DNA of 64,000 nucleotides from positions 294 to 64,293 of the forward strand of contig DASVUF010000006.1 of NCBI GenBank assembly GCA_036387195.1, read 5' to 3'. The stretch is from Pyrinomonadaceae bacterium. Its GTDB lineage: Bacteria; Acidobacteriota; Blastocatellia; Pyrinomonadales; Pyrinomonadaceae. The translations under genes and the position numbers were made by a program. Of this stretch, positions 1 through 64,000 are shown one piece after another; positions within the stretch are counted from its first letter, which is position 1; the number at the start of each line of letters is the position of its first letter. The notes under the pieces were generated by a model. The model ran no database searches and was not told the origin of the DNA. It worked only from the letters and a program-made list of their open reading frames with translations.

Positions 1-4
1 GCGC

Positions 5-3000
5 GTGCTGCACAAGGCCCCGGCCGCCGGCGCGTGGGCCGCGTGGTGGGAGGTCTTGCCGACGCTGGCGAGCGGCGGCGCGCTGGTCATCGCCGAGGCC
101 GGCAGGGAGACGGACGCGGCCTACCTGTCGGCGCTCGTGCGCGAGCACGGGGTCAGCGTCGCCCACTTCGCGCCCGCGCTGCTGGAGGACTTTCTCGACG
201 AGTGCGGCGTCGCCTCGTGCGCGAGTCTGACGCACGTGCTCTGTAGCGGCGAGCCGCTCCCGCGCGGGTTGCAGGAAAGGTTCCGCGGCGCATCGGGCGC
301 GGAACTGCACAACCTGTACGCGCCGGCCGCGGCGGCCTTCGCGGCGGCGCACTGGGTCTGCCGCGCGGGGGACGGCGGGGGCGTCGCGCCCGCGGGTCGC
401 CCCATCGCCAACGGCCGCCTCTACGTGCTCGACGCCGACCTGCGGCCCGCGCCCGTGGGCGTGACGGGCAGGCTCTACTTAGGCGGCCTCGGCCCCGCGC
501 GCGGCTTCCTGAGCGAGGCCGGCGCGACGGGCGGCGGCTTCGTGGCCGACCCGTTCAGCCGGCGGCCCGGGGGCCGGCTGCTCGACACGGGCGAGGCGGC
601 CAGGTACAGGGCCGACGGCGGCGTCGAGCGCCTGGCCGACGCCGGCCCGCAGGTGAACATCAGGGGCTACGGCGTGGCGCTCAACGAGGTGGAGGCGCAC
701 CTGCGCGCCCACCCCGACGTCGCGCGCGCCGCGTGCCTCGCGGTTGACGACGGGCGCGGCGGCAGGCGGCTGGTCGCCTACCTCGTGCCCGCCGCCGGGC
801 ACGACCCGGAAGCGACGGCCGACGAGGCGCGCGCCTTCCTCGACGAGCGGCTGCCGGACTACGCCGTCCCGTCCGACTACGTGACGCTCGCGGCGCTGCC
901 GCTGGCGGCCGACGGCTCGCTCGACCGGGCCGCGCTGCCGGCGCCGGCCGAGGCCGGGGCGGCGGACGCCTTCGTCGCGCCCGTCACCGAGACGGAGCAG
1001 GTCATCGCGGCGCTCTGGCGCGAGCACCTCGGGGCCGACGGCGTCGGCGTCAACGACAACTTCTTCGACCTCGGCGGCCACTCGCTGCTGCTCGCGCAGC
1101 TCCACGTCAGACTCAACGAACTCTTCGGCGACGCGCTCACCATCATTGACCTGTTCAGGCACCCGACCATCAGCTCGCTCGCGGCGCGGCTGGGCGAGCG
1201 GCTGAAGGGCGCGGCCGGCGCCGCGGTCGTGTCGCGCGCCGCGCACGCGGCGGGGGCGCCCGCCGCCGCGCCCGCCGCGGTTGAAGCGCCGGAGAACGCC
1301 GTGGCAATCATCGGCATGGCCGTGCGCCTGCCGGGGTGCCGCAACGTCGCGGAGTTCTGGGAGAAGCTGAGGGCCGGGGCCGAACTCGTCTCGTTCTTCT
1401 CGGGCGAGGAGCTGGCGGCCGAGGGCGCTTCGCCCGAGCTGTTGAGCGACCCCAACTACGTCAGGGCGGCGGGCTTCCTCGCCGACGCCGACCACTTCGA
1501 CGCGCCCTTCTTCGGCATCCGCCCGCGCGAGGCCGAGGCGATTGACCCGCAGCAGCGGCAGTTCCTCGAATGCGCGTGGGAGGCGCTCGAAGACGCGTGC
1601 TACGACCCCGGGCGCTACGGGGGGCGCGTCGGCGTCTACGCCGGCGTCGGCATGAGCACCTACTTCAACCACGTCTCCTCCGACCCCGAACTGATGCGCG
1701 CGCTCGGCGGCTTCCAGGCCGTGCTCTCCAACGACAAAGACTTCCTGCCGATGCGCGTCAGCTACAAGCTGAACCTGCGCGGGCCGAGCGTCTCGGTGCA
1801 GACCTCGTGCTCGACCTCGCTCGTCGCCGTCCACACGGCCTGCCGGAGCCTGCTCGCCGGCGAGTGCGACATGGCGCTCGCCGGCGGGGTGACGATTCGC
1901 GCGCGCAAGCACGGCTACCTGCATCAGGAGGGCGGCATCACTTCGCCCGACGGCCGCTGCCGCGCCTTCGACGCCGCGGCGGCCGGGACGGTGCCGGGCA
2001 ACGGCGTCGGCATCGTCGTCCTCAAGCGCCTGCGCGACGCGCTCGCCGACGGCGACCGCGTCGAGGCCGTCATCCTCGGTTCGGCCATCAACAACGACGG
2101 CTCGCTGAAGGTCGGCTTCACGGCGCCCAGCATCGAGGGGCAGGCCGCGGTCATCGCCGGGGCGCACGCCGCGGCGGGCGTCTCGCCCGAGACGATCACC
2201 TACGTCGAGGCCCACGGCACGGGCACGGCCCTCGGCGACCCCATCGAGGTCGCGGCCCTCACGCAGGCCTTTCGCTCCCGCACGCACAAGAAGGCTTACT
2301 GCGGGCTCGGCTCGGTCAAGACCAACGTCGGGCACCTGGACGCGGCGGCGGGCGTGTGCGGCCTCGTGAAGACCGTGCTCGCGCTCAAGCACCGTGAGTT
2401 GCCGCCGAGCCTGCACTACCGCGAGGCCAACCCGCAGATTGATTTCGCGAGCACGCCTTTCTACGTCAACAACAGGCTGCGGCCGTGGGAGACGGCCGGC
2501 GCGCCGCGCCGCGCGGGCGTCAGCTCATTCGGCATCGGCGGCACCAACGCGCACGTCGTGCTCGAAGAGGCGCCCGCCGCGCCGCCCGACGCGGGCCCAG
2601 CCGACGGACCGCAACTGCTCGTCATCTCGGCCAAAACCCCGACCGCCCTCGACGCCGCGACGGCCAACCTGCGCGCCCACCTGAGGGGCGGCGGCGAGTT
2701 CTCCCTGCGCGACGCGGCCTACAGCCTTCAGGTCGGCCGCGCCGCGTTCGAGCACCGGCGCGTCGTCGTCGCGCGCGGCCGAGACGAAGCCGCCGCCGCC
2801 CTGGAAAGCCTCGACCCGCGCAAAGTCTCCACGGCTGTTGAGAAGCTGCGCGACCGGCCGGTGGCCTTCATCTTCCCCGGCCAGGGGGCGCAGCACGTCG
2901 GGATGGGCGCGGGGCTCTACGAGTCGCACCCCGTGTTCCGCGAGCAGGTGGACGGCTGCTGCGAGTTGCTCAAGCGCCACACGGGCACGGACCTGCGCGA

Positions 3001-4291
3001 AATCATCTACCCGCGCGGGGGGCGCGGCGAGGAGGCCGCGCGGCTCCTCGAACAGACGGCCAACGCGCAGCCGGCGCTCTTCGTCGTCGAGTACGCGGCG
3101 GCGCGGCTGTGGGGCGAGCTGGGCGTGCGGCCGCAGGCGATGCTCGGCCACAGCGTCGGCGAGTACGTCGCCGCCTGCCTCGCGGGCGTGTTCTCGCTGG
3201 AGGACGCGCTGATGCTGGTGGCCCGGCGCGGCCAGTTGGTGCAGTCGTTGCCGGCGGGCCGGATGCTCGCCGTCCACCTGCCCGAGCGCGAGCTGGGGCC
3301 GCTGCTCGGCGGCGGGCTCTGCGTCGCCGCCGTCAACGGCCCCGAACTCTGCGTCGTCTCCGGCCCGGCCGAAGCGGCCGAGGAGCTCTGCCGCGAGCTG
3401 GAGCGGCGCGAGGTCGAGTGCCACCCGCTCCACACCTCGCACGCGTTCCACTCGGAGATGGTCGAGCCTATCATCGCGCCCTTCGTCGAGCTGGTGAAGC
3501 AGGTGGAACTGAAGCCGCCGCGGACGCCCTACGTGTCGAACCTGACGGGGACGTGGGTCAAGCCCTCGCAGGCGATGGACCCGCACTACTGGGGCGACCA
3601 CCTGCGGCGCGTCGTCAGGTTCTCCGACGGGCTGCAAGACCTGCTCGCCGACGCGCGCGCCGCCGTCCTCGAAGTCGGCCCCGGCGCGGGCCTCGGCGGG
3701 CTGGTCAGGCGTCACCCGGCGCGGGCCGAGGGTCAGGAAGTCCTCGCCTCGATGCGCCGCCCGAAGGACCGGCAGAGCGATGAGGAGTTCCTGCTCCGCA
3801 CGCTCGGCGCGCTCTGGCTGAAGGGCGTGCGGGTCGAGTGGGCCGGCCTGTACGGCGGCGGCGCGCGCCCGCAAAGACTCCGCCTGCCCCTCTACCCCTT
3901 CGAGCGCCAACGCTACTGGGTCGCCCCGCCGGCGCCGAAGGCCGCGGAGTCGCGCCCGGCCGAAGGGGCGCGCGTGAACGGCAACGCCCCCGCCCGCGCC
4001 GAGGCCCCCGGCCACGTCGAGGCCCCCGCCCACGTCGAGCCCCACGCCACGGCGCCGTCGGCCCTCGTCCGCGTCGGGCCGCCGCCGGCCGCCGCGCCCG
4101 CCGCGCCGGTCGCGCCCGCCGCCACACATGTGCGGGCCGCGTCGCCGCCGCCCGGCGACGGGCACGCGCCGGAGCCGACGCCGACCCAGCAGATCATCGC
4201 ACAGCAATTACGCATCAGCGCCGCGCAGTTGAGACTCATGCGGCTGCAACTTGAGACTTTGCGCCACGGCAACGGCAGGAACGGCCGCTGA
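5..4291 (+). CDS. Hybrid NRPS-PKS megasynthase, 5'-truncated at the window edge: degenerate A domain - PCP - KS - AT (malonyl-type)
   Basis: The ORF is open to the window start. PCP 'FFDLGGHSLL' (Ser codon 1082-1084). KS 'VQTSCSTSLVAVH' (Cys 1808-1810), 'EAHGTGTALGDP', 'KTNVGHLDAAAG'. AT 'GHSVGEY' (Ser 3152-3154) and 'HAFH' (3440-3451). A Pro/Ala-rich tail is followed by a terminal helix motif at 4187-4264. Confidence 0.95.
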   Translation: MLHKAPAAGAWAAWWEVLPTLASGGALVIAEAGRETDAAYLSALVREHGVSVAHFAPALLEDFLDECGVASCASLTHVLCSGEPLPRGLQERFRGASGAELHNLYAPAAAAFAAAHWVCRAGDGGGVAPAGRPIANGRLYVLDADLRPAPVGVTGRLYLGGLGPARGFLSEAGATGGGFVADPFSRRPGGRLLDTGEAARYRADGGVERLADAGPQVNIRGYGVALNEVEAHLRAHPDVARAACLAVDDGRGGRRLVAYLVPAAGHDPEATADEARAFLDERLPDYAVPSDYVTLAALPLAADGSLDRAALPAPAEAGAADAFVAPVTETEQVIAALWREHLGADGVGVNDNFFDLGGHSLLLAQLHVRLNELFGDALTIIDLFRHPTISSLAARLGERLKGAAGAAVVSRAAHAAGAPAAAPAAVEAPENAVAIIGMAVRLPGCRNVAEFWEKLRAGAELVSFFSGEELAAEGASPELLSDPNYVRAAGFLADADHFDAPFFGIRPREAEAIDPQQRQFLECAWEALEDACYDPGRYGGRVGVYAGVGMSTYFNHVSSDPELMRALGGFQAVLSNDKDFLPMRVSYKLNLRGPSVSVQTSCSTSLVAVHTACRSLLAGECDMALAGGVTIRARKHGYLHQEGGITSPDGRCRAFDAAAAGTVPGNGVGIVVLKRLRDALADGDRVEAVILGSAINNDGSLKVGFTAPSIEGQAAVIAGAHAAAGVSPETITYVEAHGTGTALGDPIEVAALTQAFRSRTHKKAYCGLGSVKTNVGHLDAAAGVCGLVKTVLALKHRELPPSLHYREANPQIDFASTPFYVNNRLRPWETAGAPRRAGVSSFGIGGTNAHVVLEEAPAAPPDAGPADGPQLLVISAKTPTALDAATANLRAHLRGGGEFSLRDAAYSLQVGRAAFEHRRVVVARGRDEAAAALESLDPRKVSTAVEKLRDRPVAFIFPGQGAQHVGMGAGLYESHPVFREQVDGCCELLKRHTGTDLREIIYPRGGRGEEAARLLEQTANAQPALFVVEYAAARLWGELGVRPQAMLGHSVGEYVAACLAGVFSLEDALMLVARRGQLVQSLPAGRMLAVHLPERELGPLLGGGLCVAAVNGPELCVVSGPAEAAEELCRELERREVECHPLHTSHAFHSEMVEPIIAPFVELVKQVELKPPRTPYVSNLTGTWVKPSQAMDPHYWGDHLRRVVRFSDGLQDLLADARAAVLEVGPGAGLGGLVRRHPARAEGQEVLASMRRPKDRQSDEEFLLRTLGALWLKGVRVEWAGLYGGGARPQRLRLPLYPFERQRYWVAPPAPKAAESRPAEGARVNGNAPARAEAPGHVEAPAHVEPHATAPSALVRVGPPPAAAPAAPVAPAATHVRAASPPPGDGHAPEPTPTQQIIAQQLRISAAQLRLMRLQLETLRHGNGRNGR

Positions 4292-4338
4292 GCGCCGGCC
4301 GGCGCACGCGGGGGCAGGGAACAAGGGAAGGAGCAGAA

Positions 4339-7300
4339 TTGAACATGTCAGCTGCGAAGCTTGTCGAGGCGTCGGCGGGGACACGCCGCGCGCTCATCGT
4401 GTCGAAGCTCTCGGAGATGTTCGCGCGCCTGTTCGGCTCGGGGGCGCAGGAGGCGCCGACCGACGTCCCGCTCATCGAGTTGGGCGTGGACTCGCTCTTC
4501 CTCCTTCAGACCAGTCAGGTGATTAAGAGCGAGTTCGGCGTCAAGATACCTTTCCGCCTTCTGCTCGAAGAGCTTTCCACCATCGAGGCCGTCGCCGAGC
4601 ACCTGGACCAACGCCTCCCCGCAGACTTCGGTCAGACCGCGCCGCCGGCGCCGGCCCCTGCCGCCGCGCCGGCCGCACAAGCCGCCGCGCCGCCGCCGCC
4701 CGCGGAGTCGCGTGAGACGCCCGCGGAGTCGAGGGAGACGCCCGCCCCGGCGCGCGCGGAGATCGTCAGGGCGAGCGGCGAGCCGACGCGCGCGCAGGCG
4801 GCCCGCGAGCCGGTCGCAGAGTTCGCGCCGGCGCGCTTCGCCGCGCCCGACGGCGACGAAGTGGACGGCGCCGCCGTCGAGCTCGGCGGGTCGCCGGCGA
4901 CGGCCCTCCAGCACATCGTCGCGCAGCAGTTGAGGATAAGCGAAGACCAGCTCAGGCTGATGTCCTTGCAGTTGGAGTTGCTGCGCGGCGACGCTTCACA
5001 CCAGCCGGCCGCGGACTTTCAGGACGCCCGCCCGGCGCCCGAGCCGGCCGCGCCGCCGCTTCCGCCGCCCGCCGCCGACGGCGACGGCTCGGGCGCCTCC
5101 GCGCCGTCCCCCGCCTCCGCCGCGCCGGCGCCAGCCTCCGCGCGCGCCGCGGCTTCGCCGGCCGCCCGACCGCAGGCCGAGCCGGAAACCTTCGTCCCAC
5201 ACAAGCCCCTCAGCAGGACGGCCGGCGCGCTCGACGAGAGGCAGCGCCGCCACCTCGACGCGCTCATCGCGCGCCTCAACGCGCGGACGGGCGAGTCGAA
5301 GCGCCTGACCGAGCGTTACCGGCCGCGGCTCGCCAACAAGCGGGCCTCGGCCGGTTACAGGCAGTTGTGGAAGGAATTGATCTACCCGCTCAACATCCGG
5401 CGCGGTCAGGGTTCGCGCGTCTGGGACGTGGACGGCCACGAGTACGTTGACCTGACGATGGGCTTCGGCGCGCTCCTCTTCGGCCACTCGCCGGACTTCA
5501 TCGTCCGCGCGGTGCAGGAGCAGCTCAAGGAAGGCATTCAAATCGGCGCGCACACGCCGCTCACCGGCGAGGTCGCCGAACTCATCTGCGAGCTGACGGG
5601 CGTCGAGCGCGTGGCCTTCTGCAACTCGGGGACCGAGGCCGTGATGGCTTCGCTCAGGCTCGCGCGCGCCGTCACGGGGCGCAGCCGTGTCGCGCTCTTC
5701 GAGGGCTGCTACCACGGCACCTTCGACGGCATCATGGTCAGGGGCGAGGCCGGGCCCGGCGGCCGGCTCTGCGCCCTCCCGATGGCGCCCGGCGTCCCGC
5801 AGAAGATGGTCGAGGACGTGCTGCTCCTCAAGTACAACAGCCCGGAATCGCTCGCCCTGCTCAGGGAGCAGGCGCACGAGCTGGCCGCAGTCCTCATCGA
5901 GCCGCCGCGCAGCCGCCGCCCCGACGTCCAGCCGCAGGAGTTCCTCCGCGAGTTGAGGGCCATCACCGAGGAGGCGGGCGCCGCCCTCATCTTCGACGAG
6001 GTGGTGACGGGCTTCCGCTTCCACCCCGGCGGCGCGCAGGCCATGTTCGGCATCAAGGCCGACCTCGTCACCTACGGCAAGGCGGTCGGCGGCGGGATGC
6101 CCGTCGCCGTCGTCGCCGGCAAGGCCGCCTTCATGGACGCCGTGGACGGGGGCGCGTGGAACTACGGCGACGCCTCGTTCCCCGAGGCCGACATCACCTT
6201 CATGACGGGCACATACTTCCAGCACCCCGTCATCATGGCGGCCCTCCGCGCCGCGCTCCGACACATCAGGGAGCAGGGCCCGGCGTTGCAGGAGCGGCTG
6301 GCGGAGAAGACGACCCGCATCGCCGAAGCCCTCAACGCCTTCTTCGACCGGCGGGGCGCGCCGCTGCGCGTCGTCTACATGGGCTCGCTCTTTCGCCTCC
6401 TCCACCCGGCCGACATCAGGGACATTGACCTCATCTACTACCACCTGCTGGAGAAGGGCGTCTTCATCAGCGAGACGCGCAACTGCCTGCTCTCGACGGC
6501 GCACACGGACGAAGACGTCGAGCACGTCATCCGCGCCTTCCAGGAGAGCACGGACGAGATGATAGAAGGCGGCTTCCTCCCCGTGTCGCCCGCCGGGCGC
6601 CCGACCGGCGGCGGAGACGACGCCGGCAAGGCGCCGCCCGCGCCGTCGCACGCGCCGGGCCCGGCGCTGCGCGCCGTGCCGTCGCCGGCCGCGCCCGCCG
6701 CGCCGGCCGCCGCCGGCCCCGGCGCGCCGGCCCGCCTGCCGCTGACCGCCGGGCAGAAGCAGATTTGGGCGCTCGCCAACATGGACGACGAGGGCGGCCG
6801 CGCCTACAACCAGTCGTTCGCCCTGCACCTGCGCGGGCCGCTGGACGCCGCCGCGTTAACCGACTCACTGCGCAGGGTCGTGGCCCGGCACGAGGCGCTG
6901 CGCGCGACCTTCAGCCCCGACGGCGACTACCAGGAGATTGCGCCCGCGGTCGAACTCGACATCCCCGCGTTCGACCTCGCGGACCTGCGCGACGGCCGGC
7001 GCGAGGCGCGGCTGGCGGCGCTGCTCGAAGAGGTGGGGCGCGAGTCGTTCGACCTGGCGCGGGGGCCGCTGCTGCGCGCGCGGCTGCTGCGCCTCGCCGC
7101 CGACCACCACCTCCTCGCCGTCACGATGCACCACATCGTCTCGGACGGGTGGTCAATGGGCATCATCCTCCGAGAGCTTGAGGAGTTCTACGCCGCCGCC
7201 CGCGAGGGGCGCGCGCCCTCGCTCCCGCCGGCGGACAGCTTCGCCGAGTACGCCGCGGCCGAGGCCGCCGACCCGTCCGAGCTGGAGGCGGCCGGGCAGT

Positions 7301-8136
7301 ACTGGCTCGGCCGGCTCGCCGGGCCGCTGCCCGTCCTGAACCTCCCGACCGACCGGCCGCGCTCGGCCGTGCAGACCTACGCCGGGGCGCAGCGGCACAT
7401 GGCGCTCGACGACGCGCTCCACCCCGCGCTCAAGCGGTTGAGCGCGGCGCGGGGCTGCACGCTGTTCATGACGCTCCTCGCGGGCTTCAAGGTCTTGCTG
7501 CATCACCTCACCGACCAGGAGGACGTCATCGTCGGCACGCCGGCCGCCGGGCAGCTCGCGGCCGAGAGGCTCAACCTCGTCGGCTACTGCGTCAACCTCC
7601 TGCCGCTGCGCAGCCGCGTCGCCGACGAGATGAGCTTCGCCGAGTACCTCGACTCGCTCAAGAACGTGCTCGCCGGGGCCTACGACCACCAGCAATACCC
7701 TTACGGCAAGCTCCTCAAGCAGCTCAACCTGCCGCGCGCGCCGGGGCGCTCGCCACTCGTCGAGGCCGTCTTCAACGTGGACCGCGGCGGCTCCAGCCGG
7801 AAGTTCTTCGACCTCGAGATGGAGGTGCGGCCGAACCACAACAGCTCCTCGAAATTCGACCTCACGATGGACGTGACCGAGGGCGACGGCCGGCTCGCGC
7901 TCGATTGCGAGTACAACACCGCCCTCTTCAGCGACGAGACGGCGCGCCAGTGGATGGAGCACTACGAGGCCGTCATGCGCGCGGCGGCGTCCGACCCGCA
8001 CGCCCGCCTCGCCGACGTGCGCGAGGCGCTGCGCGAGGACGAGAGGCGGGGCCGGAGCGACCGCCACCGCCAACTCCAGCACACTCAGCTCAAGAGGTTC
8101 CAGACGGCGAAGCGGAGGGCGCTCCGCGCCTCCTGA
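4339..8136 (+). CDS. PKS/NRPS bridge protein: ACP - class-III (GSA-type) aminotransferase domain - condensation domain
   Basis: Carrier 'ELGVDSLFLLQ' (Ser 4492-4494). Aminotransferase 'GFGALLFGHSP', 'CNSGTEAVM', 'IFDEVVTGFR', 'TYGKAVGGGMP' (Lys 6079-6081). C domain 'MHHIVSDGWS' (7126-7155). AGGAG lies at 4329-4333; the start may be TTG 4339 or ATG 4345. Confidence 0.93.
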   Translation: MNMSAAKLVEASAGTRRALIVSKLSEMFARLFGSGAQEAPTDVPLIELGVDSLFLLQTSQVIKSEFGVKIPFRLLLEELSTIEAVAEHLDQRLPADFGQTAPPAPAPAAAPAAQAAAPPPPAESRETPAESRETPAPARAEIVRASGEPTRAQAAREPVAEFAPARFAAPDGDEVDGAAVELGGSPATALQHIVAQQLRISEDQLRLMSLQLELLRGDASHQPAADFQDARPAPEPAAPPLPPPAADGDGSGASAPSPASAAPAPASARAAASPAARPQAEPETFVPHKPLSRTAGALDERQRRHLDALIARLNARTGESKRLTERYRPRLANKRASAGYRQLWKELIYPLNIRRGQGSRVWDVDGHEYVDLTMGFGALLFGHSPDFIVRAVQEQLKEGIQIGAHTPLTGEVAELICELTGVERVAFCNSGTEAVMASLRLARAVTGRSRVALFEGCYHGTFDGIMVRGEAGPGGRLCALPMAPGVPQKMVEDVLLLKYNSPESLALLREQAHELAAVLIEPPRSRRPDVQPQEFLRELRAITEEAGAALIFDEVVTGFRFHPGGAQAMFGIKADLVTYGKAVGGGMPVAVVAGKAAFMDAVDGGAWNYGDASFPEADITFMTGTYFQHPVIMAALRAALRHIREQGPALQERLAEKTTRIAEALNAFFDRRGAPLRVVYMGSLFRLLHPADIRDIDLIYYHLLEKGVFISETRNCLLSTAHTDEDVEHVIRAFQESTDEMIEGGFLPVSPAGRPTGGGDDAGKAPPAPSHAPGPALRAVPSPAAPAAPAAAGPGAPARLPLTAGQKQIWALANMDDEGGRAYNQSFALHLRGPLDAAALTDSLRRVVARHEALRATFSPDGDYQEIAPAVELDIPAFDLADLRDGRREARLAALLEEVGRESFDLARGPLLRARLLRLAADHHLLAVTMHHIVSDGWSMGIILRELEEFYAAAREGRAPSLPPADSFAEYAAAEAADPSELEAAGQYWLGRLAGPLPVLNLPTDRPRSAVQTYAGAQRHMALDDALHPALKRLSAARGCTLFMTLLAGFKVLLHHLTDQEDVIVGTPAAGQLAAERLNLVGYCVNLLPLRSRVADEMSFAEYLDSLKNVLAGAYDHQQYPYGKLLKQLNLPRAPGRSPLVEAVFNVDRGGSSRKFFDLEMEVRPNHNSSSKFDLTMDVTEGDGRLALDCEYNTALFSDETARQWMEHYEAVMRAAASDPHARLADVREALREDERRGRSDRHRQLQHTQLKRFQTAKRRALRAS
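4702..4743 (+). repeat. In-frame 21-nt tandem duplication (AESRETP x2) inside a Pro/Ala-rich inter-domain linker
   Basis: 'gcggagtcgcgtgagacgccc gcggagtcgagggagacgccc'. Confidence 0.85.
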
Positions 8137-8179
8137 GAGGTGCCGCGCCCCGACGACACCCCTCGGAGGAGAGCCGGGC

Positions 8180-9247
8180 ATGAGCAGCACAGAGAGCAAG
8201 CCGGCGGGCGCGCCGCCCTTCGGCGGCGTCAGGCGGCGCGCCGTCAGCGCGGAGGGGGCGTCGTGGGTCAGGGCGGAGCCGCCGGCCGGAGGCGGGCGCG
8301 GGCCCGTCGTCCTCTCGCCGGCCGTCGCCGACGTGAACCTCGTCTCGTGGGCGGGCGAGCACCGCGCGCTGATAGAAGGCCACCTGCTCAGGCACGGGGC
8401 GGCGCTCTTCCGCGGCTTCGAGGTGGGGGGGGCCGAGGGCTTCGAGCAGTTCATCCGGGCCGTCTCCGGCGAGCCGCTCGAATACCGCGAGCGCTCGTCG
8501 CCGCGCCACCAGGTTCACGGGCGCGTCTACACCTCGACGGACTACCCCGCGCACCAGCGCATCTTCCCCCACAACGAGAACTCGTACCAGCACGTCTGGC
8601 CGATGAAGCTCTTCTTCTTCTGCCGGACGCCGGCCGAGCGCGGCGGCGAGACGCCGACCACCGACACACGCGAACTCCTCCGCCTCCTGAACCCGGCCAC
8701 CGTGGCGCGCTTCGCCGAGCGGGGCTGCATGTACGTGCGCAACTTCGACGACCAGTTCGGGCTCCCCTGGCAGACCGTCTTCCAGACCGACGACCCGGCC
8801 GAGGCCGAGGGTTATTGCCGCGCCGCCGGCATCTCCGCCGAATGGGTGGGCGGGGGCCGGCTGCGGACGCGCGCCGTGCGCCCGGCGGTCGCCGCGCACC
8901 CCCTGACGGGCGAGCGCGTCTGGTTCAACCACGTCGCCTTCTTTCACGTCTCGACGCTCGACCCGCCCATCCGCGACGGCCTGCTGGCGACGATGAGCGA
9001 GGACGAGCTGCCCTCGAACACTTATTACGGGGACGGCTCGCCCATCGAGCCCGAAGTGCTCGACGAAATACGCGACGCCTACCGCCGCGCGACCGTCTCC
9101 TTCCCGTGGCGGCGCGGCGACCTCCTGCTGCTCGACAACATGCTGACGGCCCACTCGCGCGAGCCCTACGAGGGGCGGCGCGAAGTCCTCGTCGGGATGT
9201 CGGAGCCTCACGGGCCGGGGGCGGCGGCGGGGGCGCCGCCGGCGTGA
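8180..9247 (+). CDS. TauD/TfdA-family Fe(II)/2-oxoglutarate dioxygenase, SyrP-like NRPS-associated beta-hydroxylase
   Basis: 'YPAHQRIFPHNENSYQ' (His-x-acidic metal site), 'WFNHVAFFH', 'LLLLDNMLTAHSREPY' (distal His/Arg). It sits between NRPS genes. Confidence 0.85.
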   Translation: MSSTESKPAGAPPFGGVRRRAVSAEGASWVRAEPPAGGGRGPVVLSPAVADVNLVSWAGEHRALIEGHLLRHGAALFRGFEVGGAEGFEQFIRAVSGEPLEYRERSSPRHQVHGRVYTSTDYPAHQRIFPHNENSYQHVWPMKLFFFCRTPAERGGETPTTDTRELLRLLNPATVARFAERGCMYVRNFDDQFGLPWQTVFQTDDPAEAEGYCRAAGISAEWVGGGRLRTRAVRPAVAAHPLTGERVWFNHVAFFHVSTLDPPIRDGLLATMSEDELPSNTYYGDGSPIEPEVLDEIRDAYRRATVSFPWRRGDLLLLDNMLTAHSREPYEGRREVLVGMSEPHGPGAAAGAPPA

Positions 9248-9316
9248 GCGCCCTCCGGGGCGCGGGCGGCGCTTGCGCGCGCGCGGCGACGAAATTCTGA
9301 GAAAGGGGTTTAGGGG

Positions 9317-12300
9317 ATGCAGACGACTATCGCAGAGGGCTTCGGGCTCTCGCCCCAGCAGCGGCGGCTGTGGTCGCTGATGGGCCGGGGCGGCGGCGCG
9401 GCCTACCGCGTGCAGTGCGCCGTGCTGGTCGAAGGGCCGCTCGGCGCGCCGGCCCTGAAGGCGGCGCTCGAAGCCGTGGCGGCGCGCCACGAAATCCTGC
9501 GCACGAGCTTCCACCTGCTGCCCGGCCTGAACGTGCCCGTCCAGGTCATCGGCGAGGGCGGGGTCGAGTGGGGGCCTGAGGTCGAGCTGTCGGACGCCCC
9601 CGCGCCCGAGCAACAGGCGGCCGTCGAAAGCATGTTCGCGACGCTGAAGGGCGCGCCGCCCGACCCCGCCCGGGGGCCGCTCGTGCGCGCCTCCCTGCTG
9701 CGTCTGGGGCCGGGAAAGAAAATCCTTCTGCTGGACCTGCCGGCCCTCTGCGCCGACGCGGCGAGCATGCACATCCTGCTCGGCGAGTTGGCGAGCGCCG
9801 TCTCCGCGCCCGCCGACTTCGCCGCGGCCGACGCCCCCGCACAGTACGCGGACGTCTCCGAGTACTTGTCGCAGCTTCTCGAAGACGGGGGGCCCGGCCT
9901 CGACTATTGGCAGGCTTTCAACCTCGCGGAGCTGGCCGCGCGCCGGCCGCACTTCGCGCGCCGGTCGGCCGAGGCCGGGGACTTCCAGACGCGGCGCATC
10001 AGCAGGGGGCTCGCGCCCGGCCTGGCGGCGCGGGTCGAAGGCGCCGCGCGCGCCCACGGCTCCACGCCCGAGCTGTTCCTGCTGGCCTGCTGGCACGCGC
10101 TGCTGTGGCGGGTCACGGGTTGGGGCGAGGTGGTCGTCGGCGTCGCCTTCGACGGCCGGCGGCTCGAAGGGCTCGCCGGCGTGCCCGGCGCCCTCGCCAA
10201 GCACCTCCCGCTCGACGCGAGGCCCGAGGCGGGGGCGAGCTTCGCGCGGCTGCTCACGCAGGTCGGCGAGCGCGCCGCGGCGCACGGCCAGTGGCAGGAC
10301 TTCTTCGACTGGGGCGCCGCCGAGACGAAGGAGGCTTACCTGCCGCTGTGCTACGACTACGCGGAACTCGGCGCGCGGCGTCGGGCGGGCGACGCAGCCC
10401 TGTCCGCGCTCAGCCTCAGCTCACACGGCGAGCGCTTCGACCTCAAGCTCTCCTGCGTCAGGAGAGACGGCGAGCTGTCCGCGGAGTTCTACTTCGACCC
10501 GCGGCGGTGCGAGGCGCGCGTCGTCGAGTGTCTGGCGGAAGAGTTCGCCGCGCTGGCCGAGAACGCCGCGGCGGCCCCCGGGACGCCGCTCGCCGAGCTG
10601 AGCATGCTCGACGCGCCGACGCGCCGGCGGCTGCTCGGCGAGTTCAACCGCACGGCGGCGCCCGTCCCCGGCGCGATGTACGTCCACCGGATGATAGAAG
10701 AGCAGGCGCGGCTGAAGCCGGGCGCGGAGGCCGTCGTCTGCGGCGGCGAGCGTCTGAGCTACGCCGAGTTGAACGAGCGCGCCAACCGGCTGGCGCATCA
10801 CCTCGCGGCCCGCGGGGTCGGGCCCGACGTGCTCGTCGGCCTCTGCTTCGAGCGTTCGGCCTCCATGCTCGTGGCGATGCTCGGCGTGCTCAAGGCGGGC
10901 GGCGCCTACCTGCCCTTAGACCCCTCGTACCCGCGCGAGCGCCTCGCCTTCATGGTCGATGACGCGCGCCTCGAACTGCTCGTCACCGAGGGGCGGCTGG
11001 CGGAGCGGCTGGAACCGTGCGCGGCCGACCTCGTGCTTCTCGACGAAGCGCGCGCGGCGCTCGCCGGGCAGGGCGACGAGAACCCGGCCGTCGCCCTGCG
11101 GGACGAAAACCTCGCCTACGTCATCTACACGTCGGGCTCGACGGGGCGGCCCAAGGGCGTGATGGTGACGCACGGCGGGCTGCTGAATTATGTGAGTTGG
11201 AGCCGCCGCGCCTACCGCGTCGCGGAGGGGCGCGGCGCCGCCGTCTCTTCGTCCTTCGCCTTCGACCTGACGGTCACTGCGCTCTTCCCGCCGCTCGCCG
11301 AGGGGCGCGGCCTCGTCCTGCTCGGCGAAGACGCCACGGGCGAGCTGCTGGCGGACGCGCTCCGGGGCCGGCCCGACTTCAGCCTCATCAAGATAACCCC
11401 CGCCCACCTCAAGCTGCTCTCGCTACTGCTCGCGCCGCAGGAGTTGGAGGGGGCCACGCGCGCGCTGGTCGTCGGCGGCGAGGCGCTGCACGCCGAAAGC
11501 CTCGCCCCCTGGCGCGAGCACGCCCCCGCGACCAGAATCATCAACGAGTACGGCCCGACCGAGACGGTCGTCGGCTGCTGCGTCTACGAGGTCGGCGACG
11601 GGGCCGAACGCCACGGCCCCGTCCCCATCGGCCGCCCCATCGCCAACACGCAGGTCTACGTGCTCGACGGGCGGATGGAGCCGGCGCCGCCGCTGGCGGC
11701 GGGCGAGATTTATATCGGCGGGGCCGGCGTCGCCCGCGGCTACCTCGACCGCCCGGCGCTGACGGCCGAGCGGTTCGTCCCCGACCCGTTCTCGTCGGAG
11801 GGGGGTGCGCGGCTCTACCGCACGGGCGACCTCGGGAGGCACGGCGCCGACGGCGCCATCGAATTCCTCGGCCGCCGCGACGAGCAGGTCAAGGTCAAGG
11901 GCTACCGCATCGAGCCGGGCGAAATCGAGGCCGCGCTGTGCGAGGCGCCCGAGGTGCGCGAGGCCGTCGTCGTCGCGCGTGAAGAGTCGGGCGAGAAGCA
12001 ACTCGTGGGCTACGTGACGCTGCGCGCGGGGGCCGCCTCGGGCGCCGCCGAACTGCGCAGGCGCCTGCGGCGCAAGCTGCCGGAGCACATGATTCCCGCC
12101 GCCTTCGTCATCCTCGGCAGGCTGCCGCTCACGCCCAACGGGAAGGTGGATCGCGGGGCGCTGCCGGAGCCCGACATGACGCGCCCCGAACACGACGCGG
12201 GCTACGCCGCGCCGCGGACGCCGACCGAGCAACTGCTCGCCGAGCTGTGGGCCAGGGCGCTCGGCCAGGAGCGCGTCGGCGTCCACGACAACTTCTTCGA

Positions 12301-13909
12301 GATAGGCGGCGACTCCATCCTCAGCATCCAAATTGCCAACCGCGCCCACGCGGCGGGCGTGCGTCTCACGCCGCGACAAATCTTCCAGCACCGCACCGTC
12401 GCGGAACTCGCCGCCGTGGTGGAGCCGGTGCGGGAGGCCGGCCCAGAGGCGGGCGGCGGCCGCGACGAGCAGGGCGTGGCGCGGGACGCGCCGCTGACGC
12501 CGATACAGCACTGGTTCTTCGAGCAGCGGCTCCCCGAGCCGCACCACTGGAACCAGTCGGTCATGCTCGAAGTCCGCCACCCGCTCGACCCCTCCGTCAT
12601 CGAGGAGGCGTGGCGGCGCCTGGTGGCGCAGCACGACGCTCTGCGCCTGCGCTTCGAGGCCGCGGACGGCGGCTGGCGTCAGCGCTGCCTGCCGCCGGGC
12701 GAGGGCGAGGGCGGGCTGCTGGCGCGCGCGTCTCTGGCCTCGACGCCGGAGGCCGAGCAGGAGGAGGCGCTGGCGTCGTTCGCCGCCTCGTTCCAGCGGA
12801 CGCTCGACCTCGGCGCCGGCCCGGTCGTGCGCGCCGCCTTCATCGAACTCGGCGGGCGGCGTCCTCCGCGCCTGCTGATAGCCGCGCACCACCTCTGCGT
12901 GGACATCGTCTCCTGGGGCGTCCTGCTCGACGGGCTCAACTCGGCCTGCGCGCAACTGACGCGCGGCGCCGAGGTGACGCTGCCGCCGAAGACGACGACG
13001 TTCGCGGCGTGGGCGGCGCGGCTCGAAGAGTACGCGAAGTCGGGGCGGCTGCGGGACGAGCTGAGCTACTGGGCGGCCGACGAGCGGCGCTGGGCCCCGC
13101 GCCTCCCGGTGGACTACCCCTCCGGCGCGAACACGGAGGAGTCTTCGCGGACGCTGTGGGCGTCGCTCGACGAGGAGCGGACGCGGGCGCTCTTGCAGGA
13201 TGTCCCGAAGGTCTACCGCACGATGATTAACGACGTGCTGCTGACGGCCCTCGTCCAGTCGTTCTCCGCGCGGACGCGCGCGCGCTCGCTGCTGGTGGAC
13301 CTGGAGAACCACGGGCGCGAAGACCTCTTCGACGACGTTGACCTGTCGCGCACCGTCGGCTGGTTCACGTGCATCTTCCCGCTGGTGCTCGACCTCGGCG
13401 AGGCGGCGGGCCTCGGGCAAGTCATCAAGTCTGTGAAGGAGCAAGTGCGGAGCGTCCCGGCCGGCGGCGTCGGCTACGGGCTGCTGCGCTACATGAGCGG
13501 CGACGCCGAGGCGGCGAGGCGGCTGCGCGAGCTGCCGCAGGCCGAACTCTGCTTCAACTACGTCGGGCGCGGCGGGAGGGGCGCGTCGGGCGACGAGCCG
13601 TTCGCCGCGCTCGAAGGCCCGACGGGGCCGACGAAGAGCCCGCGCGGCGCGCGGCGCTACCTCATCGAGATTAACGGCGGGGTCGCGGGCGGGCGGCTGC
13701 GCGTGGCGTGGACGTACAGCGAGAACGTGCACCGGCGCGAGACGGTCGAGGGGTTCGCGGCCGGCTTCATCCGGGCGCTGGAGGCCATCGTCGACCACTG
13801 CCTCTCGCCGGAGGCCGGCGGCTTCACGCCCTCGGATTTCGCGCTCGCCGGCGTCAGCCAGAGTGAACTCGACAGCCTCGTGGCTGAACTCGGCGGGTAC
13901 AAGGAGTAG
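9317..13909 (+). CDS. NRPS module: His-less C-like domain - A (Asn/Asp-like code) - PCP - epimerase
   Basis: The N-terminal ~430 aa have a C fold, but the HHxxxDG site reads 'LPALCADAAS' (9731-9766). A domain 'LAYVIYTSGSTGRPKG', 'NEYGPTE', 'YRTGDL', 'PLTPNGKVDR'. By-eye specificity residues are D-L-T-K-V-G-E-V-G-K. PCP 'FFEIGGDSILS' (Ser 12314-12316). E domain 'AAHHLCVDIVSW' (His 12887-12892). Confidence 0.93.
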   Translation: MQTTIAEGFGLSPQQRRLWSLMGRGGGAAYRVQCAVLVEGPLGAPALKAALEAVAARHEILRTSFHLLPGLNVPVQVIGEGGVEWGPEVELSDAPAPEQQAAVESMFATLKGAPPDPARGPLVRASLLRLGPGKKILLLDLPALCADAASMHILLGELASAVSAPADFAAADAPAQYADVSEYLSQLLEDGGPGLDYWQAFNLAELAARRPHFARRSAEAGDFQTRRISRGLAPGLAARVEGAARAHGSTPELFLLACWHALLWRVTGWGEVVVGVAFDGRRLEGLAGVPGALAKHLPLDARPEAGASFARLLTQVGERAAAHGQWQDFFDWGAAETKEAYLPLCYDYAELGARRRAGDAALSALSLSSHGERFDLKLSCVRRDGELSAEFYFDPRRCEARVVECLAEEFAALAENAAAAPGTPLAELSMLDAPTRRRLLGEFNRTAAPVPGAMYVHRMIEEQARLKPGAEAVVCGGERLSYAELNERANRLAHHLAARGVGPDVLVGLCFERSASMLVAMLGVLKAGGAYLPLDPSYPRERLAFMVDDARLELLVTEGRLAERLEPCAADLVLLDEARAALAGQGDENPAVALRDENLAYVIYTSGSTGRPKGVMVTHGGLLNYVSWSRRAYRVAEGRGAAVSSSFAFDLTVTALFPPLAEGRGLVLLGEDATGELLADALRGRPDFSLIKITPAHLKLLSLLLAPQELEGATRALVVGGEALHAESLAPWREHAPATRIINEYGPTETVVGCCVYEVGDGAERHGPVPIGRPIANTQVYVLDGRMEPAPPLAAGEIYIGGAGVARGYLDRPALTAERFVPDPFSSEGGARLYRTGDLGRHGADGAIEFLGRRDEQVKVKGYRIEPGEIEAALCEAPEVREAVVVAREESGEKQLVGYVTLRAGAASGAAELRRRLRRKLPEHMIPAAFVILGRLPLTPNGKVDRGALPEPDMTRPEHDAGYAAPRTPTEQLLAELWARALGQERVGVHDNFFEIGGDSILSIQIANRAHAAGVRLTPRQIFQHRTVAELAAVVEPVREAGPEAGGGRDEQGVARDAPLTPIQHWFFEQRLPEPHHWNQSVMLEVRHPLDPSVIEEAWRRLVAQHDALRLRFEAADGGWRQRCLPPGEGEGGLLARASLASTPEAEQEEALASFAASFQRTLDLGAGPVVRAAFIELGGRRPPRLLIAAHHLCVDIVSWGVLLDGLNSACAQLTRGAEVTLPPKTTTFAAWAARLEEYAKSGRLRDELSYWAADERRWAPRLPVDYPSGANTEESSRTLWASLDEERTRALLQDVPKVYRTMINDVLLTALVQSFSARTRARSLLVDLENHGREDLFDDVDLSRTVGWFTCIFPLVLDLGEAAGLGQVIKSVKEQVRSVPAGGVGYGLLRYMSGDAEAARRLRELPQAELCFNYVGRGGRGASGDEPFAALEGPTGPTKSPRGARRYLIEINGGVAGGRLRVAWTYSENVHRRETVEGFAAGFIRALEAIVDHCLSPEAGGFTPSDFALAGVSQSELDSLVAELGGYKE

Positions 13910-13911
13910 GT

Positions 13912-21102
<7,191 letters not shown>

Positions 21103-21166
21103 CGCGGGCGGGGCCGGCGCGCGGGCGCAAGGGGCCGTTCCAGTAACCAGCATCATGTGAGGGGCA

Positions 21167-22522
21167 ATGGCACAAGCAATCCAAGTCGAAAAATCATCCG
21201 GCCGCGGGATGTGGGGGTTCACCGTAATGTGGTTCGGGCAGACCGTCTCGATGCTCGGGACGGACCTGACCGCCTTCGCGCTCGGCGTGTGGATTTATCA
21301 GAACACGGGCTCGGTGACGCAGTACTCGCTCATCATCCTCTGCGCCAAGCTGCCGAGCATCGCGCTGGCGCCCATCGCCGGCGCCATCATCGACCGCCAC
21401 GACCGCCGCTGGCTGATGATTCTCAGCAACGCCTGCGCGGCGCTCTGCACGATGACGCTCTCGCTGCTCTTCTATCAGGGCTGGCTGAGGCTCTGGCACA
21501 TCTGCGTGGTGATGGTCGTGCTCTCGATGTCCGAGTCCATCCTGCGCCCGGCCTTCAACGCCTCGGTCTCGCTGCTCGTGCCGAAGCGCCACCTCGGCCG
21601 CGCCAGCGGGATGGTGCAGTCCGGCCAGGCCGCGGCGCAAATCCTCGCGCCGCTGATGGCCGGCGTCCTCATCACCACCATCCAGATGCAGGGCGTGCTG
21701 GTCATAGACTTCTTCACGTACGTCGTCGCCACGGCGGCGCTGCTCGTCGTCCGCATCCCGTCGCCGGAGACGACGGCCGAGACGGCGGCCGCGAAGGGCT
21801 CGCTGCTGCGCGAGGCGGCCTTCGGCTGGAAGTACGTCATCGCCCGGCCCGGCATCTTCGCCCTGCTCGGCTTCCTGGCCGTCACCAACTTCATCGTGTC
21901 GGTCTCCAACATCCTCATCACGCCGTTGGTGCTCAGCTTCGCCGACCCGAGGACCTTCGGCATTGTGCTGTCGGTGACGGGGACGGGCGTTCTGGTGGGC
22001 GGCCTCGTCATGAGCCTCTGGGGGGGGCCGAAGCGCCGCATCTACGGCGTCGTCTTCTACGGCGTCGTGCAGGGCGTGTCGCTCATCTTCCAGGGGCTCT
22101 GGCCGAGCGCCGTGCTCATCACCGCGGCGCTCTTCTTCGCGGCCTTCAGCGCGCCCGTCATGAACGCGAGCTTCGTCCCCATCCTCCAGAGCAAGACCCC
22201 GCCCGACGTGCAGGGGCGCGTGTTCGCCGCCGTGCGGCTGATGTCGTGGGGCTCGGTGCCCATCGCCTACCTGCTGGCCGGCCCGCTCTCCGACAGGGTC
22301 TTCGAGCCGCTCATGGCGGCGGGCGGCCCGCTGGCCGGCAGCGTCGGGCGGCTCATCGGGACGGGGCCGGGCCGCGGCATCGCGCTGCTCTACATGCTTA
22401 TGGGGGTGGTCATGCTGCTGGCGACGCTGCGCACCTACCTCTACCCGCGGGTGCGTAATATCGAGAACGAGATGGCCGACGCTATCCCCGACGAGGAGCC
22501 GGCCGTCGCCGCCGGGGGGTGA
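21167..22522 (+). CDS. MFS transporter (EntS/macrolide-efflux-like exporter)
   Basis: Hydrophobic profile of about 12 TM segments. MFS loop motif 'GAIIDRHDRRWLM'. It lies directly downstream of the TE-containing NRPS. Confidence 0.8.
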   Translation: MAQAIQVEKSSGRGMWGFTVMWFGQTVSMLGTDLTAFALGVWIYQNTGSVTQYSLIILCAKLPSIALAPIAGAIIDRHDRRWLMILSNACAALCTMTLSLLFYQGWLRLWHICVVMVVLSMSESILRPAFNASVSLLVPKRHLGRASGMVQSGQAAAQILAPLMAGVLITTIQMQGVLVIDFFTYVVATAALLVVRIPSPETTAETAAAKGSLLREAAFGWKYVIARPGIFALLGFLAVTNFIVSVSNILITPLVLSFADPRTFGIVLSVTGTGVLVGGLVMSLWGGPKRRIYGVVFYGVVQGVSLIFQGLWPSAVLITAALFFAAFSAPVMNASFVPILQSKTPPDVQGRVFAAVRLMSWGSVPIAYLLAGPLSDRVFEPLMAAGGPLAGSVGRLIGTGPGRGIALLYMLMGVVMLLATLRTYLYPRVRNIENEMADAIPDEEPAVAAGG

Positions 22523-22597
22523 GCCGCCGCCGCCGCGCGGCGCGCGCCCCGGCGCGCCCCGGCGGGCGGGACCGTCACACAGCGAAGGAGAGGAAGC

Positions 22598-25048
22598 ATG
22601 CGTATATTCTGGCAGGACGTCCGCTTCGCCATGCGCTCGATGCTGACGAGCTACGTCTTCACGGGCGTGGCCATCATTACCCTGGCCCTCGGGATAGGGG
22701 CCAACACGGCGCTCTTCTCGGTCGCCAGCGGGGTCCTCCTGCGCTCGCTGCCGTTCGCCGAGCCCGAGCGCATCGTCTTCGTCTGGATCAGCAACCCGCG
22801 CCGGCAGATGGACGTCAACAAGCTCCCGGCGCCGGCCGCCGACTTCCTCGACTGGCGCGCCCAGAACCGCAGCTTCGACAAGATGTCGGCTTTCTATTCG
22901 AGCCCGTTCACGCTGACGGGGGCCGCCGCGCCCGAACGCATCGAGGCCGTGCGGGCGACCGCCGACTTCTTCGACGTCCTCGGCGCGAAGGCCGCGAAGG
23001 GGCGCACCTTCATCGCCGGCGAAGACCGGCCGGGGAACGACCGCGTCGTCATCCTCAGCGACGGCTTCTGGAAGCGCCGCTTCGGGGCCGACCCGGCCGT
23101 CGTCGGCAAGACGCTGACGCTCGACGGCGCCCCCCACGAGGTCATCGGCGTCATGCCCGAAGAGTTCAACTTCCCGCAGGGGCCGTCCATGCCGCCCTAC
23201 CTCCAGTTCCCGCTGCGGCCCGAGCTGTGGGCGCCGCTCTCCTTCAGCGACGAGGCGGCGGGCAACCGGCGCACGTTCAACCTCGCCACCATCGCGCGGC
23301 TCAAGCCGGGCGTCACGGTGGCGCAGGCGCAGTCCGACATGAGCGGCGTCGCCGCGGGCATAGACCAGCAGTACAGGAAGAGTTCCGGCTACGGCACGGA
23401 CCTCGTCGAGATGCGCGAGCAACTGGTGGGCGACGTGCGGACGGCGCTGCTGGTGCTGCTCGTCGCCGCCGGGCTGGTGCTGCTCGTCTCGTGCGTGAAC
23501 GTCTCGAACCTGCTGCTGGCGCGCTCGGCGCGGCGTCAGCAGGAGATGGCCCTGCGCTCGGCGCTCGGCGCGCGGCGCGGCCGCCTCGTGCGGCAGTTGC
23601 TCACGGAGAGCGTCGTGCTCGCGCTGGTGGGCGGCGTGCTGGGGCTGCTGCTGGCGAACTGGGGCACGCAACTGCTGCTGTCCATGAGCCCGAGCAGCAT
23701 CCCGAACGCCGGCGAGATCGGCATTGACGCGCGCGTGCTCGGCTTCACGTTCGCGGCCGTTCTGCTGGCCGGCGTCGTCTCCGGCATCCTGCCGGCGCTC
23801 CAGGCCTCGCGCACGGACCTCAACTCGCTGCTGCGCGGCGAGGGGCGCGGCTCGACGCCGGGCGCGCGCAGCCGGCGCGTGCGCAACCTGCTCGTCACGG
23901 CCGAGGTCGGCCTCGCGCTGCTGCTCCTCATCGGGGCGGGCCTGCTCGCGCGCAGCTACATGCTGCTGAATCAGGTCAAGCTCGGCTTCGACCCCGACAA
24001 GGCGCTCACGATGCATTTCGTCCTGCCCGATTACAAGTACACGGAAGACCGGATGAGCCTCGCCTTCTTCGACCAACTGCTGCCCCGGCTGGCGGCGGCG
24101 CCCGGCGTCGAGTCGGTCGGCCTCGTCTCGAACCTCCCCCTGAGCGGGGCGGCCACGAGCATCACCTTCACCATCGAGGGGCAGCCGCCCCCCTCGCCGC
24201 AGGACCGCCCGCTCGCCGACTACACCCTCGTCACGCCCGGCTTCTTCGACGCGCTCCGCATCCCGGTCGTGCGCGGCCGCCCCTTCGGCGATCAGGACAC
24301 GGCCACGTCGCCCGGCGTCGTCCTCATCAACGAGGCGATGGCCAGGCGCTACTGGCCGGGCGAGGACGCGGTCGGGAAGACCATCTCCGTGTCGGGCGGG
24401 AAGTACGCGGGGCGGCGGCAGGTCGTCGGGGTCGTGTCCAACGTCAGGCGCGCGTCGCTGAGCGACGAGCCGCGCCCCGAGATGTACGTGCCCTACGCGC
24501 AGCAGCCGGAGAGGTACGTCTACATGGTCGTGCGCACGCGCGAGAACCCGCTCGGCCTCGCGCCGGTCGTGCGGGGCGAGGTGCTGGCGATAGACAGGGA
24601 CCAGCCGGTCACGCAAGTCCGGACGATGGCGCAGGTGGTCACCGACTCCGAGTCGAGGAGGCGGTTCAACCTCCTGTTGATGTGCCTGTTCGCGGGGCTG
24701 GCCCTTGTGCTCGCCCTCGTCGGCATCTACGGCGTGGTGGCCTATTCCGTTACGCAGCGCGCGCACGAGATAGGGATTCGCATGGCCCTCGGCGCCAGAC
24801 CCGGGGCGGTCGTGCGGCTCATCGTCAGGCAGGGGATGTTCCCGGCCCTCGTCGGCACCGTCGGCGGGCTGCTCACCGCCTACGCCCTGACGCGCGTCAT
24901 GTCGAGCATGCTCTACGAAGTCAGCGCCACCGACCCGGCCGTCTTCGTGTGCGCCTCGGCGGCCCTGCTGCTGGTCGCGCTGCTCGCCATCTACCTGCCC
25001 GCGCGCAGGATTACCAAGATTGACCCGGTGACCGTGCTGCGCGAGTAG
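22598..25048 (+). CDS. ADOP-family duplicated MacB/FtsX-type ABC permease (no cognate ATPase adjacent)
   Basis: N-terminus 'MRIFWQDVRFAMRSM...LALGIGANTALFSV'. Two FtsX-type blocks: 'VNVSNLLLARSARRQQEMALRSALGA' and 'GIYGVVAYSVTQRAHEIGIRMALGA'. Large periplasmic domains follow TM1 and TM5. Confidence 0.85.
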   Translation: MRIFWQDVRFAMRSMLTSYVFTGVAIITLALGIGANTALFSVASGVLLRSLPFAEPERIVFVWISNPRRQMDVNKLPAPAADFLDWRAQNRSFDKMSAFYSSPFTLTGAAAPERIEAVRATADFFDVLGAKAAKGRTFIAGEDRPGNDRVVILSDGFWKRRFGADPAVVGKTLTLDGAPHEVIGVMPEEFNFPQGPSMPPYLQFPLRPELWAPLSFSDEAAGNRRTFNLATIARLKPGVTVAQAQSDMSGVAAGIDQQYRKSSGYGTDLVEMREQLVGDVRTALLVLLVAAGLVLLVSCVNVSNLLLARSARRQQEMALRSALGARRGRLVRQLLTESVVLALVGGVLGLLLANWGTQLLLSMSPSSIPNAGEIGIDARVLGFTFAAVLLAGVVSGILPALQASRTDLNSLLRGEGRGSTPGARSRRVRNLLVTAEVGLALLLLIGAGLLARSYMLLNQVKLGFDPDKALTMHFVLPDYKYTEDRMSLAFFDQLLPRLAAAPGVESVGLVSNLPLSGAATSITFTIEGQPPPSPQDRPLADYTLVTPGFFDALRIPVVRGRPFGDQDTATSPGVVLINEAMARRYWPGEDAVGKTISVSGGKYAGRRQVVGVVSNVRRASLSDEPRPEMYVPYAQQPERYVYMVVRTRENPLGLAPVVRGEVLAIDRDQPVTQVRTMAQVVTDSESRRRFNLLLMCLFAGLALVLALVGIYGVVAYSVTQRAHEIGIRMALGARPGAVVRLIVRQGMFPALVGTVGGLLTAYALTRVMSSMLYEVSATDPAVFVCASAALLLVALLAIYLPARRITKIDPVTVLRE

Positions 25049-25103
25049 CGGGGGCGGCGCCGGCGAGGCGCGCGGAAAAATTCCTGAGGGCTGGGGGAGG
25101 AAA

Positions 25104-27806
25104 ATGGCAGAGCAAGCGAATGACGTGACGGCGGGGGCGGCGACTGCGGCGGCGGGCGGCCCGCCGCCGCAGCATCTCCTGCCGCTGGAGGAAGGGCAGT
25201 GGGCAATCTGGCGGCTGACGTGCCTGCGCGGCGCGGGCTTCCCCGCCTCGCTGGTGCTCAGGCTGGCGGCCCCCGAGTGCGCCGCCGCCGCGGACCGGGT
25301 GGCCGAGGCCGCGGCCTCGGCCGAGCGCGCCCGGCTCCGCGCCTCGGAGTCCATCAAACTCGCGCTGACGGACATCCGCCGCCGCGGCGAGTGGACGACG
25401 AGCCCCGCCCTCGACCCGCTCCTGCGCGCCCTCAAGCGGGTGAAGGCGGGGGAACCGCCGCGGCCGACGGGCGAGGCGGCGGCCGACGCCGCGGTCGAGG
25501 AGTGGCGCGCCGCGGCCGCCCGGGTGGTCGCGGCGCGGGCCGACTACGCACGCTCGTACGCGGAGGCGGCCGCCCTCACCTCGCAGTCGCTCCGCGAGGT
25601 AATTGCCGACGAATCGTTCCAGGAGGCCGTCATCTGGCAGAACCGGCACGCCTTTAACCGCATCAAGCAATCGCTCTGGAAGGCCCCGGCCGGCGCGCGC
25701 AACAGCAGCCGGCGCCAGAACGAGGAGTTAATCACCAACTACCTCCAGCGTTACTGCGTCAAGAACGACACCATCGGCTTCTTCGGCCCCGTCGGCTGGG
25801 CGCGCTTCGTCCCGTCCGGCGAGGCGCTCGTCGTGCGCCCCGGCGAGCGCCTCCTGGCCTCGCGCAGCGTCTACTTCGAGGGGTGGTGTGTTGACGCGCT
25901 GGCCGAGGCTTTGAATGGCGACGGCGCCCTGCGGCCGTGGCTCGCGCCGCGCCGGCTACCCTTCATCGGCCTCGACGGCGGCGTCATGACCCTGCCCGGC
26001 GGCGCCTCGCTCCCCCTGCCTGCGAAGGACGCGGCCGTCCTCGCCGCCTGCGACGGGCTGCGGACGGCCAGAGAGTTGGCCGCCGGGTTGTTGGGCGCCG
26101 GCGTGGGCGGGCTCGGGACGGAGGAGGAGGTCTACCGGCTGCTGGACGCCTACTGCAAGCGCGGCGTCCTCGTGTGGAAGCTCGAAGTCCCCGTCCAGCA
26201 GAGGGCCGAACGGACGCTGCGCGGGCTGATCGAGAAGGTCGGCGACGAGCGCCTGCGCCGCAGGGGCCTCGGCCTGCTGGACGAACTTGAAGCGGCCCGC
26301 GGCCACGTCTCCTCGGCCGCCGGCGACCCTGAACGGCTGAACCGCGAGCTGAACCACCTGGAAGAGACTTTCAGCCGCCTGACCGGCGCGGCCGCGACGA
26401 GGGCGGCGGGCCAGACCTACGCGGCGCGCACGCTCGCCTACGAAGACTGCCGGCGCGACATCGAGGTTCAAATCGGGCCCGAGGTCTTGGCGGCGCTCGC
26501 GCCGCCGCTCTCCCTGCTGCTGCAAAGCGCGCGCTGGATTTCGCACGAGCTGGCCGGGATGTACCGCGCCGCCTTCCGCGCGGTTTACGCCGAGCTGGCC
26601 GCAAAGCGGCGCTCCCCGGTCGTCCCCGCCGCCGACTTCTGGGTCAAGTGCGACCCCCTGCTGTTCAAGGAGGGCGTGCGAATCGCCGACCGCGTGACGC
26701 CGCTCTTCCAGCAACGCTGGGCGGAGGTGCTGGCGCTCGAACCCGGCGCCCGCCGCGCCGACTTCACCTGCGAGCAACTGCGCCCGCGCGTCGAGGCCGC
26801 CTTCGCCGCGCCCGCCCCCGGCTGGAGCCACGCGCGTTACCACAGCCCCGACGTGATGATAGCCGCCCCGAGCGCCGAGGCCGTCCGGCGCGGCGACTTC
26901 CACCTCGTCATCGGCGAACTGCACCTCGGCGTGAACTCCCTGAACGGCTCGCTGTTCCTCGGGCAGCACCCGCGCCCCGAGGAGATTTACGAGGCCATCA
27001 CGGCGGACTTCGCCGGGCCGCGCATCGTGCCCGTGCCGCCGAAGAGCTGGCCCACGCTGACGGCCCGCACCGTCTTCGAGTTCATCTCGCCCCTCAACTA
27101 CAGGCTCATGATTTCGCCCGACGCGTGCGGCGTCCCGCCCTCCCGCGCGCTGCCCATCAGCGACCTGGTGGTCGAAAACCAGGGCGGCCAACTCGTCTTG
27201 AGGACGCGCGACGGGCGGCTCCGCTACGAGGTCGTGGAGGGCTTCGGCGAGTTCCTGTCGAGCCTCATCATCAACTTCTTCCAACTGTCGCCGCCGCTGC
27301 GCCACACGCCGCGCGTCACCATTGACCGGGTGACCGTCAGCCGCGAGTCGTGGCGCTTCCCGCCTGCCGAACTCGCCTTCGCCAATGAGGCGGACGAGGC
27401 GGCGCGCTTCGCGGCCGCGCGCCGGTGGCAGCGCGGCCACGACCTGCCGCGCTTCCTGTTCGCCAAGACGCCCGTCGAGCGCAAGCCCTTCTACGTTGAC
27501 ATGGAGAGCCCGACCCTCGTCAACATCTTCGCCCGGTTCGTGCGGCGCTCGGCGGAGGCGGGCGGGGCGGACGCCCTCATCACCCTTTCGGAGATGCTCC
27601 CGGCGCAGGAAGACCTCTGGCTGCCGGACGCCGAGGGGCGCCGTTACACCAGCGAGCTGCGCATGGTGACCCTCGACCTCTCCACGGCCCCGGGCGAACA
27701 ACAGGCCGCGGCCGCGTCGCAAAAAACAACTCGTCCGGATGGCCGCCCGGCGCCGCTCGCGGCGCCGCAACCCGCGAAAGTTTCTGACGACTTTCGGCGA
27801 GCTTAA
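25104..27806 (+). CDS. Lantibiotic-dehydratase (LanB) N-terminal/glutamylation-domain family protein lacking the elimination domain (small-LanB / PEARL-like)
   Basis: 'WAIWRLTCLRGAGFP', 'FQEAVIWQNRHAF', 'NYLQRYCVKNDTIGFFGPVGWARF', and C-terminal 'PRVTIDRVTVSRESWRFP...LPRFLFAKTPVERKPFYVDMESPTLV'. The ORF ends about 60 aa after that segment. GGGGGAGGA RBS lies upstream of ATG 25104. Confidence 0.6.
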   Translation: MAEQANDVTAGAATAAAGGPPPQHLLPLEEGQWAIWRLTCLRGAGFPASLVLRLAAPECAAAADRVAEAAASAERARLRASESIKLALTDIRRRGEWTTSPALDPLLRALKRVKAGEPPRPTGEAAADAAVEEWRAAAARVVAARADYARSYAEAAALTSQSLREVIADESFQEAVIWQNRHAFNRIKQSLWKAPAGARNSSRRQNEELITNYLQRYCVKNDTIGFFGPVGWARFVPSGEALVVRPGERLLASRSVYFEGWCVDALAEALNGDGALRPWLAPRRLPFIGLDGGVMTLPGGASLPLPAKDAAVLAACDGLRTARELAAGLLGAGVGGLGTEEEVYRLLDAYCKRGVLVWKLEVPVQQRAERTLRGLIEKVGDERLRRRGLGLLDELEAARGHVSSAAGDPERLNRELNHLEETFSRLTGAAATRAAGQTYAARTLAYEDCRRDIEVQIGPEVLAALAPPLSLLLQSARWISHELAGMYRAAFRAVYAELAAKRRSPVVPAADFWVKCDPLLFKEGVRIADRVTPLFQQRWAEVLALEPGARRADFTCEQLRPRVEAAFAAPAPGWSHARYHSPDVMIAAPSAEAVRRGDFHLVIGELHLGVNSLNGSLFLGQHPRPEEIYEAITADFAGPRIVPVPPKSWPTLTARTVFEFISPLNYRLMISPDACGVPPSRALPISDLVVENQGGQLVLRTRDGRLRYEVVEGFGEFLSSLIINFFQLSPPLRHTPRVTIDRVTVSRESWRFPPAELAFANEADEAARFAAARRWQRGHDLPRFLFAKTPVERKPFYVDMESPTLVNIFARFVRRSAEAGGADALITLSEMLPAQEDLWLPDAEGRRYTSELRMVTLDLSTAPGEQQAAAASQKTTRPDGRPAPLAAPQPAKVSDDFRRA

Positions 27807-27837
27807 ACCGCTCCCGCGACAGAGGAAGTAACATCGT

Positions 27838-29691
27838 ATGTCAACCCGGAACGGCGCCCGCGTCGCCTCTCACGCCGCTTCGAGACTCGAACGGCTGCCG
27901 AAGAAATCAGGGCTTAACATAGTCGGAATTTCGACCGGCTATCATGATTCATCGTGCTGCCTGCTGCGGGACGGCCAGATGGTCGCCGCCGCGCAGGAGG
28001 AACGCTTCACGCGTGTGAAGAATGACAAGTCGCTCCCGAAGTGGGCGTTCCGTTATTGCCTTGAGGAGGCCGGGCTCACGATCTCTGACGTTGATTGCGT
28101 CGCCTACTACGAAGACCCGTGCCGCAAACTCGGCCGGCAGATATGGATGGGGATGATGCCCGGCCTGCCGGCGGAGAGGCGCGAGACGATATACGACCGG
28201 CTGGCGAGGACGCAGCCCCAGGAGCAGATACGCAAGCGGCTGGGCTACGAGGGGCGCATTGAAATCTCCGACCACCACCTCTCGCACGCCGCCAGCAGTT
28301 ACTACTTCTCGGGGTTCGGGGATGCGGCCGTCCTGACCGTAGATGGAGTCGGCGATTGGCCCACGACGAGCTACAACGTGGGCCGGGGGGCGCGCCTGGA
28401 GCGTTTCGAGCAGGTCGATTTCCCCGATTCGTTGGGCCTGTTCTACAGCGCCGTGACCAGCTACCTCGGCTTCGAGGTCAACGAAGGCGAGTACAAGGTG
28501 ATGGGGCTCGCGCCCTACGGCCAACCGCTCTACGCCAGGCAGCTCGGGAAGCTGGTGCAGGTGACCTCGGAAGGCCAATACCGCCTCGACATGAAGTATT
28601 TCGCCTTCCTCACGAAAGATTTGATGTACACGGAACACCTCTGTTCCCTGCTCGGGCAGCCGCCGCGAGAGCCGGAGTCAGAGATTACGCAGTTCCACAG
28701 CGACGTGGCGAAAAGCGCGCAGGTCGTGTTGGAGGAGATTCTTCTGGAAAAAACCCGCTACCTCCACAGCAAAGTCCCGAGTGAGAACCTCTGCATGGCG
28801 GGCGGCGTGGCTTTGAATGTGGTGGCCAACAGTCGGTGTTTGAGGGAGGGGCCGTTCAAGCGTCTGTTCGTGCAACCCGCCGCAGGCGACGCCGGCGGGG
28901 CCGTGGGGGCGGCCGCCATCGCGCACGTACGACTCACGGGGGAGGCGCCGACCGGCAAACAACAGGACCACGTCTACCTGGGCCCGGCTTTATCTTCCGC
29001 GGAAGTCCTTCAAATCTTGAAAAGCACCTCGGCCAAGTATCAGGATTTCCGCGGACGGGAAGAGGAGCTGATAGGCTTCACGGTTGACCGACTGGCCGAA
29101 GGGAAAGTAATCGGGTGGGCGCAGGGGCGCATGGAATTCGGCCCCCGGGCGCTCGGCTCTAGGTCTATCCTGGCCGACCCGCGCCGCCATGACATGAGAG
29201 ACAGGATTAACGCGCTGGTCAAGATGCGCGAGGCTTTCCGCCCCTTCGCCCCCGCCGTTCTGGAATCTGAGGCCGCCGGGCATTTCGCCCTGGATCACCC
29301 TTCGCCGTTCATGCTCGAAACCTGCCAGGTGACTTCGCCCGTCGAGCTGCCGGCCATAACGCATGTTGACGGCTCAGCGCGGGTGCAGACGGTGAGCGCC
29401 GAAACGAACCCACGGTTCGCCGCGCTGCTTGAGGAGTTCAAGCGGCGCACCGGGTGTCCCATTCTACTCAACACCTCCTTCAACATGCGCGGCGAGCCCA
29501 TCGTGTGCAACGCGGTCGACGCGCTGATATGTTTCGTCAGGTCCAACATTGACTTCCTCGTCATCGAGGACTTCATTATTGGGCGCGCAGGCATTCCGAT
29601 CTTGTGGGAGATTCTGGCCACACAGGGGGGCCAGAAACATAAGCTCGGCGAGGGCGAGGAGGTAGGCCACCTCGTCTACACTCTGCTGTAG
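27838..29691 (+). CDS. NodU/CmcH/TobZ-family carbamoyltransferase
   Basis: 'NIVGISTGYHDSSCCLLRDGQMVAAAQEERFTRVKNDKSLP', 'LTVDGVGDW', 'CMAGGVALN', 'FVQPAAGDAGGAVGAA', 'GRMEFGPRALGSRSILADPR', 'LLNTSFNMRGEPIV'. Confidence 0.9.
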   Translation: MSTRNGARVASHAASRLERLPKKSGLNIVGISTGYHDSSCCLLRDGQMVAAAQEERFTRVKNDKSLPKWAFRYCLEEAGLTISDVDCVAYYEDPCRKLGRQIWMGMMPGLPAERRETIYDRLARTQPQEQIRKRLGYEGRIEISDHHLSHAASSYYFSGFGDAAVLTVDGVGDWPTTSYNVGRGARLERFEQVDFPDSLGLFYSAVTSYLGFEVNEGEYKVMGLAPYGQPLYARQLGKLVQVTSEGQYRLDMKYFAFLTKDLMYTEHLCSLLGQPPREPESEITQFHSDVAKSAQVVLEEILLEKTRYLHSKVPSENLCMAGGVALNVVANSRCLREGPFKRLFVQPAAGDAGGAVGAAAIAHVRLTGEAPTGKQQDHVYLGPALSSAEVLQILKSTSAKYQDFRGREEELIGFTVDRLAEGKVIGWAQGRMEFGPRALGSRSILADPRRHDMRDRINALVKMREAFRPFAPAVLESEAAGHFALDHPSPFMLETCQVTSPVELPAITHVDGSARVQTVSAETNPRFAALLEEFKRRTGCPILLNTSFNMRGEPIVCNAVDALICFVRSNIDFLVIEDFIIGRAGIPILWEILATQGGQKHKLGEGEEVGHLVYTLL

Positions 29692-29713
29692 GGGCAGTAA
29701 GGAGACACGCCGC

Positions 29714-31894
29714 ATGGAACGCCCGCCAGAATTGCTCAAAGATGTCGCCGACCGGCTGGCCCGCGCCGTCGTCACGGAGGACGGCGCGCAAGTGACCCGC
29801 CTCCTGCGGCTCGCCGGGCTACTCGGGGACCCTTCGAGTCCCGCTCCCGAGCGGTCGCTGACTGACAATATCGGCGGCCGCGAAGGGGCGGGCGAGGCGC
29901 CCGCCGAATCGCCCTCCCCACCCCGAATCGGAATCTGGGAAGGAGAGCAGGTGAACGGCCGGACCTGTTTCGTCCGCCGCCAGGACATGATGGGAGAGTG
30001 GAGCTTCTGGGCGAACGTCGGGCGGATAGAGCCGAAAGGGGACAGACTCCGCATCCTCCTCCTCGGCGAGTCTGTCGCCCGCGGCTATCTTTACGACCCG
30101 TTGTTCAACATGGCCGGCGCGCTGGAGGAGGTCCTCCAATCCCAGCTCGGTGAGGATAACGTCGAGGTCATTGACCTGGCCCGTACGAACCTCGGCCTTG
30201 ACCTGACGGAACTCGCCAGGTCCGCCCTGCTTCTTGAGCCGGACGCGGCCATCATCTTTGCCGGAAACAACTGGAGCGTCCGTTACTACGGCCCGCACCC
30301 ATACGAGCGGGCGGCGCTGGATGCGCAGATACGCAGGCAGGGCGTGCCCGGGTTAAAGCGCGGCTTCGAAGAGCGTCTGGCGGAGCAAGCCAGGAGCGGG
30401 GTCAAAGAGATAGCCTCTCTTTATCAAGCCGAGGGGACGCCGCTGGTCTGGATGGTCCCGGAATTCAACCTCGGCGACTGGCGCGACCCGGTGGCCATCG
30501 CGCCTCACCTGTCGCGGGGAGGCAACCGGGAGTGGCTCGCCCTTTGGGACGGCGCTCGCGACGCCCTGCGCGATGGCGACTTCGAGACGGCCGCGGACCT
30601 GGCGAAGCAGATGGTTCAGCTTGACGGCGGGACCACGGCCACGGGTTTGTACATCCTGGCCGAGTGCAGTCAACAACTGGGCGACCCGGTCGCGGGCAGG
30701 CGCTACCTCGAACTGGCCCGGGACGCGACGATCTGGGACTGCTCCCGCGCCATCTCGCCGAGGCCGTACACCGTGACGCAGGAAGTTCTGCGCGAGGAGG
30801 CGGTAAGGAGCCGGAATGAGGTCGTGGATGTGCCTGAGGTTTTCAAAGAATACCTGGACGGGGGCATCCCTGACCGCCGCCTGTTCCTGGACTACTGCCA
30901 CCTAACGTCCGAGGGGATTCGAGTCGCCGCGGCGGCCGCCGCCTCTCGCGTGCTGCGCTTGCTTGAGGGGGTGGACATCCACTGGCGCGAGCTAGTGGAC
31001 AGGAGTGTAGCGCCGCCCCCTGAGGTGGAGGCGGAGGCGTCTTTCCTGGCCGCCGTACACAACGCGCACTGGGCGCAGCCCTTCGACGTGGTCCGCCACT
31101 ACTGTCTGAGGGCTGTCGAGTTGTCGCCGTCCGTCGCGCAAATCATGGTCCGTTTCCTTGACCTCCAGACCCGGAGTGCTCCGCTGATGATGTGCCGGTC
31201 GGCGGAAGAGATCGCCATGTGGGGGTCGGAGCTGATGCAGCACTACCTTCTTCACCATAACCGCCAGCAGTTAGACAAGACCCTCCTTGACGCCGTGGTC
31301 GGGGCACTGGAGGGGGCGGGCATCAACGCCGGCGGCCAACTCGCTCAGCTCCGCCGGGAAGAACACAGCGTGGCGTCGCGCGACGTCAACCTGCTGGATT
31401 ACTACTACGTGTCGTCCGCGCGCCAGGCGCAGGAAGAGACATGGCTGATACCTCAACTGCAAAAGTTGAATGAGGCGAAGAATTACTACACCGCCTATTT
31501 GCGCGAATCCAGGTTTTTCTTTGTCGGCGATGCGAACCGCCCCGTGCGGCTGCGCCTCACCTGCCGTCTGCCTGAGTCGGAGAGTGACGAGGGGGCCATC
31601 TCAATTGAGGTGAACGGCGGCCGCGTCGGGGACGCGGTCATCGGCCGCCAATGGAGCGCCTGGGAGATCGAAGTGGCCGGCGGCGAGGTGCGCGACGGCC
31701 TGAACGAAGTAGTCATCCGCTGGCCGACGCCGGCATTCCCCGGTGACAAGCTGTTCGAGTCCCTGATTGAACGCGTAACCGACAAATCCCTGCCGGAGTT
31801 CTTCTGCCCGTTCGGTGAAATATATGCCTTCTCGGCGTCGGACGCGGGCGACGGCTCTGACGTGATGAAGCAGCCGTCCCCGGCCGGACATTGA
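29714..31894 (+). CDS. SGNH/GDSL-fold hydrolase-like protein with a large C-terminal extension of unknown function
   Basis: Block I 'RILLLGESVARG', block III 'IIFAGNNW', block V 'LDYCHLTSEG' (D-x-x-H). The last ~300 aa have no motif I recognise. Confidence 0.5.
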   Translation: MERPPELLKDVADRLARAVVTEDGAQVTRLLRLAGLLGDPSSPAPERSLTDNIGGREGAGEAPAESPSPPRIGIWEGEQVNGRTCFVRRQDMMGEWSFWANVGRIEPKGDRLRILLLGESVARGYLYDPLFNMAGALEEVLQSQLGEDNVEVIDLARTNLGLDLTELARSALLLEPDAAIIFAGNNWSVRYYGPHPYERAALDAQIRRQGVPGLKRGFEERLAEQARSGVKEIASLYQAEGTPLVWMVPEFNLGDWRDPVAIAPHLSRGGNREWLALWDGARDALRDGDFETAADLAKQMVQLDGGTTATGLYILAECSQQLGDPVAGRRYLELARDATIWDCSRAISPRPYTVTQEVLREEAVRSRNEVVDVPEVFKEYLDGGIPDRRLFLDYCHLTSEGIRVAAAAAASRVLRLLEGVDIHWRELVDRSVAPPPEVEAEASFLAAVHNAHWAQPFDVVRHYCLRAVELSPSVAQIMVRFLDLQTRSAPLMMCRSAEEIAMWGSELMQHYLLHHNRQQLDKTLLDAVVGALEGAGINAGGQLAQLRREEHSVASRDVNLLDYYYVSSARQAQEETWLIPQLQKLNEAKNYYTAYLRESRFFFVGDANRPVRLRLTCRLPESESDEGAISIEVNGGRVGDAVIGRQWSAWEIEVAGGEVRDGLNEVVIRWPTPAFPGDKLFESLIERVTDKSLPEFFCPFGEIYAFSASDAGDGSDVMKQPSPAGH

Positions 31895-32031
31895 GGCGCG
31901 CACGAAAGTCCTGACGTTGTGAGGCCGGCGCCTCCGGTTCGAACGTCCGAAGGGGCTTGCCGCGCCCGCACGTTACGCTCGTCGTGGGGCGAGGCGGGGG
32001 GCAAGTCTCATTCCGGCTCGCGGCGCGATGA

Positions 32032-33282
32032 CTATAAGACGTTCATCAGGCGTCGAAAGCTCTCGCGCTTTCTCAAGAGCAGGCCGACCAGGCGGGCGAG
32101 CTCGGGCGGGGGCGTCAACTCGTCCACGAAGCGGTAGCGGAAGAGAGTCTCGCGGCAGTCGGCCGTGTCGCGGAAGAGGATGTCCTGCGTGAAGTTGCCC
32201 CAGCGCTCCGGCCCGATGAGTTCGACCACCCCGCCGGCGTGCGCCGACGGCAGCAGCATGTTCGAGCCGTGGACGCCGACGACGACGTGGCTCGCGGCGT
32301 AACGCTCGCACCAGCCGCGTTCGGCGGCGGCGTCGAGCGCCGTGAGCCTCAGGTCCTTGACCCACTCCGGCAGCGCCCCCCGCCCCCCGCCCCCCGCAAG
32401 CCCGGCGACCGCGAAATCGAGCGAAGGCGAGTCGCGCCTGAGCGCCTCGGCCAACCCGGACACCAACTCGGATTGCCCCGCTCGCGGCCGGGACTTAGAG
32501 GTGATGAATTGACCGGCGCGTCCGAGCCGGGTGGACGGCGCGGCGCCGGCCGGGGCGCGCCAAGGCCGGTCGTCGCGCCAGACGAACGTCACCGTCGGCC
32601 GCCCGAGGCGCGCGTCCCACTCGCCGAGCGGGAAGGGTTTGACGCGCGTGAAGCGTTCGATGTCGAACTCGTCGGGCCGCGGGTGCGAGAGCGCCTGACC
32701 GAGACTCACCCGGTCGAACGCCTCTACGCGGCGGCGGACTTCGCGCGCGAGCCAATCGTTCCACTCGGTCCCGCGCCGCAGCGGCAGGCCGACGCTCCAC
32801 ACCTGCGCGACGCCGTCCGGCGCCATCCAGGCGAGGGGCGTCGGAACCATCACTATGAGGTCAACGTCCGCGCGCCGGTCGAGATAGTACTGGGCGTTGA
32901 GCAGCTTGAGGAGCGAGTGGCCGTAGAGCGTGTCGAGACAGTTGAGGAGCACGACGGGCCGCGTGATGGGGCTATGCTCGCGCACGTCGAAGGGGACGGG
33001 GGCGTCCGAGCGCCGGGAGTATGACTCGCGCAGCCAGCCGGCGAACCACTCGACGCCGTGCGGGTCGTGTACGGCGCCCGTCGCCTTCTCCAGAAGCATC
33101 GGCGTGTAGAGCGCCTGCCCCGCGGCGAGGTCGCCGTAGAACTCTCGCCCGCAGCGCCCGCACAGCAGGTCCGCGAGGTTGCGCATGCCGGGGACGAGCC
33201 AACCCCTGACGCCCAGCCGCACGCGGCAGTAGGGGCACTCGTGGCCGGCGTCCGCGTCGGGGTGAAGCGGCGTGGCCCTCAT
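32032..33282 (-). CDS. Hypothetical protein with an N-terminal Cys4 zinc ribbon; possible GT-B (GT9-like) fold
   Basis: 'CPYCRV...CGRCG' at the N-terminus. The C-terminal 'VVGVHGSNMLLPSAHAGGVVELIGP' resembles the GT9 'DSGxMHLA' region only loosely. Its ATG overlaps the upstream gene's stop (ATGA at 33279-33282). Confidence 0.6.
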   Translation of the reverse strand: MRATPLHPDADAGHECPYCRVRLGVRGWLVPGMRNLADLLCGRCGREFYGDLAAGQALYTPMLLEKATGAVHDPHGVEWFAGWLRESYSRRSDAPVPFDVREHSPITRPVVLLNCLDTLYGHSLLKLLNAQYYLDRRADVDLIVMVPTPLAWMAPDGVAQVWSVGLPLRRGTEWNDWLAREVRRRVEAFDRVSLGQALSHPRPDEFDIERFTRVKPFPLGEWDARLGRPTVTFVWRDDRPWRAPAGAAPSTRLGRAGQFITSKSRPRAGQSELVSGLAEALRRDSPSLDFAVAGLAGGGGRGALPEWVKDLRLTALDAAAERGWCERYAASHVVVGVHGSNMLLPSAHAGGVVELIGPERWGNFTQDILFRDTADCRETLFRYRFVDELTPPPELARLVGLLLRKRESFRRLMNVL

Positions 33283-34046
33283 AAGAGTTTCGCGCCCGCG
33301 GGCGCCGCCACGTGCATGGAGTAACGGGCCGTCCGCGCGCTTCCGCCGCCGGGGAAGGGCGGGTCGCCGGCGACGATGTTGCGCAGCTCGTACCCGGCGT
33401 CTCGCAGGTAAGCCTCGATGCGTTCGGGGCTGTTGCCCATGTCGAAGGTGGTCTGGCCGAACTCGAACGTCACGCGGCGGACGCGCCGCTCGCTGAGCAG
33501 CCGCCGGGCGCCGAGGAGGACCTGGAACTCCGCGCCCTCTACGTCAACCTTCAGCAGGTCTATCTCGGCGACGCCGTTGCGCTCGCAGTAAAGGTCGAGG
33601 GTCGTCGCGGGCGCCTCTTCGACCCCTACCGGCTTAACGCCGATGCCGTAATCTTCCAGCGGGCGCGCGGCGCGCGTGGTCCAGCTCAGGTAGTCGCCGT
33701 CGTAGACGTGCAGGCTCACCGGCCCCTCCCCTTCGGCGAGCGCGAGGCGGTTGAGCCGCACGTTGCGGAGCGCGGCCGCGCGGCAGACCGCCCCCAACCG
33801 CTCGAACCCGCGGCCGGTCGGCTCGAAGGCGTGGACGCTCCCCGACGCGCCGACGGAGCGCGAGAAGAGCAGCGTCAGCTCGCCCACGTTCGCGCCCACG
33901 TCGAAGACCGTCATCCCTTCGCGCAGGGTTTGGAGGTAGAAGATGCGCTCGGCGCGCTCGACCTCGGCGAAAGAGGCCGGGGCGCGCGACGCCGCGCCGC
34001 GCGGGCGAAGCAGGCGCCGTAAGGCGGACGTGGCGCGGTCTTTCAT
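33279..34046 (-). CDS. FkbM-family SAM-dependent methyltransferase
   Basis: 'VFDVGANVGELTLLFSR...GSVHAFEPTG', 'IDLLKVDVEGAEFQVLLGA'. I chose ATG 34046 (MKDRATS); it forms an ATGA overlap with the upstream ABC gene's stop. The longer ORF to 34340 is Arg/Gly-rich and overlaps that gene. Confidence 0.8.
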   Translation of the reverse strand: MKDRATSALRRLLRPRGAASRAPASFAEVERAERIFYLQTLREGMTVFDVGANVGELTLLFSRSVGASGSVHAFEPTGRGFERLGAVCRAAALRNVRLNRLALAEGEGPVSLHVYDGDYLSWTTRAARPLEDYGIGVKPVGVEEAPATTLDLYCERNGVAEIDLLKVDVEGAEFQVLLGARRLLSERRVRRVTFEFGQTTFDMGNSPERIEAYLRDAGYELRNIVAGDPPFPGGGSARTARYSMHVAAPAGAKLL

Positions 34047-35365
34047 GCCGGGCTCTCCGACGGCCGCGTCGCCTCGGCCGTCTCCGGTTCGCCGGCGGGC
34101 GCCGTCTCCGGTTCGAGCCGCCAGCTCGCGTCCACGAGGCAGCAGCCGTGCGTCGCGGGCGGCGCCTCGCCGGAGCCGAAGAAGTCGCCGTCGGTGACGG
34201 TCAGCTCGCAGGCGTCCTCCATCGCGTCCAGGTACTCGCCGTCCAGCATCAGACTGTACGTGATGCGGTAGGCCGCCGCCGGCAGCGGGAGGCGCGGGAC
34301 GCGGCAGACGAACGTCCCGCGCGGCGGGAGCGTCCCCCACTCGTCGCGCGTCAGACGGTTATGTTGCAGGAAGACCGGCGCGTCGAACTGCGTCTTCACG
34401 CACAGCCCCGCGATGACCCGCGGCGAGTGAAAGCCGGGCGACGCCTCGTAGCTGAGGCAGATGTCCACGTCCTGCCCCGAGGCGGCCACGTCGAGCGCCC
34501 GCCCCGCCGGGTCGCGCACCTCCACGGCGACGACGCGCACCTCGCCGCTGCCCGCGCGGTCCGTCCTGTCGCGCAGCGAGCGCCCGAGCGCGCGGCAGCT
34601 CGTCAGGTACCGCGCGACGGCCTCCGTCTGCGTGCCCGCGTAGACGACGCGCCCGTGCTCGAGCACCAGCCCGCGCCGGCAAAGGTTGCTGACCGCGGCC
34701 ATGTTGTGGCTGACGAAGAGGACGGTGCGCCCCTCCCGAGCCACGCTGCCCATCTTGCCGAGACACTTCTTCTGAAACTGCGCGTCGCCGACGGCCAGCA
34801 CCTCGTCAACTATCAGAATCTCGGGTTCGAGGTGCGCGGCCACGGCGAACGCGAGCCGCGTGTGCATGCCCGAGGAGTAGTGTTTGACGGGCGTGTCTAT
34901 GAACTTCTCCACCTCGGAGAAGGCGACTATCTCGTCGAACCGCCGCGTTATCTCCGCCCGCTTCATGCCGAGGATGGCGCCGTTGAGGAAGATGTTCTCG
35001 CGCCCCGAAAGCTCGGGGTGGAAGCCCGTCCCGACTTCGAGCAGGCTGCTCGCGCGCCCGTAAAGCTCGGCGCGCCCGGCCGTGGGCTCGGTGATGCGCG
35101 AGAGTATCTTGAGGAGCGTTGACTTGCCCGCGCCGTTGCGGCCGATGACGCCGACGACCTCGCCCGGCTGGACCTCGAAGCTCACGTCGCGCAGCGCCCA
35201 AAGCGTCGCGTCGCCGCCCTGGTCCCGGCGCCGCCTGAGCGCCGCGAGGGGCGAGCGCGCCGCGCCGGTGATGGCCTCGCGCAGAGTCGTCGGCCCCGCG
35301 CGCCGCGCGCCGAGACGATACTTCTTGCTGATGCCCTGGACGCGGATGATGGGGTTCATGGACAC
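34043..35365 (-). CDS. Wzt/TagH-type polysaccharide-export ABC transporter ATP-binding protein with a C-terminal extension
   Basis: Walker A 'GRNGAGKSTLLK', signature 'YSSGMHTRLAF', Walker B 'ILIVDEVLAVGD'. About 170 extra C-terminal residues. Confidence 0.88.
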   Translation of the reverse strand: MSMNPIIRVQGISKKYRLGARRAGPTTLREAITGAARSPLAALRRRRDQGGDATLWALRDVSFEVQPGEVVGVIGRNGAGKSTLLKILSRITEPTAGRAELYGRASSLLEVGTGFHPELSGRENIFLNGAILGMKRAEITRRFDEIVAFSEVEKFIDTPVKHYSSGMHTRLAFAVAAHLEPEILIVDEVLAVGDAQFQKKCLGKMGSVAREGRTVLFVSHNMAAVSNLCRRGLVLEHGRVVYAGTQTEAVARYLTSCRALGRSLRDRTDRAGSGEVRVVAVEVRDPAGRALDVAASGQDVDICLSYEASPGFHSPRVIAGLCVKTQFDAPVFLQHNRLTRDEWGTLPPRGTFVCRVPRLPLPAAAYRITYSLMLDGEYLDAMEDACELTVTDGDFFGSGEAPPATHGCCLVDASWRLEPETAPAGEPETAEATRPSESPA

Positions 35366-35389
35366 AATGGTAAGGCGCGGCCCGACGAT

Positions 35390-36544
35390 TCAGCCAGCGG
35401 ATAACTCTTCGCGAATGACGGCGTCAACGAGCGCCGCGCGCGACGCGAAGGTGTGGTCGCGCAGGGTTCGGCGCTGCCCGGCGGCGGCGATGTCCCGACG
35501 ACGCGACTCGTGCCCGAGCAGGTATTCCACCTTCTCGACGCACTCGTCCGTGTCGCGGTAGGCGACGACCTCGGCGTCCGGCTCGAAGAGTTCGCCGAGG
35601 TTCTCCTTCGCGTCCGTCAGCAGGCACGCGCCGACGCCGGTGGCCTCGAAGAGCCGCATGTTCGAGGCGCTGTGGGTCGAGATGTCAATGTGCGTGTTGA
35701 GGGCGACGCGGCCCGCGCGGAGTTGCCGGAACATGTCGAGGCCGAAGAGCGGCGGGCGTGCGCGGCGCGCGATACGGGCGTCAACCGAAGGCGGCGGCGA
35801 CCCCGCCGCGCCGCCGCGCAGGAGTCGCGCCGCGCGTCGCAGGCGCGAAGGCGGCGGCGGCCCGACCTCAGACCAGATTTGCAGTCCGGTCTCTTCGACG
35901 AGGCGCGTGAGCAGTTTCTCGCGGCCGAGGTGGAAGCGTTCGGACTTGACGAGCGAGCCGATGAAGACGAAGTCCGCGGCCGGCGCGTCCGCCCGCGCGC
36001 CGAGTTTTTCGAGCACGCGGGGCTCGAACGCGTGGTTGACGTGCCGGGCGCGGTGGCCCGCCCTGCGGAAGTGCGCGACCAGCTCGGGCACGCACGAGAG
36101 CACCACGTCCCACTCGCCGAAGACCGAGCCGTCGCCGTAGGGCGCGCCGCACCAGCCGAGCACGAGGCGGATGGAGGGGCACACTTCTCTCAGGCGGCGG
36201 AGGAACGCGGCGGTCACGGTCGAGTAGTCTGCGACGATGAGCACGTCGGGGCGGAAGTCTCCGACCTGCGCTTCCGCGATGTCGAAAAGCCAGCCGCCCT
36301 CGGCGAAGGCCAGCCCGCGCTCGGACGCCCACGCCTTCTGCAACGGCCCGGCGTTGATGATGAGGTCGCAGGTCTCGTAGCCCAGGCTCGACAGCTCTCG
36401 CGTCCAGAAGTCTGACGAGCCGAAGCAGTCGCCGATGAGCGCCGCGTGCTGCGAGGCGTAGGGCGCCCCCGCCAGGCCGGGGCGGCGCGCGTAGAACTGT
36501 TCGAGGTAGCTCGGATAGTAGACCCCGATCTTCAGCAGACGCAT
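35390..36544 (-). CDS. CgeB-like / GT1-family glycosyltransferase
   Basis: N-terminus 'MRLLKIGVYYPSYLEQFY', C-terminus 'NMRLFEATGVGACLLTDAKENLGELFEPDAEVVAYRDTDECVEKVEYLL...RRDIAAAGQRRTLRDHTF'. Confidence 0.6.
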   Translation of the reverse strand: MRLLKIGVYYPSYLEQFYARRPGLAGAPYASQHAALIGDCFGSSDFWTRELSSLGYETCDLIINAGPLQKAWASERGLAFAEGGWLFDIAEAQVGDFRPDVLIVADYSTVTAAFLRRLREVCPSIRLVLGWCGAPYGDGSVFGEWDVVLSCVPELVAHFRRAGHRARHVNHAFEPRVLEKLGARADAPAADFVFIGSLVKSERFHLGREKLLTRLVEETGLQIWSEVGPPPPSRLRRAARLLRGGAAGSPPPSVDARIARRARPPLFGLDMFRQLRAGRVALNTHIDISTHSASNMRLFEATGVGACLLTDAKENLGELFEPDAEVVAYRDTDECVEKVEYLLGHESRRRDIAAAGQRRTLRDHTFASRAALVDAVIREELSAG

Positions 36545-36569
36545 ACGGCCTGAACGCCCCCCGTGCTCG

Positions 36570-37064
36570 CTAAAGTTCCATGTGGTAGATGACGTTGCCG
36601 GTCTTCGCCTCGACGCCCGTCTGCACGAAGCCGAGCCGGCGCGCGCCGCGCGGCGAGACGTTGTCGGGGTGAATCTTCGCCATCAGGCGCGTCGCCCCCG
36701 ACAGGCGGCAGGTGAGCTTCGCCACGTCGAGCGCGATGCGCATGAAGGCGCGCCCGCGGCGCCTCGCGTCCACCAGCACGCCGAACGAGGGCACGTCGTA
36801 GCCTGCGTCCCACCCGCGCAGCATGAAGACGGCAGCGAGTTCGCCGCGCCAGAACATGCCGGAATATACGTCCCTGACTCGCGCGGCGAGGATGCGCGCG
36901 ATCTCCTCTTCGCCGGAGCCGAAGGCGTAGAAGAAGCGCGCGTACTCGGGCGGCTGCGCCCGCAGCAGGCCGGAAACCGCCGCGGCGTCTTCGACCCCGA
37001 GCGCACGAATCGTAAAGTCCGCATAGCCCGCCGAACTGTCCGCGTCCGTCATATGCATGTGCAT
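36570..37064 (-). CDS. GNAT-family N-acetyltransferase
   Basis: 164 aa. Acetyl-CoA motif A-like 'GVLVDARRRGRAFMRIALD'; 'PDNVSPRGARRLGFV'. Confidence 0.65.
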   Translation of the reverse strand: MHMHMTDADSSAGYADFTIRALGVEDAAAVSGLLRAQPPEYARFFYAFGSGEEEIARILAARVRDVYSGMFWRGELAAVFMLRGWDAGYDVPSFGVLVDARRRGRAFMRIALDVAKLTCRLSGATRLMAKIHPDNVSPRGARRLGFVQTGVEAKTGNVIYHMEL

Positions 37065-37167
37065 TCCGAGAGTTTACTTTTCGGGCCACTTATAACACTA
37101 TTCTCTCACTTCAGGGCTATTTTATCGCGGCGGCGCGGAACCCGGCGGGCCACCGAAAGGGTGTTTC

Positions 37168-39948
37168 GTGATTGGTCAGAGAGTCGAACGAGGGGCTGGT
37201 GAAGGTGAGCGCGGCGCCGCGGAGCGTTTCGCTTACGCGACCCTCGACGCGCTCTCCGAGCACGTGGCCGTGCTCGACGCGCGGGGCGCCATCCTCGCCG
37301 TCAACCGTGCGTGGCGCGATTTCGCCGTCGCCAACTCGCCGACCCCGGCGGGGCTGAGCGAAGGGGCGAACTACTTCGCCGCCTGCGCGAGCGCGACCGG
37401 CGAGGGCGCGGAGTACGCCGCCAGCTTCGCCGCGGGGCTCCGCGCCGTCATCGGGGGCGAGTCGGAAGAGTACGCGCTCGAATATCCCTGCCACTCGCCC
37501 GCCCAAAAGCGTTGGTTCATCGCCCGGGCGAAGCGGTTCGAGTTCGAGGGCGAGGCCCGCGCGGTCGTCACGCACGCGAACGTCACGGCGCGCAGGCTGG
37601 CCGAGGAGGAGCGCGAGCGGCTGATGCGCTCCCTCGAAACGGAGAGGGCGCGGCTGGCCTACCTCTTCGCGCACGCCCCGTCCTTCGTCGCCGTCCTGCG
37701 CGGCCCCCAGCACGTCTTCGAGTTCGCCAACCCGCCTTACCTAGAACTGATCGGAGGCCGCGACGTGTCGGGCAAGCCCGTACGCGCGGCGCTGCCGGAA
37801 ATCGAGGGGCAGGGCTACTTCGAACAGCTCGACGAGGTCTTGCGGACGGGCCGCCCGCACGCCGGCCGCGGCGTCCGCGTCCTGCTCAGGCGCGAGTCGG
37901 GGCTGGAGGACGAGCGCTTCCTCGACTTCGTCTACCAGCCGATGTTCGACCCGGACGGGGGCGTCTCCGGCGTCTTCGTGCACGGCGTGGACGTGACCGA
38001 GCACAAGCGCGCCGAGGCCAGGGCGCGCGCCTCCGAGGAGCGATACCGGACGCTCTTCACCTCCATAGACGAGGGCTTCTGCGTCGCCGAGGTGCTCTTC
38101 GACGCTTCGGGGCGCGGCGTTGACCACCGCCACATCGAGGTCAACCCGTCGTTCGAGAAGCTGACGGGCGTCGCCGCCGAGGCCGCGCTCTCGGGCAGGA
38201 CGGTCCGCGAGTTGGTGCCGAACATCGAGCCGCACTGGTCGGAGACTTTCGGGCGTGTCTCGAAGACGGGCGAGCCCGAGCGGTTCATCAGCGGGTCGGA
38301 GGCGCTCGGGCGCTGGTTCGACGTCTACGCCTTCCGCGTCGGGAGCCCGGAGGAGCGCAGGGTCGCCATCCTCTTCAACAACATCACCGACCGCAGGCGG
38401 GCCGAGGAGCGGCTGCGCGAGAGCGAGGAGCGGCTGCGCGCCATCTTCGAGGCGTCGCGCGACGGCATCCTCGTCGAGCACGGGGAGCGCGCCGTCTACG
38501 TCAACGACTCTTACGCGCGCATGTTCGGGTACGAGGGCCCCTGGGAACTGCTCGGCGAACACGTCTCCAACGTCGTGGCCCCCGAGGACGCCGGGCGCCT
38601 GCTGGACTACGCGCGGAGGCGGCTGCGCGGCGAGCCCGCGCCCGTGGCCTACGAGTTCAGGGGGAGGCGCAGGGACGGGACGCCCGTCGAAGTCGAGGCC
38701 TCCGTCTCGACCCACGCGGTGGCGGGCAAGACCTACATCACGACGGCCGTCCGCGACATCTCAGAGCGCAAGCACGCGGAGGAGGCGCTCAGGCAGAGCG
38801 AGCGCAAGTACCGCCTGCTGTTGGAGCAAGCCTCCGACGGCATCCACACCTACGACCTGCGCGGGGAGATTATCGAGGCGAACACGAAGTTCTGCGAGAT
38901 GCTCGGCTACACGCGCGGGGAACTCCTGCGCCTTAACGTCGCCGACCTCATCGCGCCCGAAGACCTCGCCGCCGCCCCGGTGCAATTCGACGAGTTGCGG
39001 TCCGGGCGGACGCTGCTGACCGAGCGGCTCCTGCGCCGCAGGGACGGCGCGCTCCTGCCCGTCGAGATTAGCGGGCGGATGATAGGCGAAGGGGTGTTTC
39101 AGTCCATCGTCCGCGACATCAGCGAGCGCAGGAGCGCCGAGGACGCGCTGCACGAGGCTTACGGCGAGTTGGAGAGGCGCGTCGAGGAGCGCACCGCCGA
39201 ACTCGCGCGCGCCATCGAGACGCTGAAGGCCGAGAACGTCGAGCGCCTGCGGGCCGAGGAGGCGCGGCGCGACCTGCTGGGCCGCCTCGTGACCGCGCAG
39301 GAGGAGGAGCGCCGCCGCATCTCGCGCGAGCTGCACGACCAGATGGGGCAGCAGCTCGCGGCGCTCATGATGGGGCTCAAGACGCTCGGCGTCGAGTCCT
39401 ACGGGCGCCGCTCCTCCCTCGACACGCTGAGACAGTTGGAGGCAATAACCGACGAGCTGTCGCGCGAAGTGCACACGCTCGCCTGGGGGCTGCGGCCGCC
39501 GGCGCTCGACGACCTGGGGCTGGAGGCGGCGCTCGCCAATTACGCGGAGGAGTGGGCGGAGCGCTCGCGCGTGTCGGTGGACTTCCACAGCGCGGGCTTC
39601 GCGGGCGGCCGCCTGCCGCTCACACACGAGACGGCCGTGTACCGCATCGCGCAGGAGGTGCTGACGAACGTCGCCAAACATTCGGGGGCCGACCGCGTGA
39701 GCTTCATCCTCGAACGGCGCAGTGACCACGTCCTCGCCGTCATCGAGGACAACGGCGGCGGGTTCGACGCCGAGGCGGCGCTGTCGCCGGCGGGCCGGGG
39801 GCGCCGGCTGGGGCTGCTCGGGATGCGCGAGCGCGCGGCGCTGCTCGGCGGGACGATAAACTTCGAGTCGGCCCCCGGCGCCGGCGCGACCGTCTTCGTG
39901 CGCATCCCCTTCGACGCGGGCGGCGGGCGGGAAGGCGGGGCGGCGTGA
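37168..39948 (+). CDS. Multi-PAS sensor histidine kinase (HisKA_3 / NarL-partner type)
   Basis: Repeated PAS segments, each ending '...RDISERK/R..AEEAL'. Phospho-acceptor 'ISRELHDQMGQQLAAL'. HATPase 'EVLTNVAKHSGA', 'IEDNGGGFD', 'GLLGMRERAALLGG'. Confidence 0.92.
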   Translation: MIGQRVERGAGEGERGAAERFAYATLDALSEHVAVLDARGAILAVNRAWRDFAVANSPTPAGLSEGANYFAACASATGEGAEYAASFAAGLRAVIGGESEEYALEYPCHSPAQKRWFIARAKRFEFEGEARAVVTHANVTARRLAEEERERLMRSLETERARLAYLFAHAPSFVAVLRGPQHVFEFANPPYLELIGGRDVSGKPVRAALPEIEGQGYFEQLDEVLRTGRPHAGRGVRVLLRRESGLEDERFLDFVYQPMFDPDGGVSGVFVHGVDVTEHKRAEARARASEERYRTLFTSIDEGFCVAEVLFDASGRGVDHRHIEVNPSFEKLTGVAAEAALSGRTVRELVPNIEPHWSETFGRVSKTGEPERFISGSEALGRWFDVYAFRVGSPEERRVAILFNNITDRRRAEERLRESEERLRAIFEASRDGILVEHGERAVYVNDSYARMFGYEGPWELLGEHVSNVVAPEDAGRLLDYARRRLRGEPAPVAYEFRGRRRDGTPVEVEASVSTHAVAGKTYITTAVRDISERKHAEEALRQSERKYRLLLEQASDGIHTYDLRGEIIEANTKFCEMLGYTRGELLRLNVADLIAPEDLAAAPVQFDELRSGRTLLTERLLRRRDGALLPVEISGRMIGEGVFQSIVRDISERRSAEDALHEAYGELERRVEERTAELARAIETLKAENVERLRAEEARRDLLGRLVTAQEEERRRISRELHDQMGQQLAALMMGLKTLGVESYGRRSSLDTLRQLEAITDELSREVHTLAWGLRPPALDDLGLEAALANYAEEWAERSRVSVDFHSAGFAGGRLPLTHETAVYRIAQEVLTNVAKHSGADRVSFILERRSDHVLAVIEDNGGGFDAEAALSPAGRGRRLGLLGMRERAALLGGTINFESAPGAGATVFVRIPFDAGGGREGGAA

Positions 39949-40598
39949 GTAAACTTCGCGTCTTCCTGGCCGACGACCACATGGTCGTGCGCGAGGGGCT
40001 GAAGACCCTCGTCAACGCCCAGCCGGACATGCACGTCGTCGGCGAGGCCGATAACGGCGACGCGGCCTGGCGCGCGGCGTGCGAACTGGCCGCCGACGTG
40101 GTGGTGATGGACGTGTCCATGCCGGGGATGGGCGGGGCCGAGGCGACCGAGCGGCTGAGGGGCGAGCGCCCGCGTGTGAAGGTGCTGGCGCTCACCGTCT
40201 ACGAGGACAAAAGCTACCTGCGCCAGATGCTCGACGCGGGCGCCGCGGGCTACGTCCTCAAGCGCGCCGTGACGGACGAACTGGTGCGCGCCATCCGCAC
40301 GGTGGCCGCGGGCGGCTCCTACGTGGACCCGACGCTGGCCGGGAGCCTCGTCAGCAGCTTCTTCAACCAGGAGACGGCCGAGGGGCGCGCGCCGTCGGGC
40401 GAGCTGAGCGAGCGCGAATCGCAGGTCCTGCGCCTCATCGCCTGGGGCTACAGCAACAAGGAGATCGGCTGGAAGCTCGACATCAGCGCCAAGACCGTGG
40501 ACACCTACAAGCTCCGCCTGATGGAAAAGCTCAACCTCCGCAGCCGAACCGACATCGTCCGCTACGCCGTACGCCGGGGGCTGCTCCAGGAAGAGTGA
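39945..40598 (+). CDS. NarL/LuxR-family response regulator
   Basis: REC 'LRVFLADDHMVVREGL...VVVMDVSMPGMGG'. HTH 'LSERESQVLRLIAWGYSNKEIGWKLDISAKTVDTYKLRLMEKL'. GTGA start/stop overlap with the kinase. Confidence 0.95.
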   Translation: MSKLRVFLADDHMVVREGLKTLVNAQPDMHVVGEADNGDAAWRAACELAADVVVMDVSMPGMGGAEATERLRGERPRVKVLALTVYEDKSYLRQMLDAGAAGYVLKRAVTDELVRAIRTVAAGGSYVDPTLAGSLVSSFFNQETAEGRAPSGELSERESQVLRLIAWGYSNKEIGWKLDISAKTVDTYKLRLMEKLNLRSRTDIVRYAVRRGLLQEE

Positions 40599-41109
40599 CG
40601 CCTCCCGCGCGTCCGCCCGCCTGCAAACTTCCGACCCGGGAATCACACGCAGTCTTCACGTGTATGTGCGCCGCTGCACATATTGCGTCGGTATTTTCCC
40701 GACACGCCTTCCGACCTTCCTGACGCGGGAAAGCGTCCCCGCGGTATTAGAATGATTACGTTCCCAAAGTAAATTCGCTCTTCCCCCTGCGAGTTTTAGT
40801 CCGCTTCGGCCCCGGCAGGCGAGCGACCGCGCCGAGCCGTCCGCGGACGCACGAGAGCCGGGGAGGTCAGCGTTTCGGCCGGCCGCGGGCAATCCGTGCG
40901 GGCCGCGGCGCCCGTACCTCACCCGGCCACAGACAACTTATACGGTGGGGCGCGCGGCCGGCGGCGGCAAGCGTCGGCCGCGCGCCCCTTCCGAAAGGGC
41001 GCGCGCTTCGCGCCTCCGAACAAGGATTACCGCGCCGGGCGGAGTCAGGCTCCCGGCCCTGGCGGGCGCGGTGGGTTAACCGGGAATCACAGGGAGAAGA
41101 AGGAAAGCC

Positions 41110-42792
41110 ATGCGAAAATTTAGAAGACCGCTGTCACTCGTCGCCGCGCTGGGGCTCCTGGCCGCGGCTTTCAGCGCCGTCCCGGGCCTGCTGCCGGCCG
41201 CCGAGGCGTCGAGCCACCGTGAGGCGCCGCTGATCGCGCTCGACCAGTACGCGGACAACACGGACGTCTACGCGTTCGTCAGCCCCGACCGGGCGAACTC
41301 CGTCACGGTCATCGCCAACTACATCCCGCTCGAAGAGCCGTCGAACGGGCCGAACTTCTACCGTTTCGACGACAACGTGCTCTACCAGGTCAGGTTCGAC
41401 AACAACGGCGACGCCAGGGTTGACCTCGTCCTGGAGTTCCGCTTCAACACCGTCGTCGGCAACGGCGACACGTTCCTGTATAACGGCGACTTCGACAACA
41501 ACGGCGAGGGGACCATCAACAACCTCTCCGACCCGGACTGGAACGTCAAGCAGTTCATGAGCGTGACGGCGCGCATCCGGCAGGGCGACCCGAACAACCC
41601 GACCTTCACGACCTTCAACCTCGGCACGAACCTGCCGACCCCGCCCGTCAACATCGGGCCGCGCTCGACGCCGAACTACGAGACGAACCTCGCCGAGGCC
41701 TCCATCAGCACCGTCCCGACCGGCGCGGGCGACATCAGGCTCTTCGCCGGCCAGCGCGACGACCCGTTCTTCATCGACACCGGCTCGGCCTTCGACCTGG
41801 TCGGCCTGCGGCCGTTCAACTCGGCGCACGCGGCGCCGCTCCCGAACTCCAACGGGGTGGACACGCTGGCCGGCTACAGCGTCCATTCCATCTCCATCCA
41901 GATTCCGACGCAGCTCCTGACCGCCACGGGCGCGCTCCCGTCGGGGCCGTCCGACCCGAACGCCATCATCGGCGTCTACGCCACGGCCAGCCGCCCCTCG
42001 ACGCGCGTGCTCAACACCAACGGCACGCAGACGCAGACGGGCAACTGCGCCAACGGGCAGGGCATACCGGGCGCCGACGCGGCCTGCGTGCAGGTCTCGC
42101 GCCTCGCCAACCCGCTCGTCAACGAGCTGTTCATCCCGAGGGGCACGTCGCCCACCGTCTCCGAGAACGACAAGGACCTCTACAACGCGCAGCTCCCGGC
42201 CACCGACATTAACCGCGACGTGTACGTGCGCGGCTCGAACGCGCGGCCCGTCGAGCCCGTCAAGCTCATCAACCAGCTCTACCCGGCGCTCCTCGACGCC
42301 CCGACCAGCGGGCGCAACGACCTCGTGCGGGTCTTCCTGACGGGCGTGCCCGGCGCGACCCGCCCGCCCGTGCAGAACGACCCAGCCGACCCCGAAGCGG
42401 GGCCGGGCGCCGTCCCGTCCGACCTGATGCGGCTGAACGTGGCCGTCCCGGCGACCGCGTTCGGGTCGCAGAACCGGCTCGGCGTCATCGGCGGCGACCT
42501 GGCCGGCTTCCCCAACGGCCGCCGCCCCGCCGACGACGTGGTTGACATCGAGCTGCGCGTGCTGGCCGGCGTGCTGCTGCCGGGCAACGCCTGCGCGGGC
42601 GGCACGGCGAACTGCAACCAGTCGCCGAACAACCAGCTCGGCGACGGCGTCAACGAGACCGACCGCCCGTTCCGCACGTCGTTCCCGTACCTGGGCACGC
42701 CCCAGAGCGGCTACGAGAACCCGTACCACGGCCGCACCGCTTCGGCCGACACGACGACGCCGGGGCCGACGCCCGCGCCGCCGAGGCCGTAG
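41110..42792 (+). CDS. Secreted DUF4331-family protein
   Basis: A signal peptide is followed by 'SSHREAPLIALDQYADNTDVYAFVSPD', the hallmark start of DUF4331 as I recall it. GAGAAGAAGGAAAG lies upstream of the ATG. Confidence 0.75.
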   Translation: MRKFRRPLSLVAALGLLAAAFSAVPGLLPAAEASSHREAPLIALDQYADNTDVYAFVSPDRANSVTVIANYIPLEEPSNGPNFYRFDDNVLYQVRFDNNGDARVDLVLEFRFNTVVGNGDTFLYNGDFDNNGEGTINNLSDPDWNVKQFMSVTARIRQGDPNNPTFTTFNLGTNLPTPPVNIGPRSTPNYETNLAEASISTVPTGAGDIRLFAGQRDDPFFIDTGSAFDLVGLRPFNSAHAAPLPNSNGVDTLAGYSVHSISIQIPTQLLTATGALPSGPSDPNAIIGVYATASRPSTRVLNTNGTQTQTGNCANGQGIPGADAACVQVSRLANPLVNELFIPRGTSPTVSENDKDLYNAQLPATDINRDVYVRGSNARPVEPVKLINQLYPALLDAPTSGRNDLVRVFLTGVPGATRPPVQNDPADPEAGPGAVPSDLMRLNVAVPATAFGSQNRLGVIGGDLAGFPNGRRPADDVVDIELRVLAGVLLPGNACAGGTANCNQSPNNQLGDGVNETDRPFRTSFPYLGTPQSGYENPYHGRTASADTTTPGPTPAPPRP

Positions 42793-42888
42793 CGGCGGGC
42801 CCGGGCCGGACGAAAGCAAACCATCAACCGGCGGGGGCGCGCGGCAGTGTCGCGCGCCCCCGTCAAGACGCTTCAAGCGGGAAGAACC

Positions 42889-44190
42889 ATGGTCAGAAAA
42901 TCCTCGCTCGTCGTCGCCGCCGCGCTCTGCGCGCTGGCCGTGTCCTGCGCGCGGCCGCCCGCGGAGGGCGATTTAGACACGCTGCTGATGCCCCTCGCCG
43001 GCGAGGCGGAGTCCGGGAGCCTGTCAGACCGGCAACTGCGCGCGGCGCGCGCCCTCGTCCGGAGCAGCCCTTCGGACCCGAAGGGCTTCAACCTGCTCGC
43101 CGCCGCCTACATGCAGAAGGCGCGCGAGGCCGGAGACTTCGGGCTCAACTCGAAGGCCATGGAGGCGCTCGACCGCTCCCTCAAGGTCGCGCCCGACAAC
43201 TACGACGCGCTCAAGCTGCGCGCCAAGCTTCTGCTCACCTTCCACCGCTTCGAGGAGGGGCTCGAAGCGGCGCGCCGCGCCCAGGCGCTCAACCCGCATG
43301 ACCACGACGTCTACGGCGCGATGACCGACGCGCTCGTCGAGCTGGGCGAGTACACGGCGGCGGTCGAGGCCGCGCAGCGGATGGTGGACCTGCGGCCCGA
43401 CACGTCCTCCTACGCGCGCGTCTCCTACCTACGCTGGCTGCACGGCGACGCCGGGGGCGCCGTCGAGGCCATGCGCGTGGCCGCCACGTCGGCGAGCCCG
43501 CAGGACGCGGAGAGGGTCGCCTGGTGCTACGTCCAGCTCGGCGACGCGCTGTCGCACGCGGGCAAGGCGGCCGAGGCCGAGCGCGAGTTCGACCGCGCCC
43601 TCTTCGTCTTTCCCGGCTACGGCGCGGCGCTCTCGGCGAAGGCGCGCGCGCGCCTGCGCGCCGGCGACCTCGAAGGCGCGCTCGAAATCTACCGGCGCGA
43701 GCAGGAGGCCGCCCCTTCGGCCGACACGGCGCTCGCCCTCGGCGACCTCTACGCGAAGCTCGGCCGCGCCGACGAGGCGCAGAAGCATTACGCGGCCTTC
43801 GAGTCCCTGGAGCCCGCGAACGCCGCCGCCGAGAACGACATGCACCACCTCGTCGCCTACTGGACAGACCACGACAAGAATCTGGACGAGGCGCTGGCGC
43901 TCGCGCGCAGGGAGAGGGGGCGCCGCAAAGACGTCTACACCTGCGACACGCTGGCCTGGGCGCTCTACAAGAAGGGGCTGCACGCCGAGGCGAAGGCGGC
44001 GTCCGACGAGGCGCTGCGCCTCGGCACGCGCGACCCGCGCCTGCTCTACCACGCGGGGATGATCGCCTACGCGCTCGGCGAGCGCGGGCGCGGCGCGGAC
44101 TACCTGCGGCAGGCGCTCGACATCAACCCGGCCTTCGACGTTCTACAGGCGGACGTCGCCCGGCGGACGCTCGGCGGCCGTCCCGCTTGA
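42889..44190 (+). CDS. TPR-repeat lipoprotein
   Basis: Lipobox-like 'ALAVSC'. Multiple 34-aa TPR-like repeats (A..Y..AL.L.P....A). The ORF track starts at GTG 42847; I prefer ATG 42889. Confidence 0.7.
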   Translation: MVRKSSLVVAAALCALAVSCARPPAEGDLDTLLMPLAGEAESGSLSDRQLRAARALVRSSPSDPKGFNLLAAAYMQKAREAGDFGLNSKAMEALDRSLKVAPDNYDALKLRAKLLLTFHRFEEGLEAARRAQALNPHDHDVYGAMTDALVELGEYTAAVEAAQRMVDLRPDTSSYARVSYLRWLHGDAGGAVEAMRVAATSASPQDAERVAWCYVQLGDALSHAGKAAEAEREFDRALFVFPGYGAALSAKARARLRAGDLEGALEIYRREQEAAPSADTALALGDLYAKLGRADEAQKHYAAFESLEPANAAAENDMHHLVAYWTDHDKNLDEALALARRERGRRKDVYTCDTLAWALYKKGLHAEAKAASDEALRLGTRDPRLLYHAGMIAYALGERGRGADYLRQALDINPAFDVLQADVARRTLGGRPA

Positions 44191-44239
44191 AAGGCGCCGC
44201 GCCGCGAAGCGCGCCCGCCGCCGAAAGGGGTTAGTTATC

Positions 44240-44470
44240 GTGAGCGTAAAGGCGCGCGCGCTGACAGCCGCCCGGCGCGACCGAGCCGGGCGGGGCGCGG
44301 CGGCGAAGCGGAAGAGGTACTGCCGGCGGTGCAAGACCCGCGTCAGCAGGTCCGCGAGCAGGTGCGGATACTGCGGCGGGCGCCTGCTCAACCCGTCGCG
44401 CCTCGCTCTCGTCACGACTACGGCTATAATCCTGCTGCTGCTCCTCGGTCGCTTTGCGGGACTGTTCTGA
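44240..44470 (+). CDS. Small zinc-ribbon membrane protein (hypothetical)
   Basis: 'YCRRCKTRV...RCGYCGG' followed by one hydrophobic helix 'LALVTTTAIILLLLLGRFAGLF'. High GC3. GTG start. No family recognised. Confidence 0.4.
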   Translation: MSVKARALTAARRDRAGRGAAAKRKRYCRRCKTRVSRSASRCGYCGGRLLNPSRLALVTTTAIILLLLLGRFAGLF

Positions 44471-44561
44471 GGAGGAAGCGCTACGGTGACTTCAGACATG
44501 AATCGCAGCGCCATCTCGAAAAGGGTCATTCGGGCGTGTCGCCGCGGGACGTGGGGGGCGT

Positions 44562-45749
44562 ATGGCTACCGAGTTGGAGCTTGACCTCGACGCGGCGCCG
44601 GCGCGCGTCGCGGCGGACGCGGGGGCACGGCCGCGCATCCCCGTGGCCGCGCCGGTGTTCGCCGGCAGGGAGAAGGAGTACGTCGCCGACTGCATGGAGT
44701 CCGGCTGGGTCTCCTCGGGCGGGAAGTACGTCGAGCTGTTCGAGGCGGCCTTCGCCGAGTTCTGCGGGGTGCGCCACGCCATAGCCTGCTGCAACGGGAC
44801 GGCCGCGCTCCACGCCGCGCTCTCCGCCCTCGGCGTCGGCCCCGGCGACGAGGTCATCGTCCCCACGCTGACCTTCGTGGCGACCGCCAACGCCGTCACC
44901 TACTGCGGCGCGCGCCCCGTCTTCGTGGACTCGGAGCCGGCGACCTGGAACCTCGACCCGGAGCAGGTGGAGGCGAAAATTACCCCGCGCACGAAGGGCG
45001 TCGTCGCCGTGCACCTCTACGGCCACCCCGCCGAGATGGACGTGTTGCGCCGCGTCGCCCGGCGCCACGGGCTGTTCCTCCTCGAAGACGCGGCCGAGGC
45101 GCACGGCGCGCTCTACAAGGGGCGGCCGGCCGGCTCGCTCGGCGACGCGGCCTGCTTCAGCTTCTACGGCAACAAGATCATCGCCACCGGCGAGGGCGGG
45201 ATGGTCACGACCGACGACGACGCGCTCGCCGCGCGCGTCCGCCTGCTGCGCGGGCAGGGCGTTGACCCGGAGCGGCGCTACTGGTTCCCCGTCGTCGGCT
45301 ACAACTACCGGATGATGAACCTCCCCGCCGCCATCGGCCTCGCGCAACTGGAGCGGGCCGACTGGCACACGGGCCGCCGCCGCGAGGTGGCCGCCGGCTA
45401 CCTGAGTCTCCTGCGCGGCGTCCCCCGCCTCCGCTGGCAGGAGGAGAGCGAGTGGGCGCGACACGCGTACTGGATGTTCACCGTCGTCCTCGGCTGCGGG
45501 TCGCCCGTCGGCCGCGACGCTTTGATGGAGCGGCTCGCCGGGCGCGGCGTCGAGACGCGGCCCGTCTTCTACCCCGTGCACCTTCTGCCGCCGTACCGCG
45601 AGGCCGCGCGCGGCGAGGAGTTCCCCGTCGCCGAGTGGCTGGCGCGCCGCGGCCTCAGCCTCCCGACGTGGGCCGGGCTGAGCCATGCCGAGCTGAATTA
45701 CGTCTGCGAAAGTCTGCGCGAGAGTCTGTCCGACGCCGGCGAGGCGTGA
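44562..45749 (+). CDS. DegT/DnrJ/EryC1/StrS-family sugar aminotransferase
   Basis: 'AIACCNGTAALHAAL', 'VIVPTLTFVATANAV', 'FSFYGNKIIATGEGGMVTTDD' (PLP Lys), 'YNYRMMNLPAAIGLAQL'. Confidence 0.9.
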   Translation: MATELELDLDAAPARVAADAGARPRIPVAAPVFAGREKEYVADCMESGWVSSGGKYVELFEAAFAEFCGVRHAIACCNGTAALHAALSALGVGPGDEVIVPTLTFVATANAVTYCGARPVFVDSEPATWNLDPEQVEAKITPRTKGVVAVHLYGHPAEMDVLRRVARRHGLFLLEDAAEAHGALYKGRPAGSLGDAACFSFYGNKIIATGEGGMVTTDDDALAARVRLLRGQGVDPERRYWFPVVGYNYRMMNLPAAIGLAQLERADWHTGRRREVAAGYLSLLRGVPRLRWQEESEWARHAYWMFTVVLGCGSPVGRDALMERLAGRGVETRPVFYPVHLLPPYREAARGEEFPVAEWLARRGLSLPTWAGLSHAELNYVCESLRESLSDAGEA

Positions 45750-45816
45750 CGGACTTTCGCGCGCGTGTTCGTTCGAGGGTCGCTCTCTATCTCGCCCGGC
45801 CGGGAAAGGGCAGGCG

Positions 45817-46599
45817 GTGAAACAGAAACCATTTTCCATCATCATCCCGACCTTTAACTGCGGGCGTAAGCTCGCAAAGACGCTGGAGTCCGTGCTGTCG
45901 CAGCCGAGGGAGCTGTACGAAATCATCGTCGTGGACGGCGGCTCCGGCGGCGAGACTATGAGCGTCATCGAGGAGCACAGCGGGGCGCTGAGGTTCGTCT
46001 CGGAGCCCGACCGGGGCGTGTACGACGCGCTCAACAAGGGCGCCGCGATGTCGTCGGGCAGGCACCTGCTTTTCTTAGGCGCGGGCGACCTCCTTAAAGA
46101 AGGCGTGCTGGAGCGGGTCGCGGAGATTCTGCCCGAGGACGAGCCGTCCTTCGCCTACGGCGACGCCTACCTCGTCCGCCACGACGTGCGCCAGGGCGGC
46201 ACGTTCAGCAGGAAGGACTTCATCGGGCGGAACCTCTGCCAGCAGGCCATCTTTTACGAGCGGAAGATTTTCGACCTGCTCGGCGGCTTCGACCTCAAGT
46301 ACAAGGTCTACGCCGACTGGGCCTTCAACATGAAGTGCTTCGCCGACCCGCGCGTCCGCAAGCTCTACCTCGGCCTGCTCGTCGCGGACTTCGAGGGCTG
46401 GGGCATCAGCGACTTGCAGGAAGACCGCGCCTTCCAGAGGGACTTGCCCGGCCTGGTCAGGAGGCACGTGGGGTTCGACGAGTACCTGCGCTACAGAATT
46501 TATCTCGCCAGAGTCTCCTTCTACCTCTTCCGGCACAAGTTCGCCGGCTCGTTGAAGACGGCGCTGCCCGCCTCCCTCAGCAGGAGGCACAAGTCTTAA
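45817..46599 (+). CDS. Family-2 glycosyltransferase
   Basis: 'FSIIIPTFNCGRKLAKTLESVLSQ', 'EIIVVDGGSGGET', 'LFLGAGD'. Confidence 0.88.
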   Translation: MKQKPFSIIIPTFNCGRKLAKTLESVLSQPRELYEIIVVDGGSGGETMSVIEEHSGALRFVSEPDRGVYDALNKGAAMSSGRHLLFLGAGDLLKEGVLERVAEILPEDEPSFAYGDAYLVRHDVRQGGTFSRKDFIGRNLCQQAIFYERKIFDLLGGFDLKYKVYADWAFNMKCFADPRVRKLYLGLLVADFEGWGISDLQEDRAFQRDLPGLVRRHVGFDEYLRYRIYLARVSFYLFRHKFAGSLKTALPASLSRRHKS

Positions 46600-46618
46600 C
46601 CGGACGCGTTCGGAACTG

Positions 46619-49018
46619 ATGAAGAGAGCCACGCACATGTGTAAGTTGTCGGCGGTCGTCCTTTGTCTTCTCGTCGCGCCGCAGTCCGTCGGGGCGCAGG
46701 CGGCGGGGGCGCGCGTGCTCTCGGGCGTCGTCCTCACGGCCAGGGGCGAAGCGGCGCCCGGCGTCGCCATCGTGGTCACCTCGTCGGCCGGCGAATTGCA
46801 GACGGCGAGCGACGCCGAGGGCGGCTTCCGGCTCGCCGTCCCCGGGGGGGCGCTCACGCTGAGGCTCTCGGGGGAGAACGTCGCCGCCGTCACGAAGGAG
46901 ATTGCGGCGGGCGGGGCGACGGAGAACCTCCGGCTCGTCATCGAGTACGTCGTCCCGCCCGTCCACGAGAGCGTCGTCATCGTGGACTCGTCGCTCGACC
47001 CCGGCGTCGAGCGGCGCAACGAAGAGGTCTACAGGGGGGCGCTCTTCTCGCGCGACGACCAGCTCTTCGACACGCTCGCCGCGGGCATCAACGCCGGGCA
47101 GCACGAGGGCGGCGGCAAGTCGCTCGAAGTCCGGCGCTTCGGCTTCAACATGGACCACGGCGGGCTCTTCGGCGGGTTCAAGGTGCTGGTTGACGACGTG
47201 CAGCAGAACTTCGGCACGCAGGGGCACGGCCAGGGCTACCTCGGCCAGCTCAAGAGCCTGACGCCCGAGCTGGTCGAGGGGGTGGACGTCCTCAACGGCC
47301 CGTTCAGCGCGCAGTACGGCGACTTCTCCGGCCTCGGTGTCGCCCACGTGCGCACGCGCGAGTCCCTGCCCGACGTGCTGACCGCGCGCGTGCAGGGCGG
47401 CTCGTTCGACACCTTCCGCGGCTTCTTCGCCTACAGCCCCGCGCTGAAGGACGGCGCCGGCTTCATCGCCTACGAGGCGTCGCGCACGAACGGGCCGTTC
47501 GTCAGCCCGCTGCGCTACAGGCGCGACAACCTGACGGGCAACTACACGCGCGACCTGAGCGACAAGTCCGCGCTCGGCTTCAAGCTCAACGTCGGGCGTA
47601 ACGACTTCTTCTCTTCGGGCCAGATTCCGCTCGACGAGGCGGCCTCGGGGCGGCTCGACCGCTTCGGCTTCATCGACCCGGACGGCGGCGGGCGCGTCCG
47701 CGGGGGGACGGCCGCCGTCTACTACCGACGCGAGTTCGGCGGCGGCGGGCTCCTCAAAGTTGACGGCTTCCTGACGCGCTCGCTCTTCGACCTGTGGTCG
47801 AACTTCACCTTCTATCTGAACGACCCGGAGTTCGGCGACGAAATCCAGCAGCACGACTCGCGCCTGCAGGAGGGGACGAACGTGCAGTACGTGCGCCCCC
47901 ACACCCTCCACGGCGCGCGCGCCCTCCTGACCGTCGGCGGCAACCTGCAATCGTTCCAGACCAACGTCGGCCTTTACCCGTCCGCCGGGCGCGACCCGGG
48001 CCGCGCCGACCTTCTGCGCGGCGACCCTTCGGGCTGCCCGTTCGAAGATAACCCCGCGCGGCCGGGCCTGCCCGACCGCTTCAACAGCCCCTGCTTCCTC
48101 CTGACGAGCGCCCGCGCGCGCGTGACCAACCCGGGCGTGTACGCGCAGCAGGCCGTTGACCTCTTTGGGGGCCGCCTGCACCTTGAGGGCGGGCTGCGCT
48201 ACGACTACTTTCGCTTCAACGTCGAAGACCTGATTCGCCCCGCCTTCTCGGGCGCCCGGGGCGAGGGGCGCATACAGCCGAAGGCGTCACTGGCCTACAC
48301 GCCGTCGCGCTCGTTTCCAGCCACCGCCCACTTCAACTACGGCCGCGGCATCAGCAGCCAGGACGCGCGCGGCGTCGCCCGCCGCCCCGAGAGCCCGCGG
48401 GTCGCCACGACCGACTTCTACCAGCTCGGCACGTCACACAACTACGGGCGCTTCTCGGCGAGCGCCGACCTGTTCCTGATTGACAACTCGAACCAGCAGG
48501 TCTACATCCCCGACGACGGCTCAATCGAGTTCGCCGGCGCGAGCCGCGCCTACGGCTTCGAGCTGAAGAACTCGGTGCGCGTCACAAGCCGCCTCTCCTT
48601 CAACGGCGGGCTGACGCGGGTGATGAACGCCTTCTACCGCGGCACGCGCCCGCGCGAGTACGTGGACAGCGCGCCGCACACGGTCGCCAACGCCGGCTTC
48701 ACGCTCTCCGGCTGGCGCGGCTTCAGCGGGTCGCTCCGCTACAGGCACACGAGCGACTACCGGCTCGACCCGCTCGACGCGCGCATCCGCGCCGCGGGGC
48801 TCGACGTGGTTGACCTCGGCGTCACCAGGCGCCTCCGGCGCGATTTAGACTTCAACCTCGCCATCGACAATCTTTTTAACAAGCGGTACTTCGAGACGCA
48901 GAACTACTTCGAGTCGCGCGTGCGCCCGGGCGACGAACCGGCCGGGCGCATCCACGCGACGCCCGGCTACCCGTTCGGCCTGACCGTGGGCCTGACGTTC
49001 AGGTTCAGTGGCGGGTAA
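46619..49018 (+). CDS. TonB-dependent outer-membrane receptor with an N-terminal carboxypeptidase-regulatory-like domain
   Basis: Signal peptide. 'LSGVVLTARGEAAPGVAIVVTS...DAEGGFRLAVP'. Plug-like 'GGKSLEVRRFGFN', and alternating beta-strand pattern up to the C-terminal 'LTVGLTFRFSGG'. Confidence 0.75.
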   Translation: MKRATHMCKLSAVVLCLLVAPQSVGAQAAGARVLSGVVLTARGEAAPGVAIVVTSSAGELQTASDAEGGFRLAVPGGALTLRLSGENVAAVTKEIAAGGATENLRLVIEYVVPPVHESVVIVDSSLDPGVERRNEEVYRGALFSRDDQLFDTLAAGINAGQHEGGGKSLEVRRFGFNMDHGGLFGGFKVLVDDVQQNFGTQGHGQGYLGQLKSLTPELVEGVDVLNGPFSAQYGDFSGLGVAHVRTRESLPDVLTARVQGGSFDTFRGFFAYSPALKDGAGFIAYEASRTNGPFVSPLRYRRDNLTGNYTRDLSDKSALGFKLNVGRNDFFSSGQIPLDEAASGRLDRFGFIDPDGGGRVRGGTAAVYYRREFGGGGLLKVDGFLTRSLFDLWSNFTFYLNDPEFGDEIQQHDSRLQEGTNVQYVRPHTLHGARALLTVGGNLQSFQTNVGLYPSAGRDPGRADLLRGDPSGCPFEDNPARPGLPDRFNSPCFLLTSARARVTNPGVYAQQAVDLFGGRLHLEGGLRYDYFRFNVEDLIRPAFSGARGEGRIQPKASLAYTPSRSFPATAHFNYGRGISSQDARGVARRPESPRVATTDFYQLGTSHNYGRFSASADLFLIDNSNQQVYIPDDGSIEFAGASRAYGFELKNSVRVTSRLSFNGGLTRVMNAFYRGTRPREYVDSAPHTVANAGFTLSGWRGFSGSLRYRHTSDYRLDPLDARIRAAGLDVVDLGVTRRLRRDLDFNLAIDNLFNKRYFETQNYFESRVRPGDEPAGRIHATPGYPFGLTVGLTFRFSGG

Positions 49019-49029
49019 ATTCAGAGCCC

Positions 49030-51018
49030 ATGTGCGGGATTAGCGGCATCATCAGCAGGGACGGCGTCACGCCCGAAGACCTGGCGCGCGTCGGGGCGAT
49101 GAGCCGCGCGCTCGTCCACCGCGGCCCCGACGACTCCGGCGGGTACAGCGCGCCGCACGTCGCGCTCGCGTCGCGCCGCCTCTCCATCGTTGACATCGAA
49201 GGGGGCGGCCAGCCGCTCTACAACGAAGACCGCTCGCTCGCGCTCGTCGCCAACGGCGAAATCTACAACCACGCGGAGCTGCGCCGCCTGCTCGAAGGGC
49301 GCGGCCACCGCTTCAAGACCGGCAGCGACTGCGAAACGATTCTCCACGCCTACGCGGAGTACGGCGCGGCCTGCGTCGAGCGCCTGCGCGGCATGTTCGC
49401 CTTCGCGCTCTGGGACGGCGCCCGGCGGCGGGTCGTGCTGGCGCGCGACCCGATGGGCGAGAAGCCGCTCTACCTGTACGAGCGCGAGGGCAGGCTGCTG
49501 TTCGCCTCGGAGATGAAGGCGCTCCTGCGCTCGGGCGAAGTCCCGTTCGAGCTTGACCCGGATGCGGTTGACCTCTTCTTCCATTACCAGTACGTGCCCG
49601 AGCCGATGACGGCCGTCAGGGGCGTGCGCAAGCTGGACGCGGCGCGCCTGCTCGTGGTTGACGTCGAGCCCTGGCGCGTCGAGGAGCGGTGTTACTGGCG
49701 GATGGAGGACGCGCCGCCGATAGACGGCGACGCGCCCACCCTCATACGCGAGCAACTGGAGGCGGTCGGCGAATTGATGACCCGCGCGGACACGCCCGCC
49801 GGCGTCGCGCTGAGCGGCGGGCTGGATTCGAGCGCCGTCGCCGCCGTCGCGGCGCGTCACCGCCCCGGCGAGCTGCACGCCTTCAGCGTCGGCTACCCGG
49901 GGCGGCCCGAGGGGCTGGACGAGCGCCACGAGGCCCAAGCCCTCGCGCACCACCTCGGCCTCCCGTTCCACGAGGTCGAGGTCGGGGCCGAAGAGGTGGT
50001 CGAGTTCTTCCCGGAGTTGAACTACTGGCGGGACGACCCCATCGCGGACTACTCGGGGCACGCCTACTACGCCGTCATGCGGAAGGCGCGCGAGTGGGGC
50101 GTGCCCGTCATGCTGCAAGGGCAGGGCGGGGACGAGTTGTTCTGGGGCTACCCGCAACTGCGCCGGGCCGCGGCCGAATCTTCAGAGAAGGAGACGCTGC
50201 GCGGCGGCGGCCTGACCGCCCCGCTCCGCTACCTCGCGCCCGCCGCGCCGGCGTCGCTGTCCCGGGCGGGATTGTCGGCGTGGGCGCGCGACCTCGGCGG
50301 CGCGCGTTCCGGCTGGCGGCGTATGCGCGAGCACCGCGCGTCGCCCGCCGGGCGGCTGGTCTTCTACGACCTCTCGCCCGACTACCGCGCGGCGGCCGAA
50401 GGCGTCGGCGTTTTGTACGGCGAGCAATTCGCCGAACAACTCGGCCCGGACGGCGCGGCCTCTCGGTTCACCCTCCCTCTGCCGTGGCCCAGAACTGACG
50501 TCACGCTGACTCGTCTCATCAGCGACACGTACCTGCGCGCGAACGGCGTCGCGCAGGGCGACCGCCTCGCCATGGCCTCCTCGGTAGAGCTACGACTGCC
50601 GCTCCTCGACCGCCGTCTGGTGGAGACGGTCGTCGGCCTGCGCAAGGTCCGGACGGACGTGCGGCTCCCGCCCAAGGCATGGCTGAGGGGCGCGGCCGAG
50701 GGGCTGCTCCCCGAGTGGGTTCTGAGACGCCCCAAGCGTGGTTTCGCGCCGCCCGTGGGCGAGTGGCACCGGGCGTTGTTCGCCGCGTACGGCGACTCGC
50801 TGCGCGGCGGACATCTAGTTGAGTCCGGCGTCCTCAACCCCGAGGCCGCCGACCTGCTCGCGCGCGGCCCGTTTCCCGAAGGTCTGACAAGCCCGCTCTC
50901 GTTCAAGGCGCTCGTGCTTGAACAGTGGGGCCGCCGGATGAGCGCGGAGGCGTGCGTCCCCGGGGCCGCGGCCGCCTCGCATGAATCGGCGCGAGGGTAT
51001 TCGGAGAACGTAAGTTGA
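49030..51018 (+). CDS. Asparagine synthase (glutamine-hydrolysing) family amidotransferase
   Basis: N-terminal nucleophile 'MCGISGI', 'RGPDDSG', PP-loop 'VALSGGLDSSAVAA'. Confidence 0.9.
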   Translation: MCGISGIISRDGVTPEDLARVGAMSRALVHRGPDDSGGYSAPHVALASRRLSIVDIEGGGQPLYNEDRSLALVANGEIYNHAELRRLLEGRGHRFKTGSDCETILHAYAEYGAACVERLRGMFAFALWDGARRRVVLARDPMGEKPLYLYEREGRLLFASEMKALLRSGEVPFELDPDAVDLFFHYQYVPEPMTAVRGVRKLDAARLLVVDVEPWRVEERCYWRMEDAPPIDGDAPTLIREQLEAVGELMTRADTPAGVALSGGLDSSAVAAVAARHRPGELHAFSVGYPGRPEGLDERHEAQALAHHLGLPFHEVEVGAEEVVEFFPELNYWRDDPIADYSGHAYYAVMRKAREWGVPVMLQGQGGDELFWGYPQLRRAAAESSEKETLRGGGLTAPLRYLAPAAPASLSRAGLSAWARDLGGARSGWRRMREHRASPAGRLVFYDLSPDYRAAAEGVGVLYGEQFAEQLGPDGAASRFTLPLPWPRTDVTLTRLISDTYLRANGVAQGDRLAMASSVELRLPLLDRRLVETVVGLRKVRTDVRLPPKAWLRGAAEGLLPEWVLRRPKRGFAPPVGEWHRALFAAYGDSLRGGHLVESGVLNPEAADLLARGPFPEGLTSPLSFKALVLEQWGRRMSAEACVPGAAAASHESARGYSENVS

Positions 51019-52355
51019 AAGAGAGGCTCAGAGTCGCCATCAACGCGCAGCTCAAGCCGGACGGCGGCTCGGGCGGCGTCGTGACCGTGCTGCGCGCTCT
51101 GGCCGCGCTCGCCGGCCTCGACGGCCCGGAGGAATACGTCTTCGTCGGCCCGCACGACTCACAGGAGTGGCTGCGCTCGATACTCCCGCCGGGGCAGGCC
51201 GTCGTGCCCGGGCCCGCGCCGGTCGAATGGGGCGTTGACCGGATGGAGCCTTTCAAGCGGGCGCTGGGGCCTCTGCGCCCCGCGGCGCGCGGCCTCAGGC
51301 GTATTCTCGGCGCGACCGTGCAGACCGCGGAGTCCGGGGCGGCAGGGCTTGCCTCTTTAAAATCTTTCTCGCCCCCGACCCCGAAGAATTTTTACGAAGG
51401 GCTGGGCTGCGGCGTGGTTCATTTCCCGTTTCAGTCCTACGAGCCCTGCCGCCTGCCGACCGTCTACAACCCGCACGACTTGCAGCACCTTCATTACCCC
51501 GAGTTTTTCACCCCGGCGGAAATCAGGCTGCGCGAAAACCTGCATCCGGCCGCCTGCCGCGCGGCGCACACGGTGGTCGCCGCCTCCGGGTTCGTCAAGC
51601 GCGACGTGGTCGAGCGTTACCGCATTGATGCGCGGAAAGTTCAGGTCATCCCGTGGGCCCCGCCGCCCCTGCCGGAGCGTTCAACCGCGGAGGACTTCTC
51701 GGCGCTCAGGAGAAGGCACGGGTTGAGTGACGAGCCGTTCGCACTCTACCCGGCGATGACCTGGGAGCACAAAAATCACGTCCGGCTGCTGGAGGCGCTG
51801 GCCCGCCTGCGCGACCGCGACCGGCTCGAAATCCGCTTCGTCTTCACGGGTCATCAGACCGACTTCTGGCCGCGCGTCGAGCGCCGGATGAACGAGCTGG
51901 GGCTCGGCGGGCAGGCGAAGTTCCTGGGCCTCGTCCCGCGCGAGGAGTTGAGCGCGCTGTACCGCGCGGCGCAGTTCGTCTTCGTCCCGACGCTGTTCGA
52001 GGCGGCGAGCGCGCCGCTGTTCGAGGCGTGGCAGCACGGCGCGCCCGTGGCCTGCTCGTCGGTCACGTCGCTGCCCGAACAGGCGGCGGGCGCGGCGCTG
52101 CTCTTCGACCCGTTCGACGTGGAGGCGGTCGCCCGCGCGCTCGCGCGCATGGCGACCGAAGAAGATTTGCGTGAAGACCTGCGGCGCAGGGGCGCGCGCC
52201 GCCTCGACGACTTCAGCCTCGAACGGACGGCGAAGGCTTACCGCGCCGTCTACCGGCGCGCCGCGGGGCTCATGCTCTGCGATGAAGACCGCCAACTCCT
52301 CGGCTGGGACTGGATGCGCGGCGGCGCGCCGGGCGAACGACCGGACATCGAATAA
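51015..52355 (+). CDS. Family-4 (GT-B) glycosyltransferase
   Basis: 'FVFVPTLFEAASAPLFEAWQHGAPVACSSVTSLPE' (E-x7-E region), 'WEHKNHVRLLEA'. TTG start overlapping the AsnB stop. Confidence 0.85.
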   Translation: MKERLRVAINAQLKPDGGSGGVVTVLRALAALAGLDGPEEYVFVGPHDSQEWLRSILPPGQAVVPGPAPVEWGVDRMEPFKRALGPLRPAARGLRRILGATVQTAESGAAGLASLKSFSPPTPKNFYEGLGCGVVHFPFQSYEPCRLPTVYNPHDLQHLHYPEFFTPAEIRLRENLHPAACRAAHTVVAASGFVKRDVVERYRIDARKVQVIPWAPPPLPERSTAEDFSALRRRHGLSDEPFALYPAMTWEHKNHVRLLEALARLRDRDRLEIRFVFTGHQTDFWPRVERRMNELGLGGQAKFLGLVPREELSALYRAAQFVFVPTLFEAASAPLFEAWQHGAPVACSSVTSLPEQAAGAALLFDPFDVEAVARALARMATEEDLREDLRRRGARRLDDFSLERTAKAYRAVYRRAAGLMLCDEDRQLLGWDWMRGGAPGERPDIE

Positions 52356-52379
52356 ACACAAGGGGACTCAAAGAAGCTT

Positions 52380-52907
52380 ATGGACAGGAACGGGCTGATT
52401 AAACTGCTTATCATTTCCGCGACGCTCAACTTTTCCGCGTGCGGCGGGGCCGCGGAGAAGGCGGGCGGCGAAAGTAAAGCGGCCGCCACACCGCCGGCCG
52501 TCAACGCGGCCGCCCCGCCGCCTAAGACCGACGGCGTAGCGAACGCCGCCGCGACGCCCGCCGCCGCGACCACAGTCCCGGCGTCAACAGGCGAACCCGC
52601 CGCGCGGCAGGGCGCGCCCAACGCGTCCGAATCAAGCGGGGCGGGCGGCGCCGCGCCGGCGAAGATGCCGACGCCCCAGATCGGCTCGGGCGGCAACGAC
52701 TTCTTCCTTTTCACCCAGGCGCGCGCCGCCATCAACAACGACCCGGACTTGAGGGCCGCGAACGTCGTCATAGACGTCAAGGGAGGCGTCGTGACTCTCA
52801 GCGGCGCGGTCGCGAACGCGGCCCTCAAGTCGAAGGCCGAACAACTCGCGCGAGGCGCCGGGTCGAAGGAGGTCAGGAATCAACTCCGAGTCTCCGCCGG
52901 ACGCTGA
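52380..52907 (+). CDS. BON-domain lipoprotein
   Basis: Lipobox-like 'LNFSAC', an Ala/Pro-rich linker, then 'LRAANVVIDVKGGVVTLSGAVANAALKSKAEQLARGAGSKEVRNQLRV'. Confidence 0.7.
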   Translation: MDRNGLIKLLIISATLNFSACGGAAEKAGGESKAAATPPAVNAAAPPPKTDGVANAAATPAAATTVPASTGEPAARQGAPNASESSGAGGAAPAKMPTPQIGSGGNDFFLFTQARAAINNDPDLRAANVVIDVKGGVVTLSGAVANAALKSKAEQLARGAGSKEVRNQLRVSAGR

Positions 52908-52988
52908 GCGTCGCGGCCCCCGGCAAGTCTCCGCCGGGCATTGTTCGTGAACGGCCTGAACGGAACAGCACAGCCACAAGGGGGAAGC

Positions 52989-53585
52989 ATGAGGAAAATA
53001 CGAACGCGCTTATTCAACTTTTTCGCCGCCGCCGTGACTCTCGCCGCGCTGCCGCACGCGGCCGCGGCGCAGGAAAAGGGGAAGGAGACGAAGCCGACGG
53101 CCGGCGCCGTTGACGCCTGGCGGCAGGCGCTCCCGCCGGAGGCCGAGGTCACGGGGGCGACGGAAGCGGGGGCCGCCGACACGCGGCGGCCGGATTCCCG
53201 CGAGGCGGCCGAGAAAGCTCTGCTCGCGCTGGAGCGCAGGTGGATGGGGGCGCTGCAACAGCGCGACGCGAGCGCCCTGAGTCAACTCGTCTCCGCAGAC
53301 TTCACGCTCGTCAGCCCGCGGCTCGTCCTCGCCGCCGGCGACCGCGACAAGTACTTCCAGCACGCCATGCGCGACCTGACTCTCACCTCCTACGACTTCG
53401 AGGGGTTGACGGTGCGGCTCTACGGCAGGACGGCGGTCGTCAGCGGCCGCCTCAGACAGAGCGCCAGCGCCGCCGGTGAGGACTGGGGCGGCAGCTACCT
53501 CTTCACGGACGTCTGGGTCAGCCGCGACGGCGCCTGGCAAGTCGTCAGCAGACACACGAGCGTGCTGCCCCCCGAGAAGAGGTAG
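52989..53585 (+). CDS. Secreted DUF4440 / SnoaL-like (NTF2-fold) protein
   Basis: Signal peptide 'MRKIRTRLFNFFAAAVTLAALPHAAAAQ'. 'LLALERRWMGALQQRDASALSQLVSADFTLVSP', 'YLFTDVWVSRDGAWQVVSRH'. GGGGGAAG RBS precedes ATG 52989. Confidence 0.6.
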   Translation: MRKIRTRLFNFFAAAVTLAALPHAAAAQEKGKETKPTAGAVDAWRQALPPEAEVTGATEAGAADTRRPDSREAAEKALLALERRWMGALQQRDASALSQLVSADFTLVSPRLVLAAGDRDKYFQHAMRDLTLTSYDFEGLTVRLYGRTAVVSGRLRQSASAAGEDWGGSYLFTDVWVSRDGAWQVVSRHTSVLPPEKR

Positions 53586-53837
53586 ACAGCCGGCGCAATG
53601 AAGCGGGCGGCGACCTCGACTAACGCCCCGACCCATCGCGTTTGACTCAGCCGTCGCCACGCGTCGCGCGGCGCGGCGACGGCAGGCCGACCACGCACGC
53701 CGGCGTGCTCGCCGAGCGGCGCCGCGAGCCGGCCGGGCCGGGTCGGGCGGTGAATCTTCAGACCCGCCAGAAGTAGTTGGGGCGACCTGTAGTCTTAACG
53801 AACCGGGGGCGATAATGGCTCCGACAAGAGGGAAGCG

Positions 53838-54668
53838 ATGGGATACATCACGACACGCGACGACACGAAGCTCTACGTAAAAGACTGGGGACGGGGGCGT
53901 CCCGTCATCCTCATGCACGGCTGGCCGCTCTCCGCGGATAGCTGGGATGACCAGGCGTTGGCGATTGCCGAAGCGGGTTTTCGCGCGGTCGCTTACGACC
54001 GACGCGGCTTCGGCCGGTCGGAACAACCGTGGGAGGGGTATAACTACGACACGCTGGCCGACGACTTGTCCGCCGTCATCGAGGAGACCGGCGCGACCGA
54101 CGCGGCCGTCGTCGGCTTCTCGATGGGGGGCGGCGAGGTCGCGCGCTACATGTCGCGCCACGGGGGGAAGAACGTCGCCCAGGCCGTGCTGGTTTCTTCG
54201 GTCGTGCCGTACATGCTCCAGACCGCGGACAACCCCGAAGGCGTCCCTCAGGCGACGTTCAATCAGATGACCGAAGGAATGAAAGAAGACCGCGCGCATT
54301 TCTTCGAGGGCTTTTTCAAGGATTTCTATGGCGTCGGGCTGGTGTCGCAGCCGGTGAGCGACGAGGTGCTGGCGTGGTCGCGGAACGTGGCGATGCAGGC
54401 GAGCCTCAAGGCGACGCTCGACTGCGCCGGGGCTTTCGCGATGACGGATTTCCGGCCCGACCTCGCAGCCTTCACGGCGCCGACTTTAATCATCCACGGG
54501 ACCGGCGATAAGACGGTGCCGATTGACGCGACCGGGCGCGCGGCGGCGCGCGGCATACCTCAGGCCGAGCTGATCGAGTACGACGGCGCGCCGCACGGAC
54601 TGTTCGCGACGCACAAGAATCGCTTGACGCATGACCTGCTCGCGTTTCTGACCCGGTCAACGCATTGA
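53838..54668 (+). CDS. Alpha/beta hydrolase, non-haem chloroperoxidase / arylesterase type
   Basis: 'TTRDDTKLYVKDWGRGRPVILMHGWPLSADSWD', 'AYDRRGFGRSEQP', nucleophile elbow 'GFSMGGGEV', 'IIHGTGDKTVP', 'GAPHGLF'. Confidence 0.9.
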   Translation: MGYITTRDDTKLYVKDWGRGRPVILMHGWPLSADSWDDQALAIAEAGFRAVAYDRRGFGRSEQPWEGYNYDTLADDLSAVIEETGATDAAVVGFSMGGGEVARYMSRHGGKNVAQAVLVSSVVPYMLQTADNPEGVPQATFNQMTEGMKEDRAHFFEGFFKDFYGVGLVSQPVSDEVLAWSRNVAMQASLKATLDCAGAFAMTDFRPDLAAFTAPTLIIHGTGDKTVPIDATGRAAARGIPQAELIEYDGAPHGLFATHKNRLTHDLLAFLTRSTH

Positions 54669-54689
54669 CTCGGCGCCTTACAACGGCCG

Positions 54690-55270
54690 AGCGGCCGCGT
54701 GGAAGGAGCGGAGGCATTGGGCGGCCCGCCATCTCCTCCGTATTGCCCTGTGGTCTTGCCGATAACATGGTCGAGATGCCCGACGCGCCCGAGTTTACAA
54801 TCTCGCGGCAAGACTTTTTCTTTAACTGAAGCAGCGAACGCCTCCGGGTATGAGGCGCGCCCGTCCGCGCCGACGGTGAACGGTAGCCGCCGGTGGTCGG
54901 CCCTCATTAGCTTCTTAAAGAAACGTTTCGCCGCGCAAACATCCCGCTTCGCGCCGAGCATGAATTCGATGGCGTCCCCGACGGAGCCGACTGCTCTGTA
55001 AAGATATTCCCACTCTTTACCGACCTCCACGCACATCTCGTCCAGCCTGGAAGAGGCGCCACTCATCTTTAAATGAGGGGGCGCCCGCTCGTTGATTTCC
55101 GGGGCGCATTTCTGGGCCCATCTCCACACAGTCGCATGCCCCGGGGAGAGAACCGCGCCCGCGCATCATCTCCCCCATGTCGCTGTAAGAGAAGCCGGTA
55201 GCGGCGGCGCCGCCTGACGCATAAAAGGATGGTGGCAGGCTCGAAGTGGCGCCACTTAAAGGGGATTTAT
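54690..55270 (-). pseudogene. IS6-family (IS26-like) DDE transposase pseudogene with frameshifts, a stop codon and loss of the C-terminus
   Basis: Reading the minus strand across three frames gives 'INP(+1 nt)FKWRHFEPATILLCVRRRRRY', 'GFSYSDMGEMMRGRG', then '(stop)..SPGHATVWRWAQKCAPEINER...SSRLDEMCVEVGKEWEYLYRAVGSVGDAIEFMLGAKRDVCAAKRFFKKLM...FTVGADGRASYPEAF...RVGHLDHVIG'. This tracks IS26 Tnp 'MNPFKGRHFQRDIILWAVRWYCKY-GISYRELQEMLAERG-VDHSTIYRWVQRYAP...WHMDETYVKVNGRWAYLYRAVD...INTDKAPAY' (recalled from memory). The start ATG is now ATA (55268-55270). The third catalytic acidic residue is lost ('IEQDH' -> 'VIGK'). The 3' end near 54690 is approximate. Confidence 0.8.
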
Positions 55271-55355
55271 GCTGCTTTACGAGTATTATTCCCGGATAGG
55301 GATGACCGGGCTGCGGGGAGGATTATAGCCCGGGAGTGATTGCTGCAACACGGCC
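54690..55355 (-). mobile_element. Decayed IS6-family insertion sequence retaining one terminal inverted repeat
   Basis: The transposase remnant is described above. 85 nt outside its start, 55341-55355 'tgctgcaacacggcc' has the reverse complement GGCCGTGTTGCAGCA, which matches GGCACTGTTGCAAA (the IS26 IR as I recall it) at 10 of 14 positions. No convincing second IR was found. Confidence 0.65.
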
Positions 55356-55389
55356 GTTCCGGCGCCGACAAACCGCCTACGGGACGCGG

Positions 55390-55468
55390 GCCGAGGGGCG
55401 CGCCCGGCGAGCCGCCCCGCCTACGTCGAAGGGCGCGAGCCGTCGCGGGGCGGCTCGCGCCCCTCGGC
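55390..55468. repeat. Long imperfect inverted repeat (13 + 11 bp arms with a 7-nt bulge) in a non-coding spacer
   Basis: The reverse complement of 55390-55420 'gccgaggggcgcgcccggcgagccgccccgc' is 'gcggggcggctcg|ccgggcg|cgcccctcggc'. 55445-55468 reads 'gcggggcggctcgcgcccctcggc'. Confidence 0.6.
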
Positions 55469-55770
55469 TCCGACCAGTTCGTGCTCGCACAGACGCGCGG
55501 CGCAAGCTACTATACGCGGGCGCGCGCCCCGGCCGGAGCGTCTCGGAAGGTTCAGCCGCCCCGCTCTACGACCCGATGCGCGCCGGCTCGCCGGCGCGCG
55601 GGGGAGCTGAAGCCCTCGCGCGTCAACTGGAGCCGCCGGGGCGGCCCTGATACGCTTTGCCGCCACGTCGGGCGGGTGGAAACGTTTTCGCCGAATTCCT
55701 CATTCATTTATTAAGGATGAATCCGAGAGGGTGACCGCGCCCGCTCTCTTACTCACCGTGGTTGAAAATT

Positions 55771-55791
55771 CAGGCCCCGGCGGGGGGCCTG
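55771..55791 (-). terminator. Intrinsic-terminator-like hairpin oriented for the minus strand
   Basis: An 8-bp GC stem, 'caggcccc' (55771-55778) paired with 'ggggcctg' (55784-55791), with a 5-nt loop. On the minus strand it is followed by 'AAUUUUCAA'. There is no U-tract on the plus strand. Confidence 0.4.
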
Positions 55792-55978
55792 ATATCGGTC
55801 GAAGGCGCTTCTCGCCTGATAACGTATGGCAGGCGCCCGGCGCAGGATGACCGAGGCGGACATCCCGGCGACGCCCTGGCGTGTGGTGGCCTCCGTCGCC
55901 CTGCTCGACTCCGCTACTCTACAGCCCGGCGTATACAAGCGGCGCGGGAGTCGCCCGCTTCGCCGAAGGAGATAAGTG

Positions 55979-58900
55979 ATGCCTAAAGATTTATCTTCCA
56001 GCGTTGAATTCCTGCGCCCGCCCGTCGGCCCGTCCTCGCGCGACGGCATCACCGGCGAGGTCGCGGAAAGCCTGGCCTTCGACGACCCGCGGCGGGTGAG
56101 CGCGCTAATACGCGCGTCGGACATGCGCCGCGCCGGCTCGCTGTCGGACAAAGGGTTCAGCGCCGCCGTCGCCGCCGAGTCGCTGACCTCGCTTGAGATC
56201 ATCATCGGCGAAAACAACATCCTGCCGGCCTGGTTTCTGGACGTGGCGCCGACCCGCTCGTCCGCGGTCTGTAAGATCGAAGCGGGCGGGACGAACTACA
56301 AAGGGGGCAGGGGGCGATGGGTCGGCACGGGCTTTCTTATCTCGGACAGCGTCCTCCTCACGAACCACCACGTCATCAACTCCCCGGACACGGCGCGCAA
56401 CGCCGAGTGCGTTTTTAACTACCAGCGCGACCCCGAGGGGAAAGACCTGCCCGTGAAGCGCTTCCGCCTGAACCCCGGCCGGCTGTTCCTGACGAGCCCG
56501 ACGCCGGGCGGCCTGGACTTCACCTTCGTCTGGGTGGAGGGCGCGCCCGGCAAGGAGTTCGGCATCGTGCCCTTCAACCGGGACTTCTTCGTCATTCAGG
56601 AGGGGGACGTCGCGAACATCATCCAGCACCCCGGGGGCGACTACAAGGGCGTGACCTTGCAGGAGAACAAGGTCATGCGGGTGGACGAGGCCCTTGTGCA
56701 TTACGTCTCCGACACGAAGCCGGGCAGCTCCGGGAGCTGCGTCTTCAACAACAGTTGGATGCCGTTCGCCCTGCACCACGCCAGCGCCGACAACGCCAGC
56801 CCGGGCGCGGCGAACCCCTCCAGGTACGTCAACGAAGGCATCAGGTTCTCGGCCATCGTCGCCTACCTGGAGAACCTCATGCGGGATGAGCCCGCGCGCA
56901 GGCAGGCCGTCGAAGAGATTCTCTCGCACGTCAACGGGACCGACTCGGTCCTGGGTCACTGGGGCGCCCTGGGACGCGCCGCCCCCGACTCGCGCCCCGC
57001 CGTCGAAACCGTGGTGAACATCTACAGAGGCGAGGCCGAGGACGTTGACGTGGGCTTCTGGAACGTCGGGTGGTTCACCCCGCGTTACAGCGAGAAGCTC
57101 CAGCGCGTGGCCGAGGTGTTCGTCAAGATGAACCTCGACATCTGGGTCTTCGAGGAGACGACGGCCGAGGCGGCGGGCGCGCTCGCCGCCTACCTGCGGG
57201 ACGCCTACCACCTCGACTTCGTGTGCGAATTCTCCGAGCCGGACCCGCAGCCCGGCGCGCAGACGACCGCGGTGATGTGGAATCGGAAGACGGTCGAGGG
57301 GCGGAAGGCCGAATGGCCGGCCGAGATAGACGAGTGGTTCAGCGCGCGCGCAGAGGACTTCGACGACCTCCGCCGGGAGGGGGCCGAGGGCCGTATGTTC
57401 GAACGCCGCCCCGCGCTCTTCCGCTTCTCGAACAAGGGCGGCGCCGCGTTCGACTTCTTCCTGGCGCCGCTCCACCTCAAGGCGCAGGACGGAGGAGGGA
57501 AGCGGCGCGTGGCGGCGGCCATCCTCGCCGCGGCCGTCGGCAGGATGGTCGAGCAGCAGGGGGCCGACCGCGACTGGGTTATCGGCGGCGACTTTGACGC
57601 GCCGCTGGCGAACGAGGACTTCGGCAAGCTGGTCGCCGGCGGCATGACGGCGCTGAGCGCCGGGGGCGGGCAGGGCGGCGCGTTCTCCTACGTCAAGGGG
57701 CCGAACTCGCCCGTCGAACACGTCTTCCTCTCGCCGAACCTGTCCGAGACTTACGGGGGCGAAGACTTCTTCATCGTGGCCCGGGACAAAGAGATTCCCG
57801 ACTACCTGACGGCGCTCGGCGGCCACAGCCCGGTGCTGGTCAGACTCAGCATCCGGGGCGACCAGCCTAAAAACGAAAGGGGACATATGACGGACGGGAA
57901 AAGACTGTCTGACTCGCTGCGCGACAAGTTATCCGGCCTCGACCTGGGGGTCGGCGTCGGCTCGGCGCGCCCCGCGCCGGACGCGGACGGTGACGGTGAC
58001 GGTGACGGTGACTCCGCCGCGCTGCGCATCCCGCTGACCGTGACCGTGAGCGGCGACGAGGTGAGCCTCTCGGCGCGCATCAGCGTGCGGGAGTTGAAGG
58101 GGCTGCTGGCGGGCGCTTCGCCCGGCGTGGTCGAGGAGGCCGTGAGCATAGACCCCGACTACGGCAGCCGGCAGGGGTACGACCCGGACTTCCTCGGCGC
58201 GGGCAAGCGGCGCGTCCCGCTGCCGCAGTTGTCGGCCGCCTTGAAGGCCAGGGCCGCGGTCAACAGCAAGGCCGCCGGCGGCGACAGGCACGTGCTGCCT
58301 TACCACCACTACAGCGTGGTGATGAACAGGGAGCGGCGGCTGGCCTTCTTCACCGCCGTCAACATTGACGGGAGCGTCTTCTACAACATCAAGCGCGAGC
58401 CGGACAAGTGGTACTTCGACCCGCGCATCGGGAAGGACGAGCAGACCGGCAACGAGGTCTACGCCAACAACCCGCTCGACCGCGGCCACCTCGTGCGCCG
58501 CCTCGACCCGGCCTGGGGCGAGTCGCGCGAGCTGGCGAAGGTGGCCAACGACGACACCTTCCACTTCACCAACTGCTCGCCGCAGCATCACGACTTCAAC
58601 GCCGGCAAGTCGCTCTGGGCCGGCCTCGAAGACTACATCCTGAAGAACGCCGACGCGCTGGACTTTAAAGTCTCGGTCTTCACCGGCCCGGTCTTCAGCA
58701 AAGACGACGACGCATACCGCGGCGTGCAATTGCCGCGGCAGTTCTGGAAGGTCGTCGTCATGGTCAAGGGCGACGGGAAACTGTCCGCGACCGGCTACCT
58801 CCTGAGCCAGGAGACGCTGCTCCAGGGCATCGGCGAGGAGGCGTTCGTGCCCGAGGACAAGGAGGCCTTCTCCTACGGGGCTTACAAGACGTTCCAGACG

Positions 58901-59053
58901 CCCGTGCGGAGGATCGAGAAGCTGACCGGGCTGAGCTTCGGCCAGCTACGTAATTTCGACCCGAAGAACCACCTGGAAAGCGACCTGGAGGGGCTCGAAG
59001 CCCTCGACCTCCGACAGGCGACGCTGGACGATTACAAGGACATCAAGTTCTGA
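55979..59053 (+). CDS. Three-enzyme fusion: trypsin-fold serine protease - EEP (DNase I-like endo/exonuclease/phosphatase) - DNA/RNA non-specific endonuclease (beta-beta-alpha-Me, Endonuclease_NS)
   Basis: Protease (~56189-56875): 'GTGFLISDSVLLTNHHVI', 'LDFTFVWV', 'NIIQHPGG', 'GSSGSCVF'. EEP (~57038-57856): 'DVGFWNVGWF', 'LDIWVFEET', 'FLAPLHLKA', 'VIGGDFDAPL', 'GGHSPVLVRL'. EndoNS (~58283-58945): 'YHHYSVVMNRERRLAFFTAVNIDG', 'DRGHLVRR' (58478-58501), 'FTNCSPQHHDFNAGKSLWAGLEDYI'. AAGGAG lies at 55966-55971, 7 nt before ATG 55979; the ORF track starts at GTG 55976. Confidence 0.85.
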   Translation: MPKDLSSSVEFLRPPVGPSSRDGITGEVAESLAFDDPRRVSALIRASDMRRAGSLSDKGFSAAVAAESLTSLEIIIGENNILPAWFLDVAPTRSSAVCKIEAGGTNYKGGRGRWVGTGFLISDSVLLTNHHVINSPDTARNAECVFNYQRDPEGKDLPVKRFRLNPGRLFLTSPTPGGLDFTFVWVEGAPGKEFGIVPFNRDFFVIQEGDVANIIQHPGGDYKGVTLQENKVMRVDEALVHYVSDTKPGSSGSCVFNNSWMPFALHHASADNASPGAANPSRYVNEGIRFSAIVAYLENLMRDEPARRQAVEEILSHVNGTDSVLGHWGALGRAAPDSRPAVETVVNIYRGEAEDVDVGFWNVGWFTPRYSEKLQRVAEVFVKMNLDIWVFEETTAEAAGALAAYLRDAYHLDFVCEFSEPDPQPGAQTTAVMWNRKTVEGRKAEWPAEIDEWFSARAEDFDDLRREGAEGRMFERRPALFRFSNKGGAAFDFFLAPLHLKAQDGGGKRRVAAAILAAAVGRMVEQQGADRDWVIGGDFDAPLANEDFGKLVAGGMTALSAGGGQGGAFSYVKGPNSPVEHVFLSPNLSETYGGEDFFIVARDKEIPDYLTALGGHSPVLVRLSIRGDQPKNERGHMTDGKRLSDSLRDKLSGLDLGVGVGSARPAPDADGDGDGDGDSAALRIPLTVTVSGDEVSLSARISVRELKGLLAGASPGVVEEAVSIDPDYGSRQGYDPDFLGAGKRRVPLPQLSAALKARAAVNSKAAGGDRHVLPYHHYSVVMNRERRLAFFTAVNIDGSVFYNIKREPDKWYFDPRIGKDEQTGNEVYANNPLDRGHLVRRLDPAWGESRELAKVANDDTFHFTNCSPQHHDFNAGKSLWAGLEDYILKNADALDFKVSVFTGPVFSKDDDAYRGVQLPRQFWKVVVMVKGDGKLSATGYLLSQETLLQGIGEEAFVPEDKEAFSYGAYKTFQTPVRRIEKLTGLSFGQLRNFDPKNHLESDLEGLEALDLRQATLDDYKDIKF
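57980..58012 (+). repeat. In-frame GGT-GAC microsatellite encoding an Asp-Gly repeat linker (DADGDGDGDGD)
   Basis: 'gacgcggacggtgacggtgacggtgacggtgac' between the EEP and EndoNS domains. Confidence 0.9.
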
Positions 59054-59063
59054 CGCGCGGGCG

Positions 59064-59087
59064 GCCTGCGGCGGCGCCGCCGCAGGC
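59064..59087 (+). terminator. Perfect 24-nt GC palindrome directly after the fusion gene's stop (hairpin, no U-tract)
   Basis: 'gcctgcggcggc|gccgccgcaggc'. A second hairpin lies at 59131-59163 ('gccgcacggcc' ... 'ggccgtgcggc', 11-nt loop). Confidence 0.3.
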
Positions 59088-59197
59088 TAAAGCCTCCGGA
59101 GGCGCGCGTCCCTGTCCGGCGCCGGTGGACGCCGCACGGCCGCCGCTACGCGGGCCGTGCGGCCGACGGCCGAGCCGGGTGAAAGGAGTTGACATCT

Positions 59198-59713
59198 ATG
59201 GCTGGCGAGGGTTTTGAGGCGGGCTGGACCGGCTCCAAGGCAAAAGCCGTGCTCTCCTTCGCGCAAGGGGTCGTGCCGCTGGTCATCGCCGTGGCGGTTC
59301 TGCTCATCTTCTGGGGTCTGGTCAAATCTATGATGGGTTTGACGAAGGCTCCGGAGTTAGAATGGAATCGCGCCGCGTACCTGTTCTCGGGGGTGGAGGC
59401 GATAGCCTACGCCGCCGCCGGTTTCCTTTTCGGGAGGGAGGTGCACCGCCAGCGCGCCGAGCAGGCCGAGCAGCGCGCCGGCAGCGAGCAGCAGCGCGCC
59501 TCCGAAGCCGAAAAGAAGGCCACCGAAGAGACGACCAAGGGCCAGACCCTCAGGCGGGTCATCGAGGCCAAGAAGTCCACACGGCTCGAACGCGCGCCCG
59601 ACATGGAGGGGCTTGAGAGTTTTCAGGCCGGCGGCGGCCCGGCGCAGGCGGCGGGGCAGTCGGACATTGACGAGCTGTCGAGAGTCTCCAGCGAGCTGTT
59701 CCCTTACAACTGA
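59198..59713 (+). CDS. Small two-TM membrane protein with a charged coiled-coil C-terminal tail (unknown family)
   Basis: TM1 'VLSFAQGVVPLVIAVAVLLIFWGLV', TM2 'AAYLFSGVEAIAYAAAGFLFG', then 'REVHRQRAEQAEQRAGSEQQRASEAEKKATEE'. AAGGAG lies at 59183-59188, 9 nt before ATG 59198; the ORF-track TTG 59189 has no spacing to it. Confidence 0.7.
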   Translation: MAGEGFEAGWTGSKAKAVLSFAQGVVPLVIAVAVLLIFWGLVKSMMGLTKAPELEWNRAAYLFSGVEAIAYAAAGFLFGREVHRQRAEQAEQRAGSEQQRASEAEKKATEETTKGQTLRRVIEAKKSTRLERAPDMEGLESFQAGGGPAQAAGQSDIDELSRVSSELFPYN

Positions 59714-59880
59714 CGCGGGGACCGCACAGCGCGCGCCGGCCGAAATTCATAACGACCTTAAGACTCTTTGAAGGGGTAGTGTGATGGCGCCGGCCGGGTC
59801 GCGCCGGCGTAAGGTGTATGAACTGCCCGACGCGGTGGCCGCCGAAGAGCCCCGCGCCTTCGTGTAGAGGGGCTGCGAAT

Positions 59881-60861
59881 ATGGCGTCGAGAGAAACCCT
59901 GACGGCTTTAAATTATGTCCTCGCCGGCCTGTACCCCTTCCCCGCCGATTCCTACAGAATCGTTGAAGAGGCCGGCATACCGCCGCAGGTCGTCGCTTTC
60001 AGGCCCAAGGCCATAGACACCTGGTACGAAATCCTCCGCGCCGCCAACAACATGGGGCGCGTGCTCGACGTGGTGCGGGCGGCGCTCAACGAACACCCCG
60101 AGAACCCCTTGCTCATACAGGCCGGGAAGGGCGAAATAAAGCAGACGCCGGCCCCCGTCGTGGGCACAGACCTGCCCTGGAAGGGCGACCTCTCCGCGGA
60201 CGCCCTGGAGAGGATCATGGGGAGTCAGAGCACGCTCCTGCCCGTCAGCTTTCTTGAGGTCGGCGTGCTGCAATCCCGGACCGTGGCCAAGGTTCAGTTC
60301 GCCGGCGGCGAGAGCGGGTCGGGCTTTCTTCTGAAAGACAACCTCTTCGTCACCAACCACCACGTCATCCCCGACCGCGAGCGAGCCGCGGTCGCGGAAC
60401 TCCTGTTCAACTACCAGAAGTCGGCGGCCGGCCTCGACCTCCAGCCGAGCAGCCGCAGGCTCGACCCCGAAAGCGGCTTCGCCACCTCCGACGAGCACGA
60501 CTGGACGCTCGTCCGCGTGGACGGCGACGCCAACGCCGAGTGGGGCGCCATCGAAATCAGGGAGGTTGACGTGAGTGTGGCCGAGAGGGTGAACATCATC
60601 CAGCACCCGGGCGGCGGGCCGAAACAGATAGCCCTCTATCACAACGTCGTCGCCTACGTCGGCGAAAACCGCATCCAGTACCTGACCGACACCCTGCCGG
60701 GCTCTTCCGGCTCGCCCGTCTTCGACAGCAAGTGGCAGGTCGTCGCCCTCCACCGCAGCGGCGGCTGGATACTCGAACCGGGGACGAAGAACCACGTCTT
60801 CCGGAACGAGGGGATTAACATCAACCGCGTGGTGCAGGGCCTGAGAGCAGCCGGGTTGTGA
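59881..60861 (+). CDS. Adaptor (effector-associated/death-like helical domain) fused to a trypsin-fold serine protease
   Basis: The N-terminal ~80 aa are helical and alignable without gaps to the N-terminus of the next gene. Protease 'GSGFLLKDNLFVTNHHVI', 'HDWTLVRV', 'NIIQHPGG', 'LPGSSGSPVF', 'VVALHRSGG'. I chose ATG 59881; the ORF track's upstream 21 codons (from 59818) are Pro/Arg-rich. Confidence 0.8.
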   Translation: MASRETLTALNYVLAGLYPFPADSYRIVEEAGIPPQVVAFRPKAIDTWYEILRAANNMGRVLDVVRAALNEHPENPLLIQAGKGEIKQTPAPVVGTDLPWKGDLSADALERIMGSQSTLLPVSFLEVGVLQSRTVAKVQFAGGESGSGFLLKDNLFVTNHHVIPDRERAAVAELLFNYQKSAAGLDLQPSSRRLDPESGFATSDEHDWTLVRVDGDANAEWGAIEIREVDVSVAERVNIIQHPGGGPKQIALYHNVVAYVGENRIQYLTDTLPGSSGSPVFDSKWQVVALHRSGGWILEPGTKNHVFRNEGININRVVQGLRAAGL

Positions 60862-60866
60862 GCGGT

Positions 60867-63368
60867 ATGGGCTGGACGCCGGAGCTAACCAGAATCAGGG
60901 ACATCCTCGCCAGACTCTACCCTCACAAGGAAGAGCTGCCCAGGCTCGTCGAGGACGCCGGCATGGCGCTGGAGTTGGTCGAACTCGACGGCACGGCGAG
61001 CGCCGCCTGGCACGACATCATAAAAAAGGCGGTCGCGGGCGGCCGGCTCGACGCCCTGGTCGGCGAGTGCGTCAAGTCCGCCGCCGACGCCGAGCTGCGG
61101 GGGGCCTATCAGGACTACCTCGCCGCCGCGCGCCGCCCCGGAGCCGCGCCCGCCGCCGCCCTCCACGCCCCGCCGCCCCTCCAGCCCCCCACGCTCATCG
61201 GCCGCGACGCCGAGGTGCAGACCTTAAAGGAACTCCTGCGCGAGCCCGAGACGCGCCTGCTGACGCTGACCGGGCCCAGCGGCGTGGGCAAGACGGCGCT
61301 GGCCAAGCGCCTGGCGGTAGACCTCGCCAAAGAGTTCGCGGACGGCGTGACCTTCGTCGAGCTGGGCGCGCTCCGCAACCACGAGGCCGCGCCGGGCGAG
61401 GTCGCCGGCGTGATGTGGGACTACAAGCAGACCGTAGACATCCCCCTAATAAGTTTCCTGCAGGACAAGCGGCGGCTGATAGTCCTTGACGGCTTCGAGG
61501 CCGTCATCAAGGCCACGCCGTTCGTTAAGACCCTGCTCGGGAATTGCCCCGGCGTAAAAATCATCATCACCAGCCAGCAGCCCCTCGCCTGTGAGGACGA
61601 AGAACTCTCCCTGCTGGAGAAAAGATACATCGTCACGCCGCTCTCGTACCCCGGCGCGGGCGGCCAGTCGCCCGAGGTCACGGCGGCCGAGTCGGCGGCC
61701 GTCAAGCTCTTCGTCGCCCACGCGGAGGCGATAAAAGGCAAAGGCAAACTCGACCTCGGCCCCGCGAACATGGAGGCCATCGTGGCCATCTGCAGCGAGG
61801 TCAACGGGCTCCCGCTCTGCATACAGATACTGGCCAGCTTCATCAGCATCTTTAACGACCCGCCGGCCTTGCTGGAGTTTCTGAGGCGGGAGGGCTTCGC
61901 GCAGCTCGACGAGGAGCAGCACCTCTCGAAGGCCATAGACATCAGGCACGCCAGCCTCAAGCCGGACGACCAAATCCTCTTCAGGCGGCTGGCGGTGTTC
62001 GCCGACTGGTGTTCGTTGCAGGCCATCAGGGAAGTGTGCGCGTCGGCCGGCGGAAAGACCGTCCCGGTCGTGACCACCCTGAGACGGCTGGTTGACGGGA
62101 GCTTTGTGCAGTCGGAAGGCGGGCGGTACAGGATGCTTCAGGTCATCCGCGAGAGCGCGCGCGAGCACCTGAAGTCGAGCGGCGAGGCCGACGACCTCCG
62201 GATGAGATTCGTGGAGCACTACCTGGCAGTCGCCAGGGAGGCGGAGCCGAAACTTAAGACGCCTGAACGCGCCGCGCAGCTACAGGAACTCCAGCGGGAC
62301 TACGGAAACTTCCGGGCCGTGTTCGACTGGAGCGCCACCCCGAAGGGGAGCCCGGAGGCGGGGCTGTCGCTGGCCGGCTCGCTCTTCTGGTACTGGAACT
62401 TCATGGGCTACCTCCGCGAGGGGCAGCGGCGCGTGCAGAAGGCCGTGCGCCTGGCCGCCCCGCAAGCGCCCTCTGCGCCGCTGGCGAAGGCGCTGTACTG
62501 TGACGGCGGCCTGACGTTCCTCCTCGGCGACTACAGGGAGGCGCAGAGGCAGCTCGACAAGAGCGCCGAGGCGTGGAACGCCGTCGGCGACGAGGCCGGC
62601 CTCGCCTACGCGCTGATAGTGCTCGGCATGGTCAGGAAGGAGATAGGCGAAGACCTCGACTCGGCGCGCGAGCACGAGGAGAAGAGCGTACGACTGCTGG
62701 CGGGGCGCGACGAGTGGGGGCACGCGCTCGCGCTCAACGACCTCGGGAACGTGCTGGCGGCGCAGGGGCTTCACGGCGAGGCGCGGCGAAGTTACGAAGA
62801 GAGCAAAGCGATGTGGGGGCGGCTGAAGGACACCTGGGGACTGTCGCTGACCCTGAGCAACCTCAGTTCGCTGGAGTGCAAGGAGCAGAACTACGGCGTG
62901 GCCTACGACCTGATGCGGGACGCGCTCAAACTCCAGCTCGAGGCGGGCGATAAGTGGGGCCGGGCCTGGTCGCTCAAGGGAATCGGCGAGGCGAAACTGG
63001 GCATGAAGGACTACGCGGCCGCGGCCTCGCACTTCTACGAGAGTTACCGCCTGCACTCCGACCTGGGCCGAAAGCAGTTGATAGCGGAGTGCTTGGAGGG
63101 ACTGGCGAAGGTCGCCGCGGGGCTCGGTCAGGAGTCGCGGGCCGCGTCCCTGCACGGGGCGGCGGAAAGCCTCCGCGAGCAGTCGGGGAGCAGCATGTCC
63201 TCCGCAAAGGATAGGGAGTATGATGGCCTCGTGAATCGCCTGCGCCTCGACATGGGCATGAAGGCTTTCGAGAGGGCCCGGGCCGAAGGGCGCGCGTGGA
63301 CTGAGGAGCGGTTGCAGCAGCAGGTTCAGTCCTACGCCCTCGACCTTCAAGGCGGCGCAGGCCCCTGA
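60867..63368 (+). CDS. STAND NTPase: adaptor domain - NB-ARC-type P-loop NTPase - TPR/helical-repeat sensor
   Basis: 'LIGRDAEVQTLKELL', Walker A 'LTGPSGVGKTALAKRLA' (61272-61295), Walker B 'RLIVLDGFE' (61476-61499), 'IIITSQQPL', 'GLPLCIQILASFI'. The C-terminal ~370 aa are TPR-like repeats ('WYWNFMGYLREGQ', 'GDEAGLAYALIVLGMV', 'WGHALALNDLGNVL', 'TWGLSLTLSNLSSL', 'WGRAWSLKGIGEA'). With ATG 60867, 'LYP' falls at residues 17-19, exactly as in the preceding gene. GTG 60858 (GTGA overlap with that gene's stop) is the alternative. Confidence 0.85.
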   Translation: MGWTPELTRIRDILARLYPHKEELPRLVEDAGMALELVELDGTASAAWHDIIKKAVAGGRLDALVGECVKSAADAELRGAYQDYLAAARRPGAAPAAALHAPPPLQPPTLIGRDAEVQTLKELLREPETRLLTLTGPSGVGKTALAKRLAVDLAKEFADGVTFVELGALRNHEAAPGEVAGVMWDYKQTVDIPLISFLQDKRRLIVLDGFEAVIKATPFVKTLLGNCPGVKIIITSQQPLACEDEELSLLEKRYIVTPLSYPGAGGQSPEVTAAESAAVKLFVAHAEAIKGKGKLDLGPANMEAIVAICSEVNGLPLCIQILASFISIFNDPPALLEFLRREGFAQLDEEQHLSKAIDIRHASLKPDDQILFRRLAVFADWCSLQAIREVCASAGGKTVPVVTTLRRLVDGSFVQSEGGRYRMLQVIRESAREHLKSSGEADDLRMRFVEHYLAVAREAEPKLKTPERAAQLQELQRDYGNFRAVFDWSATPKGSPEAGLSLAGSLFWYWNFMGYLREGQRRVQKAVRLAAPQAPSAPLAKALYCDGGLTFLLGDYREAQRQLDKSAEAWNAVGDEAGLAYALIVLGMVRKEIGEDLDSAREHEEKSVRLLAGRDEWGHALALNDLGNVLAAQGLHGEARRSYEESKAMWGRLKDTWGLSLTLSNLSSLECKEQNYGVAYDLMRDALKLQLEAGDKWGRAWSLKGIGEAKLGMKDYAAAASHFYESYRLHSDLGRKQLIAECLEGLAKVAAGLGQESRAASLHGAAESLREQSGSSMSSAKDREYDGLVNRLRLDMGMKAFERARAEGRAWTEERLQQQVQSYALDLQGGAGP

Positions 63369-63442
63369 TAAGCCGCGGACAGGCTTCCGCCCCGCCCGCG
63401 GGGCCACGGCCGCGGCGGCAATCTCTTCGGTGTGAGGCGCAG

Positions 63443-64000
63443 ATGGAACATGAAGGGAGTTCGTCGAAGGATGAACCCGTCACGCTGGCGTCGGCCGCCG
63501 GCTCCCCCTTCCGCTTTACCGTCGGCGTCACGCCGGCCCGGGGCGCGGGCCCCCGCGCCCTCTCGTTCGAGGTCACGGGGCCGGAGCCCTCGGGCGGCTC
63601 TTTAAAGACGCGCCGCTACCACCTGCCCGACGCGGGGCACAACTCCTATCTGGACTTGTTCCTGAGCCTAGCGCGCGACTTCGGAGCGCGCGTCCCGCGT
63701 AACCGACGCCCGTCAGTCGAACCCTCCTTCAAGGCGAAGTACCGCGCGCTCCTGACCGAGAACCTGGCCCCGGGCGTCGTCTACGGCTACGGCGACCCGG
63801 GGGTGCTTCGCCTGGAGGCGGGGGCCGGCGGCGAGGAGGGCGTCTGGTATTACATCGTCGTCACCTCGAACGACGCCCCCGACTCGTTCCCCATCATCCG
63901 CTCGCGCGACCTCGCGAGTTGGGAGTTCGCGGGCTTCGTCTTCCCGAAGGGCCGGAAGCCGGCGTGGGCGGCGGACGGCGAACACGTCAGCGACTTCTGG
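63443..64000 (+). CDS. GH43-like glycoside hydrolase (five-bladed beta-propeller family), 3'-truncated by the window end
   Basis: Hand translation from ATG 63443 runs open to base 64000 (186 codons): '...GVVYGYGDPGVLRLEAG...GVWYYIVVTSNDAPDSFPIIRSRDLASWEFAGFVFP...DFW', the GH43-style 'GDP.v....g.yY...TS....' start. It is absent from the ORF track because it has no stop. Confidence 0.6.
   Translation, partial: MEHEGSSSKDEPVTLASAAGSPFRFTVGVTPARGAGPRALSFEVTGPEPSGGSLKTRRYHLPDAGHNSYLDLFLSLARDFGARVPRNRRPSVEPSFKAKYRALLTENLAPGVVYGYGDPGVLRLEAGAGGEEGVWYYIVVTSNDAPDSFPIIRSRDLASWEFAGFVFPKGRKPAWAADGEHVSDFW

Follow-up and report, generated by a model that had tools for sequence, protein, structure and literature searches.

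A probable NRPS-associated PEARL of the SnaE kind in a hybrid PKS/NRPS operon of a Pyrinomonadaceae bacterium

LanB-like genes were reportedly remarked upon in some NRPS clusters at an earlier date, with Ortega 2015 and Repka 2017 as the sources. The sole NRPS-associated PEARL characterised is SnaE (ADD43711.1), the PEARL-like enzyme of the sna NRPS-PKS cluster (threopeptin) of Stackebrandtia nassauensis, which adds Thr to the free carboxylate of an NRPS product and requires no carrier peptide (Yu & van der Donk 2024, PMC11212132). The carboxylate that SnaE extends is left by a ureido-forming C domain (Curea, with the motif EHHxxHDG), and the use of a PEARL has been explained by this special case, in which the ureido linkage leaves a carboxylate beyond the reach of the assembly line; the same work predicts a broader class of such enzymes (PMC11212132). 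The RiPP-type PEARLs, including TglB, BhaB1, BhaB5, BhaB7 and AmmB2 (Ting et al. 2019, via PMC11962472), act on an adjacently encoded ribosomal scaffold peptide.

Here we describe a PEARL-type gene in a 64,000-nucleotide stretch of DNA from a Pyrinomonadaceae MAG (GCA_036387195.1, DASVUF010000006.1:294-64293), to which we refer as the window. The original prediction had seen in this gene an orphan LanB-fold protein behind an NRPS/PKS line and had held that none of the roles it could offer was a described arrangement; this last claim is wrong, because an NRPS/PKS line accompanied by a 'lantibiotic dehydratase' and lacking a carrier peptide, as in clusters of the SnaE type, had already been characterised by 2024 (PMC11212132). 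A literature search for NRPS-PEARL fusions and acidobacterial LanB-like genes returned nothing beyond that paper. The genes of the locus are as follows:

5..4291 (+), FAAL-ACP-KS-AT, start of the line, its FAAL (fatty-acyl-AMP ligase) cut by the window edge (Pfam AMP-binding, PP-binding, ketoacyl-synt, Acyl_transf_1)
4339..8136 (+), ACP-aminotransferase-C (Pfam PP-binding, Aminotran_3, Condensation; C motif MHHIVSDG)
8180..9247 (+), TauD-family Fe/2OG oxygenase (Pfam TauD, E 5e-50)
9317..13909 (+), NRPS C*-A-T-E, in which C* is degenerate (DLPALCAD instead of HHxxxDG)
13912..21102 (+), NRPS C-A-T-C-A-T-TE, end of the line (Pfam domains, A-domain codes)
21167..22522 (+), MFS efflux transporter (Pfam MFS_1)
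22598..25048 (+), ADOP-family duplicated MacB/FtsX-type permease (NCBIfam TIGR03434, 991 bits)
25104..27806 (+), PEARL-type gene, SnaE-like, 900 aa, LanB fold without elimination domain
27838..29691 (+), NodU/CmcH-type carbamoyltransferase (Pfam Carbam_trans_N, Carbam_trans_C)
29714..31894 (+), unannotated 726-aa protein with an SGNH-like core, a helical TPR-like insert and a C-terminal CBM-like beta-sandwich

A LanB fold with PEARL signature residues

The ORF at 25104-27806 (+) is intact, starts with ATG and encodes 900 aa; a Shine-Dalgarno-like run (GGGGGAGG) lies immediately 5' of its start. All the LanB-like motifs quoted in the original prediction are present, and the protein carries WAIWRLTCLRGAGFP at aa 33, FQEAVIWQNRHAF at aa 172, NYLQRYCVKNDTIGFFGPVGWARF at aa 212, PRVTIDRVTVSRESWRFP at aa 736 and LPRFLFAKTPVERKPFYVDMESPTLV at aa 781. 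Checked against PF04738 and PF14028, as had been proposed, the protein matches the former (Lant_dehydr_N, the LanB glutamylation domain; E 2.5e-42, 145 bits against a cutoff of 28) but not the latter; PF04738 is its sole Pfam match, and NCBIfam gave none. The best Foldseek match of its AF2 model (pLDDT 80) is TbtB (6EC8), aligned over the full length with an E-value of 5e-24 and TM-scores of 0.60/0.67, and further full-length matches were found to GodF, MibB, MadB and NisB, these structural matches spanning E-values from 5e-24 to 1e-14. Among PDB sequences, phmmer with the single protein found nothing meaningful, and TbtB (6EC7) was reached by the family profile alone. Judged by profile and model, the assignment to the LanB fold is thus far beyond chance, in agreement with the original prediction. 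The same prediction had noted the lack of an elimination domain, and this holds because the ORF stops about 45 aa past its last conserved motif.

Residues 289-352 form, in the model, an RRE-like subdomain of three strands and three helices, in which an ACDGxRTA motif is conserved. In RiPP enzymes, the RRE element binds the leader peptide. Because no PqqD/RRE Pfam profile matches this segment, its likeness to an RRE is drawn from its topology together with a Foldseek hit that is weak. The retention of such a subdomain counts against the reading that the enzyme acts on an NRPS product.

The roles of the signature residues follow the literature: the R and K of the QRxxxKNDT motif bind the tRNA 5'-phosphate, while its Q, together with the E and R of ELR, is found only in PEARLs and needed for ATP-dependent phosphorylation (SI Fig S12, PMC11212132; see also PMC11962472). 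Of these PEARL-only residues, dehydratases retain the acidic one alone. The key residues of the 900-aa protein are R42, Q215, R216, K220, E851 and R853, with Q215-R216...K220 and E851-L852-R853 fitting the PEARL signature as the original prediction of a PEARL-like character would have it. Among 85 near-full-length relatives from the fetched loci, Q215, R216 and K220 are kept in all 85, and E851 and R853 in 84, the lone exception being an alignment gap. R42, placed by its position in the conserved N-terminal motif and without direct alignment, is likely the counterpart of BhaB7 Arg34 and TglB Arg10.

The family HMM was scored on published fragments of characterised enzymes. SnaE is its best-scoring characterised protein, with 47.8 and 22.4 bits (together 70) on its two fragments in print, which are 58 and 38 aa long, followed by BhaB7 (39 bits) and TglB (30.5 bits), likewise scored as fragments; the motif regions of TglB, BhaB5 and BhaB7 lie within 24-39 bits and those of BhaB1 and AmmB2 lower, and no LanB dehydratase fragment scores above 2.3 bits. 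SnaE itself is absent among the fetched related loci. By these residues, the 900-aa protein is PEARL-like and not a dehydratase.

The assembly line and the limits of the cluster

The NRPS/PKS line that had been predicted upstream is confirmed by Pfam domains, and the window covers it completely bar the N-terminal part of the first (FAAL) domain. The 4339..8136 (+) module, which we take to be mycosubtilin/iturin-like from its likeness to MycA, would by this analogy make a beta-amino fatty acyl starter, and the TauD-family oxygenase (8180..9247) is, as far as its family tells, likely an amino-acid beta-hydroxylase. The A-domain code of the 9317..13909 NRPS, DLTKVGEV, presumably stands for Asn or Asp in the Stachelhaus codes. 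In the 13912..21102 NRPS, the first A domain (DILQFGLI) is Gly-like and the second (DVWHMSLVD) Ser-like (reference codes in PMC10634486). The C-domain motifs found are MHHIVSDG, HHHLLLDG and MHHIIFDG, in addition to one degenerate C and one E domain, and none of the window's C domains carries the EHHxxHDG motif of Curea.

Partners of a RiPP enzyme were sought across the 64 kb window. As the original prediction had stated for LanC and YcaO, the scanned gene-like ORFs include none of PF14028, LanC (LANC_like) or YcaO, and no precursor peptide gene was found in the window; nor do the flanking gaps hold one, again as predicted, because at 22-137 nt they are too short. The locus therefore offers neither the PF14028, precursor, LanC or YcaO partner of a class I lanthipeptide or thiopeptide dehydratase, nor, within the cluster, the cognate scaffold or carrier peptide gene of a RiPP-type PEARL. 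The window also holds no tRNA gene and no MbtH-like ORF.

The PEARL gene lies on the same strand as the TE-terminated NRPS, with intervening gaps of 22-76 nt, and a scan of these gaps for promoters and terminators gave no signal above shuffled expectation. Of the two transporters in between, the MFS protein has homologues adjoining the PEARL gene in 10 of the related loci, and those of the ADOP permease are found in 20, mostly immediately 5' of it. The block NRPS-TE/MFS/ADOP/PEARL/carbamoyltransferase/726-aa gene is retained at 85-86% identity in two orthologous loci (L082 and L083), which diverge directly after the 726-aa gene; this gene is therefore the last of the cluster, and the polysaccharide-type genes at 32032-36544 (-) are ruled out as members.

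The two genes downstream of the PEARL gene have a history of their own. The carbamoyltransferase, conserved in L082 and L083, has a GC3 of 0.80 against 0.92-0.96 in adjacent genes, and the 726-aa protein, with the SGNH-like core residues GES118, GNN184 and DxxH393, has no NCBIfam match. The original prediction had considered the PEARL a partner of the carbamoyltransferase and had proposed a co-occurrence check with SGNH genes, but no homologue of this carbamoyltransferase or of the 726-aa protein occurs in any of the 79 related PEARL loci; instead, the carbamoyltransferase and the 720-aa family to which the 726-aa gene belongs pair up beside NRPSs that have no PEARL at all. On this co-occurrence, the two make up a conserved cassette of their own and a partnership with the PEARL is rejected, and in this lineage the carbamoyltransferase belongs to the cluster as part of that separately acquired cassette.

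NRPS linkage across the family and the proposed role

The PEARL family comprises 1900 representative clusters at E<=1e-30 (profile search, 50%-identity clusters), and its relatives number in the hundreds among species representatives. We inspected the flanks of 79 related loci up to 10 kb. NRPS genes were found within 10 kb in 37 of the 43 loci with at least 5 kb of flank on both sides, and 11 related loci have a TE-terminated NRPS in front of the PEARL gene and in the same orientation. The linkage may also be closer: 1) 11 of 85 family domains lie in proteins of more than 1500 aa, and all three large fused proteins scanned with Pfam are C-A-T-PEARL, these fusions coming from actinomycetes (e.g., Salinispora pacifica CNR114, in L071), with a Val-like A domain and further C-A-T genes following; and 2) in L010, L025 and L051, an NRPS ORF ending in A-T is followed by the PEARL gene after 13-50 nt or overlaps it by 40 nt. 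Tandem arrays, with two or three copies in a row, also occur in the family. EHHxxHDG occurs in only one of the 39 related loci with C domains, and in the 79 loci no carrier peptide is conserved next to the family, the single conserved small ORF being MbtH-like. The NRPS linkage, the fusions and the lack of a conserved carrier peptide all support one of the options of the original prediction, a LanB-fold enzyme tailoring the NRPS/PKS product.

We therefore regard the ORF at 25104-27806 as rather probably an NRPS-associated PEARL of the SnaE kind, tailoring the product of the hybrid PKS/NRPS operon, and infer its chemistry, its acceptor and the amino acid added as follows. The line FAAL-ACP-KS-AT / ACP-aminotransferase-C / C*-A-T-E / C-A-T-C-A-T-TE would build a short beta-amino-fatty-acyl tripeptide, predicted to be D-Asn/Asp (possibly hydroxylated)-Gly-Ser. 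The 900-aa enzyme would bind ATP and phosphorylate a free carboxylate of this lipopeptide by means of Q215, E851 and R853, while R216 and K220 would grip the 5'-phosphate and CCA end of an aminoacyl-tRNA, with R42 close to the reacting groups; the amino acid on the tRNA would attack the acyl phosphate with its alpha-amine, and hydrolysis of the tRNA ester would yield a lipopeptide longer by one residue. The carbamoyltransferase and the SGNH-like protein may decorate the product afterwards, and the MFS and ADOP transporters would export it.

As to the acceptor, our guess is the carboxylate that release by the TE would expose at the C-terminus, favoured because the line has no ureido-forming C domain; the alternatives are the side chain of an Asp and an intermediate still bound to a carrier. 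Cyclisation by the TE would leave no C-terminal carboxylate on the product, and the predicted Asn, Gly and Ser offer none in a side chain, so that Asp would be needed as the first residue. The rationale given for SnaE, chain reversal by Curea, is absent here and so does not account for a PEARL in place of another NRPS module.

Other roles for the enzyme are less probable. We consider it unlikely that it works in line on a T-tethered peptide, extending or decorating the carboxylate or aiding off-loading, as might be suggested by the actinomycete fusions, where the domain directly follows T, by the A-T-ending ORFs that abut the PEARL gene in L010, L025 and L051, and by the listing of T-bound intermediates among possible substrates in the SnaE paper (PMC11212132). 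In the window, however, two transporter genes separate the PEARL gene from the NRPS, and a TE already ends the line; even the fused forms retain the ATP-phosphorylation residues, which points to a free carboxylate and not to an already activated thioester. It is very improbable that the enzyme behaves like a LanB and moves Glu from Glu-tRNA onto the hydroxyl of Ser or hydroxy-Asn, giving a stable ester, or dehydroalanine if an eliminating partner has gone unrecognised: while it shares both fold and Pfam family with the LanB/TbtB glutamylation domain and the final NRPS module is predicted to load Ser, the PEARL-only Q, E and R are essentially invariant in the family, its profile gives at most 2.3 bits on dehydratase fragments against 30-70 bits for PEARLs, and no PF14028 was found in the window.

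Less probable still is a classical RiPP-type PEARL that sits beside the NRPS by coincidence. The signature residues and the RRE-like subdomain would fit such an enzyme, and the MAG lies mostly outside the inspected DNA, but a scaffold peptide encoded elsewhere in it, as the original prediction had allowed, is unlikely given that NRPS linkage extends across phyla and to covalent fusion, that the MbtH-like ORF is the only small one conserved near the family, and that the orthologous loci hold the PEARL gene inside the NRPS operon. The ADOP permease, which accompanies the PEARL gene in 20 related loci and mostly just ahead of it, could hint at a non-biosynthetic role, either in self-protection or inactivation together with the ADOP/MFS exporters (e.g., by masking the carboxylate of an antibiotic) or as a decayed, inactive relic; of all the roles weighed here we find this one the hardest to credit, as the ORF is intact and its catalytic residues conserved, other lineages fuse the PEARL to NRPS modules, and exporters are ordinary members of biosynthetic clusters.

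Beyond the SnaE-kind role that we favour for this gene, the family may, as a tentative and more doubtful proposal, constitute a large cross-phylum clade of NRPS-coupled PEARLs that work without ureido chain reversal, tRNA-dependent amide ligation being a general second system of nonribosomal peptide elongation. On this reading, the clade would take the form of stand-alone enzymes after TE-terminated lines, of tandem arrays, whose copies would add several residues successively, and of in-line C-A-T-PEARL domains, and the RRE-like subdomain may have been repurposed, via its ACDGxRTA motif, to dock on a synthetase or carrier domain instead of a leader peptide.

Comparison with known systems

The locus and its relatives carry all the catalytic signatures without the ureido special case, and because so large a family does so, nonribosomal peptide synthesis probably draws on charged tRNAs much more often, and by more diverse mechanisms, than the one published example would suggest. 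This use of tRNAs, of which the covalent NRPS-PEARL fusions are a part, seems most widespread in soil Acidobacteriota that are uncultured. Genome-mining tools in which such genes serve as markers of lanthipeptides or thiopeptides will put NRPS-PEARL clusters in the wrong class, and a product predicted solely from its A domains will lack at least one residue.

The closest structures are those of the split LanB proteins TbtB (6EC7/6EC8, thiopeptide) and GodF (9JHQ, goadsporin) and of the full LanBs NisB, MibB and MadB, with which the 900-aa protein has the Arg/Lys binding the tRNA 5'-phosphate in common, at just 9-18% sequence identity in the structural alignments. In contrast to it, these enzymes lack the equivalents of Q215 and R853 and glutamylate Ser/Thr, for which they need a PF14028 partner and a precursor, both absent in the window. 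The RiPP-type PEARLs are alike in that they share the fold, the lack of an elimination domain, the Q/R/K and E-x-R residues and the presumed mechanism, ATP activation followed by aminoacyl-tRNA attack, and in that the family, too, has several paralogues in some loci, as in the bha and amm clusters; they differ in their scaffold peptide, of which the window family shows none, and their motif regions are less similar to that family than the SnaE fragments are.

SnaE differs from the window protein in its association with Curea, in its host (Actinomycetota for SnaE, Acidobacteriota here) and in the scaffold, which in the window is a predicted beta-amino fatty acyl lipopeptide. The two are otherwise alike: both are about 850-900 aa long with a LanB_N domain alone, both lie in NRPS/PKS clusters with transporters and without a carrier peptide or PF14028, and the motifs EAVxWQN, YxQRYxxKNDTIGFF and WLPxxxGxxYTSELRxV are common to both.

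Fold and signature residues of the LanB-like protein

The ORF at 25104-27806 (+) encodes 900 aa and begins with an ATG start, just 5' of which lies the ribosome-binding-like run GGGGGAGG. The motifs cited in the original prediction were all found, at aa 33, 172, 212, 736 and 781, and its description of a LanB N-terminal domain without an elimination domain holds: PF04738 (Lant_dehydr_N) is the sole Pfam family in the protein (E 2.5e-42), the Pfam scan gave no match to PF14028, no NCBIfam model matches, and the chain ends ∼45 residues past the last conserved motif. An AlphaFold2 model computed from 20 relatives (pLDDT 80, pTM 0.79) is matched over its full length in Foldseek by TbtB (6EC8; E 5e-24, TM 0.60/0.67), a stand-alone glutamylation protein, with further full-length matches to GodF and to the glutamylation parts of MibB, MadB and NisB. 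These matches place the protein in the LanB glutamylation-domain superfamily. It retains an RRE-like subdomain of three strands and three helices (aa 289-352, window 25968-26159) with a family-conserved ACDGxRTA, in an enzyme without a leader peptide; this subdomain matches the lasso RRE TbiB1 weakly in Foldseek (E 4.1) and gives no PqqD match in Pfam. A Pfam scan of the gene-like ORFs across the 64 kb turned up neither an elimination domain nor LanC or YcaO, as had been anticipated for the latter two; the gaps flanking the gene measure 22-137 nt, and no tRNA gene lies within the 64-kb window. A lanthipeptide or thiopeptide dehydratase system was rejected because an elimination domain, a precursor and a cyclase were sought and not found.

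NRPS/PKS clusters in which a "lantibiotic dehydratase" is encoded without a precursor or carrier peptide have been described (Yu and van der Donk, ACS Cent Sci 2024; PMC11212132), and in one of them the peptide aminoacyl-tRNA ligase (PEARL) SnaE (845 aa) links Thr through a peptide bond to a free carboxylate of an NRPS product (PMC11212132). The Arg and Lys of the QRxxxKNDT motif are tRNA 5'-phosphate binders common to dehydratases, while the Gln and an E-x-R near the C-terminus are needed for the PEARL-specific, ATP-dependent phosphorylation (PMC11212132, SI Fig S12). The corresponding residues of the window protein are Q215-R216...K220 and E851-L852-R853, of which Q215, R216 and K220 are found in 85/85 relatives, including tandem copies and fused domains, and E851 and R853 in 84/85, the exception being an alignment gap. 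R42 is likely the counterpart of BhaB7 Arg34 and TglB Arg10, judged by position in the N-terminal motif only. Against published motif fragments, the family profile scores 47.8 and 22.4 bits for SnaE, 39 for BhaB7, 30.5 for TglB and 24 for BhaB5, and at most 2.3 bits for each of the LanB/TbtB dehydratase fragments. Signature residues and fragment scores together mark the window protein, at the level of sequence, as PEARL-like with the full PEARL residue signature, and SnaE as its nearest characterised relative, as compared through these published fragments.

The assembly line and the end of the cluster

The assembly line is seen whole in the window except for the N-terminal part of its first domain:

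Genes 5' of the PEARL gene, all on its strand (+)
5' of the PEARL gene: fatty-acyl-AMP ligase (FAAL)-ACP-KS-AT, FAAL cut by the window edge
5' of the PEARL gene: ACP-aminotransferase-C
5' of the PEARL gene: TauD-family oxygenase
9317-13909: NRPS C*-A-T-E, with a degenerate N-terminal C domain (C*)
5' of the PEARL gene: NRPS C-A-T-C-A-T-TE

The A-domain specificity codes, obtained via alignment to the GrsA core, are DLTKVGEV, DILQFGLI and DVWHMSLVD. We take DLTKVGEV to be Asn- or Asp-like. DILQFGLI appears Gly-like and DVWHMSLVD Ser-like (reference codes in PMC10634486). From these codes and the domain order, the predicted scaffold is a β-amino-fatty-acyl-D-Asn/Asp-Gly-Ser lipopeptide. The degenerate condensation-like domain (9317-10650, NRPS aa 1-450) has DLPALCAD in place of HHxxxDG and directly follows the intact C domain that ends the previous protein, forming a C-C* junction with a possible docking or scaffolding role.

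The NRPS is followed by an MFS exporter, an ADOP-family MacB-type permease, the LanB-like gene, a NodU-type carbamoyltransferase and an unannotated 726-aa protein. These genes form a one-strand block, spaced by 22-76 nt, where the scan between genes gave no terminator signal exceeding chance. At 85-86% identity, the nearest two orthologous loci keep the order NRPS-TE/MFS/ADOP/LanB-like/carbamoyltransferase/726-aa protein and diverge past it, where one has an IS110 transposase and the other a PQQ protein, and we therefore place the cluster end at 31894. This divergence rules out the minus-strand polysaccharide-type genes beyond 31894 as cluster members. Such genes, encoding an FkbM methyltransferase, a Wzt ABC ATPase, glycosyltransferases, a DegT aminotransferase and an AsnB-like asparagine synthase, occupy 32032-36544 (minus strand) and 44562-52355, and lie outside the NRPS cluster by the orthologous loci; for the 416-aa ORF at 32032-33282, Pfam gave no match. 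Further on, the window holds a conflict-system-like locus:

Members of the conflict-system-like locus, all within 55976-63368
1025-aa trypsin-like + EEP + non-specific endonuclease protein
EAD1 + trypsin-like protease
EAD1 + AAA_16 + TPR NTPase

Spread, neighbours and architectures of the family

The family around the window protein is large and tight and consists of ∼860-aa proteins with only the LanB_N domain; the 120 best database matches of the window protein have 47-86% identity. At least 573 relatives were found in the species-representative genomes scanned, with hosts in Acidobacteriota, Ktedonobacteria, Herpetosiphonaceae, one cyanobacterium, Gemmatimonadota and actinomycetes (Kitasatospora, Streptomyces, Micromonospora, Salinispora), and among 1.84 billion 50%-identity cluster representatives searched with a profile, 1900 match at E<=1e-30, the best 150 of which all score >888 bits.

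For neighbour counts, every ORF of 79 fetched loci carrying family members was clustered. Among the 43 loci whose flanks reach 5 kb or more on both sides, 37 have NRPS genes within 10 kb; an ADOP permease homologue occurs in 20 of the 79, typically immediately 5' of the family gene, and an MFS transporter in 10. Other recurrent neighbours are ABC exporters, a type II thioesterase, a PPTase, a CmlA-like hydroxylase, an M28 peptidase, an SbnA/SbnB-like pair and an OTCase-like gene. The pair, ornithine-cyclodeaminase-like and PALP genes, adjoins family members in L004, L011, L015, L023, L026, L027, L035, L038 and L050, which suggests a supply of 2,3-diaminopropionate; the OTCase-like carbamoyltransferase adjoins family members likewise, and carbamoyl transfer therefore recurs in PEARL clusters via a non-homologous enzyme.

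The NodU-type carbamoyltransferase of the window had been considered a possible partner of the LanB-like protein, a proposal that the comparison does not bear out: homologues of it and of the 726-aa protein are both missing from the 79 related loci, and elsewhere the pair travels without a PEARL. The 726-aa protein has its own large acidobacterial family (942 matches, without a Pfam model, often in tandem copies); it combines an SGNH-like core (GES118/GNN184/DxxH393) with a TPR-like insert and, at the C-terminus, a CBM35-like β-sandwich. In all three contexts of this family examined in other Acidobacteriota (L084, L085, L086), a 615-616-aa carbamoyltransferase lies directly upstream of the 720-aa member, NRPS genes adjoin, and no Lant_dehydr_N gene occurs within 8 kb. 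The GC3 of the two window genes is 0.80, against 0.92-0.96 in their neighbours. The two (27838-31894) are a separate tailoring cassette that joined the cluster.

Tandem PEARL copies, three in L003 (7774-15604) and two each in L004 (7282-12526), L011 and L046, sit straight after NRPS-TE/MFS/ADOP with signature residues intact in all; by analogy with the bha and amm RiPP pathways, they suggest successive tRNA-dependent additions. In actinomycetes, the PEARL domain is covalently joined to an NRPS module with a Val-like code (DALWLGG), in proteins of ∼1900-2200 aa that retain all catalytic residues and are followed by further C-A-T genes and also a FAD monooxygenase:

C-A(Val-like)-T-PEARL fusions in Salinispora pacifica CNR114, Micromonospora, Actinophytocola and Streptomyces
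L071:757-7287
L059:1303-7152
L065:6584-12484
Also L067, L074, L075, L077, L080, L081; P0255, P0268

Proteins of >1500 aa hold 11 of the 85 near-full-length family domains, and no description of the C-A-T-PEARL architecture was found in the searchable literature. A 1419-aa Streptomyces protein (L076:8288-12547) has its PEARL domain after a ∼700-aa N-terminal region without a Pfam match. Straight before stand-alone PEARL genes, NRPSs end in A-T (3 loci), C (1), T-reductase (1) or T-TE (2), and a same-strand, TE-terminated NRPS lies 5' of the family gene in 11 loci. The A-T-ending ORFs without a TE (L010:6630-8429, L025:1405-3204, L051:8125-9924) are separated from the PEARL gene by 13-50 nt or overlap it by 40 nt, with no release domain visible in the flanks, and look like a split version of the fused architecture.

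Acceptor carboxylate and comparison with SnaE

PEARLs may act on a scaffold peptide, which for the window protein could be encoded elsewhere in the genome, a reading with which the retained RRE-like subdomain and the status of the source genome as a MAG are compatible. We consider it unlikely given the NRPS linkage across phyla and the NRPS-PEARL fusions; conservation of small ORFs around family members in the 79 loci is limited to an MbtH-like protein, and no candidate scaffold peptide was found among the small ORFs there. By homology, the enzyme would instead phosphorylate a free lipopeptide carboxylate at the expense of ATP, the α-amine of an aminoacyl-tRNA would attack the acyl phosphate, and hydrolysis of the tRNA ester would yield a product one residue longer.

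In the SnaE system, the free carboxylate comes from a ureido-forming C domain (Curea) with the signature EHHxxHDG. This is absent from the C domains of the window, which show MHHIVSDG, HHHLLLDG and MHHIIFDG besides one degenerate C and one E domain, so the acceptor should be a carboxylate other than SnaE's; among related loci that have C domains, 1 of 39 has the signature, and the fused actinomycete clusters have no Curea motif. The acceptor is most likely the TE-released C-terminus, since a TE is present and the gene is placed after the exporters. Other candidates are the side chain of an Asp, should the first A domain load that residue, and a carrier-bound intermediate, the acceptor suggested for other members by their T-PEARL fusions.

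The window gene fits the published description of NRPS-associated PEARLs, although its assembly line is without the Curea domain, a contextual feature of SnaE, the single characterised example. It goes beyond the published case in that chain reversal is absent, the clade is large and phylogenetically widespread, and family members occur in tandem arrays and as in-line C-A-T-PEARL fusions.

Follow-up and report, generated by a model that had tools for sequence, protein, structure and literature searches.

The block of four co-directional genes at 55979-63368 of the window (the whole 64-kb stretch of DNA analysed here) raises a question: do these genes belong to one system, and what might such a system do? 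A sequence-only reading had taken them for a STAND-NTPase conflict island with split effectors. We conclude that the block is probably a bacterial locus of four genes that serves suicide or immunity. Its ATP-driven sensor would recruit a protease via matching adaptors and thereby switch on a nuclease and, perhaps, a membrane protein as well.

Layout and setting of the block

All four open reading frames are present on the + strand, as that reading had described, and every motif that it quoted occurs once, where it had been placed: Walker A and B in g4; TNHHV, GSSGS, FWNVGWF, VFEET, GGDFD, HSPVLV, DRGH and NCSPQ in g1; and TNHHV and GSSGS in g3. The block and its surroundings comprise the following features.

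54700-55129, - strand: truncated IS6-family transposase fragment (DDE_Tnp_IS240, 1.3e-17, profile positions 3-87 of 139); context, outside the system
55979-63368, + strand: four-gene block, g1-g4 co-directional with short intergenic gaps
55979-59053, + strand: g1, 1024 aa, leaderless; Trypsin_2, EEP, acidic linker and NucA-type nuclease by Pfam; identical to P0001
56324-56758, + strand: g1 trypsin-like peptidase domain (Trypsin_2, 1.6e-16); triad His131, Asp180, Ser251 in 1024-aa numbering
57056-57841, + strand: g1 EEP (endonuclease/exonuclease/phosphatase) domain (Exo_endo_phos, 2.3e-6)
57851-58183, + strand: g1 variable linker, with DGDGDGDGD at 57986-58012
58271-58942, + strand: g1 NucA/Endonuclease_NS (beta-beta-alpha-metal) nuclease domain (1.7e-53); DRGH 834-837, N874, E884
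59064-59087, no strand: 24-nt perfect palindrome without a T-tract, just 3' of the g1 stop codon
59198-59713, + strand: g2, 171 aa, two hydrophobic segments and a charged C-terminal tail (hydropathy; alignment A2)
59775-59811, no strand: junction at which an additional gene, X, is found in relatives but not in the window; blastn blocks break here
59881-60861, + strand: g3, 326 aa; EAD1 (59887-60120; 9.8e-9) and Trypsin_2 (60316-60750; 3e-23); triad H161/D207/S276
60867-63368, + strand: g4, 833 aa; EAD1 (60879-61109), STAND NOD (61197-62186; AAA_16/NACHT/NB-ARC) and TPR solenoid (62187-63350; TPR_12, 1.4e-18)
63443-64000, + strand: start of a GH43-like gene with no obvious signal peptide; a conserved neighbour 3' of g4 orthologues

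Start codons were chosen by orthologues and database entries (g1, ATG 55979; g2, ATG 59198; g3, ATG 59881; g4, ATG 60867). This choice replaces the g3 start first read at 59818; an orthologue with 84% identity supports ATG 59881. For g4, the earlier reading had allowed GTG 60858 or ATG 60867 and had the gene abut or overlap g3. The ATG was retained, whereas the overlap was not: 5 nt lie between the g3 stop and the g4 start, with identical spacing in the related locus L084.

Is the block foreign to its genome? Its GC content is 0.670 (window, 0.703) and its GC3 is 0.83–0.91. The low-GC argument made earlier had cited 60-nt lines of 55–57%; such lines exist, but they are the true minima around a median of 0.67. 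Because GC and GC3 are native-like and a strong compositional island is absent, the idea of a foreign island was rejected, and no further defence genes flank the block. The decayed IS6 element reported on the left is real, with ~850 bp of non-coding DNA (55130-55978), not ~620 bp, separating it from g1. On the right, the GH43 gene had been dismissed as unrelated; it lies 3' of the g4 orthologue in each of the four contigs related to this one, at a spacing of 40–75 nt, and given this kept position its unrelatedness to the block is not obvious from the sequences.

The terminator scan called no terminator-like site at the palindrome, and promoter and terminator scans and an Rfam search of non-coding signals found nothing above chance. 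PADLOC, which had been suggested as a check, assigned no system to the four proteins, giving domain-level matches only (the protease part of RT-Protease_XI and weak TPR) and none to Avs or Hachiman models; an NCBIfam search had no match at cut-off.

Domain content of the four proteins

Pfam profile searches, the check that the sequence-only reading had proposed, recovered its protease, EEP, nuclease, NTPase and TPR assignments. The g1 protein was compared with its homologues in an alignment (A1) of 20 three-domain proteins. The protease triad columns are invariant there, as are the NucA catalytic columns, and the top PDB matches of the nuclease domain are Anabaena NucA (1zm8, 2o3b) and EndoG. 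The EEP domain retains N362, E393, H499, D538 and H616, but departs from A1 at four nearly invariant catalytic-motif positions (D540 for N, E580 for D, G614-G615 for SD and S617 for R); judged from this alignment, the catalytic residues of the EEP insert are degraded in this copy. Against the PDB, the single EEP sequence had no match and its domain profile had weak EEP matches only. The linker is the least conserved, most gap-rich part of A1 and is a candidate region for proteolytic processing. Neither an EAD nor any other domain was detected by Pfam in the N-terminal part of g1 (1-115) or in the linker. With this architecture, g1 is a candidate pro-effector.

The 2-TM description of g2 was borne out by hydropathy. 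A motif, GFLFGREV, is invariant in the family at the end of the second hydrophobic segment (A2). The g2 protein has no Pfam family and no PDB match, and its family spans 1313 representative clusters at 50% identity. Several identities for g2 were tried and rejected: none of 32 family members matched Trypco1/2 or SLATT, even at E up to 1; Phage_holin_3_6 matched marginally, in 2 of the 32 only; and the 171-aa protein 3' of the closest g1 homologue (L001) is unrelated. No relatives were found in the phage collection or IMG/VR viral contigs, and a plasmid search gave a single, uninformative match in Bradyrhizobium. Distant g2 homologues adjoin leaderless Trypsin-S8, M19-like, Amidase_2 and astacin genes.

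What the earlier reading had called an adaptor on g3 and g4 corresponds to Pfam EAD1, as in the conflict systems of Kaur, Burroughs, Iyer and Aravind (eLife 2020, PMC7159879; cited here in excerpt); these are the only EAD1 domains in the 64-kb window. The g3 protease domain has protease matches in the PDB, and g3 is the candidate for the recruited protease in the circuit proposed below. In g4, EAD1 occupies residues 8-84 (PF19955, E 9.5e-9; 36 bits, cut-off 24.2), and Walker A (GPSGVGKT, 61272-61295) and Walker B (LIVLDGFE, 61476-61499) are both intact. The profile matches AfsR at ~5e-33. The AF2 model (pLDDT 90.3) has a helical bundle at 5-88 followed by a disordered linker, and in Foldseek its top match is the STAND-TPR structure 6mfv (1.6e-11), then plant NLRs and CED-4. 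Profile and model thus identify g4 as a genuine STAND that carries a TPR solenoid, and it is the candidate sensor and switch. By Pfam and the AF2 model its N-terminus carries EAD1 alone, with no trypsin domain; neither a DNA-binding nor an enzymatic output domain is present, and variability is no higher in the TPR region than in the NOD.

The two EAD1 copies share 23–24% identity, and each is 60–79% identical to its own L084 orthologue; neither copy, then, resembles its neighbour more than it does copies elsewhere. According to the same excerpts of PMC7159879, EAD copies of adjacent genes tend to resemble each other more than copies elsewhere, as a tendency and not a strict criterion. Does EAD1 adopt a Death-like fold? 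Residues 1-101 of g3, predicted from a shallow 7-row alignment, gave an AF2 model (pLDDT 80.8) of 5 helices and a short helical turn. Its best Foldseek TM-scores were to the CARD 9frr (0.45/0.48) and the Azospirillum bacterial death-like domain 8ss1 (0.42/0.43), with 8srz and 9cs7 also listed and no E-value below 3. The EAD1 sequence profile found no CARD in the PDB, crystallised bacterial CARDs included, and spurious RecA matches only. A Death-like fold of EAD1 is thus weakly supported by the models.

Related loci and described systems

The four genes had been expected to co-occur as a unit, an expectation that the related loci contradict. The g3-g4 pair and the GH43 gene are kept in four related contigs (L084, L085, L086 and the P0127 contig), with g3 and g4 adjacent across the same 5-nt gap at 55–73% g4 identity; all four lack g1. 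The two closest homologues of g1 (L001 and L094; 70–72% identity) have no EAD1 or STAND neighbours and lack g2-g4. One of the two sits among apparent housekeeping genes, and nucleotide homology of these loci to the window covers the CDS of g1 only. Among more distant three-domain homologues, EAD1 proteins are adjacent in 11 of the 13 loci with usable flanks, the usual partners being EAD1-Trypsin_2, an EAD1 protein of ~450 aa and nSTAND1. As for two-domain relatives, an EAD1 neighbour occurs in no Tryp-NucA locus and in one Tryp-EEP locus (L019).

Orthologues of g2 lie immediately 5' of EAD1-Trypsin_2, or one gene from it, in L084, L087 and L088, and three different cores follow: STAND-TPR, iSTAND + MoxR + vWA, and EAD1-TIR + giant TPR. 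In relatives, X sits between g2 and g3. It carries an EAD-like C-terminus with weak signals (EAD7, 0.0027; EAD1-like, 0.0013), and the L084 and L087 copies are 74% identical. The L087 cassette of g2, X and EAD1-trypsin (77–83% identity) is set on an EAD1-iSTAND + MoxR + vWA core; nucleotide homology stops ~100 nt into g4, within its EAD1, where a recombination breakpoint was considered; protein identity across that domain is only 45%. An integrase and ternary conflict systems adjoin the L087 g2-g3 cassette, EAD1-TIR adjoins that of L088, and L084 has caspase-like and metallopeptidase genes. On these sequence comparisons, the four genes are put together as a mosaic and do not make up a fixed unit: g3-g4 form a stable core, g2 travels with EAD1-trypsin, and the effector slots vary, with g1 present and X deleted here.

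The combination had been put forward as an unrecognised system, but close analogues have already been named, and some tested. The excerpts of PMC7159879, a purely computational study, define EAD coupling (the "EAD principle"), both features of which occur in the block: EAD1 on the core NTPase (g4) and on an adjacent enzymatic protein (g3). They also describe a NucA-trypsin system and predict that a proteolytic cascade activates it and so deploys the nuclease. [quoted passage not shown] As described in those excerpts, however, the STAND has an N-terminal bDLD2 and trypsin, whereas that of the block is an EAD1-fused NB-ARC/AfsR-type protein with TPR; the systems are mostly alphaproteobacterial, whereas the block lies in an Acidobacteriota-labelled MAG. 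The EEP between protease and NucA is a feature of the block (the main text does not use the term "EEP"), and the searched passages and supplements contain no g2-type 2-TM partner. The same work covers the iSTAND/MoxR-vWA ternary systems with EAD1 effectors, to which the L087 core, with the cassette common to the block, belongs; unlike them, the window has neither MoxR nor vWA genes, and its core is a single active STAND.

The CARD-NLR systems of Wein et al. (PMC10312443) combine a CARD-protease, a STAND and an endonuclease or phospholipase, and defend against phage; in the systems tested, protease, ATPase and CARD are all essential. Lysobacter and Pedobacter systems were phage-defensive, the latter being a phospholipase-endonuclease system, and Azospirillum-type three-gene operons were also described. 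[quoted passage not shown] It differs in that EAD1 has no sequence match, and weak fold similarity, to crystallised bacterial CARDs; the ATPase adaptor is N-terminal, whereas in Lysobacter it is C-terminal or absent; and there is no gasdermin. Because nSTAND1 is found beside other three-domain g1 homologues, we used this Pfam family as a proxy for the CARD-NLR ATPase clade. The g4 match falls below threshold (E 0.0043, 17 bits against a cut-off of 27.1), whereas the partner STANDs of L002 and L004 match at 1e-90 to 1e-98. Judged from this proxy, from the L002 and L004 partners and from its AfsR-type profile, g4 probably falls outside the nSTAND1/CARD-NLR clade.

LypABC of Caulobacter crescentus (Nat Microbiol 2026, PMC13236601) consists of a CARD-trypsin, an NTD-AAA+-TPR protein and a trypsin-linker-NucA protein. 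It causes lysis for release of gene transfer agents; both protease serines and Walker A/B are required, LypA contacts LypB via the CARD, the nuclease residues are dispensable and the lytic effector is unknown. LypC, in which a flexible linker joins trypsin to a NucA-type endonuclease, looks like g1 without the EEP; LypA resembles g3 with an extra degenerate ATPase domain; and LypB, with AAA+ and TPR behind an N-terminal interaction domain, is similar to g4. The operon, like the block, lies outside defence islands, and no g2-like gene was reported for it. Tuck et al. (Science 2025, PMC12799240) studied Avs type 1 and Hachiman and showed that gated pro-nucleases there are switched on by trypsin-like proteases. 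There, as may happen in the block, a sensor-controlled trypsin-like protease licenses a DNA-degrading enzyme by cleavage, but the nuclease is of the MBL type and separately encoded, and the protease is fused to the sensor, whereas that of the block is adaptor-linked. Unlike single-polypeptide Avs (effector, STAND and sensor), the block splits its effector domains onto separate proteins. By analogy, then, the logic proposed by the sequence-only reading, from STAND switch to protease to nuclease or membrane effector, agrees with that of NucA-trypsin, CARD-NLR and the pro-nucleases. By sequence, what sets the block apart from described systems is its AfsR-type STAND with EAD1 (not nSTAND1), the EEP insert and the large g2 family.

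A proposed circuit and its rivals

On balance, we favour reading the block as a conflict system in which EAD1 couples a STAND to a protease, of the same kind as NucA-trypsin or CARD-NLR-like systems. A trigger would be bound by the TPR solenoid of g4, whose NB-ARC/AfsR-type NTPase would, as in STAND biology generally, exchange nucleotide and oligomerise, clustering its N-terminal EAD1 domains. These would recruit the EAD1 of g3 by homotypic contact and activate the trypsin-like protease by proximity; we infer this step from the paired adaptor domains and the 5-nt coupling of the genes, both of which are observed. The active protease would process downstream pro-effectors, the likeliest substrates being g1, a leaderless, zymogen-like trypsin-EEP-NucA fusion with a variable acidic linker, and g2, the conserved 2-TM protein. 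DNA degradation and/or membrane damage would follow, and the cell would die in a regulated way or stop growing. LypABC counsels caution here: its nuclease residues are dispensable, so killing need not come from the NucA domain.

This circuit draws on EAD1 in both g3 and g4; on intact trypsin triads in g1 and g3, NucA residues and Walker motifs; on the STAND-TPR assignment of g4 by the AfsR profile, AF2 and Foldseek; on the g3-g4 pair kept in four contigs; on g2 near EAD1-Trypsin_2 ahead of three cores; and on the precedents in PMC7159879 (in excerpt), PMC10312443, PMC13236601 and PMC12799240. Against it stand the missing several nearly invariant EEP catalytic residues, the lack of a PADLOC system and the weak Death-like fold of EAD1 (CARD TM-scores 0.42–0.45, E-values all above 3). 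The place of g1 is the most contested point. Since the L001 and L094 homologues lack EAD1 and STAND neighbours and the homology is exactly CDS-sized, g1 may act on its own and owe its place beside g2-g4 to chance. A tenable, if doubtful, account is therefore that two independent units adjoin: a stand-alone Trypsin-EEP-NucA gene, carried as a single-gene mobile module, and a g2-g3-g4 EAD1/STAND system that has lost its EAD-tagged X. The stand-alone state of the closest g1 relatives (one amid apparent housekeeping genes), the g3-g4 orthologous loci that have X in the g2/g3 interval and no g1, the palindrome and 144-nt gap between g1 and g2, and the lack of a detectable EAD in g1 all favour this account and count against a single circuit. 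They must be set against the EAD1-trypsin/STAND neighbours of distant three-domain homologues (11 of 13 loci, and almost never beside two-domain relatives), which speak for the single circuit, as well as the co-directional genes with short gaps. Moreover, CARD-NLR-like operons too have a trypsin-fused effector without its own CARD, LypC being an example (PMC13236601).

The same machinery might instead be a domesticated, non-antiviral hub that governs programmed cell death or regulated lysis, serving particle or public-goods release, development or kin conflict, as in LypABC. The g3-g4-GH43 synteny, kept over 55–73% identity, suggests vertical inheritance, and a native-like codon composition, the absence of neighbouring defence genes, a TPR region no more variable than the NOD, the LypABC precedent (likewise outside defence islands) and the link to a multicellular habit drawn in the excerpts of PMC7159879 fit such a role. 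We consider it unlikely, as the settings of L087 (integrase, ternary systems), L088 (EAD1-TIR) and L084 (caspase-like, metallopeptidase) are typical of conflict loci and the homologous Lysobacter and Pedobacter systems defend against phage (PMC10312443). A holin-like export cluster, in which a g2 membrane lesion would release the leaderless hydrolases g1 and g3 for nutrition or antagonism, is very improbable: the holin-like layout of g2 (two TM segments and a charged tail) and the leaderless hydrolase genes beside its distant homologues would suit it, but EAD1 adaptors and a STAND NTPase are intracellular signalling parts, secretion-system genes are absent, phage records and viral contigs hold no g2 relatives, and the holin matches are marginal (2/32). 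Scarcely any credence attaches to g4 as an ordinary AfsR/MalT-type signal-transduction regulator beside housekeeping proteases, with no conflict or suicide function. Its NOD and TPR are indeed nearest the large COG3903/AfsR-type family, whose N-termini bear cyclase, kinase or HTH domains; yet g4 has no DNA-binding or enzymatic output, its EAD1 N-terminus is matched on the adjacent protease, its neighbours are candidate nuclease and TM effectors, and the same cassette is joined elsewhere to iSTAND/MoxR/vWA and TIR systems.

A further and rather improbable idea concerns g2. Its family may be a large unrecognised group of 2-TM, protease-licensed, holin-like membrane effectors, whose charged cytosolic tail the partner trypsin-like protease would trim, possibly at the invariant juxtamembrane G-R-E-V. 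If so, g2 would be a non-gasdermin executioner of EAD1-trypsin and CARD-NLR-like systems, and LypABC, for which an "unknown downstream lytic effector" has been postulated, could use an effector of this sort.

Systems of this kind have been catalogued before, and experiments exist for close analogues, so the locus extends rather than overturns the known picture. If the favoured model is right, the inflammasome-like circuit in which adaptors link a sensor NTPase to a recruited protease, and the protease to an executioner that it cleaves, is not bound to one STAND clade. One g2-EAD1-trypsin head would plug into an AfsR-type STAND-TPR, an iSTAND/MoxR/vWA ternary core or a TIR/giant-TPR set, with the effector genes g1 and X swapped at defined junctions. 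These loci would then offer a compact natural series for how Death-like/EAD adaptors specify wiring, and the widespread 2-TM family of g2 would become a candidate executioner.

Genes, domains and folds of the block

The sequence-only reading had described four co-directional genes at 55979-63368. Four plus-strand ORFs are indeed present there; each motif named for them was found once, exactly where it had been placed, and the proposed domain assignments were recovered by a Pfam scan of the four proteins. The gene starts were refined from database entries and orthologues.

Genes of the block and the gene that follows it (window coordinates; P numbers denote database proteins)
55979-59053, +, g1, 1024 aa, identical to P0001
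59198-59713, +, g2, 171 aa, P0241
59881-60861, +, g3, 326 aa, start taken from an orthologue
60867-63368, +, g4, 833 aa, P0121
63443-64000, GH43-like gene, found at 8013-9494 of the related contig L084 and at 4396-5859 of L086

NCBI labels P0001 as a Pyrinomonadaceae MAG protein. The start of g3 follows an 84%-identical orthologue, which begins at Met22 of the longer g3 ORF. Five nucleotides separate the g3 stop from the g4 start, a gap also present in the orthologous locus L084: the close spacing claimed for this pair holds, and the suggested overlap does not, as g4 starts at 60867. Pfam matches comprised Trypsin_2 (1.6e-16), Exo_endo_phos (2.3e-6) and Endonuclease_NS (1.7e-53) in g1; the adaptor domain EAD1 (9.8e-9) and Trypsin_2 (3e-23) in g3; and EAD1 (9.5e-9), TPR_12 (1.4e-18) and, weakly, AAA_16, NACHT and NB-ARC in g4. 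The g3 protease domain resembles glutamyl endopeptidases of the V8 and Spl types.

The AF2 model of g4 (pLDDT 90.3) contains an N-terminal helical bundle (5-88), a disordered linker, an NBD-HD-WHD module and a TPR solenoid (441-828). Its best Foldseek match was 6mfv, an archaeal STAND-TPR protein (1.6e-11), followed by plant NLRs, CED-4 and MalT domain III; a g4-family profile matched the nucleotide-binding module (NOD) of AfsR at about 5e-33. Beyond five close, EAD1-bearing orthologues, the relatives of g4 form a very large “predicted ATPase” family with cyclase, kinase, HTH or TIR N-termini. Given the fold model with its Foldseek matches, the AfsR match and the EAD1 N-terminus borne also by these orthologues, the label “adaptor-NB-ARC-TPR” is fair. 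Compared with P0122-P0127 (orthologue alignment A5), identities were 32–60% for EAD1, 56–79% for the TPRs and 58–72% for the NOD. EAD1 is thus the fastest-evolving part of g4, and the TPR sensor is as conserved as the NOD, a pattern that would not be expected of a rapidly diversifying sensor. The AF2 model of EAD1 (pLDDT 80.8) had no Foldseek match with E < 3; among matches above that value, the best TM-scores were to a CARD (0.45) and an Azospirillum bacterial death-like domain (0.42), and two further bacterial CARD entries stood in the top ten. The EAD1 sequence profile did not match CARD. Leu7 and Trp48 of EAD1 are conserved.

The g1 protein and its relatives

To judge the catalytic residues of g1 (1024-aa numbering), 20 three-domain homologues were aligned. 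Invariant among them are the trypsin triad (His131, Asp180, Ser251) and, in NucA, His837 (in DRGH), Asn874 and Glu884; the PDB entries closest to the NucA domain are Anabaena NucA and EndoG. The EEP domain retains N362, E393, H499, D538 and H616. At nearly invariant positions, however, it carries N to D540, D to E580, Ser-Asp to Gly614-Gly615 and R to S617 (GGDFN to GGDFD, IDH to VEH and SDHR to GGHS, 57584-57841), and the window's copy is alone among the 20 in doing so. Because these substitutions fall in catalytic motifs, EEP activity may be weakened and decaying in the window's lineage. Matches of the EEP domain profile to PDB entries were weak. We found no signal peptide in g1; a variable acidic linker (625-735), which includes DGDGDGDGD, lies between its EEP and NucA domains.

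Elsewhere in the list of g1 homologues, the Trypsin_2-EEP core is joined to Endonuclease_1, Lipase_3, GDSL, Peptidase_S8 or Amidase_3 (proteins with such alternative domains include P0036, P0042, P0057, P0060, P0067, P0072 and P0113). Judged by domain content, this exchange resembles that of polymorphic effectors; the literature passages searched hold no mention of it.

The closest relatives of g1, at loci L001 and L094, share 70–72% protein identity with it. Nucleotide homology to them, and between the two, is exactly CDS-sized (L001 4831-7895; L094 4843-7913), and the flanks of these two loci are unrelated to each other and to the window. No EAD1 or STAND genes adjoin them, and the L094 gene apparently sits among housekeeping genes (NADH dehydrogenase and release-factor types, from ORF sequences only). 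The CDS-sized homology and unrelated flanks therefore suggest that genes of this clade moved singly, without recognisable mobile-element ends.

The wider family was surveyed with an EAD1 HMM built for this analysis and checked against Pfam. Genes for three-domain Tryp-EEP-NucA proteins had adjacent EAD1 proteins in 11 of the 13 loci with usable flanks (the window, L002-L005, L010, L096, L097, L099, L100 and L149), the usual partners being EAD1-Trypsin_2, an EAD1 protein of about 450 aa and an nSTAND1 NTPase. Among two-domain relatives, such adjacency was seen at no Tryp-NucA locus and at one Tryp-EEP locus (L019). Since it is frequent in the former and nearly absent in the latter, the link between the Tryp-EEP-NucA architecture and EAD1-trypsin/STAND genes is real at the family level; for the clade of the window's g1 it is less secure. 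At L004 (7410-10454, a Frigoriglobus MAG), the nSTAND1 NTPase adjoining the g1 homologue has a C-terminal Endonuclease_NS match (8.7e-23), and is by its predicted domains a direct STAND-NucA fusion.

Neighbourhoods, flanks and composition

Does the block travel as a unit? Four contigs (L084, L085, L086 and that of P0127) carry g4 orthologues with 55–73% identity. On all four, an EAD1-Trypsin_2 gene (326–328 aa) lies upstream, and g1 is absent. A GH43 gene, 66–81% identical to the window's, follows 40–75 nt downstream on all four as well; this gene had been described as unrelated, which its constancy calls into question. Vertical synteny may account for the neighbourhood, or the gene may be co-transcribed with the system. 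Ahead of its Pfam match, the GH43-like protein is extended by about 115–135 aa, and it shows no obvious signal peptide.

A counterpart of g2, 77% identical, lies upstream in L084, and g2 orthologues are directly upstream of, or one gene away from, EAD1-trypsin in L084, L087 and L088. In L087 this pair is followed by EAD1-iSTAND, MoxR and vWA genes, with an integrase adjacent; in L088, by EAD1-TIR, another EAD1 protein and a giant TPR protein. An additional gene, X, sits between g2 and g3 in L084 (3703-4434) and L087 (8582-9745). The two copies (243 and 387 aa) are 74% identical and have no Pfam domain apart from weak EAD-like C-terminal signals (EAD7, 0.0027; EAD1-like, 0.0013). Between g2 and g3 of the window, the break in the blastn blocks falls precisely at 59775-59811, a clean 36-bp junction, which marks X as absent here; in appearance, X is an EAD-tagged, uncharacterised effector lost from the window. 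Compared across these contigs, and with the closest g1 relatives standing apart from EAD1 and STAND genes, the locus is a mosaic with clear signs of modular shuffling rather than a fixed operon. Farther upstream in L084 (587-2355, minus strand) are a caspase-like gene (Peptidase_C14, weak) and an astacin/matrixin-like metallopeptidase gene (HEFGHxxGxxHE), predicted to be further conflict-type peptidases; both are absent from the window.

Two segments of the g2 protein are hydrophobic, strongly so at about 22-47 and moderately at about 62-82 (174-aa ORF numbering; subtract 3 for the 171-aa protein). The protein has no Pfam family and matched neither Trypco1/2 nor SLATT. A profile search placed it in a family of 1313 representative clusters at 50% identity (1036 with E ≤ 1e-10); almost all are stand-alone proteins of 140–200 aa without Pfam or PDB match. 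Trp59 and Glu70 (174-aa ORF numbering) are conserved, and an invariant GFLFGREV, placed where the second hydrophobic segment ends on the cytosolic side, leads into a charged, variable tail and then a conserved “LFP” at the C-terminus. Distant members adjoin leaderless Trypsin-S8, M19-like, Amidase_2 and astacin genes; one has no obvious partner, and no homologues were found in phages. A protease-licensed, holin-like effector is an attractive candidate role for g2.

To the left of the block, the decayed IS6 element was confirmed as a truncated transposase fragment (DDE_Tnp_IS240, 1.3e-17); the adjoining stretch without a convincing gene measures about 850 bp, not 620 bp. The low GC content once taken to mark an island is a weak sign: the block's GC is 0.670 vs. 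0.703 for the window, its 60-nt lines have a median of 0.67 (range 0.53–0.85), and GC3 of g1-g4 is 0.83–0.91. No Rfam families or above-chance promoter or terminator signals were found. The g1 stop is directly followed by a 24-nt perfect GC-rich palindrome (59064-59087), and the g1-g2 spacer holds a second, imperfect 26-nt inverted repeat (59116-59178); neither has a T-tract. Elsewhere in the window are genes for NRPSs, a lanthipeptide-dehydratase-like protein, a histidine kinase, a TonB receptor and the like, with no other recognisable defence genes in the 64 kb. Multi-module NRPS genes (C-A-T modules, terminal thioesterase) and a Lant_dehydr_N gene, at 9317-21102 and 25104-27806, make up a secondary-metabolite region unrelated to the block.

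Proposed mechanism and known systems

We consider the most likely mechanism, with modest confidence, to be an EAD1-coupled STAND sensor that recruits a protease to act on pro-effectors. The g4 TPR solenoid would sense a trigger and its NTPase would oligomerise, clustering EAD1; g3 would then be recruited and activated by EAD1-EAD1 contact and would cleave g1 and/or g2. Processing of g1 could free or switch on its NucA and EEP domains, and the protease domain of g1 itself may be the means. The sequences themselves establish which domains are present, with their catalytic residues intact, the pairing of the adaptors and the tight g3-g4 coupling, together with the preserved neighbourhoods of g2-g3 and g3-g4 and a tie, at family level, of g1-type effectors to EAD1/STAND genes; the trigger, the oligomerisation, the EAD1 interaction, the cleavage events and the outcome are inferred. 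With that tie on one side and the solitary relatives at L001 and L094 on the other, we regard it as rather doubtful that g1 is an independent stand-alone module. Machinery for regulated lysis, not antiviral defence, seems to us improbable; the vertical-looking synteny, the native composition, the lack of defence genes nearby and a g4 TPR region that is not hypervariable speak for it.

The EAD1-coupled cascade has close relatives in the literature. EADs are described as homotypic coupling adaptors (Kaur et al. 2020, PMC7159879), and the block conforms, with EAD1 on both the NTPase g4 and the adjacent enzyme g3. The same authors describe a NucA-peptidase system of NucA and trypsin, sometimes fused, with EAD1 on one trypsin paralogue and with other EAD1 proteins, sometimes STAND; activation by a proteolytic cascade was predicted. 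The block has the core of that system, but without the bDLD2-trypsin STAND of its description. Phage defence by two systems, a gasdermin system of Lysobacter and a phospholipase-endonuclease system of Pedobacter, each with two trypsin proteases and a STAND ATPase, depends on the ATPase, the protease and an N-terminal domain resembling CARD (Wein et al., PMC10312443); unlike the partners of other three-domain homologues, the g4 ATPase is not nSTAND1-like. Caulobacter LypABC consists of CARD-trypsin, NTD-AAA+-TPR and trypsin-linker-NucA proteins; its lysis requires both protease serines and Walker A/B, and the ATPase N-terminal domain is bound by CARD, while lysis does not need the nuclease residues and its effector has yet to be identified (PMC13236601). 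Hachiman and AVAST include gated pro-nucleases unmasked by trypsin-like proteases (Tuck et al., PMC12799240). PADLOC called no system in the block, Avs included.

The logic of the sequence-only reading is therefore well precedented, and its claim that nothing comparable was named or characterised was too strong; its observation is confirmed and its interpretation supported in part. The block is a variant within a kind of system that is already known and in part characterised, and differs from those described in the type of STAND, the EEP insert in the effector and the uncharacterised partner g2.

Follow-up and report, generated by a model that had tools for sequence, protein, structure and literature searches.

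The gene at positions 55979 to 59053 (+ strand) of the window, the 64,000-nucleotide stretch of DNA analyzed here, codes for a 1,024-amino acid (aa) protein in which a Trypsin_2 protease of the V8-like type is followed by an EEP domain resembling DNase I and then by a nuclease of the NucA/EndoG type (Endonuclease_NS). With a probability of roughly 55%, we favor the interpretation that it acts as the effector, with a protease fused to it, of an NLR-like conflict system made up of three genes (EAD1/STAND), in which NucA would be freed by a proteolytic cascade. The support for this comes from gene linkage across the family, a compact orthologous operon, a pair of EAD1 adaptors in the two partner proteins that look cognate, and the lack of a visible export signal, together with the cascade predicted for NucA-trypsin systems (Kaur 2020), the need of Caulobacter LypABC for both its peptidases and its ATPase, and published examples of trypsin-like proteases that activate pro-nucleases by cleavage (PMC12799240, PMC12642450).

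The reading frame starts at ATG 55979, 8 nt downstream of a Shine-Dalgarno sequence (GAAGGAGA), and runs for 1,024 amino acid codons to a TGA stop ending at 59053. Codon GC content is 0.65 and 0.45 at positions 1 and 2 and 0.91 at position 3 (GC3), and because of this high GC3 the + strand frame is preferred over overlapping antisense ORFs. The gene is genuine, and the identical protein is found in three independent assemblies (JGI, ENA, and Logan). The three-module architecture proposed in the first-pass annotation is real: Pfam finds Trypsin_2 at residues 116 to 260 (E = 1.6e-16), Exo_endo_phos at residues 361 to 588 (E = 2.3e-6; 28 bits versus a cutoff of 24.5), and Endonuclease_NS at residues 765 to 988 (E = 1.7e-53). 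The same annotation read all three active sites as intact while allowing that profile searches might find a domain dead or misassigned; the assignments hold, as do the protease and NucA sites, but the EEP catalytic signature is degenerate. Its statements that the N-terminal ~70 residues match nothing recognizable and that the protein lacks a signal peptide or transmembrane (TM) segment also stand. A hydropathy scan, the only evidence on this point, peaks at KD19 = 1.28 and shows neither a TM segment nor a signal peptide or Tat motif, and the N-terminal helical region (residues 1 to 70; 55979 to 56188, + strand) matches no Pfam family even at E ≤ 10. This region is family specific and sits where the downstream paralogue has its EAD1 adaptor, and AlphaFold2 (AF2) models helices at residues 26 to 76 with pLDDT >90. 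A cryptic EAD1 adaptor was considered here and rejected, with hhalign of the family N terminus against an EAD1 alignment giving a probability of 0.05 and Pfam giving nothing. Residues 71 to 101 are not orphan sequence; they form the N-terminal extension of the protease clade and are shared with the downstream paralogue.

The protease, with its clade-specific extension, spans residues 71 to 285 (56189 to 56833, + strand) and is of the V8/exfoliative-toxin-like type (S1B, Trypsin_2), with a chymotrypsin fold and a His-Asp-Ser triad. H131, D180, and S251 in ATG numbering (codons 56369 to 56371, 56516 to 56518, and 56729 to 56731, + strand) align with the triad motifs of exfoliative toxins and are unchanged in 120 of 120 homologues, and on this alignment the triad is intact. 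Foldseek matches the domain to V8, Esp, and FAM111A, and the nearest solved structures or sequences are staphylococcal V8, Esp, and ETA/ETB (MEROPS S1B) and human FAM111A. V8 and Esp are zymogens that are activated by removal of an N-terminal propeptide. Whereas V8, Esp, and the exfoliative toxins are secreted single-domain proteins, the tripartite protease is preceded by a cytoplasmic N-terminal extension of 110 residues and followed by nuclease modules on its C-terminal side. The segment that links protease to EEP contains a near-invariant motif, G-x-D-x3-G-[FY]-F-G-x-L-G-R (residues 320 to 333; 56936 to 56977, + strand), each residue of which is kept in at least 105 of 120 sequences. It is modeled as coil, yet with a pLDDT of about 90, and is a candidate gate or cleavage site.

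The EEP domain (residues 346 to 630; 57014 to 57868, + strand) has the four-layer alpha/beta fold of its superfamily and appears to have a broken active site in this copy. A family profile searched against the PDB matches 9sf9, EEPD1, and DNase I, and Foldseek with the EEP part of the AF2 model (pLDDT about 90) retrieves DNase I, EEPD1, and TDP2. The catalytic signature N...E...H...GDxN...D(H)...SDH is nevertheless not kept, reading NGEHDDEHGGHS in the window copy versus NEEHDNDHSDHR in other tripartite homologues. Six of the 12 signature positions are substituted (E364G, N540D, D580E, S614G, D615G, and R617S), with N540D replacing the Asn of GDxN and S614G and D615G the Ser-Asp of SDH; none of the 12 differs in the remaining tripartite homologues (15 proteins), and the canonical residues also persist in more than 105 of the 120 family members. 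The strings GGDFD, SPVEHVF, and HSPV quoted in the first-pass annotation are deviant forms of the family-invariant GGDFN, SLIDHIF, and SDHRPV. Because the signature has decayed, the domain is probably only a scaffold or substrate-binding module here, and for the same reason the earlier suggestion that two nucleases give redundant DNA/RNA destruction is unlikely for this protein. The decayed copy is a useful natural control for which nuclease matters.

An Asp/Gly-rich low-complexity linker with a short beta hairpin (residues 631 to 745; 57869 to 58213, + strand; AF2 pLDDT <50) leads to the NucA/EndoG-type beta-beta-alpha-Me nuclease (58214 to 59050, + strand), which is also modeled at low confidence (pLDDT <50). 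DRGH (H837; 58487 to 58489), the Mg-binding N865 (58571 to 58573), and the conserved E884 (58628 to 58630, all + strand) align with the catalytic His, Asn, and Glu of Anabaena NucA (1zm8; RGH, TN..PQ, and LEDY motifs), and the site is intact. The catalytic residues are kept in 15 of 16 tripartite proteins, the exception being the 905-aa P0015.

Downstream lie the two presumed partners. An EAD1 adaptor fused to a Trypsin_2 protease (326 aa; 59881 to 60861, + strand) has the triad motifs TNHH/D/GSSGS; the two protease domains, its own and the one in the tripartite protein, share 41% identity. It is followed by a presumed sensor (60867 to 63368, + strand) in which EAD1 is joined to a STAND/NACHT-type P-loop NTPase (AAA_16, NACHT, and NB-ARC matches; Walker A GPSGVGKT, Walker B LIVLD) and C-terminal TPR repeats (TPR_12). 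The two EAD1 copies share 35% identity, which fits the expectation for cognate adaptor pairs (Kaur 2020). AF2 models the EAD1 of the trypsin protein as five helices (pLDDT 83). A CARD-like death fold for it is only tentative: its top Foldseek match in the PDB, the Lysobacter death-like domain 8srz, is weak (E = 3.7, probability 0.08, TM about 0.3); the model reaches TM 0.42 against an ankyrin death domain, and phmmer retrieved neither 8SRZ nor 8SS1.

The effector gene is parted from its partners by a 144-bp spacer with strong hairpins and by a gene whose 171-aa product has a pair of TM helices and a charged tail (59198 to 59713, + strand). This protein is probably accessory, because it is missing from the orthologous locus L076, and an unrelated TM protein takes its place at locus L001. 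Nothing supports a NuiA-like role for it in inhibiting the nuclease or conferring immunity, as it is a two-TM protein that matches neither Pfam nor PADLOC and is missing in L076. Upstream, an IS6/IS240-family DDE transposase remnant (54560 to 55129, - strand) marks the edge of a lower-GC stretch (0.667 versus 0.709). A promoter and terminator scan over 54.6 to 63.6 kb gave nothing above shuffled sequence, and NCBIfam has no match at the locus. PADLOC 2.0 does not call it as a known defense system, with only subthreshold matches to the proteases.

The protease+EEP core defines a family of about 318 clusters (50% identity; E ≤ 1e-30) spread over at least eight phyla, and the homologues indicate that the tripartite protein belongs, as one form among several, to a modular family in which this conserved core carries swappable extra modules (Endonuclease_1, Lipase_3, GDSL lipase, Peptidase_S8, Amidase_2, and Amidase_3). 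A literature search on Trypsin_2 with Exo_endo_phos found no bacterial description of the family. Sixteen tripartite proteins, the window copy included, combine Trypsin_2, Exo_endo_phos, and Endonuclease_NS. Proteins of ~640 to 660 aa with Trypsin_2 and Endonuclease_NS are clear homologues; plasmids carry two-domain relatives only, with no tripartite protein, and phage genomes have no homologue.

Swappable modules of these kinds are typical of secreted or interbacterial toxins, and peptidoglycan amidases require envelope access. The family could point to an exported polymorphic toxin or nutritional nuclease, with protease+EEP as a delivery or processing chassis for interchangeable lytic cargo used in attack or scavenging. 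We consider this improbable given the hydropathy profile, the conserved linkage with cytoplasmic STAND/EAD components, and the lack of phage matches; moreover, no immunity-like, secretion-system, phage, or eCIS genes are recognized adjoining the locus. The nutritional-nuclease alternative had been raised in the first-pass annotation.

Presence of NucA tracks the partner genes. Of nine NucA-bearing core loci, eight adjoin another trypsin paralogue, a STAND NTPase, or EAD1 proteins, versus 3 of 42 loci without NucA (Fisher p = 2e-6), in different phyla and with different adaptors (EAD1 and EAD5). L002 has a STAND NTPase with an EAD5-trypsin, L006 a STAND NTPase, and L007, L011, L019, L023, and L030 adjoin EAD1-trypsin together with other EAD1 proteins. 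L076 was found after this count and is left out of it; there the three genes form a compact operon, [tripartite]-20 bp-[EAD1-trypsin]-3 bp-[EAD1-STAND]. The first-pass idea of a latent effector controlled by proteolysis and tied to the downstream trypsin paralogue fits this linkage, the L076 operon, and published work on CARD-NLR systems and protease-gated effectors, although which protease would cut first, and where, is conjectural.

The linkage and the tight L076 gaps also bear on a further possibility, that the gene is an autonomous, self-gated toxin or defense gene whose product does its own sensing and activation, perhaps with the V8-like domain cutting the protein itself, with EAD1/STAND as a separate system in a shared variable island. 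For about 39 of the 42 NucA-less loci, no partner of the trypsin, STAND, or EAD type lies within 10 kb; the core, with its N-terminal helices and linker motif, is kept whatever the context; close EAD1-trypsin homologues occur in operons without any tripartite protein; and hairpins and an extra gene intervene in the window. The association of partners with NucA across phyla and adaptor types and the tight L076 gaps make such independence rather unlikely. The same observations do count against the cascade model, since most protease+EEP relatives stand alone and the core may be self-sufficient. So do the operons with EAD1-trypsin but no tripartite protein, the spacer, the TM-protein gene, the lack of a PADLOC call, and the absence from the tripartite protein of a detectable EAD through which it could be recruited.

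The first-pass annotation knew of no characterized protein of this architecture, which overstates the novelty: a computational study of 2020 had already described trypsin-NucA fusions beside genes for EAD1-trypsin and STAND proteins, and LypC, a trypsin-endonuclease fusion, has been studied genetically. The locus matches the NucA-trypsin, CARD-NLR, and LypABC systems and looks like a kind of system already described, with only the inserted EEP domain not covered by the NucA-trypsin and LypC descriptions. NucA-trypsin "System 3" (Kaur, Burroughs, Iyer & Aravind, eLife 2020, PMC7159879) is a computational prediction, including a predicted cascade of proteolysis, and is reported mainly from alphaproteobacteria (45 organisms). 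Shared with the window are NucA with several trypsin-like peptidases (here the fusion in the 1,024-aa protein plus the paralogue at 59881 to 60861) and, as in L076, extra trypsin paralogues in the operon, one with EAD1, alongside another EAD1 protein and a STAND NTPase. The window differs in being an Acidobacteriota-labeled MAG, in having an EEP domain (EEP/exonuclease is never mentioned in PMC7159879), and in its STAND protein, which bears EAD1 and TPR repeats rather than bDLD2 and a trypsin domain. CARD-NLR anti-phage systems (Wein et al. 2023, PMC10312443) include Azospirillum-type three-gene operons and protease-fused effectors, and related operons replace gasdermin with endonuclease or phospholipase effectors. 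A STAND/NLR-like ATPase with C-terminal repeats is common to both; unlike in those systems, the window NTPase itself bears the same adaptor at its N terminus, and the effector has the additional EEP domain.

In LypABC of Caulobacter crescentus (Banks et al., Nat Microbiol 2026, PMC13236601), LypC consists of a trypsin-like peptidase (residues 1 to 335) and an endonuclease (354 to 662). Compared by architecture only, LypC and the window protein both place a His-Me endonuclease behind a long peptidase module at the N terminus, and LypC has partners like those in the window, namely LypA (an adaptor fused to trypsin) and LypB (an NLR-like ATPase with TPRs); LypC lacks the ~290-aa EEP between protease and nuclease, and LypA carries at its C terminus an additional ATPase-like domain not present in the 326-aa EAD1-trypsin. 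LypABC is toxic when overexpressed, needs both peptidases and the ATPase, and drives gene transfer agent (GTA) release; this output and its dispensable nuclease residues set it apart from the window system. LypC S296 is essential, whereas endonuclease residues H471 and N505 are dispensable for lysis and deletion of the domain only destabilizes the protein; no LypA or LypB binding was seen in two-hybrid assays (PMC13236601). The dispensable residues and the lack of binding count against the cascade model. The essential S296 with dispensable endonuclease residues, the invariant protease triad, and the tolerance of nuclease loss shown by the window EEP lend something to a LypABC-like programmed-lysis or developmental module whose output is protease activity on downstream targets, the nuclease domains being accessory or structural. 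We think this doubtful: no GTA or prophage genes are recognized adjoining the locus, the NucA catalytic residues are almost always retained, and the tracking of NucA with partner genes suggests selection on nuclease function.

The cascade that we favor has a precedent in the trypsin-MBL modules of Hachiman/AVAST, which are protease-gated pro-nucleases (Tuck et al. Science 2025, PMC12799240; Evans et al. 2025, PMC12642450): a sensor-controlled trypsin-like protease cleaves a latent MBL nuclease, yielding an active DNase and abortive infection. We propose the same logic for [protease-EEP-NucA][EAD1-trypsin][EAD1-STAND-TPR], with NucA ββα-Me plus EEP in place of the MBL fold. In the trypsin-MBL modules, sensor and protease form one protein and the nuclease another; in the window the effector has its own protease and the upstream protease would be adaptor-recruited. 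The TPR arm of the STAND NTPase may sense an invader- or stress-derived trigger, and NTP-dependent oligomerization would cluster its EAD1 domains. EAD1-EAD1 homotypic contacts would then bring in EAD1-trypsin for proximity activation, and this protease would cleave the latent 1,024-aa protein, likely at the GxDxxxGFFGxLGR linker or in the disordered Asp/Gly-rich linker, or otherwise switch on its V8-like protease. Freed NucA would degrade nucleic acid, and the cell would be killed or arrested, in defense or in programmed lysis.

It is also possible, though we hold this view only tentatively, that the protease+EEP core forms an effector chassis, not described before, that is self-contained and gated by proteolysis and into which interchangeable killing modules are plugged, and that EAD/STAND sensors captured only the NucA versions. 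The core would then consist of the N-terminal helices, the V8-like protease, GxDxxxGFFGxLGR, and the DNase-I-like domain, and the killing modules would be NucA, Endonuclease_1, lipases, peptidoglycan amidases, and subtilisin. Such an arrangement would stack proteases in two tiers, much as initiator caspases act ahead of executioner caspases, and EEP decay in the window copy would be a trace of NucA taking over the killing from EEP.

NucA/EndoG-type nucleases are the family used in eukaryotic apoptosis. If the cascade model is right, the locus would be a compact bacterial counterpart of protease cascades of the initiator/executioner kind, in which an NLR-like sensor recruits a small adaptor-tagged protease that acts on an effector with its own protease and nuclease, and the rule of proteolysis-gated effectors (MBL nucleases, gasdermins, Pepco, and EACC1) would widen to NucA/EndoG-type nucleases. 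The protease+EEP family offers natural domain-swap variants for working out the role of the conserved core.

The 1,024-amino acid (aa) tripartite protein is encoded by a genuine gene, with an ATG at 55979 and a TGA stop at 59051-59053 on the forward strand by ORF analysis, a ribosome-binding site (GAAGGAGA) 8 bases 5' of the ATG, and GC contents of 0.65, 0.45, and 0.91 at codon positions 1, 2, and 3, the pattern expected of a coding frame. An antisense ORF of 593 aa overlaps it, long spurious ORFs being common in DNA of ~70% GC, and the 1,024-aa protein is called identically in three independent assemblies. It is organized with a Trypsin_2 domain (residues 116-260; Pfam E = 1.6e-16), an Exo_endo_phos domain (EEP; residues 361-588; E = 2.3e-6, slightly over the gathering score), and an Endonuclease_NS domain (NucA; residues 765-988; E = 1.7e-53). 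An exported polymorphic toxin is a very improbable reading of it; hydropathy reveals neither a signal peptide nor a transmembrane (TM) segment. The first-pass annotation had described the gene, its three domains, and the lack of these export features correctly, but had also taken the EEP site to be intact, and its signature has decayed.

The protease residues H131, D180, and S251 are invariant in 120/120 aligned homologues and align with the triad motifs of staphylococcal exfoliative toxins and glutamyl endopeptidases; these proteins, FAM111A, and DegS also rank highest in structural comparison with the AF2 model. In the NucA domain, the DRGH motif (H837), N865, and E884 correspond by alignment to the catalytic His, Mg-binding Asn, and Glu of Anabaena NucA, and all are kept in the orthologues. 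The EEP fold is likewise confirmed, with family profile matches to 9sf9, EEPD1, and DNase I and Foldseek matches to DNase I, EEPD1, and TDP2. At 12 signature positions, however, this copy reads NGEHDDEHGGHS, whereas NEEHDNDHSDHR is found in all 15 other tripartite proteins and in >105 of 120 family members. The substitutions are E364G, N540D, D580E, S614G, D615G, and R617S, of which N540D removes the GDxN asparagine, and S614G with D615G remove the first two residues (Ser-Asp) of the terminal SDH motif. Because these GDxN and SDH residues bind the scissile phosphate and metal in DNase I and APE1, the EEP domain here is, judging from its sequence, probably inactive or strongly impaired. The proposal that all three active-site motifs are intact thus holds for the protease and NucA, but the EEP strings cited for it are the deviant versions.

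Residues 71-101 match the segment between EAD1, an adaptor domain, and the protease in the small downstream paralogue (EAD1-trypsin), so the N-terminal ~70 residues sit where the paralogue has its adaptor; profile-profile comparison finds no similarity between these ~70 residues and EAD1. Some tripartite proteins (at loci L007 [8001-12131, protein P0016], L011, and L030) have an extra ~400-aa extension before the conserved N-terminal helices, which in P0016 contains Pfam DUF8225. Between the protease and EEP domains lies a near-invariant motif, G-x-D-x3-G-[FY]-F-G-x-L-G-R (residues 320-333; 56936-56977), that is modeled by AF2 as coil with high confidence, is also kept in trypsin-NucA relatives without EEP, and is a candidate site for autoprocessing or gating.

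Three genes follow on the forward strand. The first (59198-59713) codes for a protein of 171 aa that has two TM helices, a charged coiled-coil-like tail, and no family match; it is missing from the orthologous locus L076, and an unrelated 171-aa TM protein occupies the same position at L001. The second (59881-60861) codes for the 326-aa EAD1-trypsin, with a Trypsin_2 domain 41% identical to that of the large protein, and the third (60867-63368) for an EAD1-STAND/NACHT NTPase with TPR repeats and intact Walker motifs. The two EAD1 domains share 35% identity, and for the confident five-helix EAD1 model a Lysobacter death-like domain ranked first, although the match is not significant. The locus is not recognized by PADLOC. 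After the effector stop (59050-59200, forward strand; minimum free energy of -90 kcal/mol, z = -2.1 versus shuffles), a pair of highly stable GC-rich hairpins lacking a U-tract may be a processing/stability or REP-like element. Directly upstream of the operon is a reverse-strand remnant of an IS6/IS240-family DDE transposase (54560-55129), and GC content drops to 0.667 across 54669-63368, against 0.709 for the remainder of the window, pointing to an island gained by horizontal transfer. Elsewhere, a second low-GC patch (28000-32000; 0.63 to 0.65) encodes a carbamoyltransferase and a 726-aa protein whose only match, to GDSL lipase, is weak, and a forward-strand run of very large co-directional ORFs (5-27806; 1,428, 1,265, 1,530, 2,396, 816, and 900 aa; GC3 >0.9) may be a biosynthetic megasynthase cluster.

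Partner genes of this kind are present at 8/9 distinct NucA-bearing loci but only ~3/42 protease+EEP loci without NucA (Fisher p = 2e-6). L002 has a STAND NTPase, an EAD5-trypsin, and two proteins of no recognized type, one of them astacin-like; L006 has a STAND NTPase; and L007, L011, L019 (5'-truncated at a contig end, with only the EEP and NucA domains visible), L023, and L030 have EAD1-trypsin and/or conserved EAD1-containing and partner proteins. No such partner was detected at L001. L076, retrieved after this census and outside the 8/9 count, codes for an orthologue (72% identity) in a compact operon, with 20 bp separating the tripartite gene from EAD1-trypsin and 3 bp separating that from EAD1-STAND. 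Set against this linkage, an autonomous self-gated toxin is unlikely. The reverse linkage fails: at 55 to 60% identity, EAD1-trypsin homologues occur in other operons, where EAD1 proteins and giant TPR proteins accompany them but no tripartite gene does. Three such operons (L071, 8001-16842; L072, 8001-16779; L074, 1568-7081) combine the homologue with an EAD1 protein, a ~270- to 310-aa protein without a Pfam match, and an all-TPR protein that is either giant (1,891 aa) or 740 aa, with no recognizable NTPase or nuclease; a phage-type integrase adjoins that of L071. In unrelated bacteria, metallopeptidase genes (astacin/M12-like, Peptidase_M6) repeatedly neighbor members of the family, with examples on Bacillus thuringiensis megaplasmids (L002, 6718-7710; L029, 1013-3112; L078, 5114-6529; L010, 10030-11460), hinting at further proteolytic partners.

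The locus resembles the "NucA-trypsin" system, described by computation only, in which several trypsin paralogues, one of them fused to EAD1, accompany NucA as fusions or neighbors, other EAD1 proteins are present, and a STAND NTPase is included in some cases, and for which NucA deployment via a proteolytic cascade was proposed (Kaur et al. 2020, PMC7159879); that account does not mention EEP, which the protein here contains. Experimentally, CARD-like adaptor-trypsins with NLR-like ATPases activate gasdermin or phospholipase/endonuclease effectors (Wein et al. 2023, PMC10312443), and protease-gated MBL-fold pro-nucleases act in Hachiman and Avs (Tuck et al. 2025, PMC12799240; Evans et al. 2025, PMC12642450). 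The best-supported reading (probability roughly 0.55) makes the 1,024-aa protein the protease-fused effector of such an EAD1/STAND system, CARD-NLR-like and of the NucA-trypsin type, acting by proteolytic release of NucA. Sensor oligomerization would recruit and activate the small protease through EAD1-EAD1 contacts, the large protein would then be proteolytically activated to release NucA, and nucleic acid degradation would lead to cell death or arrest, with the EEP domain serving only as a scaffold. In LypABC, a system of the same adaptor-trypsin and NLR-like ATPase kind, LypC is a trypsin-endonuclease fusion, lysis needs both peptidases and the ATPase with the endonuclease residues dispensable, and LypC binds neither LypA nor LypB in two-hybrid assays (Banks et al. 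2026, PMC13236601). A comparable role here, in which what counts is the output of the protease and the nucleases play an accessory part, is improbable, given a NucA site kept in orthologues. The earlier idea of a latent effector under proteolytic control gains from the partner linkage and the L076 operon, but the decayed EEP domain counts against redundant destruction by two nucleases, and the locus is an already predicted and partly characterized system type plus an extra EEP module, degenerate here.

Among 5.8 billion proteins searched, ~15 further clusters have all three domains in this arrangement (54 to 72% identity), and a much larger set shares a ~650-aa core of N-terminal helices, protease, linker, and EEP, either alone or with Endonuclease_1, N-terminal Lipase_3, GDSL lipase, Peptidase_S8, Amidase_2, or Amidase_3; a sister architecture of ~640 aa combines Trypsin_2 and Endonuclease_NS without EEP. 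When the core was run exhaustively with HMMER against 1.84 billion clusters at 50% identity, 318 representatives matched at E<=1e-30. Species-representative genomes place the family in Planctomycetota, Acidobacteriota, Chloroflexota, Bacteroidota, Verrucomicrobiota, Myxococcus, Massilia, and many Alphaproteobacteria; Metabacillus and Tessaracoccus have the trypsin-NucA form. Megaplasmids of Bacillus, Paenibacillus, Rhizobium, and Mesorhizobium carry two-domain relatives, and neither these nor family members were found in the phage genomes searched. It is this broader protease+EEP family, with its swappable modules, that is the less-charted part.

Follow-up and report, generated by a model that had tools for sequence, protein, structure and literature searches.

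Genes at the locus

The window analysed here, a 64-kb stretch of DNA from an acidobacterium (a Pyrinomonadaceae MAG), carries four consecutive genes on the forward strand. Gene 1 (55979..59053) encodes a 1024-aa fusion of a trypsin-like protease, an EEP-type nuclease/phosphatase and a NucA (Endonuclease_NS) domain. Pfam places Trypsin_2 at residues 117-261, Exo_endo_phos at 362-589 and Endonuclease_NS at 766-989, with no EAD match, and the TNHH, GSSGS, DRGH and NCSPQ motifs are all intact. Gene 2 (59198..59713, + strand) encodes a small protein of 171 aa that is conserved with the downstream pair in an orthologous locus, L089. It has two hydrophobic stretches, read as membrane helices, and then a charged tail. 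Pfam and further family searches found no family match. Its L089 orthologue is 78% identical, and substitutions between the two are in excess at third codon positions (20/24/49).

A further gene once stood between genes 2 and 3. Alignment with L089 reveals the last ~20 codons and the stop codon of an EAD1/EAD7-like adaptor gene at 59805..59867 (+), which read RRKVYELPDAVAAEEPRAFV before the stop in the window and RGKVEELLDAAAAEHPRAFT before the stop in L089. The DNA alignment breaks where window positions 59775 to 59811 correspond to L089 positions 3694-4378, and the remainder of the gene has been lost from the window through a deletion of about 680 bp; relatives keep it. The intact protein has a C-terminal EAD-like match (EAD1 profile, iE 5e-5 and 4e-3; Pfam EAD7, E 0.003).

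Gene 3 (59881..60861, +) encodes a 326-aa protein composed of an EAD1 adaptor domain (residues 3-80; 59887..60120) and a trypsin-like (V8/Glu-endopeptidase-like, S1) serine protease, whose Trypsin_2 catalytic domain (residues 146-290; 60316..60750) scores 83.8 bits in Pfam. Among solved structures, glutamyl endopeptidases match best (E 1e-7). The protein carries TNHH at 158, DWT at 207 and GSSGS at 274. Residues H161, D207 and S276 are invariant across 36 homologues, and the protease, with its catalytic triad intact, is predicted to be active. In the EAD1 domain, L10, L14, L17 and W48 are likewise invariant across homologues. At least 1996 homologues were found, and the chosen start is supported by homologues of 325-330 aa that open with MAWNETL; one recorded protein from a Pyrinomonadaceae MAG matches the 326 aa exactly.

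Gene 4 (60867..63368, +) is tightly linked to gene 3, with a 5-nt spacer between the stop codon of one and the start of the other. Its 833-aa product consists of an EAD1 domain (residues 5-81; 60879..61109), a STAND (NB-ARC/NACHT-like) P-loop NTPase core (residues about 110-260; 61194..61646) and TPR repeats (residues about 598-791; 62658..63239; TPR_12, TPR_10 and TPR_MalT), which are presumed to be the sensor. Pfam matches AAA_16, NACHT and NB-ARC, then four TPR_12 repeats, and both Walker A (GPSGVGKT at 136) and Walker B (LIVLDG at 204) are intact. Orthologues open with M(N/D/E)WT..L, which supports the start, and those adjoining an orthologous protease are 55-73% identical. An earlier, sequence-only reading of this DNA had one protein continuing into a protease and the other into a P-loop NTPase, as the Trypsin_2 and AAA_16/NACHT/NB-ARC matches bear out.

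A shared EAD1 domain

The same reading had noticed that the two proteins begin alike. Its ungapped alignment from the two start codons (ATG 59881 and ATG 60867), with 20 of the first 60 residues identical, was reproduced exactly; shuffled controls averaged 4.2/60 and reached at most 13. BLASTP of the 95-residue N-termini returned an ungapped alignment of 55 residues at 35% identity (E = 1e-9), and their Smith-Waterman score of 84 lies far above that of 5000 shuffles (23.5 +/- 4.2; maximum 51; z = 14). Both N-termini also exceed the Pfam EAD1 (PF19955) gathering cut-off of 24.2 bits, at 35.9 bits for gene 3 and 36.0 bits for gene 4. Chance or compositional similarity between helical, Ala/Leu-rich N-termini in a GC-rich genome is rejected as wildly improbable: identity does fall beyond residue 60 (22/85), but the shuffles preserve composition, the BLASTP E-value is composition-adjusted, the Pfam profile is independently curated, and all three contradict it. 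An EAD1 profile built here found two copies in the window, in genes 3 and 4 alone, so gene 1 lacks the module, as had been claimed.

AF2 models of the two copies share one helix pattern (mean pLDDT 87 for gene 3, 85.5 for gene 4), with helices in gene 3 at residues 2-17, 21-30, 44-57, 61-71 and 76-85 and a short turn at 35-37. Foldseek returned no significant Death-fold match for either model (TM 0.39-0.55, E > 2). The best, non-significant neighbours of the gene 4 model were the Apaf-1 CARD, the CARD8 CARD, the CASP8 DED and the AIM2/ASC PYD, and a Death-like fold is weakly suggested by the models. The label "death-like" attached to the module earlier is an analogy.

Recurrence of EAD1 pairing

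EAD1 pairing recurs across phyla. The sample comprised 80 species-level EAD1-protease loci, of which 63, from other species, were informative. A second EAD1 ORF lies within 3 kb of the protease in 54 of these 63 loci, usually as the gene immediately downstream; in 8/63 there is none within 10 kb. Recurrence on both partners, similarity above shuffled controls and a Pfam EAD1 match were in-silico tests put forward with the earlier reading, and all favour it. EAD1 copies number 0.18 per kb inside 3 kb and 0.004 per kb beyond (44-fold), most nearby copies are downstream on the same strand (58/66), and 54/69 partner ORFs carry EAD1 by Pfam's own model. The closest orthologous loci (L089, L090 and one JGI contig) keep the same protease/STAND pair and its spacing.

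The partners themselves vary and include STAND-TPR proteins, WD40 proteins with a C-terminal EAD1, EAD1-SIR2, EAD1-TIR-NACHT-TPR, EAD1-cyclase-STAND-TPR and EAD1+EAD2 proteins. Such diversity is the expectation for a portable adaptor. As EAD1 sits on both neighbours in most loci whatever the partner's other domains, like-with-like binding is the simplest explanation.

Relation to known systems

The EAD1 protease/STAND arrangement has already been described and is annotated in Pfam. Its nearest published counterpart is the NucA-peptidase "System 3" of Kaur et al. 2020 (eLife, PMC7159879). There, too, one Pfam domain is found on both a core NTPase and an adjacent trypsin effector, a STAND NTPase is present, a trypsin paralogue-NucA fusion lies within the cluster, partners vary among relatives, and homotypic adaptor coupling is proposed to start a proteolytic cascade that deploys NucA. 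However, System 3 was published mostly from alphaproteobacteria, whereas the present host is an acidobacterium. Its STAND protein combines bDLD2 with a trypsin domain; that of the window lacks a protease and has EAD1 together with TPR repeats. An EEP domain is also added to the NucA protein of the window.

The experimentally studied CARD-NLR defence systems of bacteria (Wein et al., PMC10312443; PDB 8SRZ, 8SS1) and Caulobacter LypABC (Banks et al. 2026, PMC13236601) share the three-part layout: a trypsin-like protease with an N-terminal helical adaptor of ~80-100 aa, a STAND ATPase ending in TPR-like repeats, and a nuclease or phospholipase effector that commonly has another trypsin-like protease fused to it. 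The N-terminal helical domain of the protease is essential for activity in CARD-NLR (PMC10312443), and two-hybrid assays show it binding to the NLR's N-terminal domain in LypABC (PMC13236601). However, the NLR's protease-binding domain in CARD-NLR is a different helical domain of ~150 aa, while the window has the same domain on both partners. Structural similarity between CARD-NLR and EAD1 is sub-threshold, and PDB sequence searches (E <= 10) with the two EAD1 sequences and the EAD1 profile did not match the 8SRZ or 8SS1 chains.

More distant parallels exist. The animal apoptosome and inflammasome (Apaf-1/caspase-9 CARD; NLR PYD/CARD, ASC and caspase-1) follow the logic proposed below for the window: a repeat-sensor STAND NTPase oligomerises, and a small N-terminal helical domain common to it and the protease recruits and activates the latter. 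The window protease is trypsin-like rather than a caspase, the candidate effector is a nuclease fusion, and EAD1 is only a putative relative of the Death fold. Protease-activated pro-nucleases are documented for Avs and Hachiman (Tuck et al. 2025, PMC12799240). In these systems (Avs/AVAST and Hachiman) a trypsin-like protease under a sensor ATPase activates a nuclease by cleavage, as would happen in the window, but the protease is fused to the sensor, the nuclease is a separate MBL-fold protein, and there is no adaptor domain.

Proposed mechanism and alternatives

The locus probably encodes a STAND-regulated protease system coupled through EAD1, one of those described by Kaur et al. 2020 as a kind. 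Gene 4 would act as sensor and switch, its TPR repeats binding a trigger that is most likely an invader-derived molecule. Oligomerisation of the NB-ARC/NACHT-like NTPase would cluster the N-terminal EAD1 domains, which would in turn bind the EAD1 of gene 3, raise the local concentration of the protease and activate it by induced proximity. Caspase-9 is activated in this way on the apoptosome, by proximity through CARD-CARD contacts. The active protease would then cleave downstream targets, the best candidate in this genome being gene 1, whose processing may release non-specific nucleases that kill or arrest the cell. Homotypic EAD coupling, the mechanism offered by the sequence-only reading, was itself proposed by Kaur et al. 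2020 (PMC7159879); literature searches that did not ask this question directly found no physical EAD1-EAD1 interaction in any system.

The role of gene 1 in this scheme is partly supported. It is plausibly the downstream effector of the pair, and the sequence-only reading, which saw it as a possible substrate or effector, is backed by a locus (L093) in which a 70%-identical orthologue clusters on the same strand with a STAND NTPase and an EAD5-trypsin, a layout with the same three parts but a different adaptor. Four loci from alphaproteobacteria and one from Pedobacter have NucA genes beside EAD1-trypsin genes, and the trypsin domains of genes 1 and 3 are 39% identical (E 1e-37). Published CARD-NLR operons have effectors fused to a second trypsin-like protease, and LypC is a trypsin-endonuclease fusion. 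There is nevertheless an appreciable, if smaller, chance that the entire system consists of genes 3 and 4 and probably gene 2, and that gene 1 is an independent, toxin-like neighbour in a variable slot, neither cleaved by the pair nor acting as its effector. Gene 1 is absent from L089, the closest orthologous locus with upstream sequence, which retains gene 2, the protease, the STAND gene and, downstream, the GH43 gene. The place upstream of gene 2 is taken there by other, opposite-strand genes, whose caspase-like and astacin-like motifs were recognised by reading translations rather than by a Pfam scan. Another locus (L006), with an 82%-identical protease, has an opposite-strand trypsin-PLD fusion in gene 1's stead, and two gene 1 orthologues (L091, L092) have no EAD pair nearby. 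The family combines a constant Trypsin-EEP core with varying C-terminal effectors, which resembles a self-contained polymorphic effector, and gene 1 is preceded, at a distance of ~850 bp, by a truncated IS6 transposase.

It is unlikely that the system is a non-antiviral switch for regulated proteolysis, serving developmental or kin-directed cell death, lysis for gene transfer, or signalling. The flanking genes (GH43, alpha/beta-hydrolase) are housekeeping-like, unlike a defence island, PADLOC models recognised no known defence system at the locus, and the STAND core is closest to regulators of the HTH, LuxR and SARP type. However, the NucA, PLD, SIR2, TIR and caspase domains around related loci typify abortive-infection systems, and related CARD-NLR systems defend against phages. 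Such a role would alter the biology and leave the molecular mechanism as it is.

Somewhat less likely still, the two EAD1 domains may not bind each other and may instead each serve, for example, to inhibit their own protein, to build filaments by self-oligomerisation, or to dock to a third EAD protein. In Lysobacter CARD-NLR, the NLR's own C-terminal CARD-like domain acts as an auto-repressor, and the LypABC protease CARD binds a non-CARD N-terminal NLR domain, a heterotypic contact (PMC13236601). In relatives, a gene for a third EAD-like protein separates gene 2 from the protease gene, and there are loci with three or four EAD1 genes. The copies in the window also differ strongly in evolutionary rate. 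Compared with L089, the STAND copy is 62% identical, with 32 non-synonymous and 9 synonymous codon changes, and the protease copy 80% (17/21); the faster evolution of the STAND copy runs counter to simple one-to-one co-evolution. Against this stand the presence of EAD1 on both neighbours irrespective of the partner's other domains and the greater overall similarity of own-locus pairs than of cross-locus pairs (median rank 6 of 58; identity 35% vs 27%), although the window pair is not specially close (own partner rank 25 of 58; 29-33% identity).

A further point for the preferred reading of EAD1-coupled protease activation comes from the relatives of gene 4. The STAND core is ~30-35% identical to proteins for which a precomputed Pfam list includes HTH, LuxR, SARP, cyclase or kinase output domains. 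If those output domains are N-terminal, the EAD1 of gene 4 would occupy the output slot of the family.

Gene organisation and domain content

The locus consists of four neighbouring genes on the + strand. According to Pfam, gene 1 (55979-59053, 1024 aa) encodes a Trypsin_2 domain (residues 117-261), an EEP-type nuclease/phosphatase domain (Exo_endo_phos, 362-589) and a NucA-type non-specific endonuclease (Endonuclease_NS, 766-989; 182 bits), with intact trypsin motifs and the NucA motifs DRGH and NCSPQ. Gene 2 (59198-59713, 171 aa) reads as a pair of hydrophobic helices with a charged tail after them, and no family match was found for it. Gene 3 (59881-60861, 326 aa) carries an EAD1 domain (residues 3-80) ahead of Trypsin_2 (146-290), in which the active-site residues H161, D207 and S276 are invariant among 36 homologues. 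Gene 4 (60867-63368, 833 aa) also begins with EAD1 (residues 5-81), followed by a STAND-type P-loop NTPase (AAA_16, NACHT and NB-ARC matches) with intact Walker A (GPSGVGKT) and Walker B (LIVLDG) motifs, and by TPR repeats. Pfam finds neither a trypsin domain nor a Death-like match in gene 4.

Only 5 nt separate the gene 3 stop codon from the gene 4 ATG. Promoter and terminator scans of 54.6-64 kb gave signals no better than shuffles, so the operon structure is drawn from spacing and conservation only. Proteins identical to those of the window are recorded on a 99-kb contig of a Pyrinomonadaceae (Acidobacteriota) metagenome-assembled genome, and their public annotation already includes EAD1.

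A common EAD1 domain on protease and NTPase

The sequence-only reading had proposed that genes 3 and 4 have an N-terminal adaptor of about 80 aa in common, based on 20 identities over 60 positions in an ungapped alignment from both ATGs. This count was reproduced exactly, and both start codons are backed by homologue lengths and N-termini. The module is EAD1 (PF19955), which scores 35.9 bits in gene 3 and 36.0 bits in gene 4, above the curated cut-off of 24.2. Gene 1 had been described as lacking the module, and this holds: a purpose-built, iterated EAD1 profile finds only the gene 3 and gene 4 copies in the 64-kb window, and neither this profile nor Pfam detects any other EAD, whether on gene 1 or in the rest of that stretch.

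EADs have been described as small terminal domains of which one copy sits on a core NTPase-type component and another on the effector next to it, with homotypic binding proposed as the means of coupling; EAD1 is the most widespread of them (Kaur et al. 2020, PMC7159879). The window shows this pattern, with one copy on a core STAND NTPase and a second on an adjacent effector enzyme, the trypsin protease. Both copies are N-terminal, about 80 aa long and all-alpha in AF2 models, which fits a small non-enzymatic terminal domain. The coupling of NTPase and protease through this domain, as suggested from the sequence, is essentially the literature's own reading, homotypic binding itself being a proposal.

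Recurrence of the pair in other species

A scan of one genome per species identified 80 loci encoding gene 3 relatives, spanning Acidobacteriota, Chloroflexota, Myxococcota, Bacteroidota, Alphaproteobacteria, Actinomycetota and Cyanobacteria. An EAD1-trypsin gene is present in 68 of these, and 63 of the 68 were informative, either because each flank extends for 1.5 kb or more or because a partner is already visible. The expected recurrence of the module on both partners was borne out: a second EAD1 ORF lies within 3 kb of the EAD1-trypsin gene in 54 of the 63 loci and further off in one, while eight have none within 10 kb. Additional EAD1 ORFs number 0.18 per kb inside this 3-kb range and 0.004 per kb outside it. 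Most nearby copies (58/66) share the window's arrangement, lying downstream of the EAD1-trypsin gene on its strand, and Pfam's own EAD1 model confirms 54 of 69 partner ORFs.

These partners are very diverse. They include STAND NTPases with TPR repeats (seven), large WD40 proteins with a C-terminal EAD1, EAD1-SIR2, EAD1-TIR-NACHT-TPR and EAD1-cyclase-STAND-TPR proteins, and small EAD1+EAD2 adaptor proteins; many have no recognised domain. EAD1 pairs from the same locus are on average 35% identical, compared with 27% across loci, and the own partner has a median rank of 6 out of 58, falling within the top five in 28 of 58 cases.

The window's own pair is not special in this respect. Its partner ranks only 25th of 58, which leaves a recent duplication of, or gene conversion between, its two EAD1 copies unsupported. 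A chance origin of the N-terminal similarity is rejected by BLASTP (E = 1e-9) and by a local alignment score 14 standard deviations above 5000 shuffles.

A further locus, L094, lies on the Sinorhizobium meliloti conjugative plasmid pCpl (NZ_CP085526.1, 159794-167488), where an EAD1-trypsin gene is followed by a gene for an EAD1-bearing protein of 714 aa, and the two adjoin CHAT and S8 peptidase genes. The host is a cultured rhizobium, making it tractable for tests of EAD1 coupling.

Orthologous loci and the loss of a third adaptor gene

Genes 3 and 4 both have orthologues on three contigs, at 70-84% and 55-73% identity respectively, and all three contigs keep the 5-nt spacing and the downstream GH43 gene. 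DNA alignment with one of these loci, L089, gives two collinear blocks, at 59242-59775 and 59811-64000 of the window. Between them, L089 holds approximately 680 bp that are missing from the window, comprising most of the gene for a 243-aa protein with an EAD-like C-terminus. This region matches the EAD1 profile (iE 5e-5 in L090, a second orthologous locus, and 4e-3 in L089) as well as Pfam EAD7 (E 0.003, over the full model). It is also 89% identical in the more distant L006, a locus with an 82%-identical protease, where it stands behind a different N-terminal part.

The third gene is intact in L089 (3703-4434), L090 and L006; its N-terminal part varies, and its C-terminal domain is EAD1/EAD7-like. 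In the window, a relic at 59805-59867, within the 168-nt spacer before gene 3 (59714-59880), retains its last ~20 codons and stop codon, ending 13 nt before the gene 3 ATG as in L089. Since the window keeps only this relic of a gene that is intact in relatives, a third adaptor-bearing gene has been lost in this genome.

Upstream of gene 2, the loci are wholly different. This position is taken by gene 1 in the window and, in L089, by genes on the opposite strand whose motifs are caspase-like and astacin-like. In L006, a trypsin-PLD fusion and a caspase-trypsin fusion are found there, with an iSTAND/MoxR/vWA ternary system further on. The iSTAND protein of this ternary system (L006, 16647-20085) itself carries EAD1 (profile E 4e-20), and a single protease may therefore work with several EAD1-bearing sensors in that genome. 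In the window, some 850 bp separate gene 1 from a truncated IS6/IS240-type DDE transposase upstream of it (54560-55129, - strand; Pfam DDE_Tnp_IS240, positions 3-87 of 139), and the G+C content of 54-64 kb is 0.65-0.68, compared with ~0.72 across most of the window. Together, the transposase and G+C content suggest that this variable region was acquired or rearranged.

Another G+C dip (0.63-0.65 at 28-32 kb) coincides with a separate group of genes at 25104-31894. These encode a protein with a lantibiotic-dehydratase N-terminal domain (25104-27806), a carbamoyltransferase (27838-29691) and then a 726-aa protein with no family match, and may form a RiPP or natural-product cluster.

Uneven divergence of the two EAD1 copies

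Compared with L089, the EAD1 of gene 4 (60879-61109) is 62% identical and that of gene 3 (59887-60120) 80%. Non-synonymous and synonymous codon changes number 32 and 9 in the gene 4 copy, against 17 and 21 in the gene 3 copy, and the gene 4 changes show no third-position excess. The faster evolution of the gene 4 copy may stem from a relaxation of constraint or from diversifying selection acting on the sensor's adaptor. This unevenness does not fit neatly with a mechanism based on contacts between the two domains.

Gene 1 as a candidate effector

Proteins of the gene 1 family combine a constant Trypsin-EEP core of ~650 aa with interchangeable C-terminal modules, including NucA, Endonuclease_1, lipases, subtilase and cell-wall amidases. 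This layout is the pattern of a polymorphic effector. The trypsin domains of genes 1 and 3 are 39% identical.

It had been suggested that gene 1 may be a substrate or downstream effector of the pair. Three orthologue contexts bear on this. In L093 (2547-12036), genes for a STAND NTPase, an EAD5-trypsin and an astacin-like protein precede a 70%-identical gene 1 orthologue on the same strand, an arrangement that reproduces the window's three-part layout with another adaptor family. In addition, NucA proteins flank EAD1-trypsin genes in Mesorhizobium, in other alphaproteobacterial loci and in one Pedobacter locus. Against this, no EAD pair was found near the gene 1 orthologue in L091 or in the Azospirillum genome L092. 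Given these mixed contexts, gene 1 is a plausible downstream effector of the pair, and not an obligatory one.

Gene 2 was also considered as a conserved partner of gene 1 and rejected, as it shares no homology with the 171-aa ORF that follows the gene 1 orthologue of L091. Gene 2-like proteins occur in only 2 of the first 88 loci; the orthologue in L089 was found besides.

Relationship to known systems

The window closely fits the published description of the NucA-peptidase system (System 3), in which trypsin and NucA domains share a polypeptide or are co-encoded, EAD1 may be attached to one trypsin paralogue, the operon contains further EAD1 proteins, a STAND NTPase is possible and a proteolytic cascade deploying NucA has been proposed (Kaur et al. 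2020, PMC7159879). Here, gene 1 fuses Trypsin_2, Exo_endo_phos and Endonuclease_NS, and gene 3 supplies the second trypsin. As in the EAD1-bearing subset, gene 3 is the EAD1-trypsin and gene 4 the other EAD1 protein nearby. However, the STAND protein of System 3 is fused to bDLD2 and trypsin, whereas Pfam finds neither a Death-like domain nor trypsin beside the EAD1, NTPase and TPR repeats of gene 4. The published alphaproteobacterial form is seen in the Mesorhizobium loci L024 and L035, and later literature also mentions EAD-STAND and EAD-trypsin pairs.

The nearest analogues that have been studied experimentally are CARD-NLR systems. Those of Lysobacter and Pedobacter pair a trypsin-like protease bearing an N-terminal CARD-like domain with an NLR-like ATPase, and Azospirillum-type operons are described likewise, with C-terminal repeats on the ATPase (Wein et al., PMC10312443). 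In Caulobacter LypABC, the LypA CARD binds the N-terminal domain of the LypB ATPase in two-hybrid assays, and LypC is a trypsin-endonuclease fusion (PMC13236601). In the characterised bacterial CARD-NLR systems, the docking domain of the NLR is not a CARD. The three parts of such systems, an adaptor-trypsin protease, a STAND ATPase with repeats and an effector often fused to a second trypsin, correspond to genes 3, 4 and 1, although the orthologous locus L089 has not conserved gene 1. In sequence searches of the PDB, the window's adaptors show no homology to the CARD-like domains of Lysobacter or Azospirillum. Protease-gated pro-nucleases have also been documented in Avs and Hachiman systems (PMC12799240).

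No system-level match for the locus was found with PADLOC or NCBIfam. PADLOC-DB v2 returned partial matches only (the protease part of RT-Protease_XI and generic TPR and P-loop models) and no match to an Avs model.

Is EAD1 a Death-like domain?

When all PDB chains were searched by phmmer with each EAD1 and with a profile of 33 sequences, the solved bacterial CARD-like domains 8SRZ and 8SS1 were not retrieved at E <= 10, and the weak sequence matches, to the protein A Z-domain and designed repeats, are spurious. The AF2 models (pLDDT 87 for the gene 3 copy and 85.5 for that of gene 4) each contain five helices and a short turn in the same order: a long helix, a helix, a 3-residue turn and three helices. 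Foldseek found nothing in the PDB at E <= 0.001 for either model. For the gene 3 copy, the Lysobacter death-like domain 8SRZ ranks ninth (E 7.2, TM 0.39/0.41). For the gene 4 copy, eight of the nine matches with TM >= 0.43 are Death-fold or pyrin-like, all at E > 2; they include the CASP8 DED, the Apaf-1 CARD (0.53/0.54), the AIM2 and ASC PYDs, the CARD8 CARD (0.51/0.55) and the pyrin-like N-terminal domain of CENP-N. The ninth is 9ijj_4X (TMq 0.49), also at E > 2.

This modelled resemblance, seen for the gene 4 copy only, is suggestive, and provides a lead rather than evidence of membership. It seems rather unlikely that EAD1 is a strongly diverged, cryptic member of the Death fold, similar to a PYD in which helix 3 is very short. 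If true, the widespread protease/STAND pairing would be a truly homotypic bacterial Death-fold recruitment of a protease by an NLR, nearer to the logic of apoptosomes and inflammasomes than the characterised bacterial CARD-NLR systems. The quick change of the EAD1 on the STAND protein could then mirror an arms race with decoy adaptor proteins.

Proposed mechanism and biological meaning

The best-supported reading of the observed anatomy and comparative genomics is a four-step coupling by EAD1, each interaction of which we infer. The TPR repeats of gene 4 would sense a trigger, and gene 4 would then oligomerise in an NTP-dependent manner. EAD1-EAD1 contacts would recruit the gene 3 protease, which proximity would activate. 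The activated protease would then cleave downstream targets, the local candidate being gene 1. A literature search, not aimed squarely at this question, returned no experimental test of like-with-like EAD1 coupling between sensor and effector.

Precomputed Pfam lists give HTH, LuxR, SARP, cyclase or kinase domains for homologues of the gene 4 core. Such regulators usually have these domains at the N-terminus; if this applies to these homologues, EAD1 occupies the STAND output position.

Little is added here as discovery. EAD1 is in Pfam, the architecture and mechanism were proposed in 2020, and this is not a new kind of system. What is new is an acidobacterial case of a class already described, varied in small ways: a TPR-STAND protein bearing EAD1, an EEP-NucA effector fusion and the loss of a third adaptor gene. 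Nevertheless, the locus is a compact example, with one sensor NTPase, one protease and one candidate protease-nuclease effector. Together with tractable relatives, such as that on the Sinorhizobium meliloti conjugative plasmid, it could be used to test EAD1 coupling directly.
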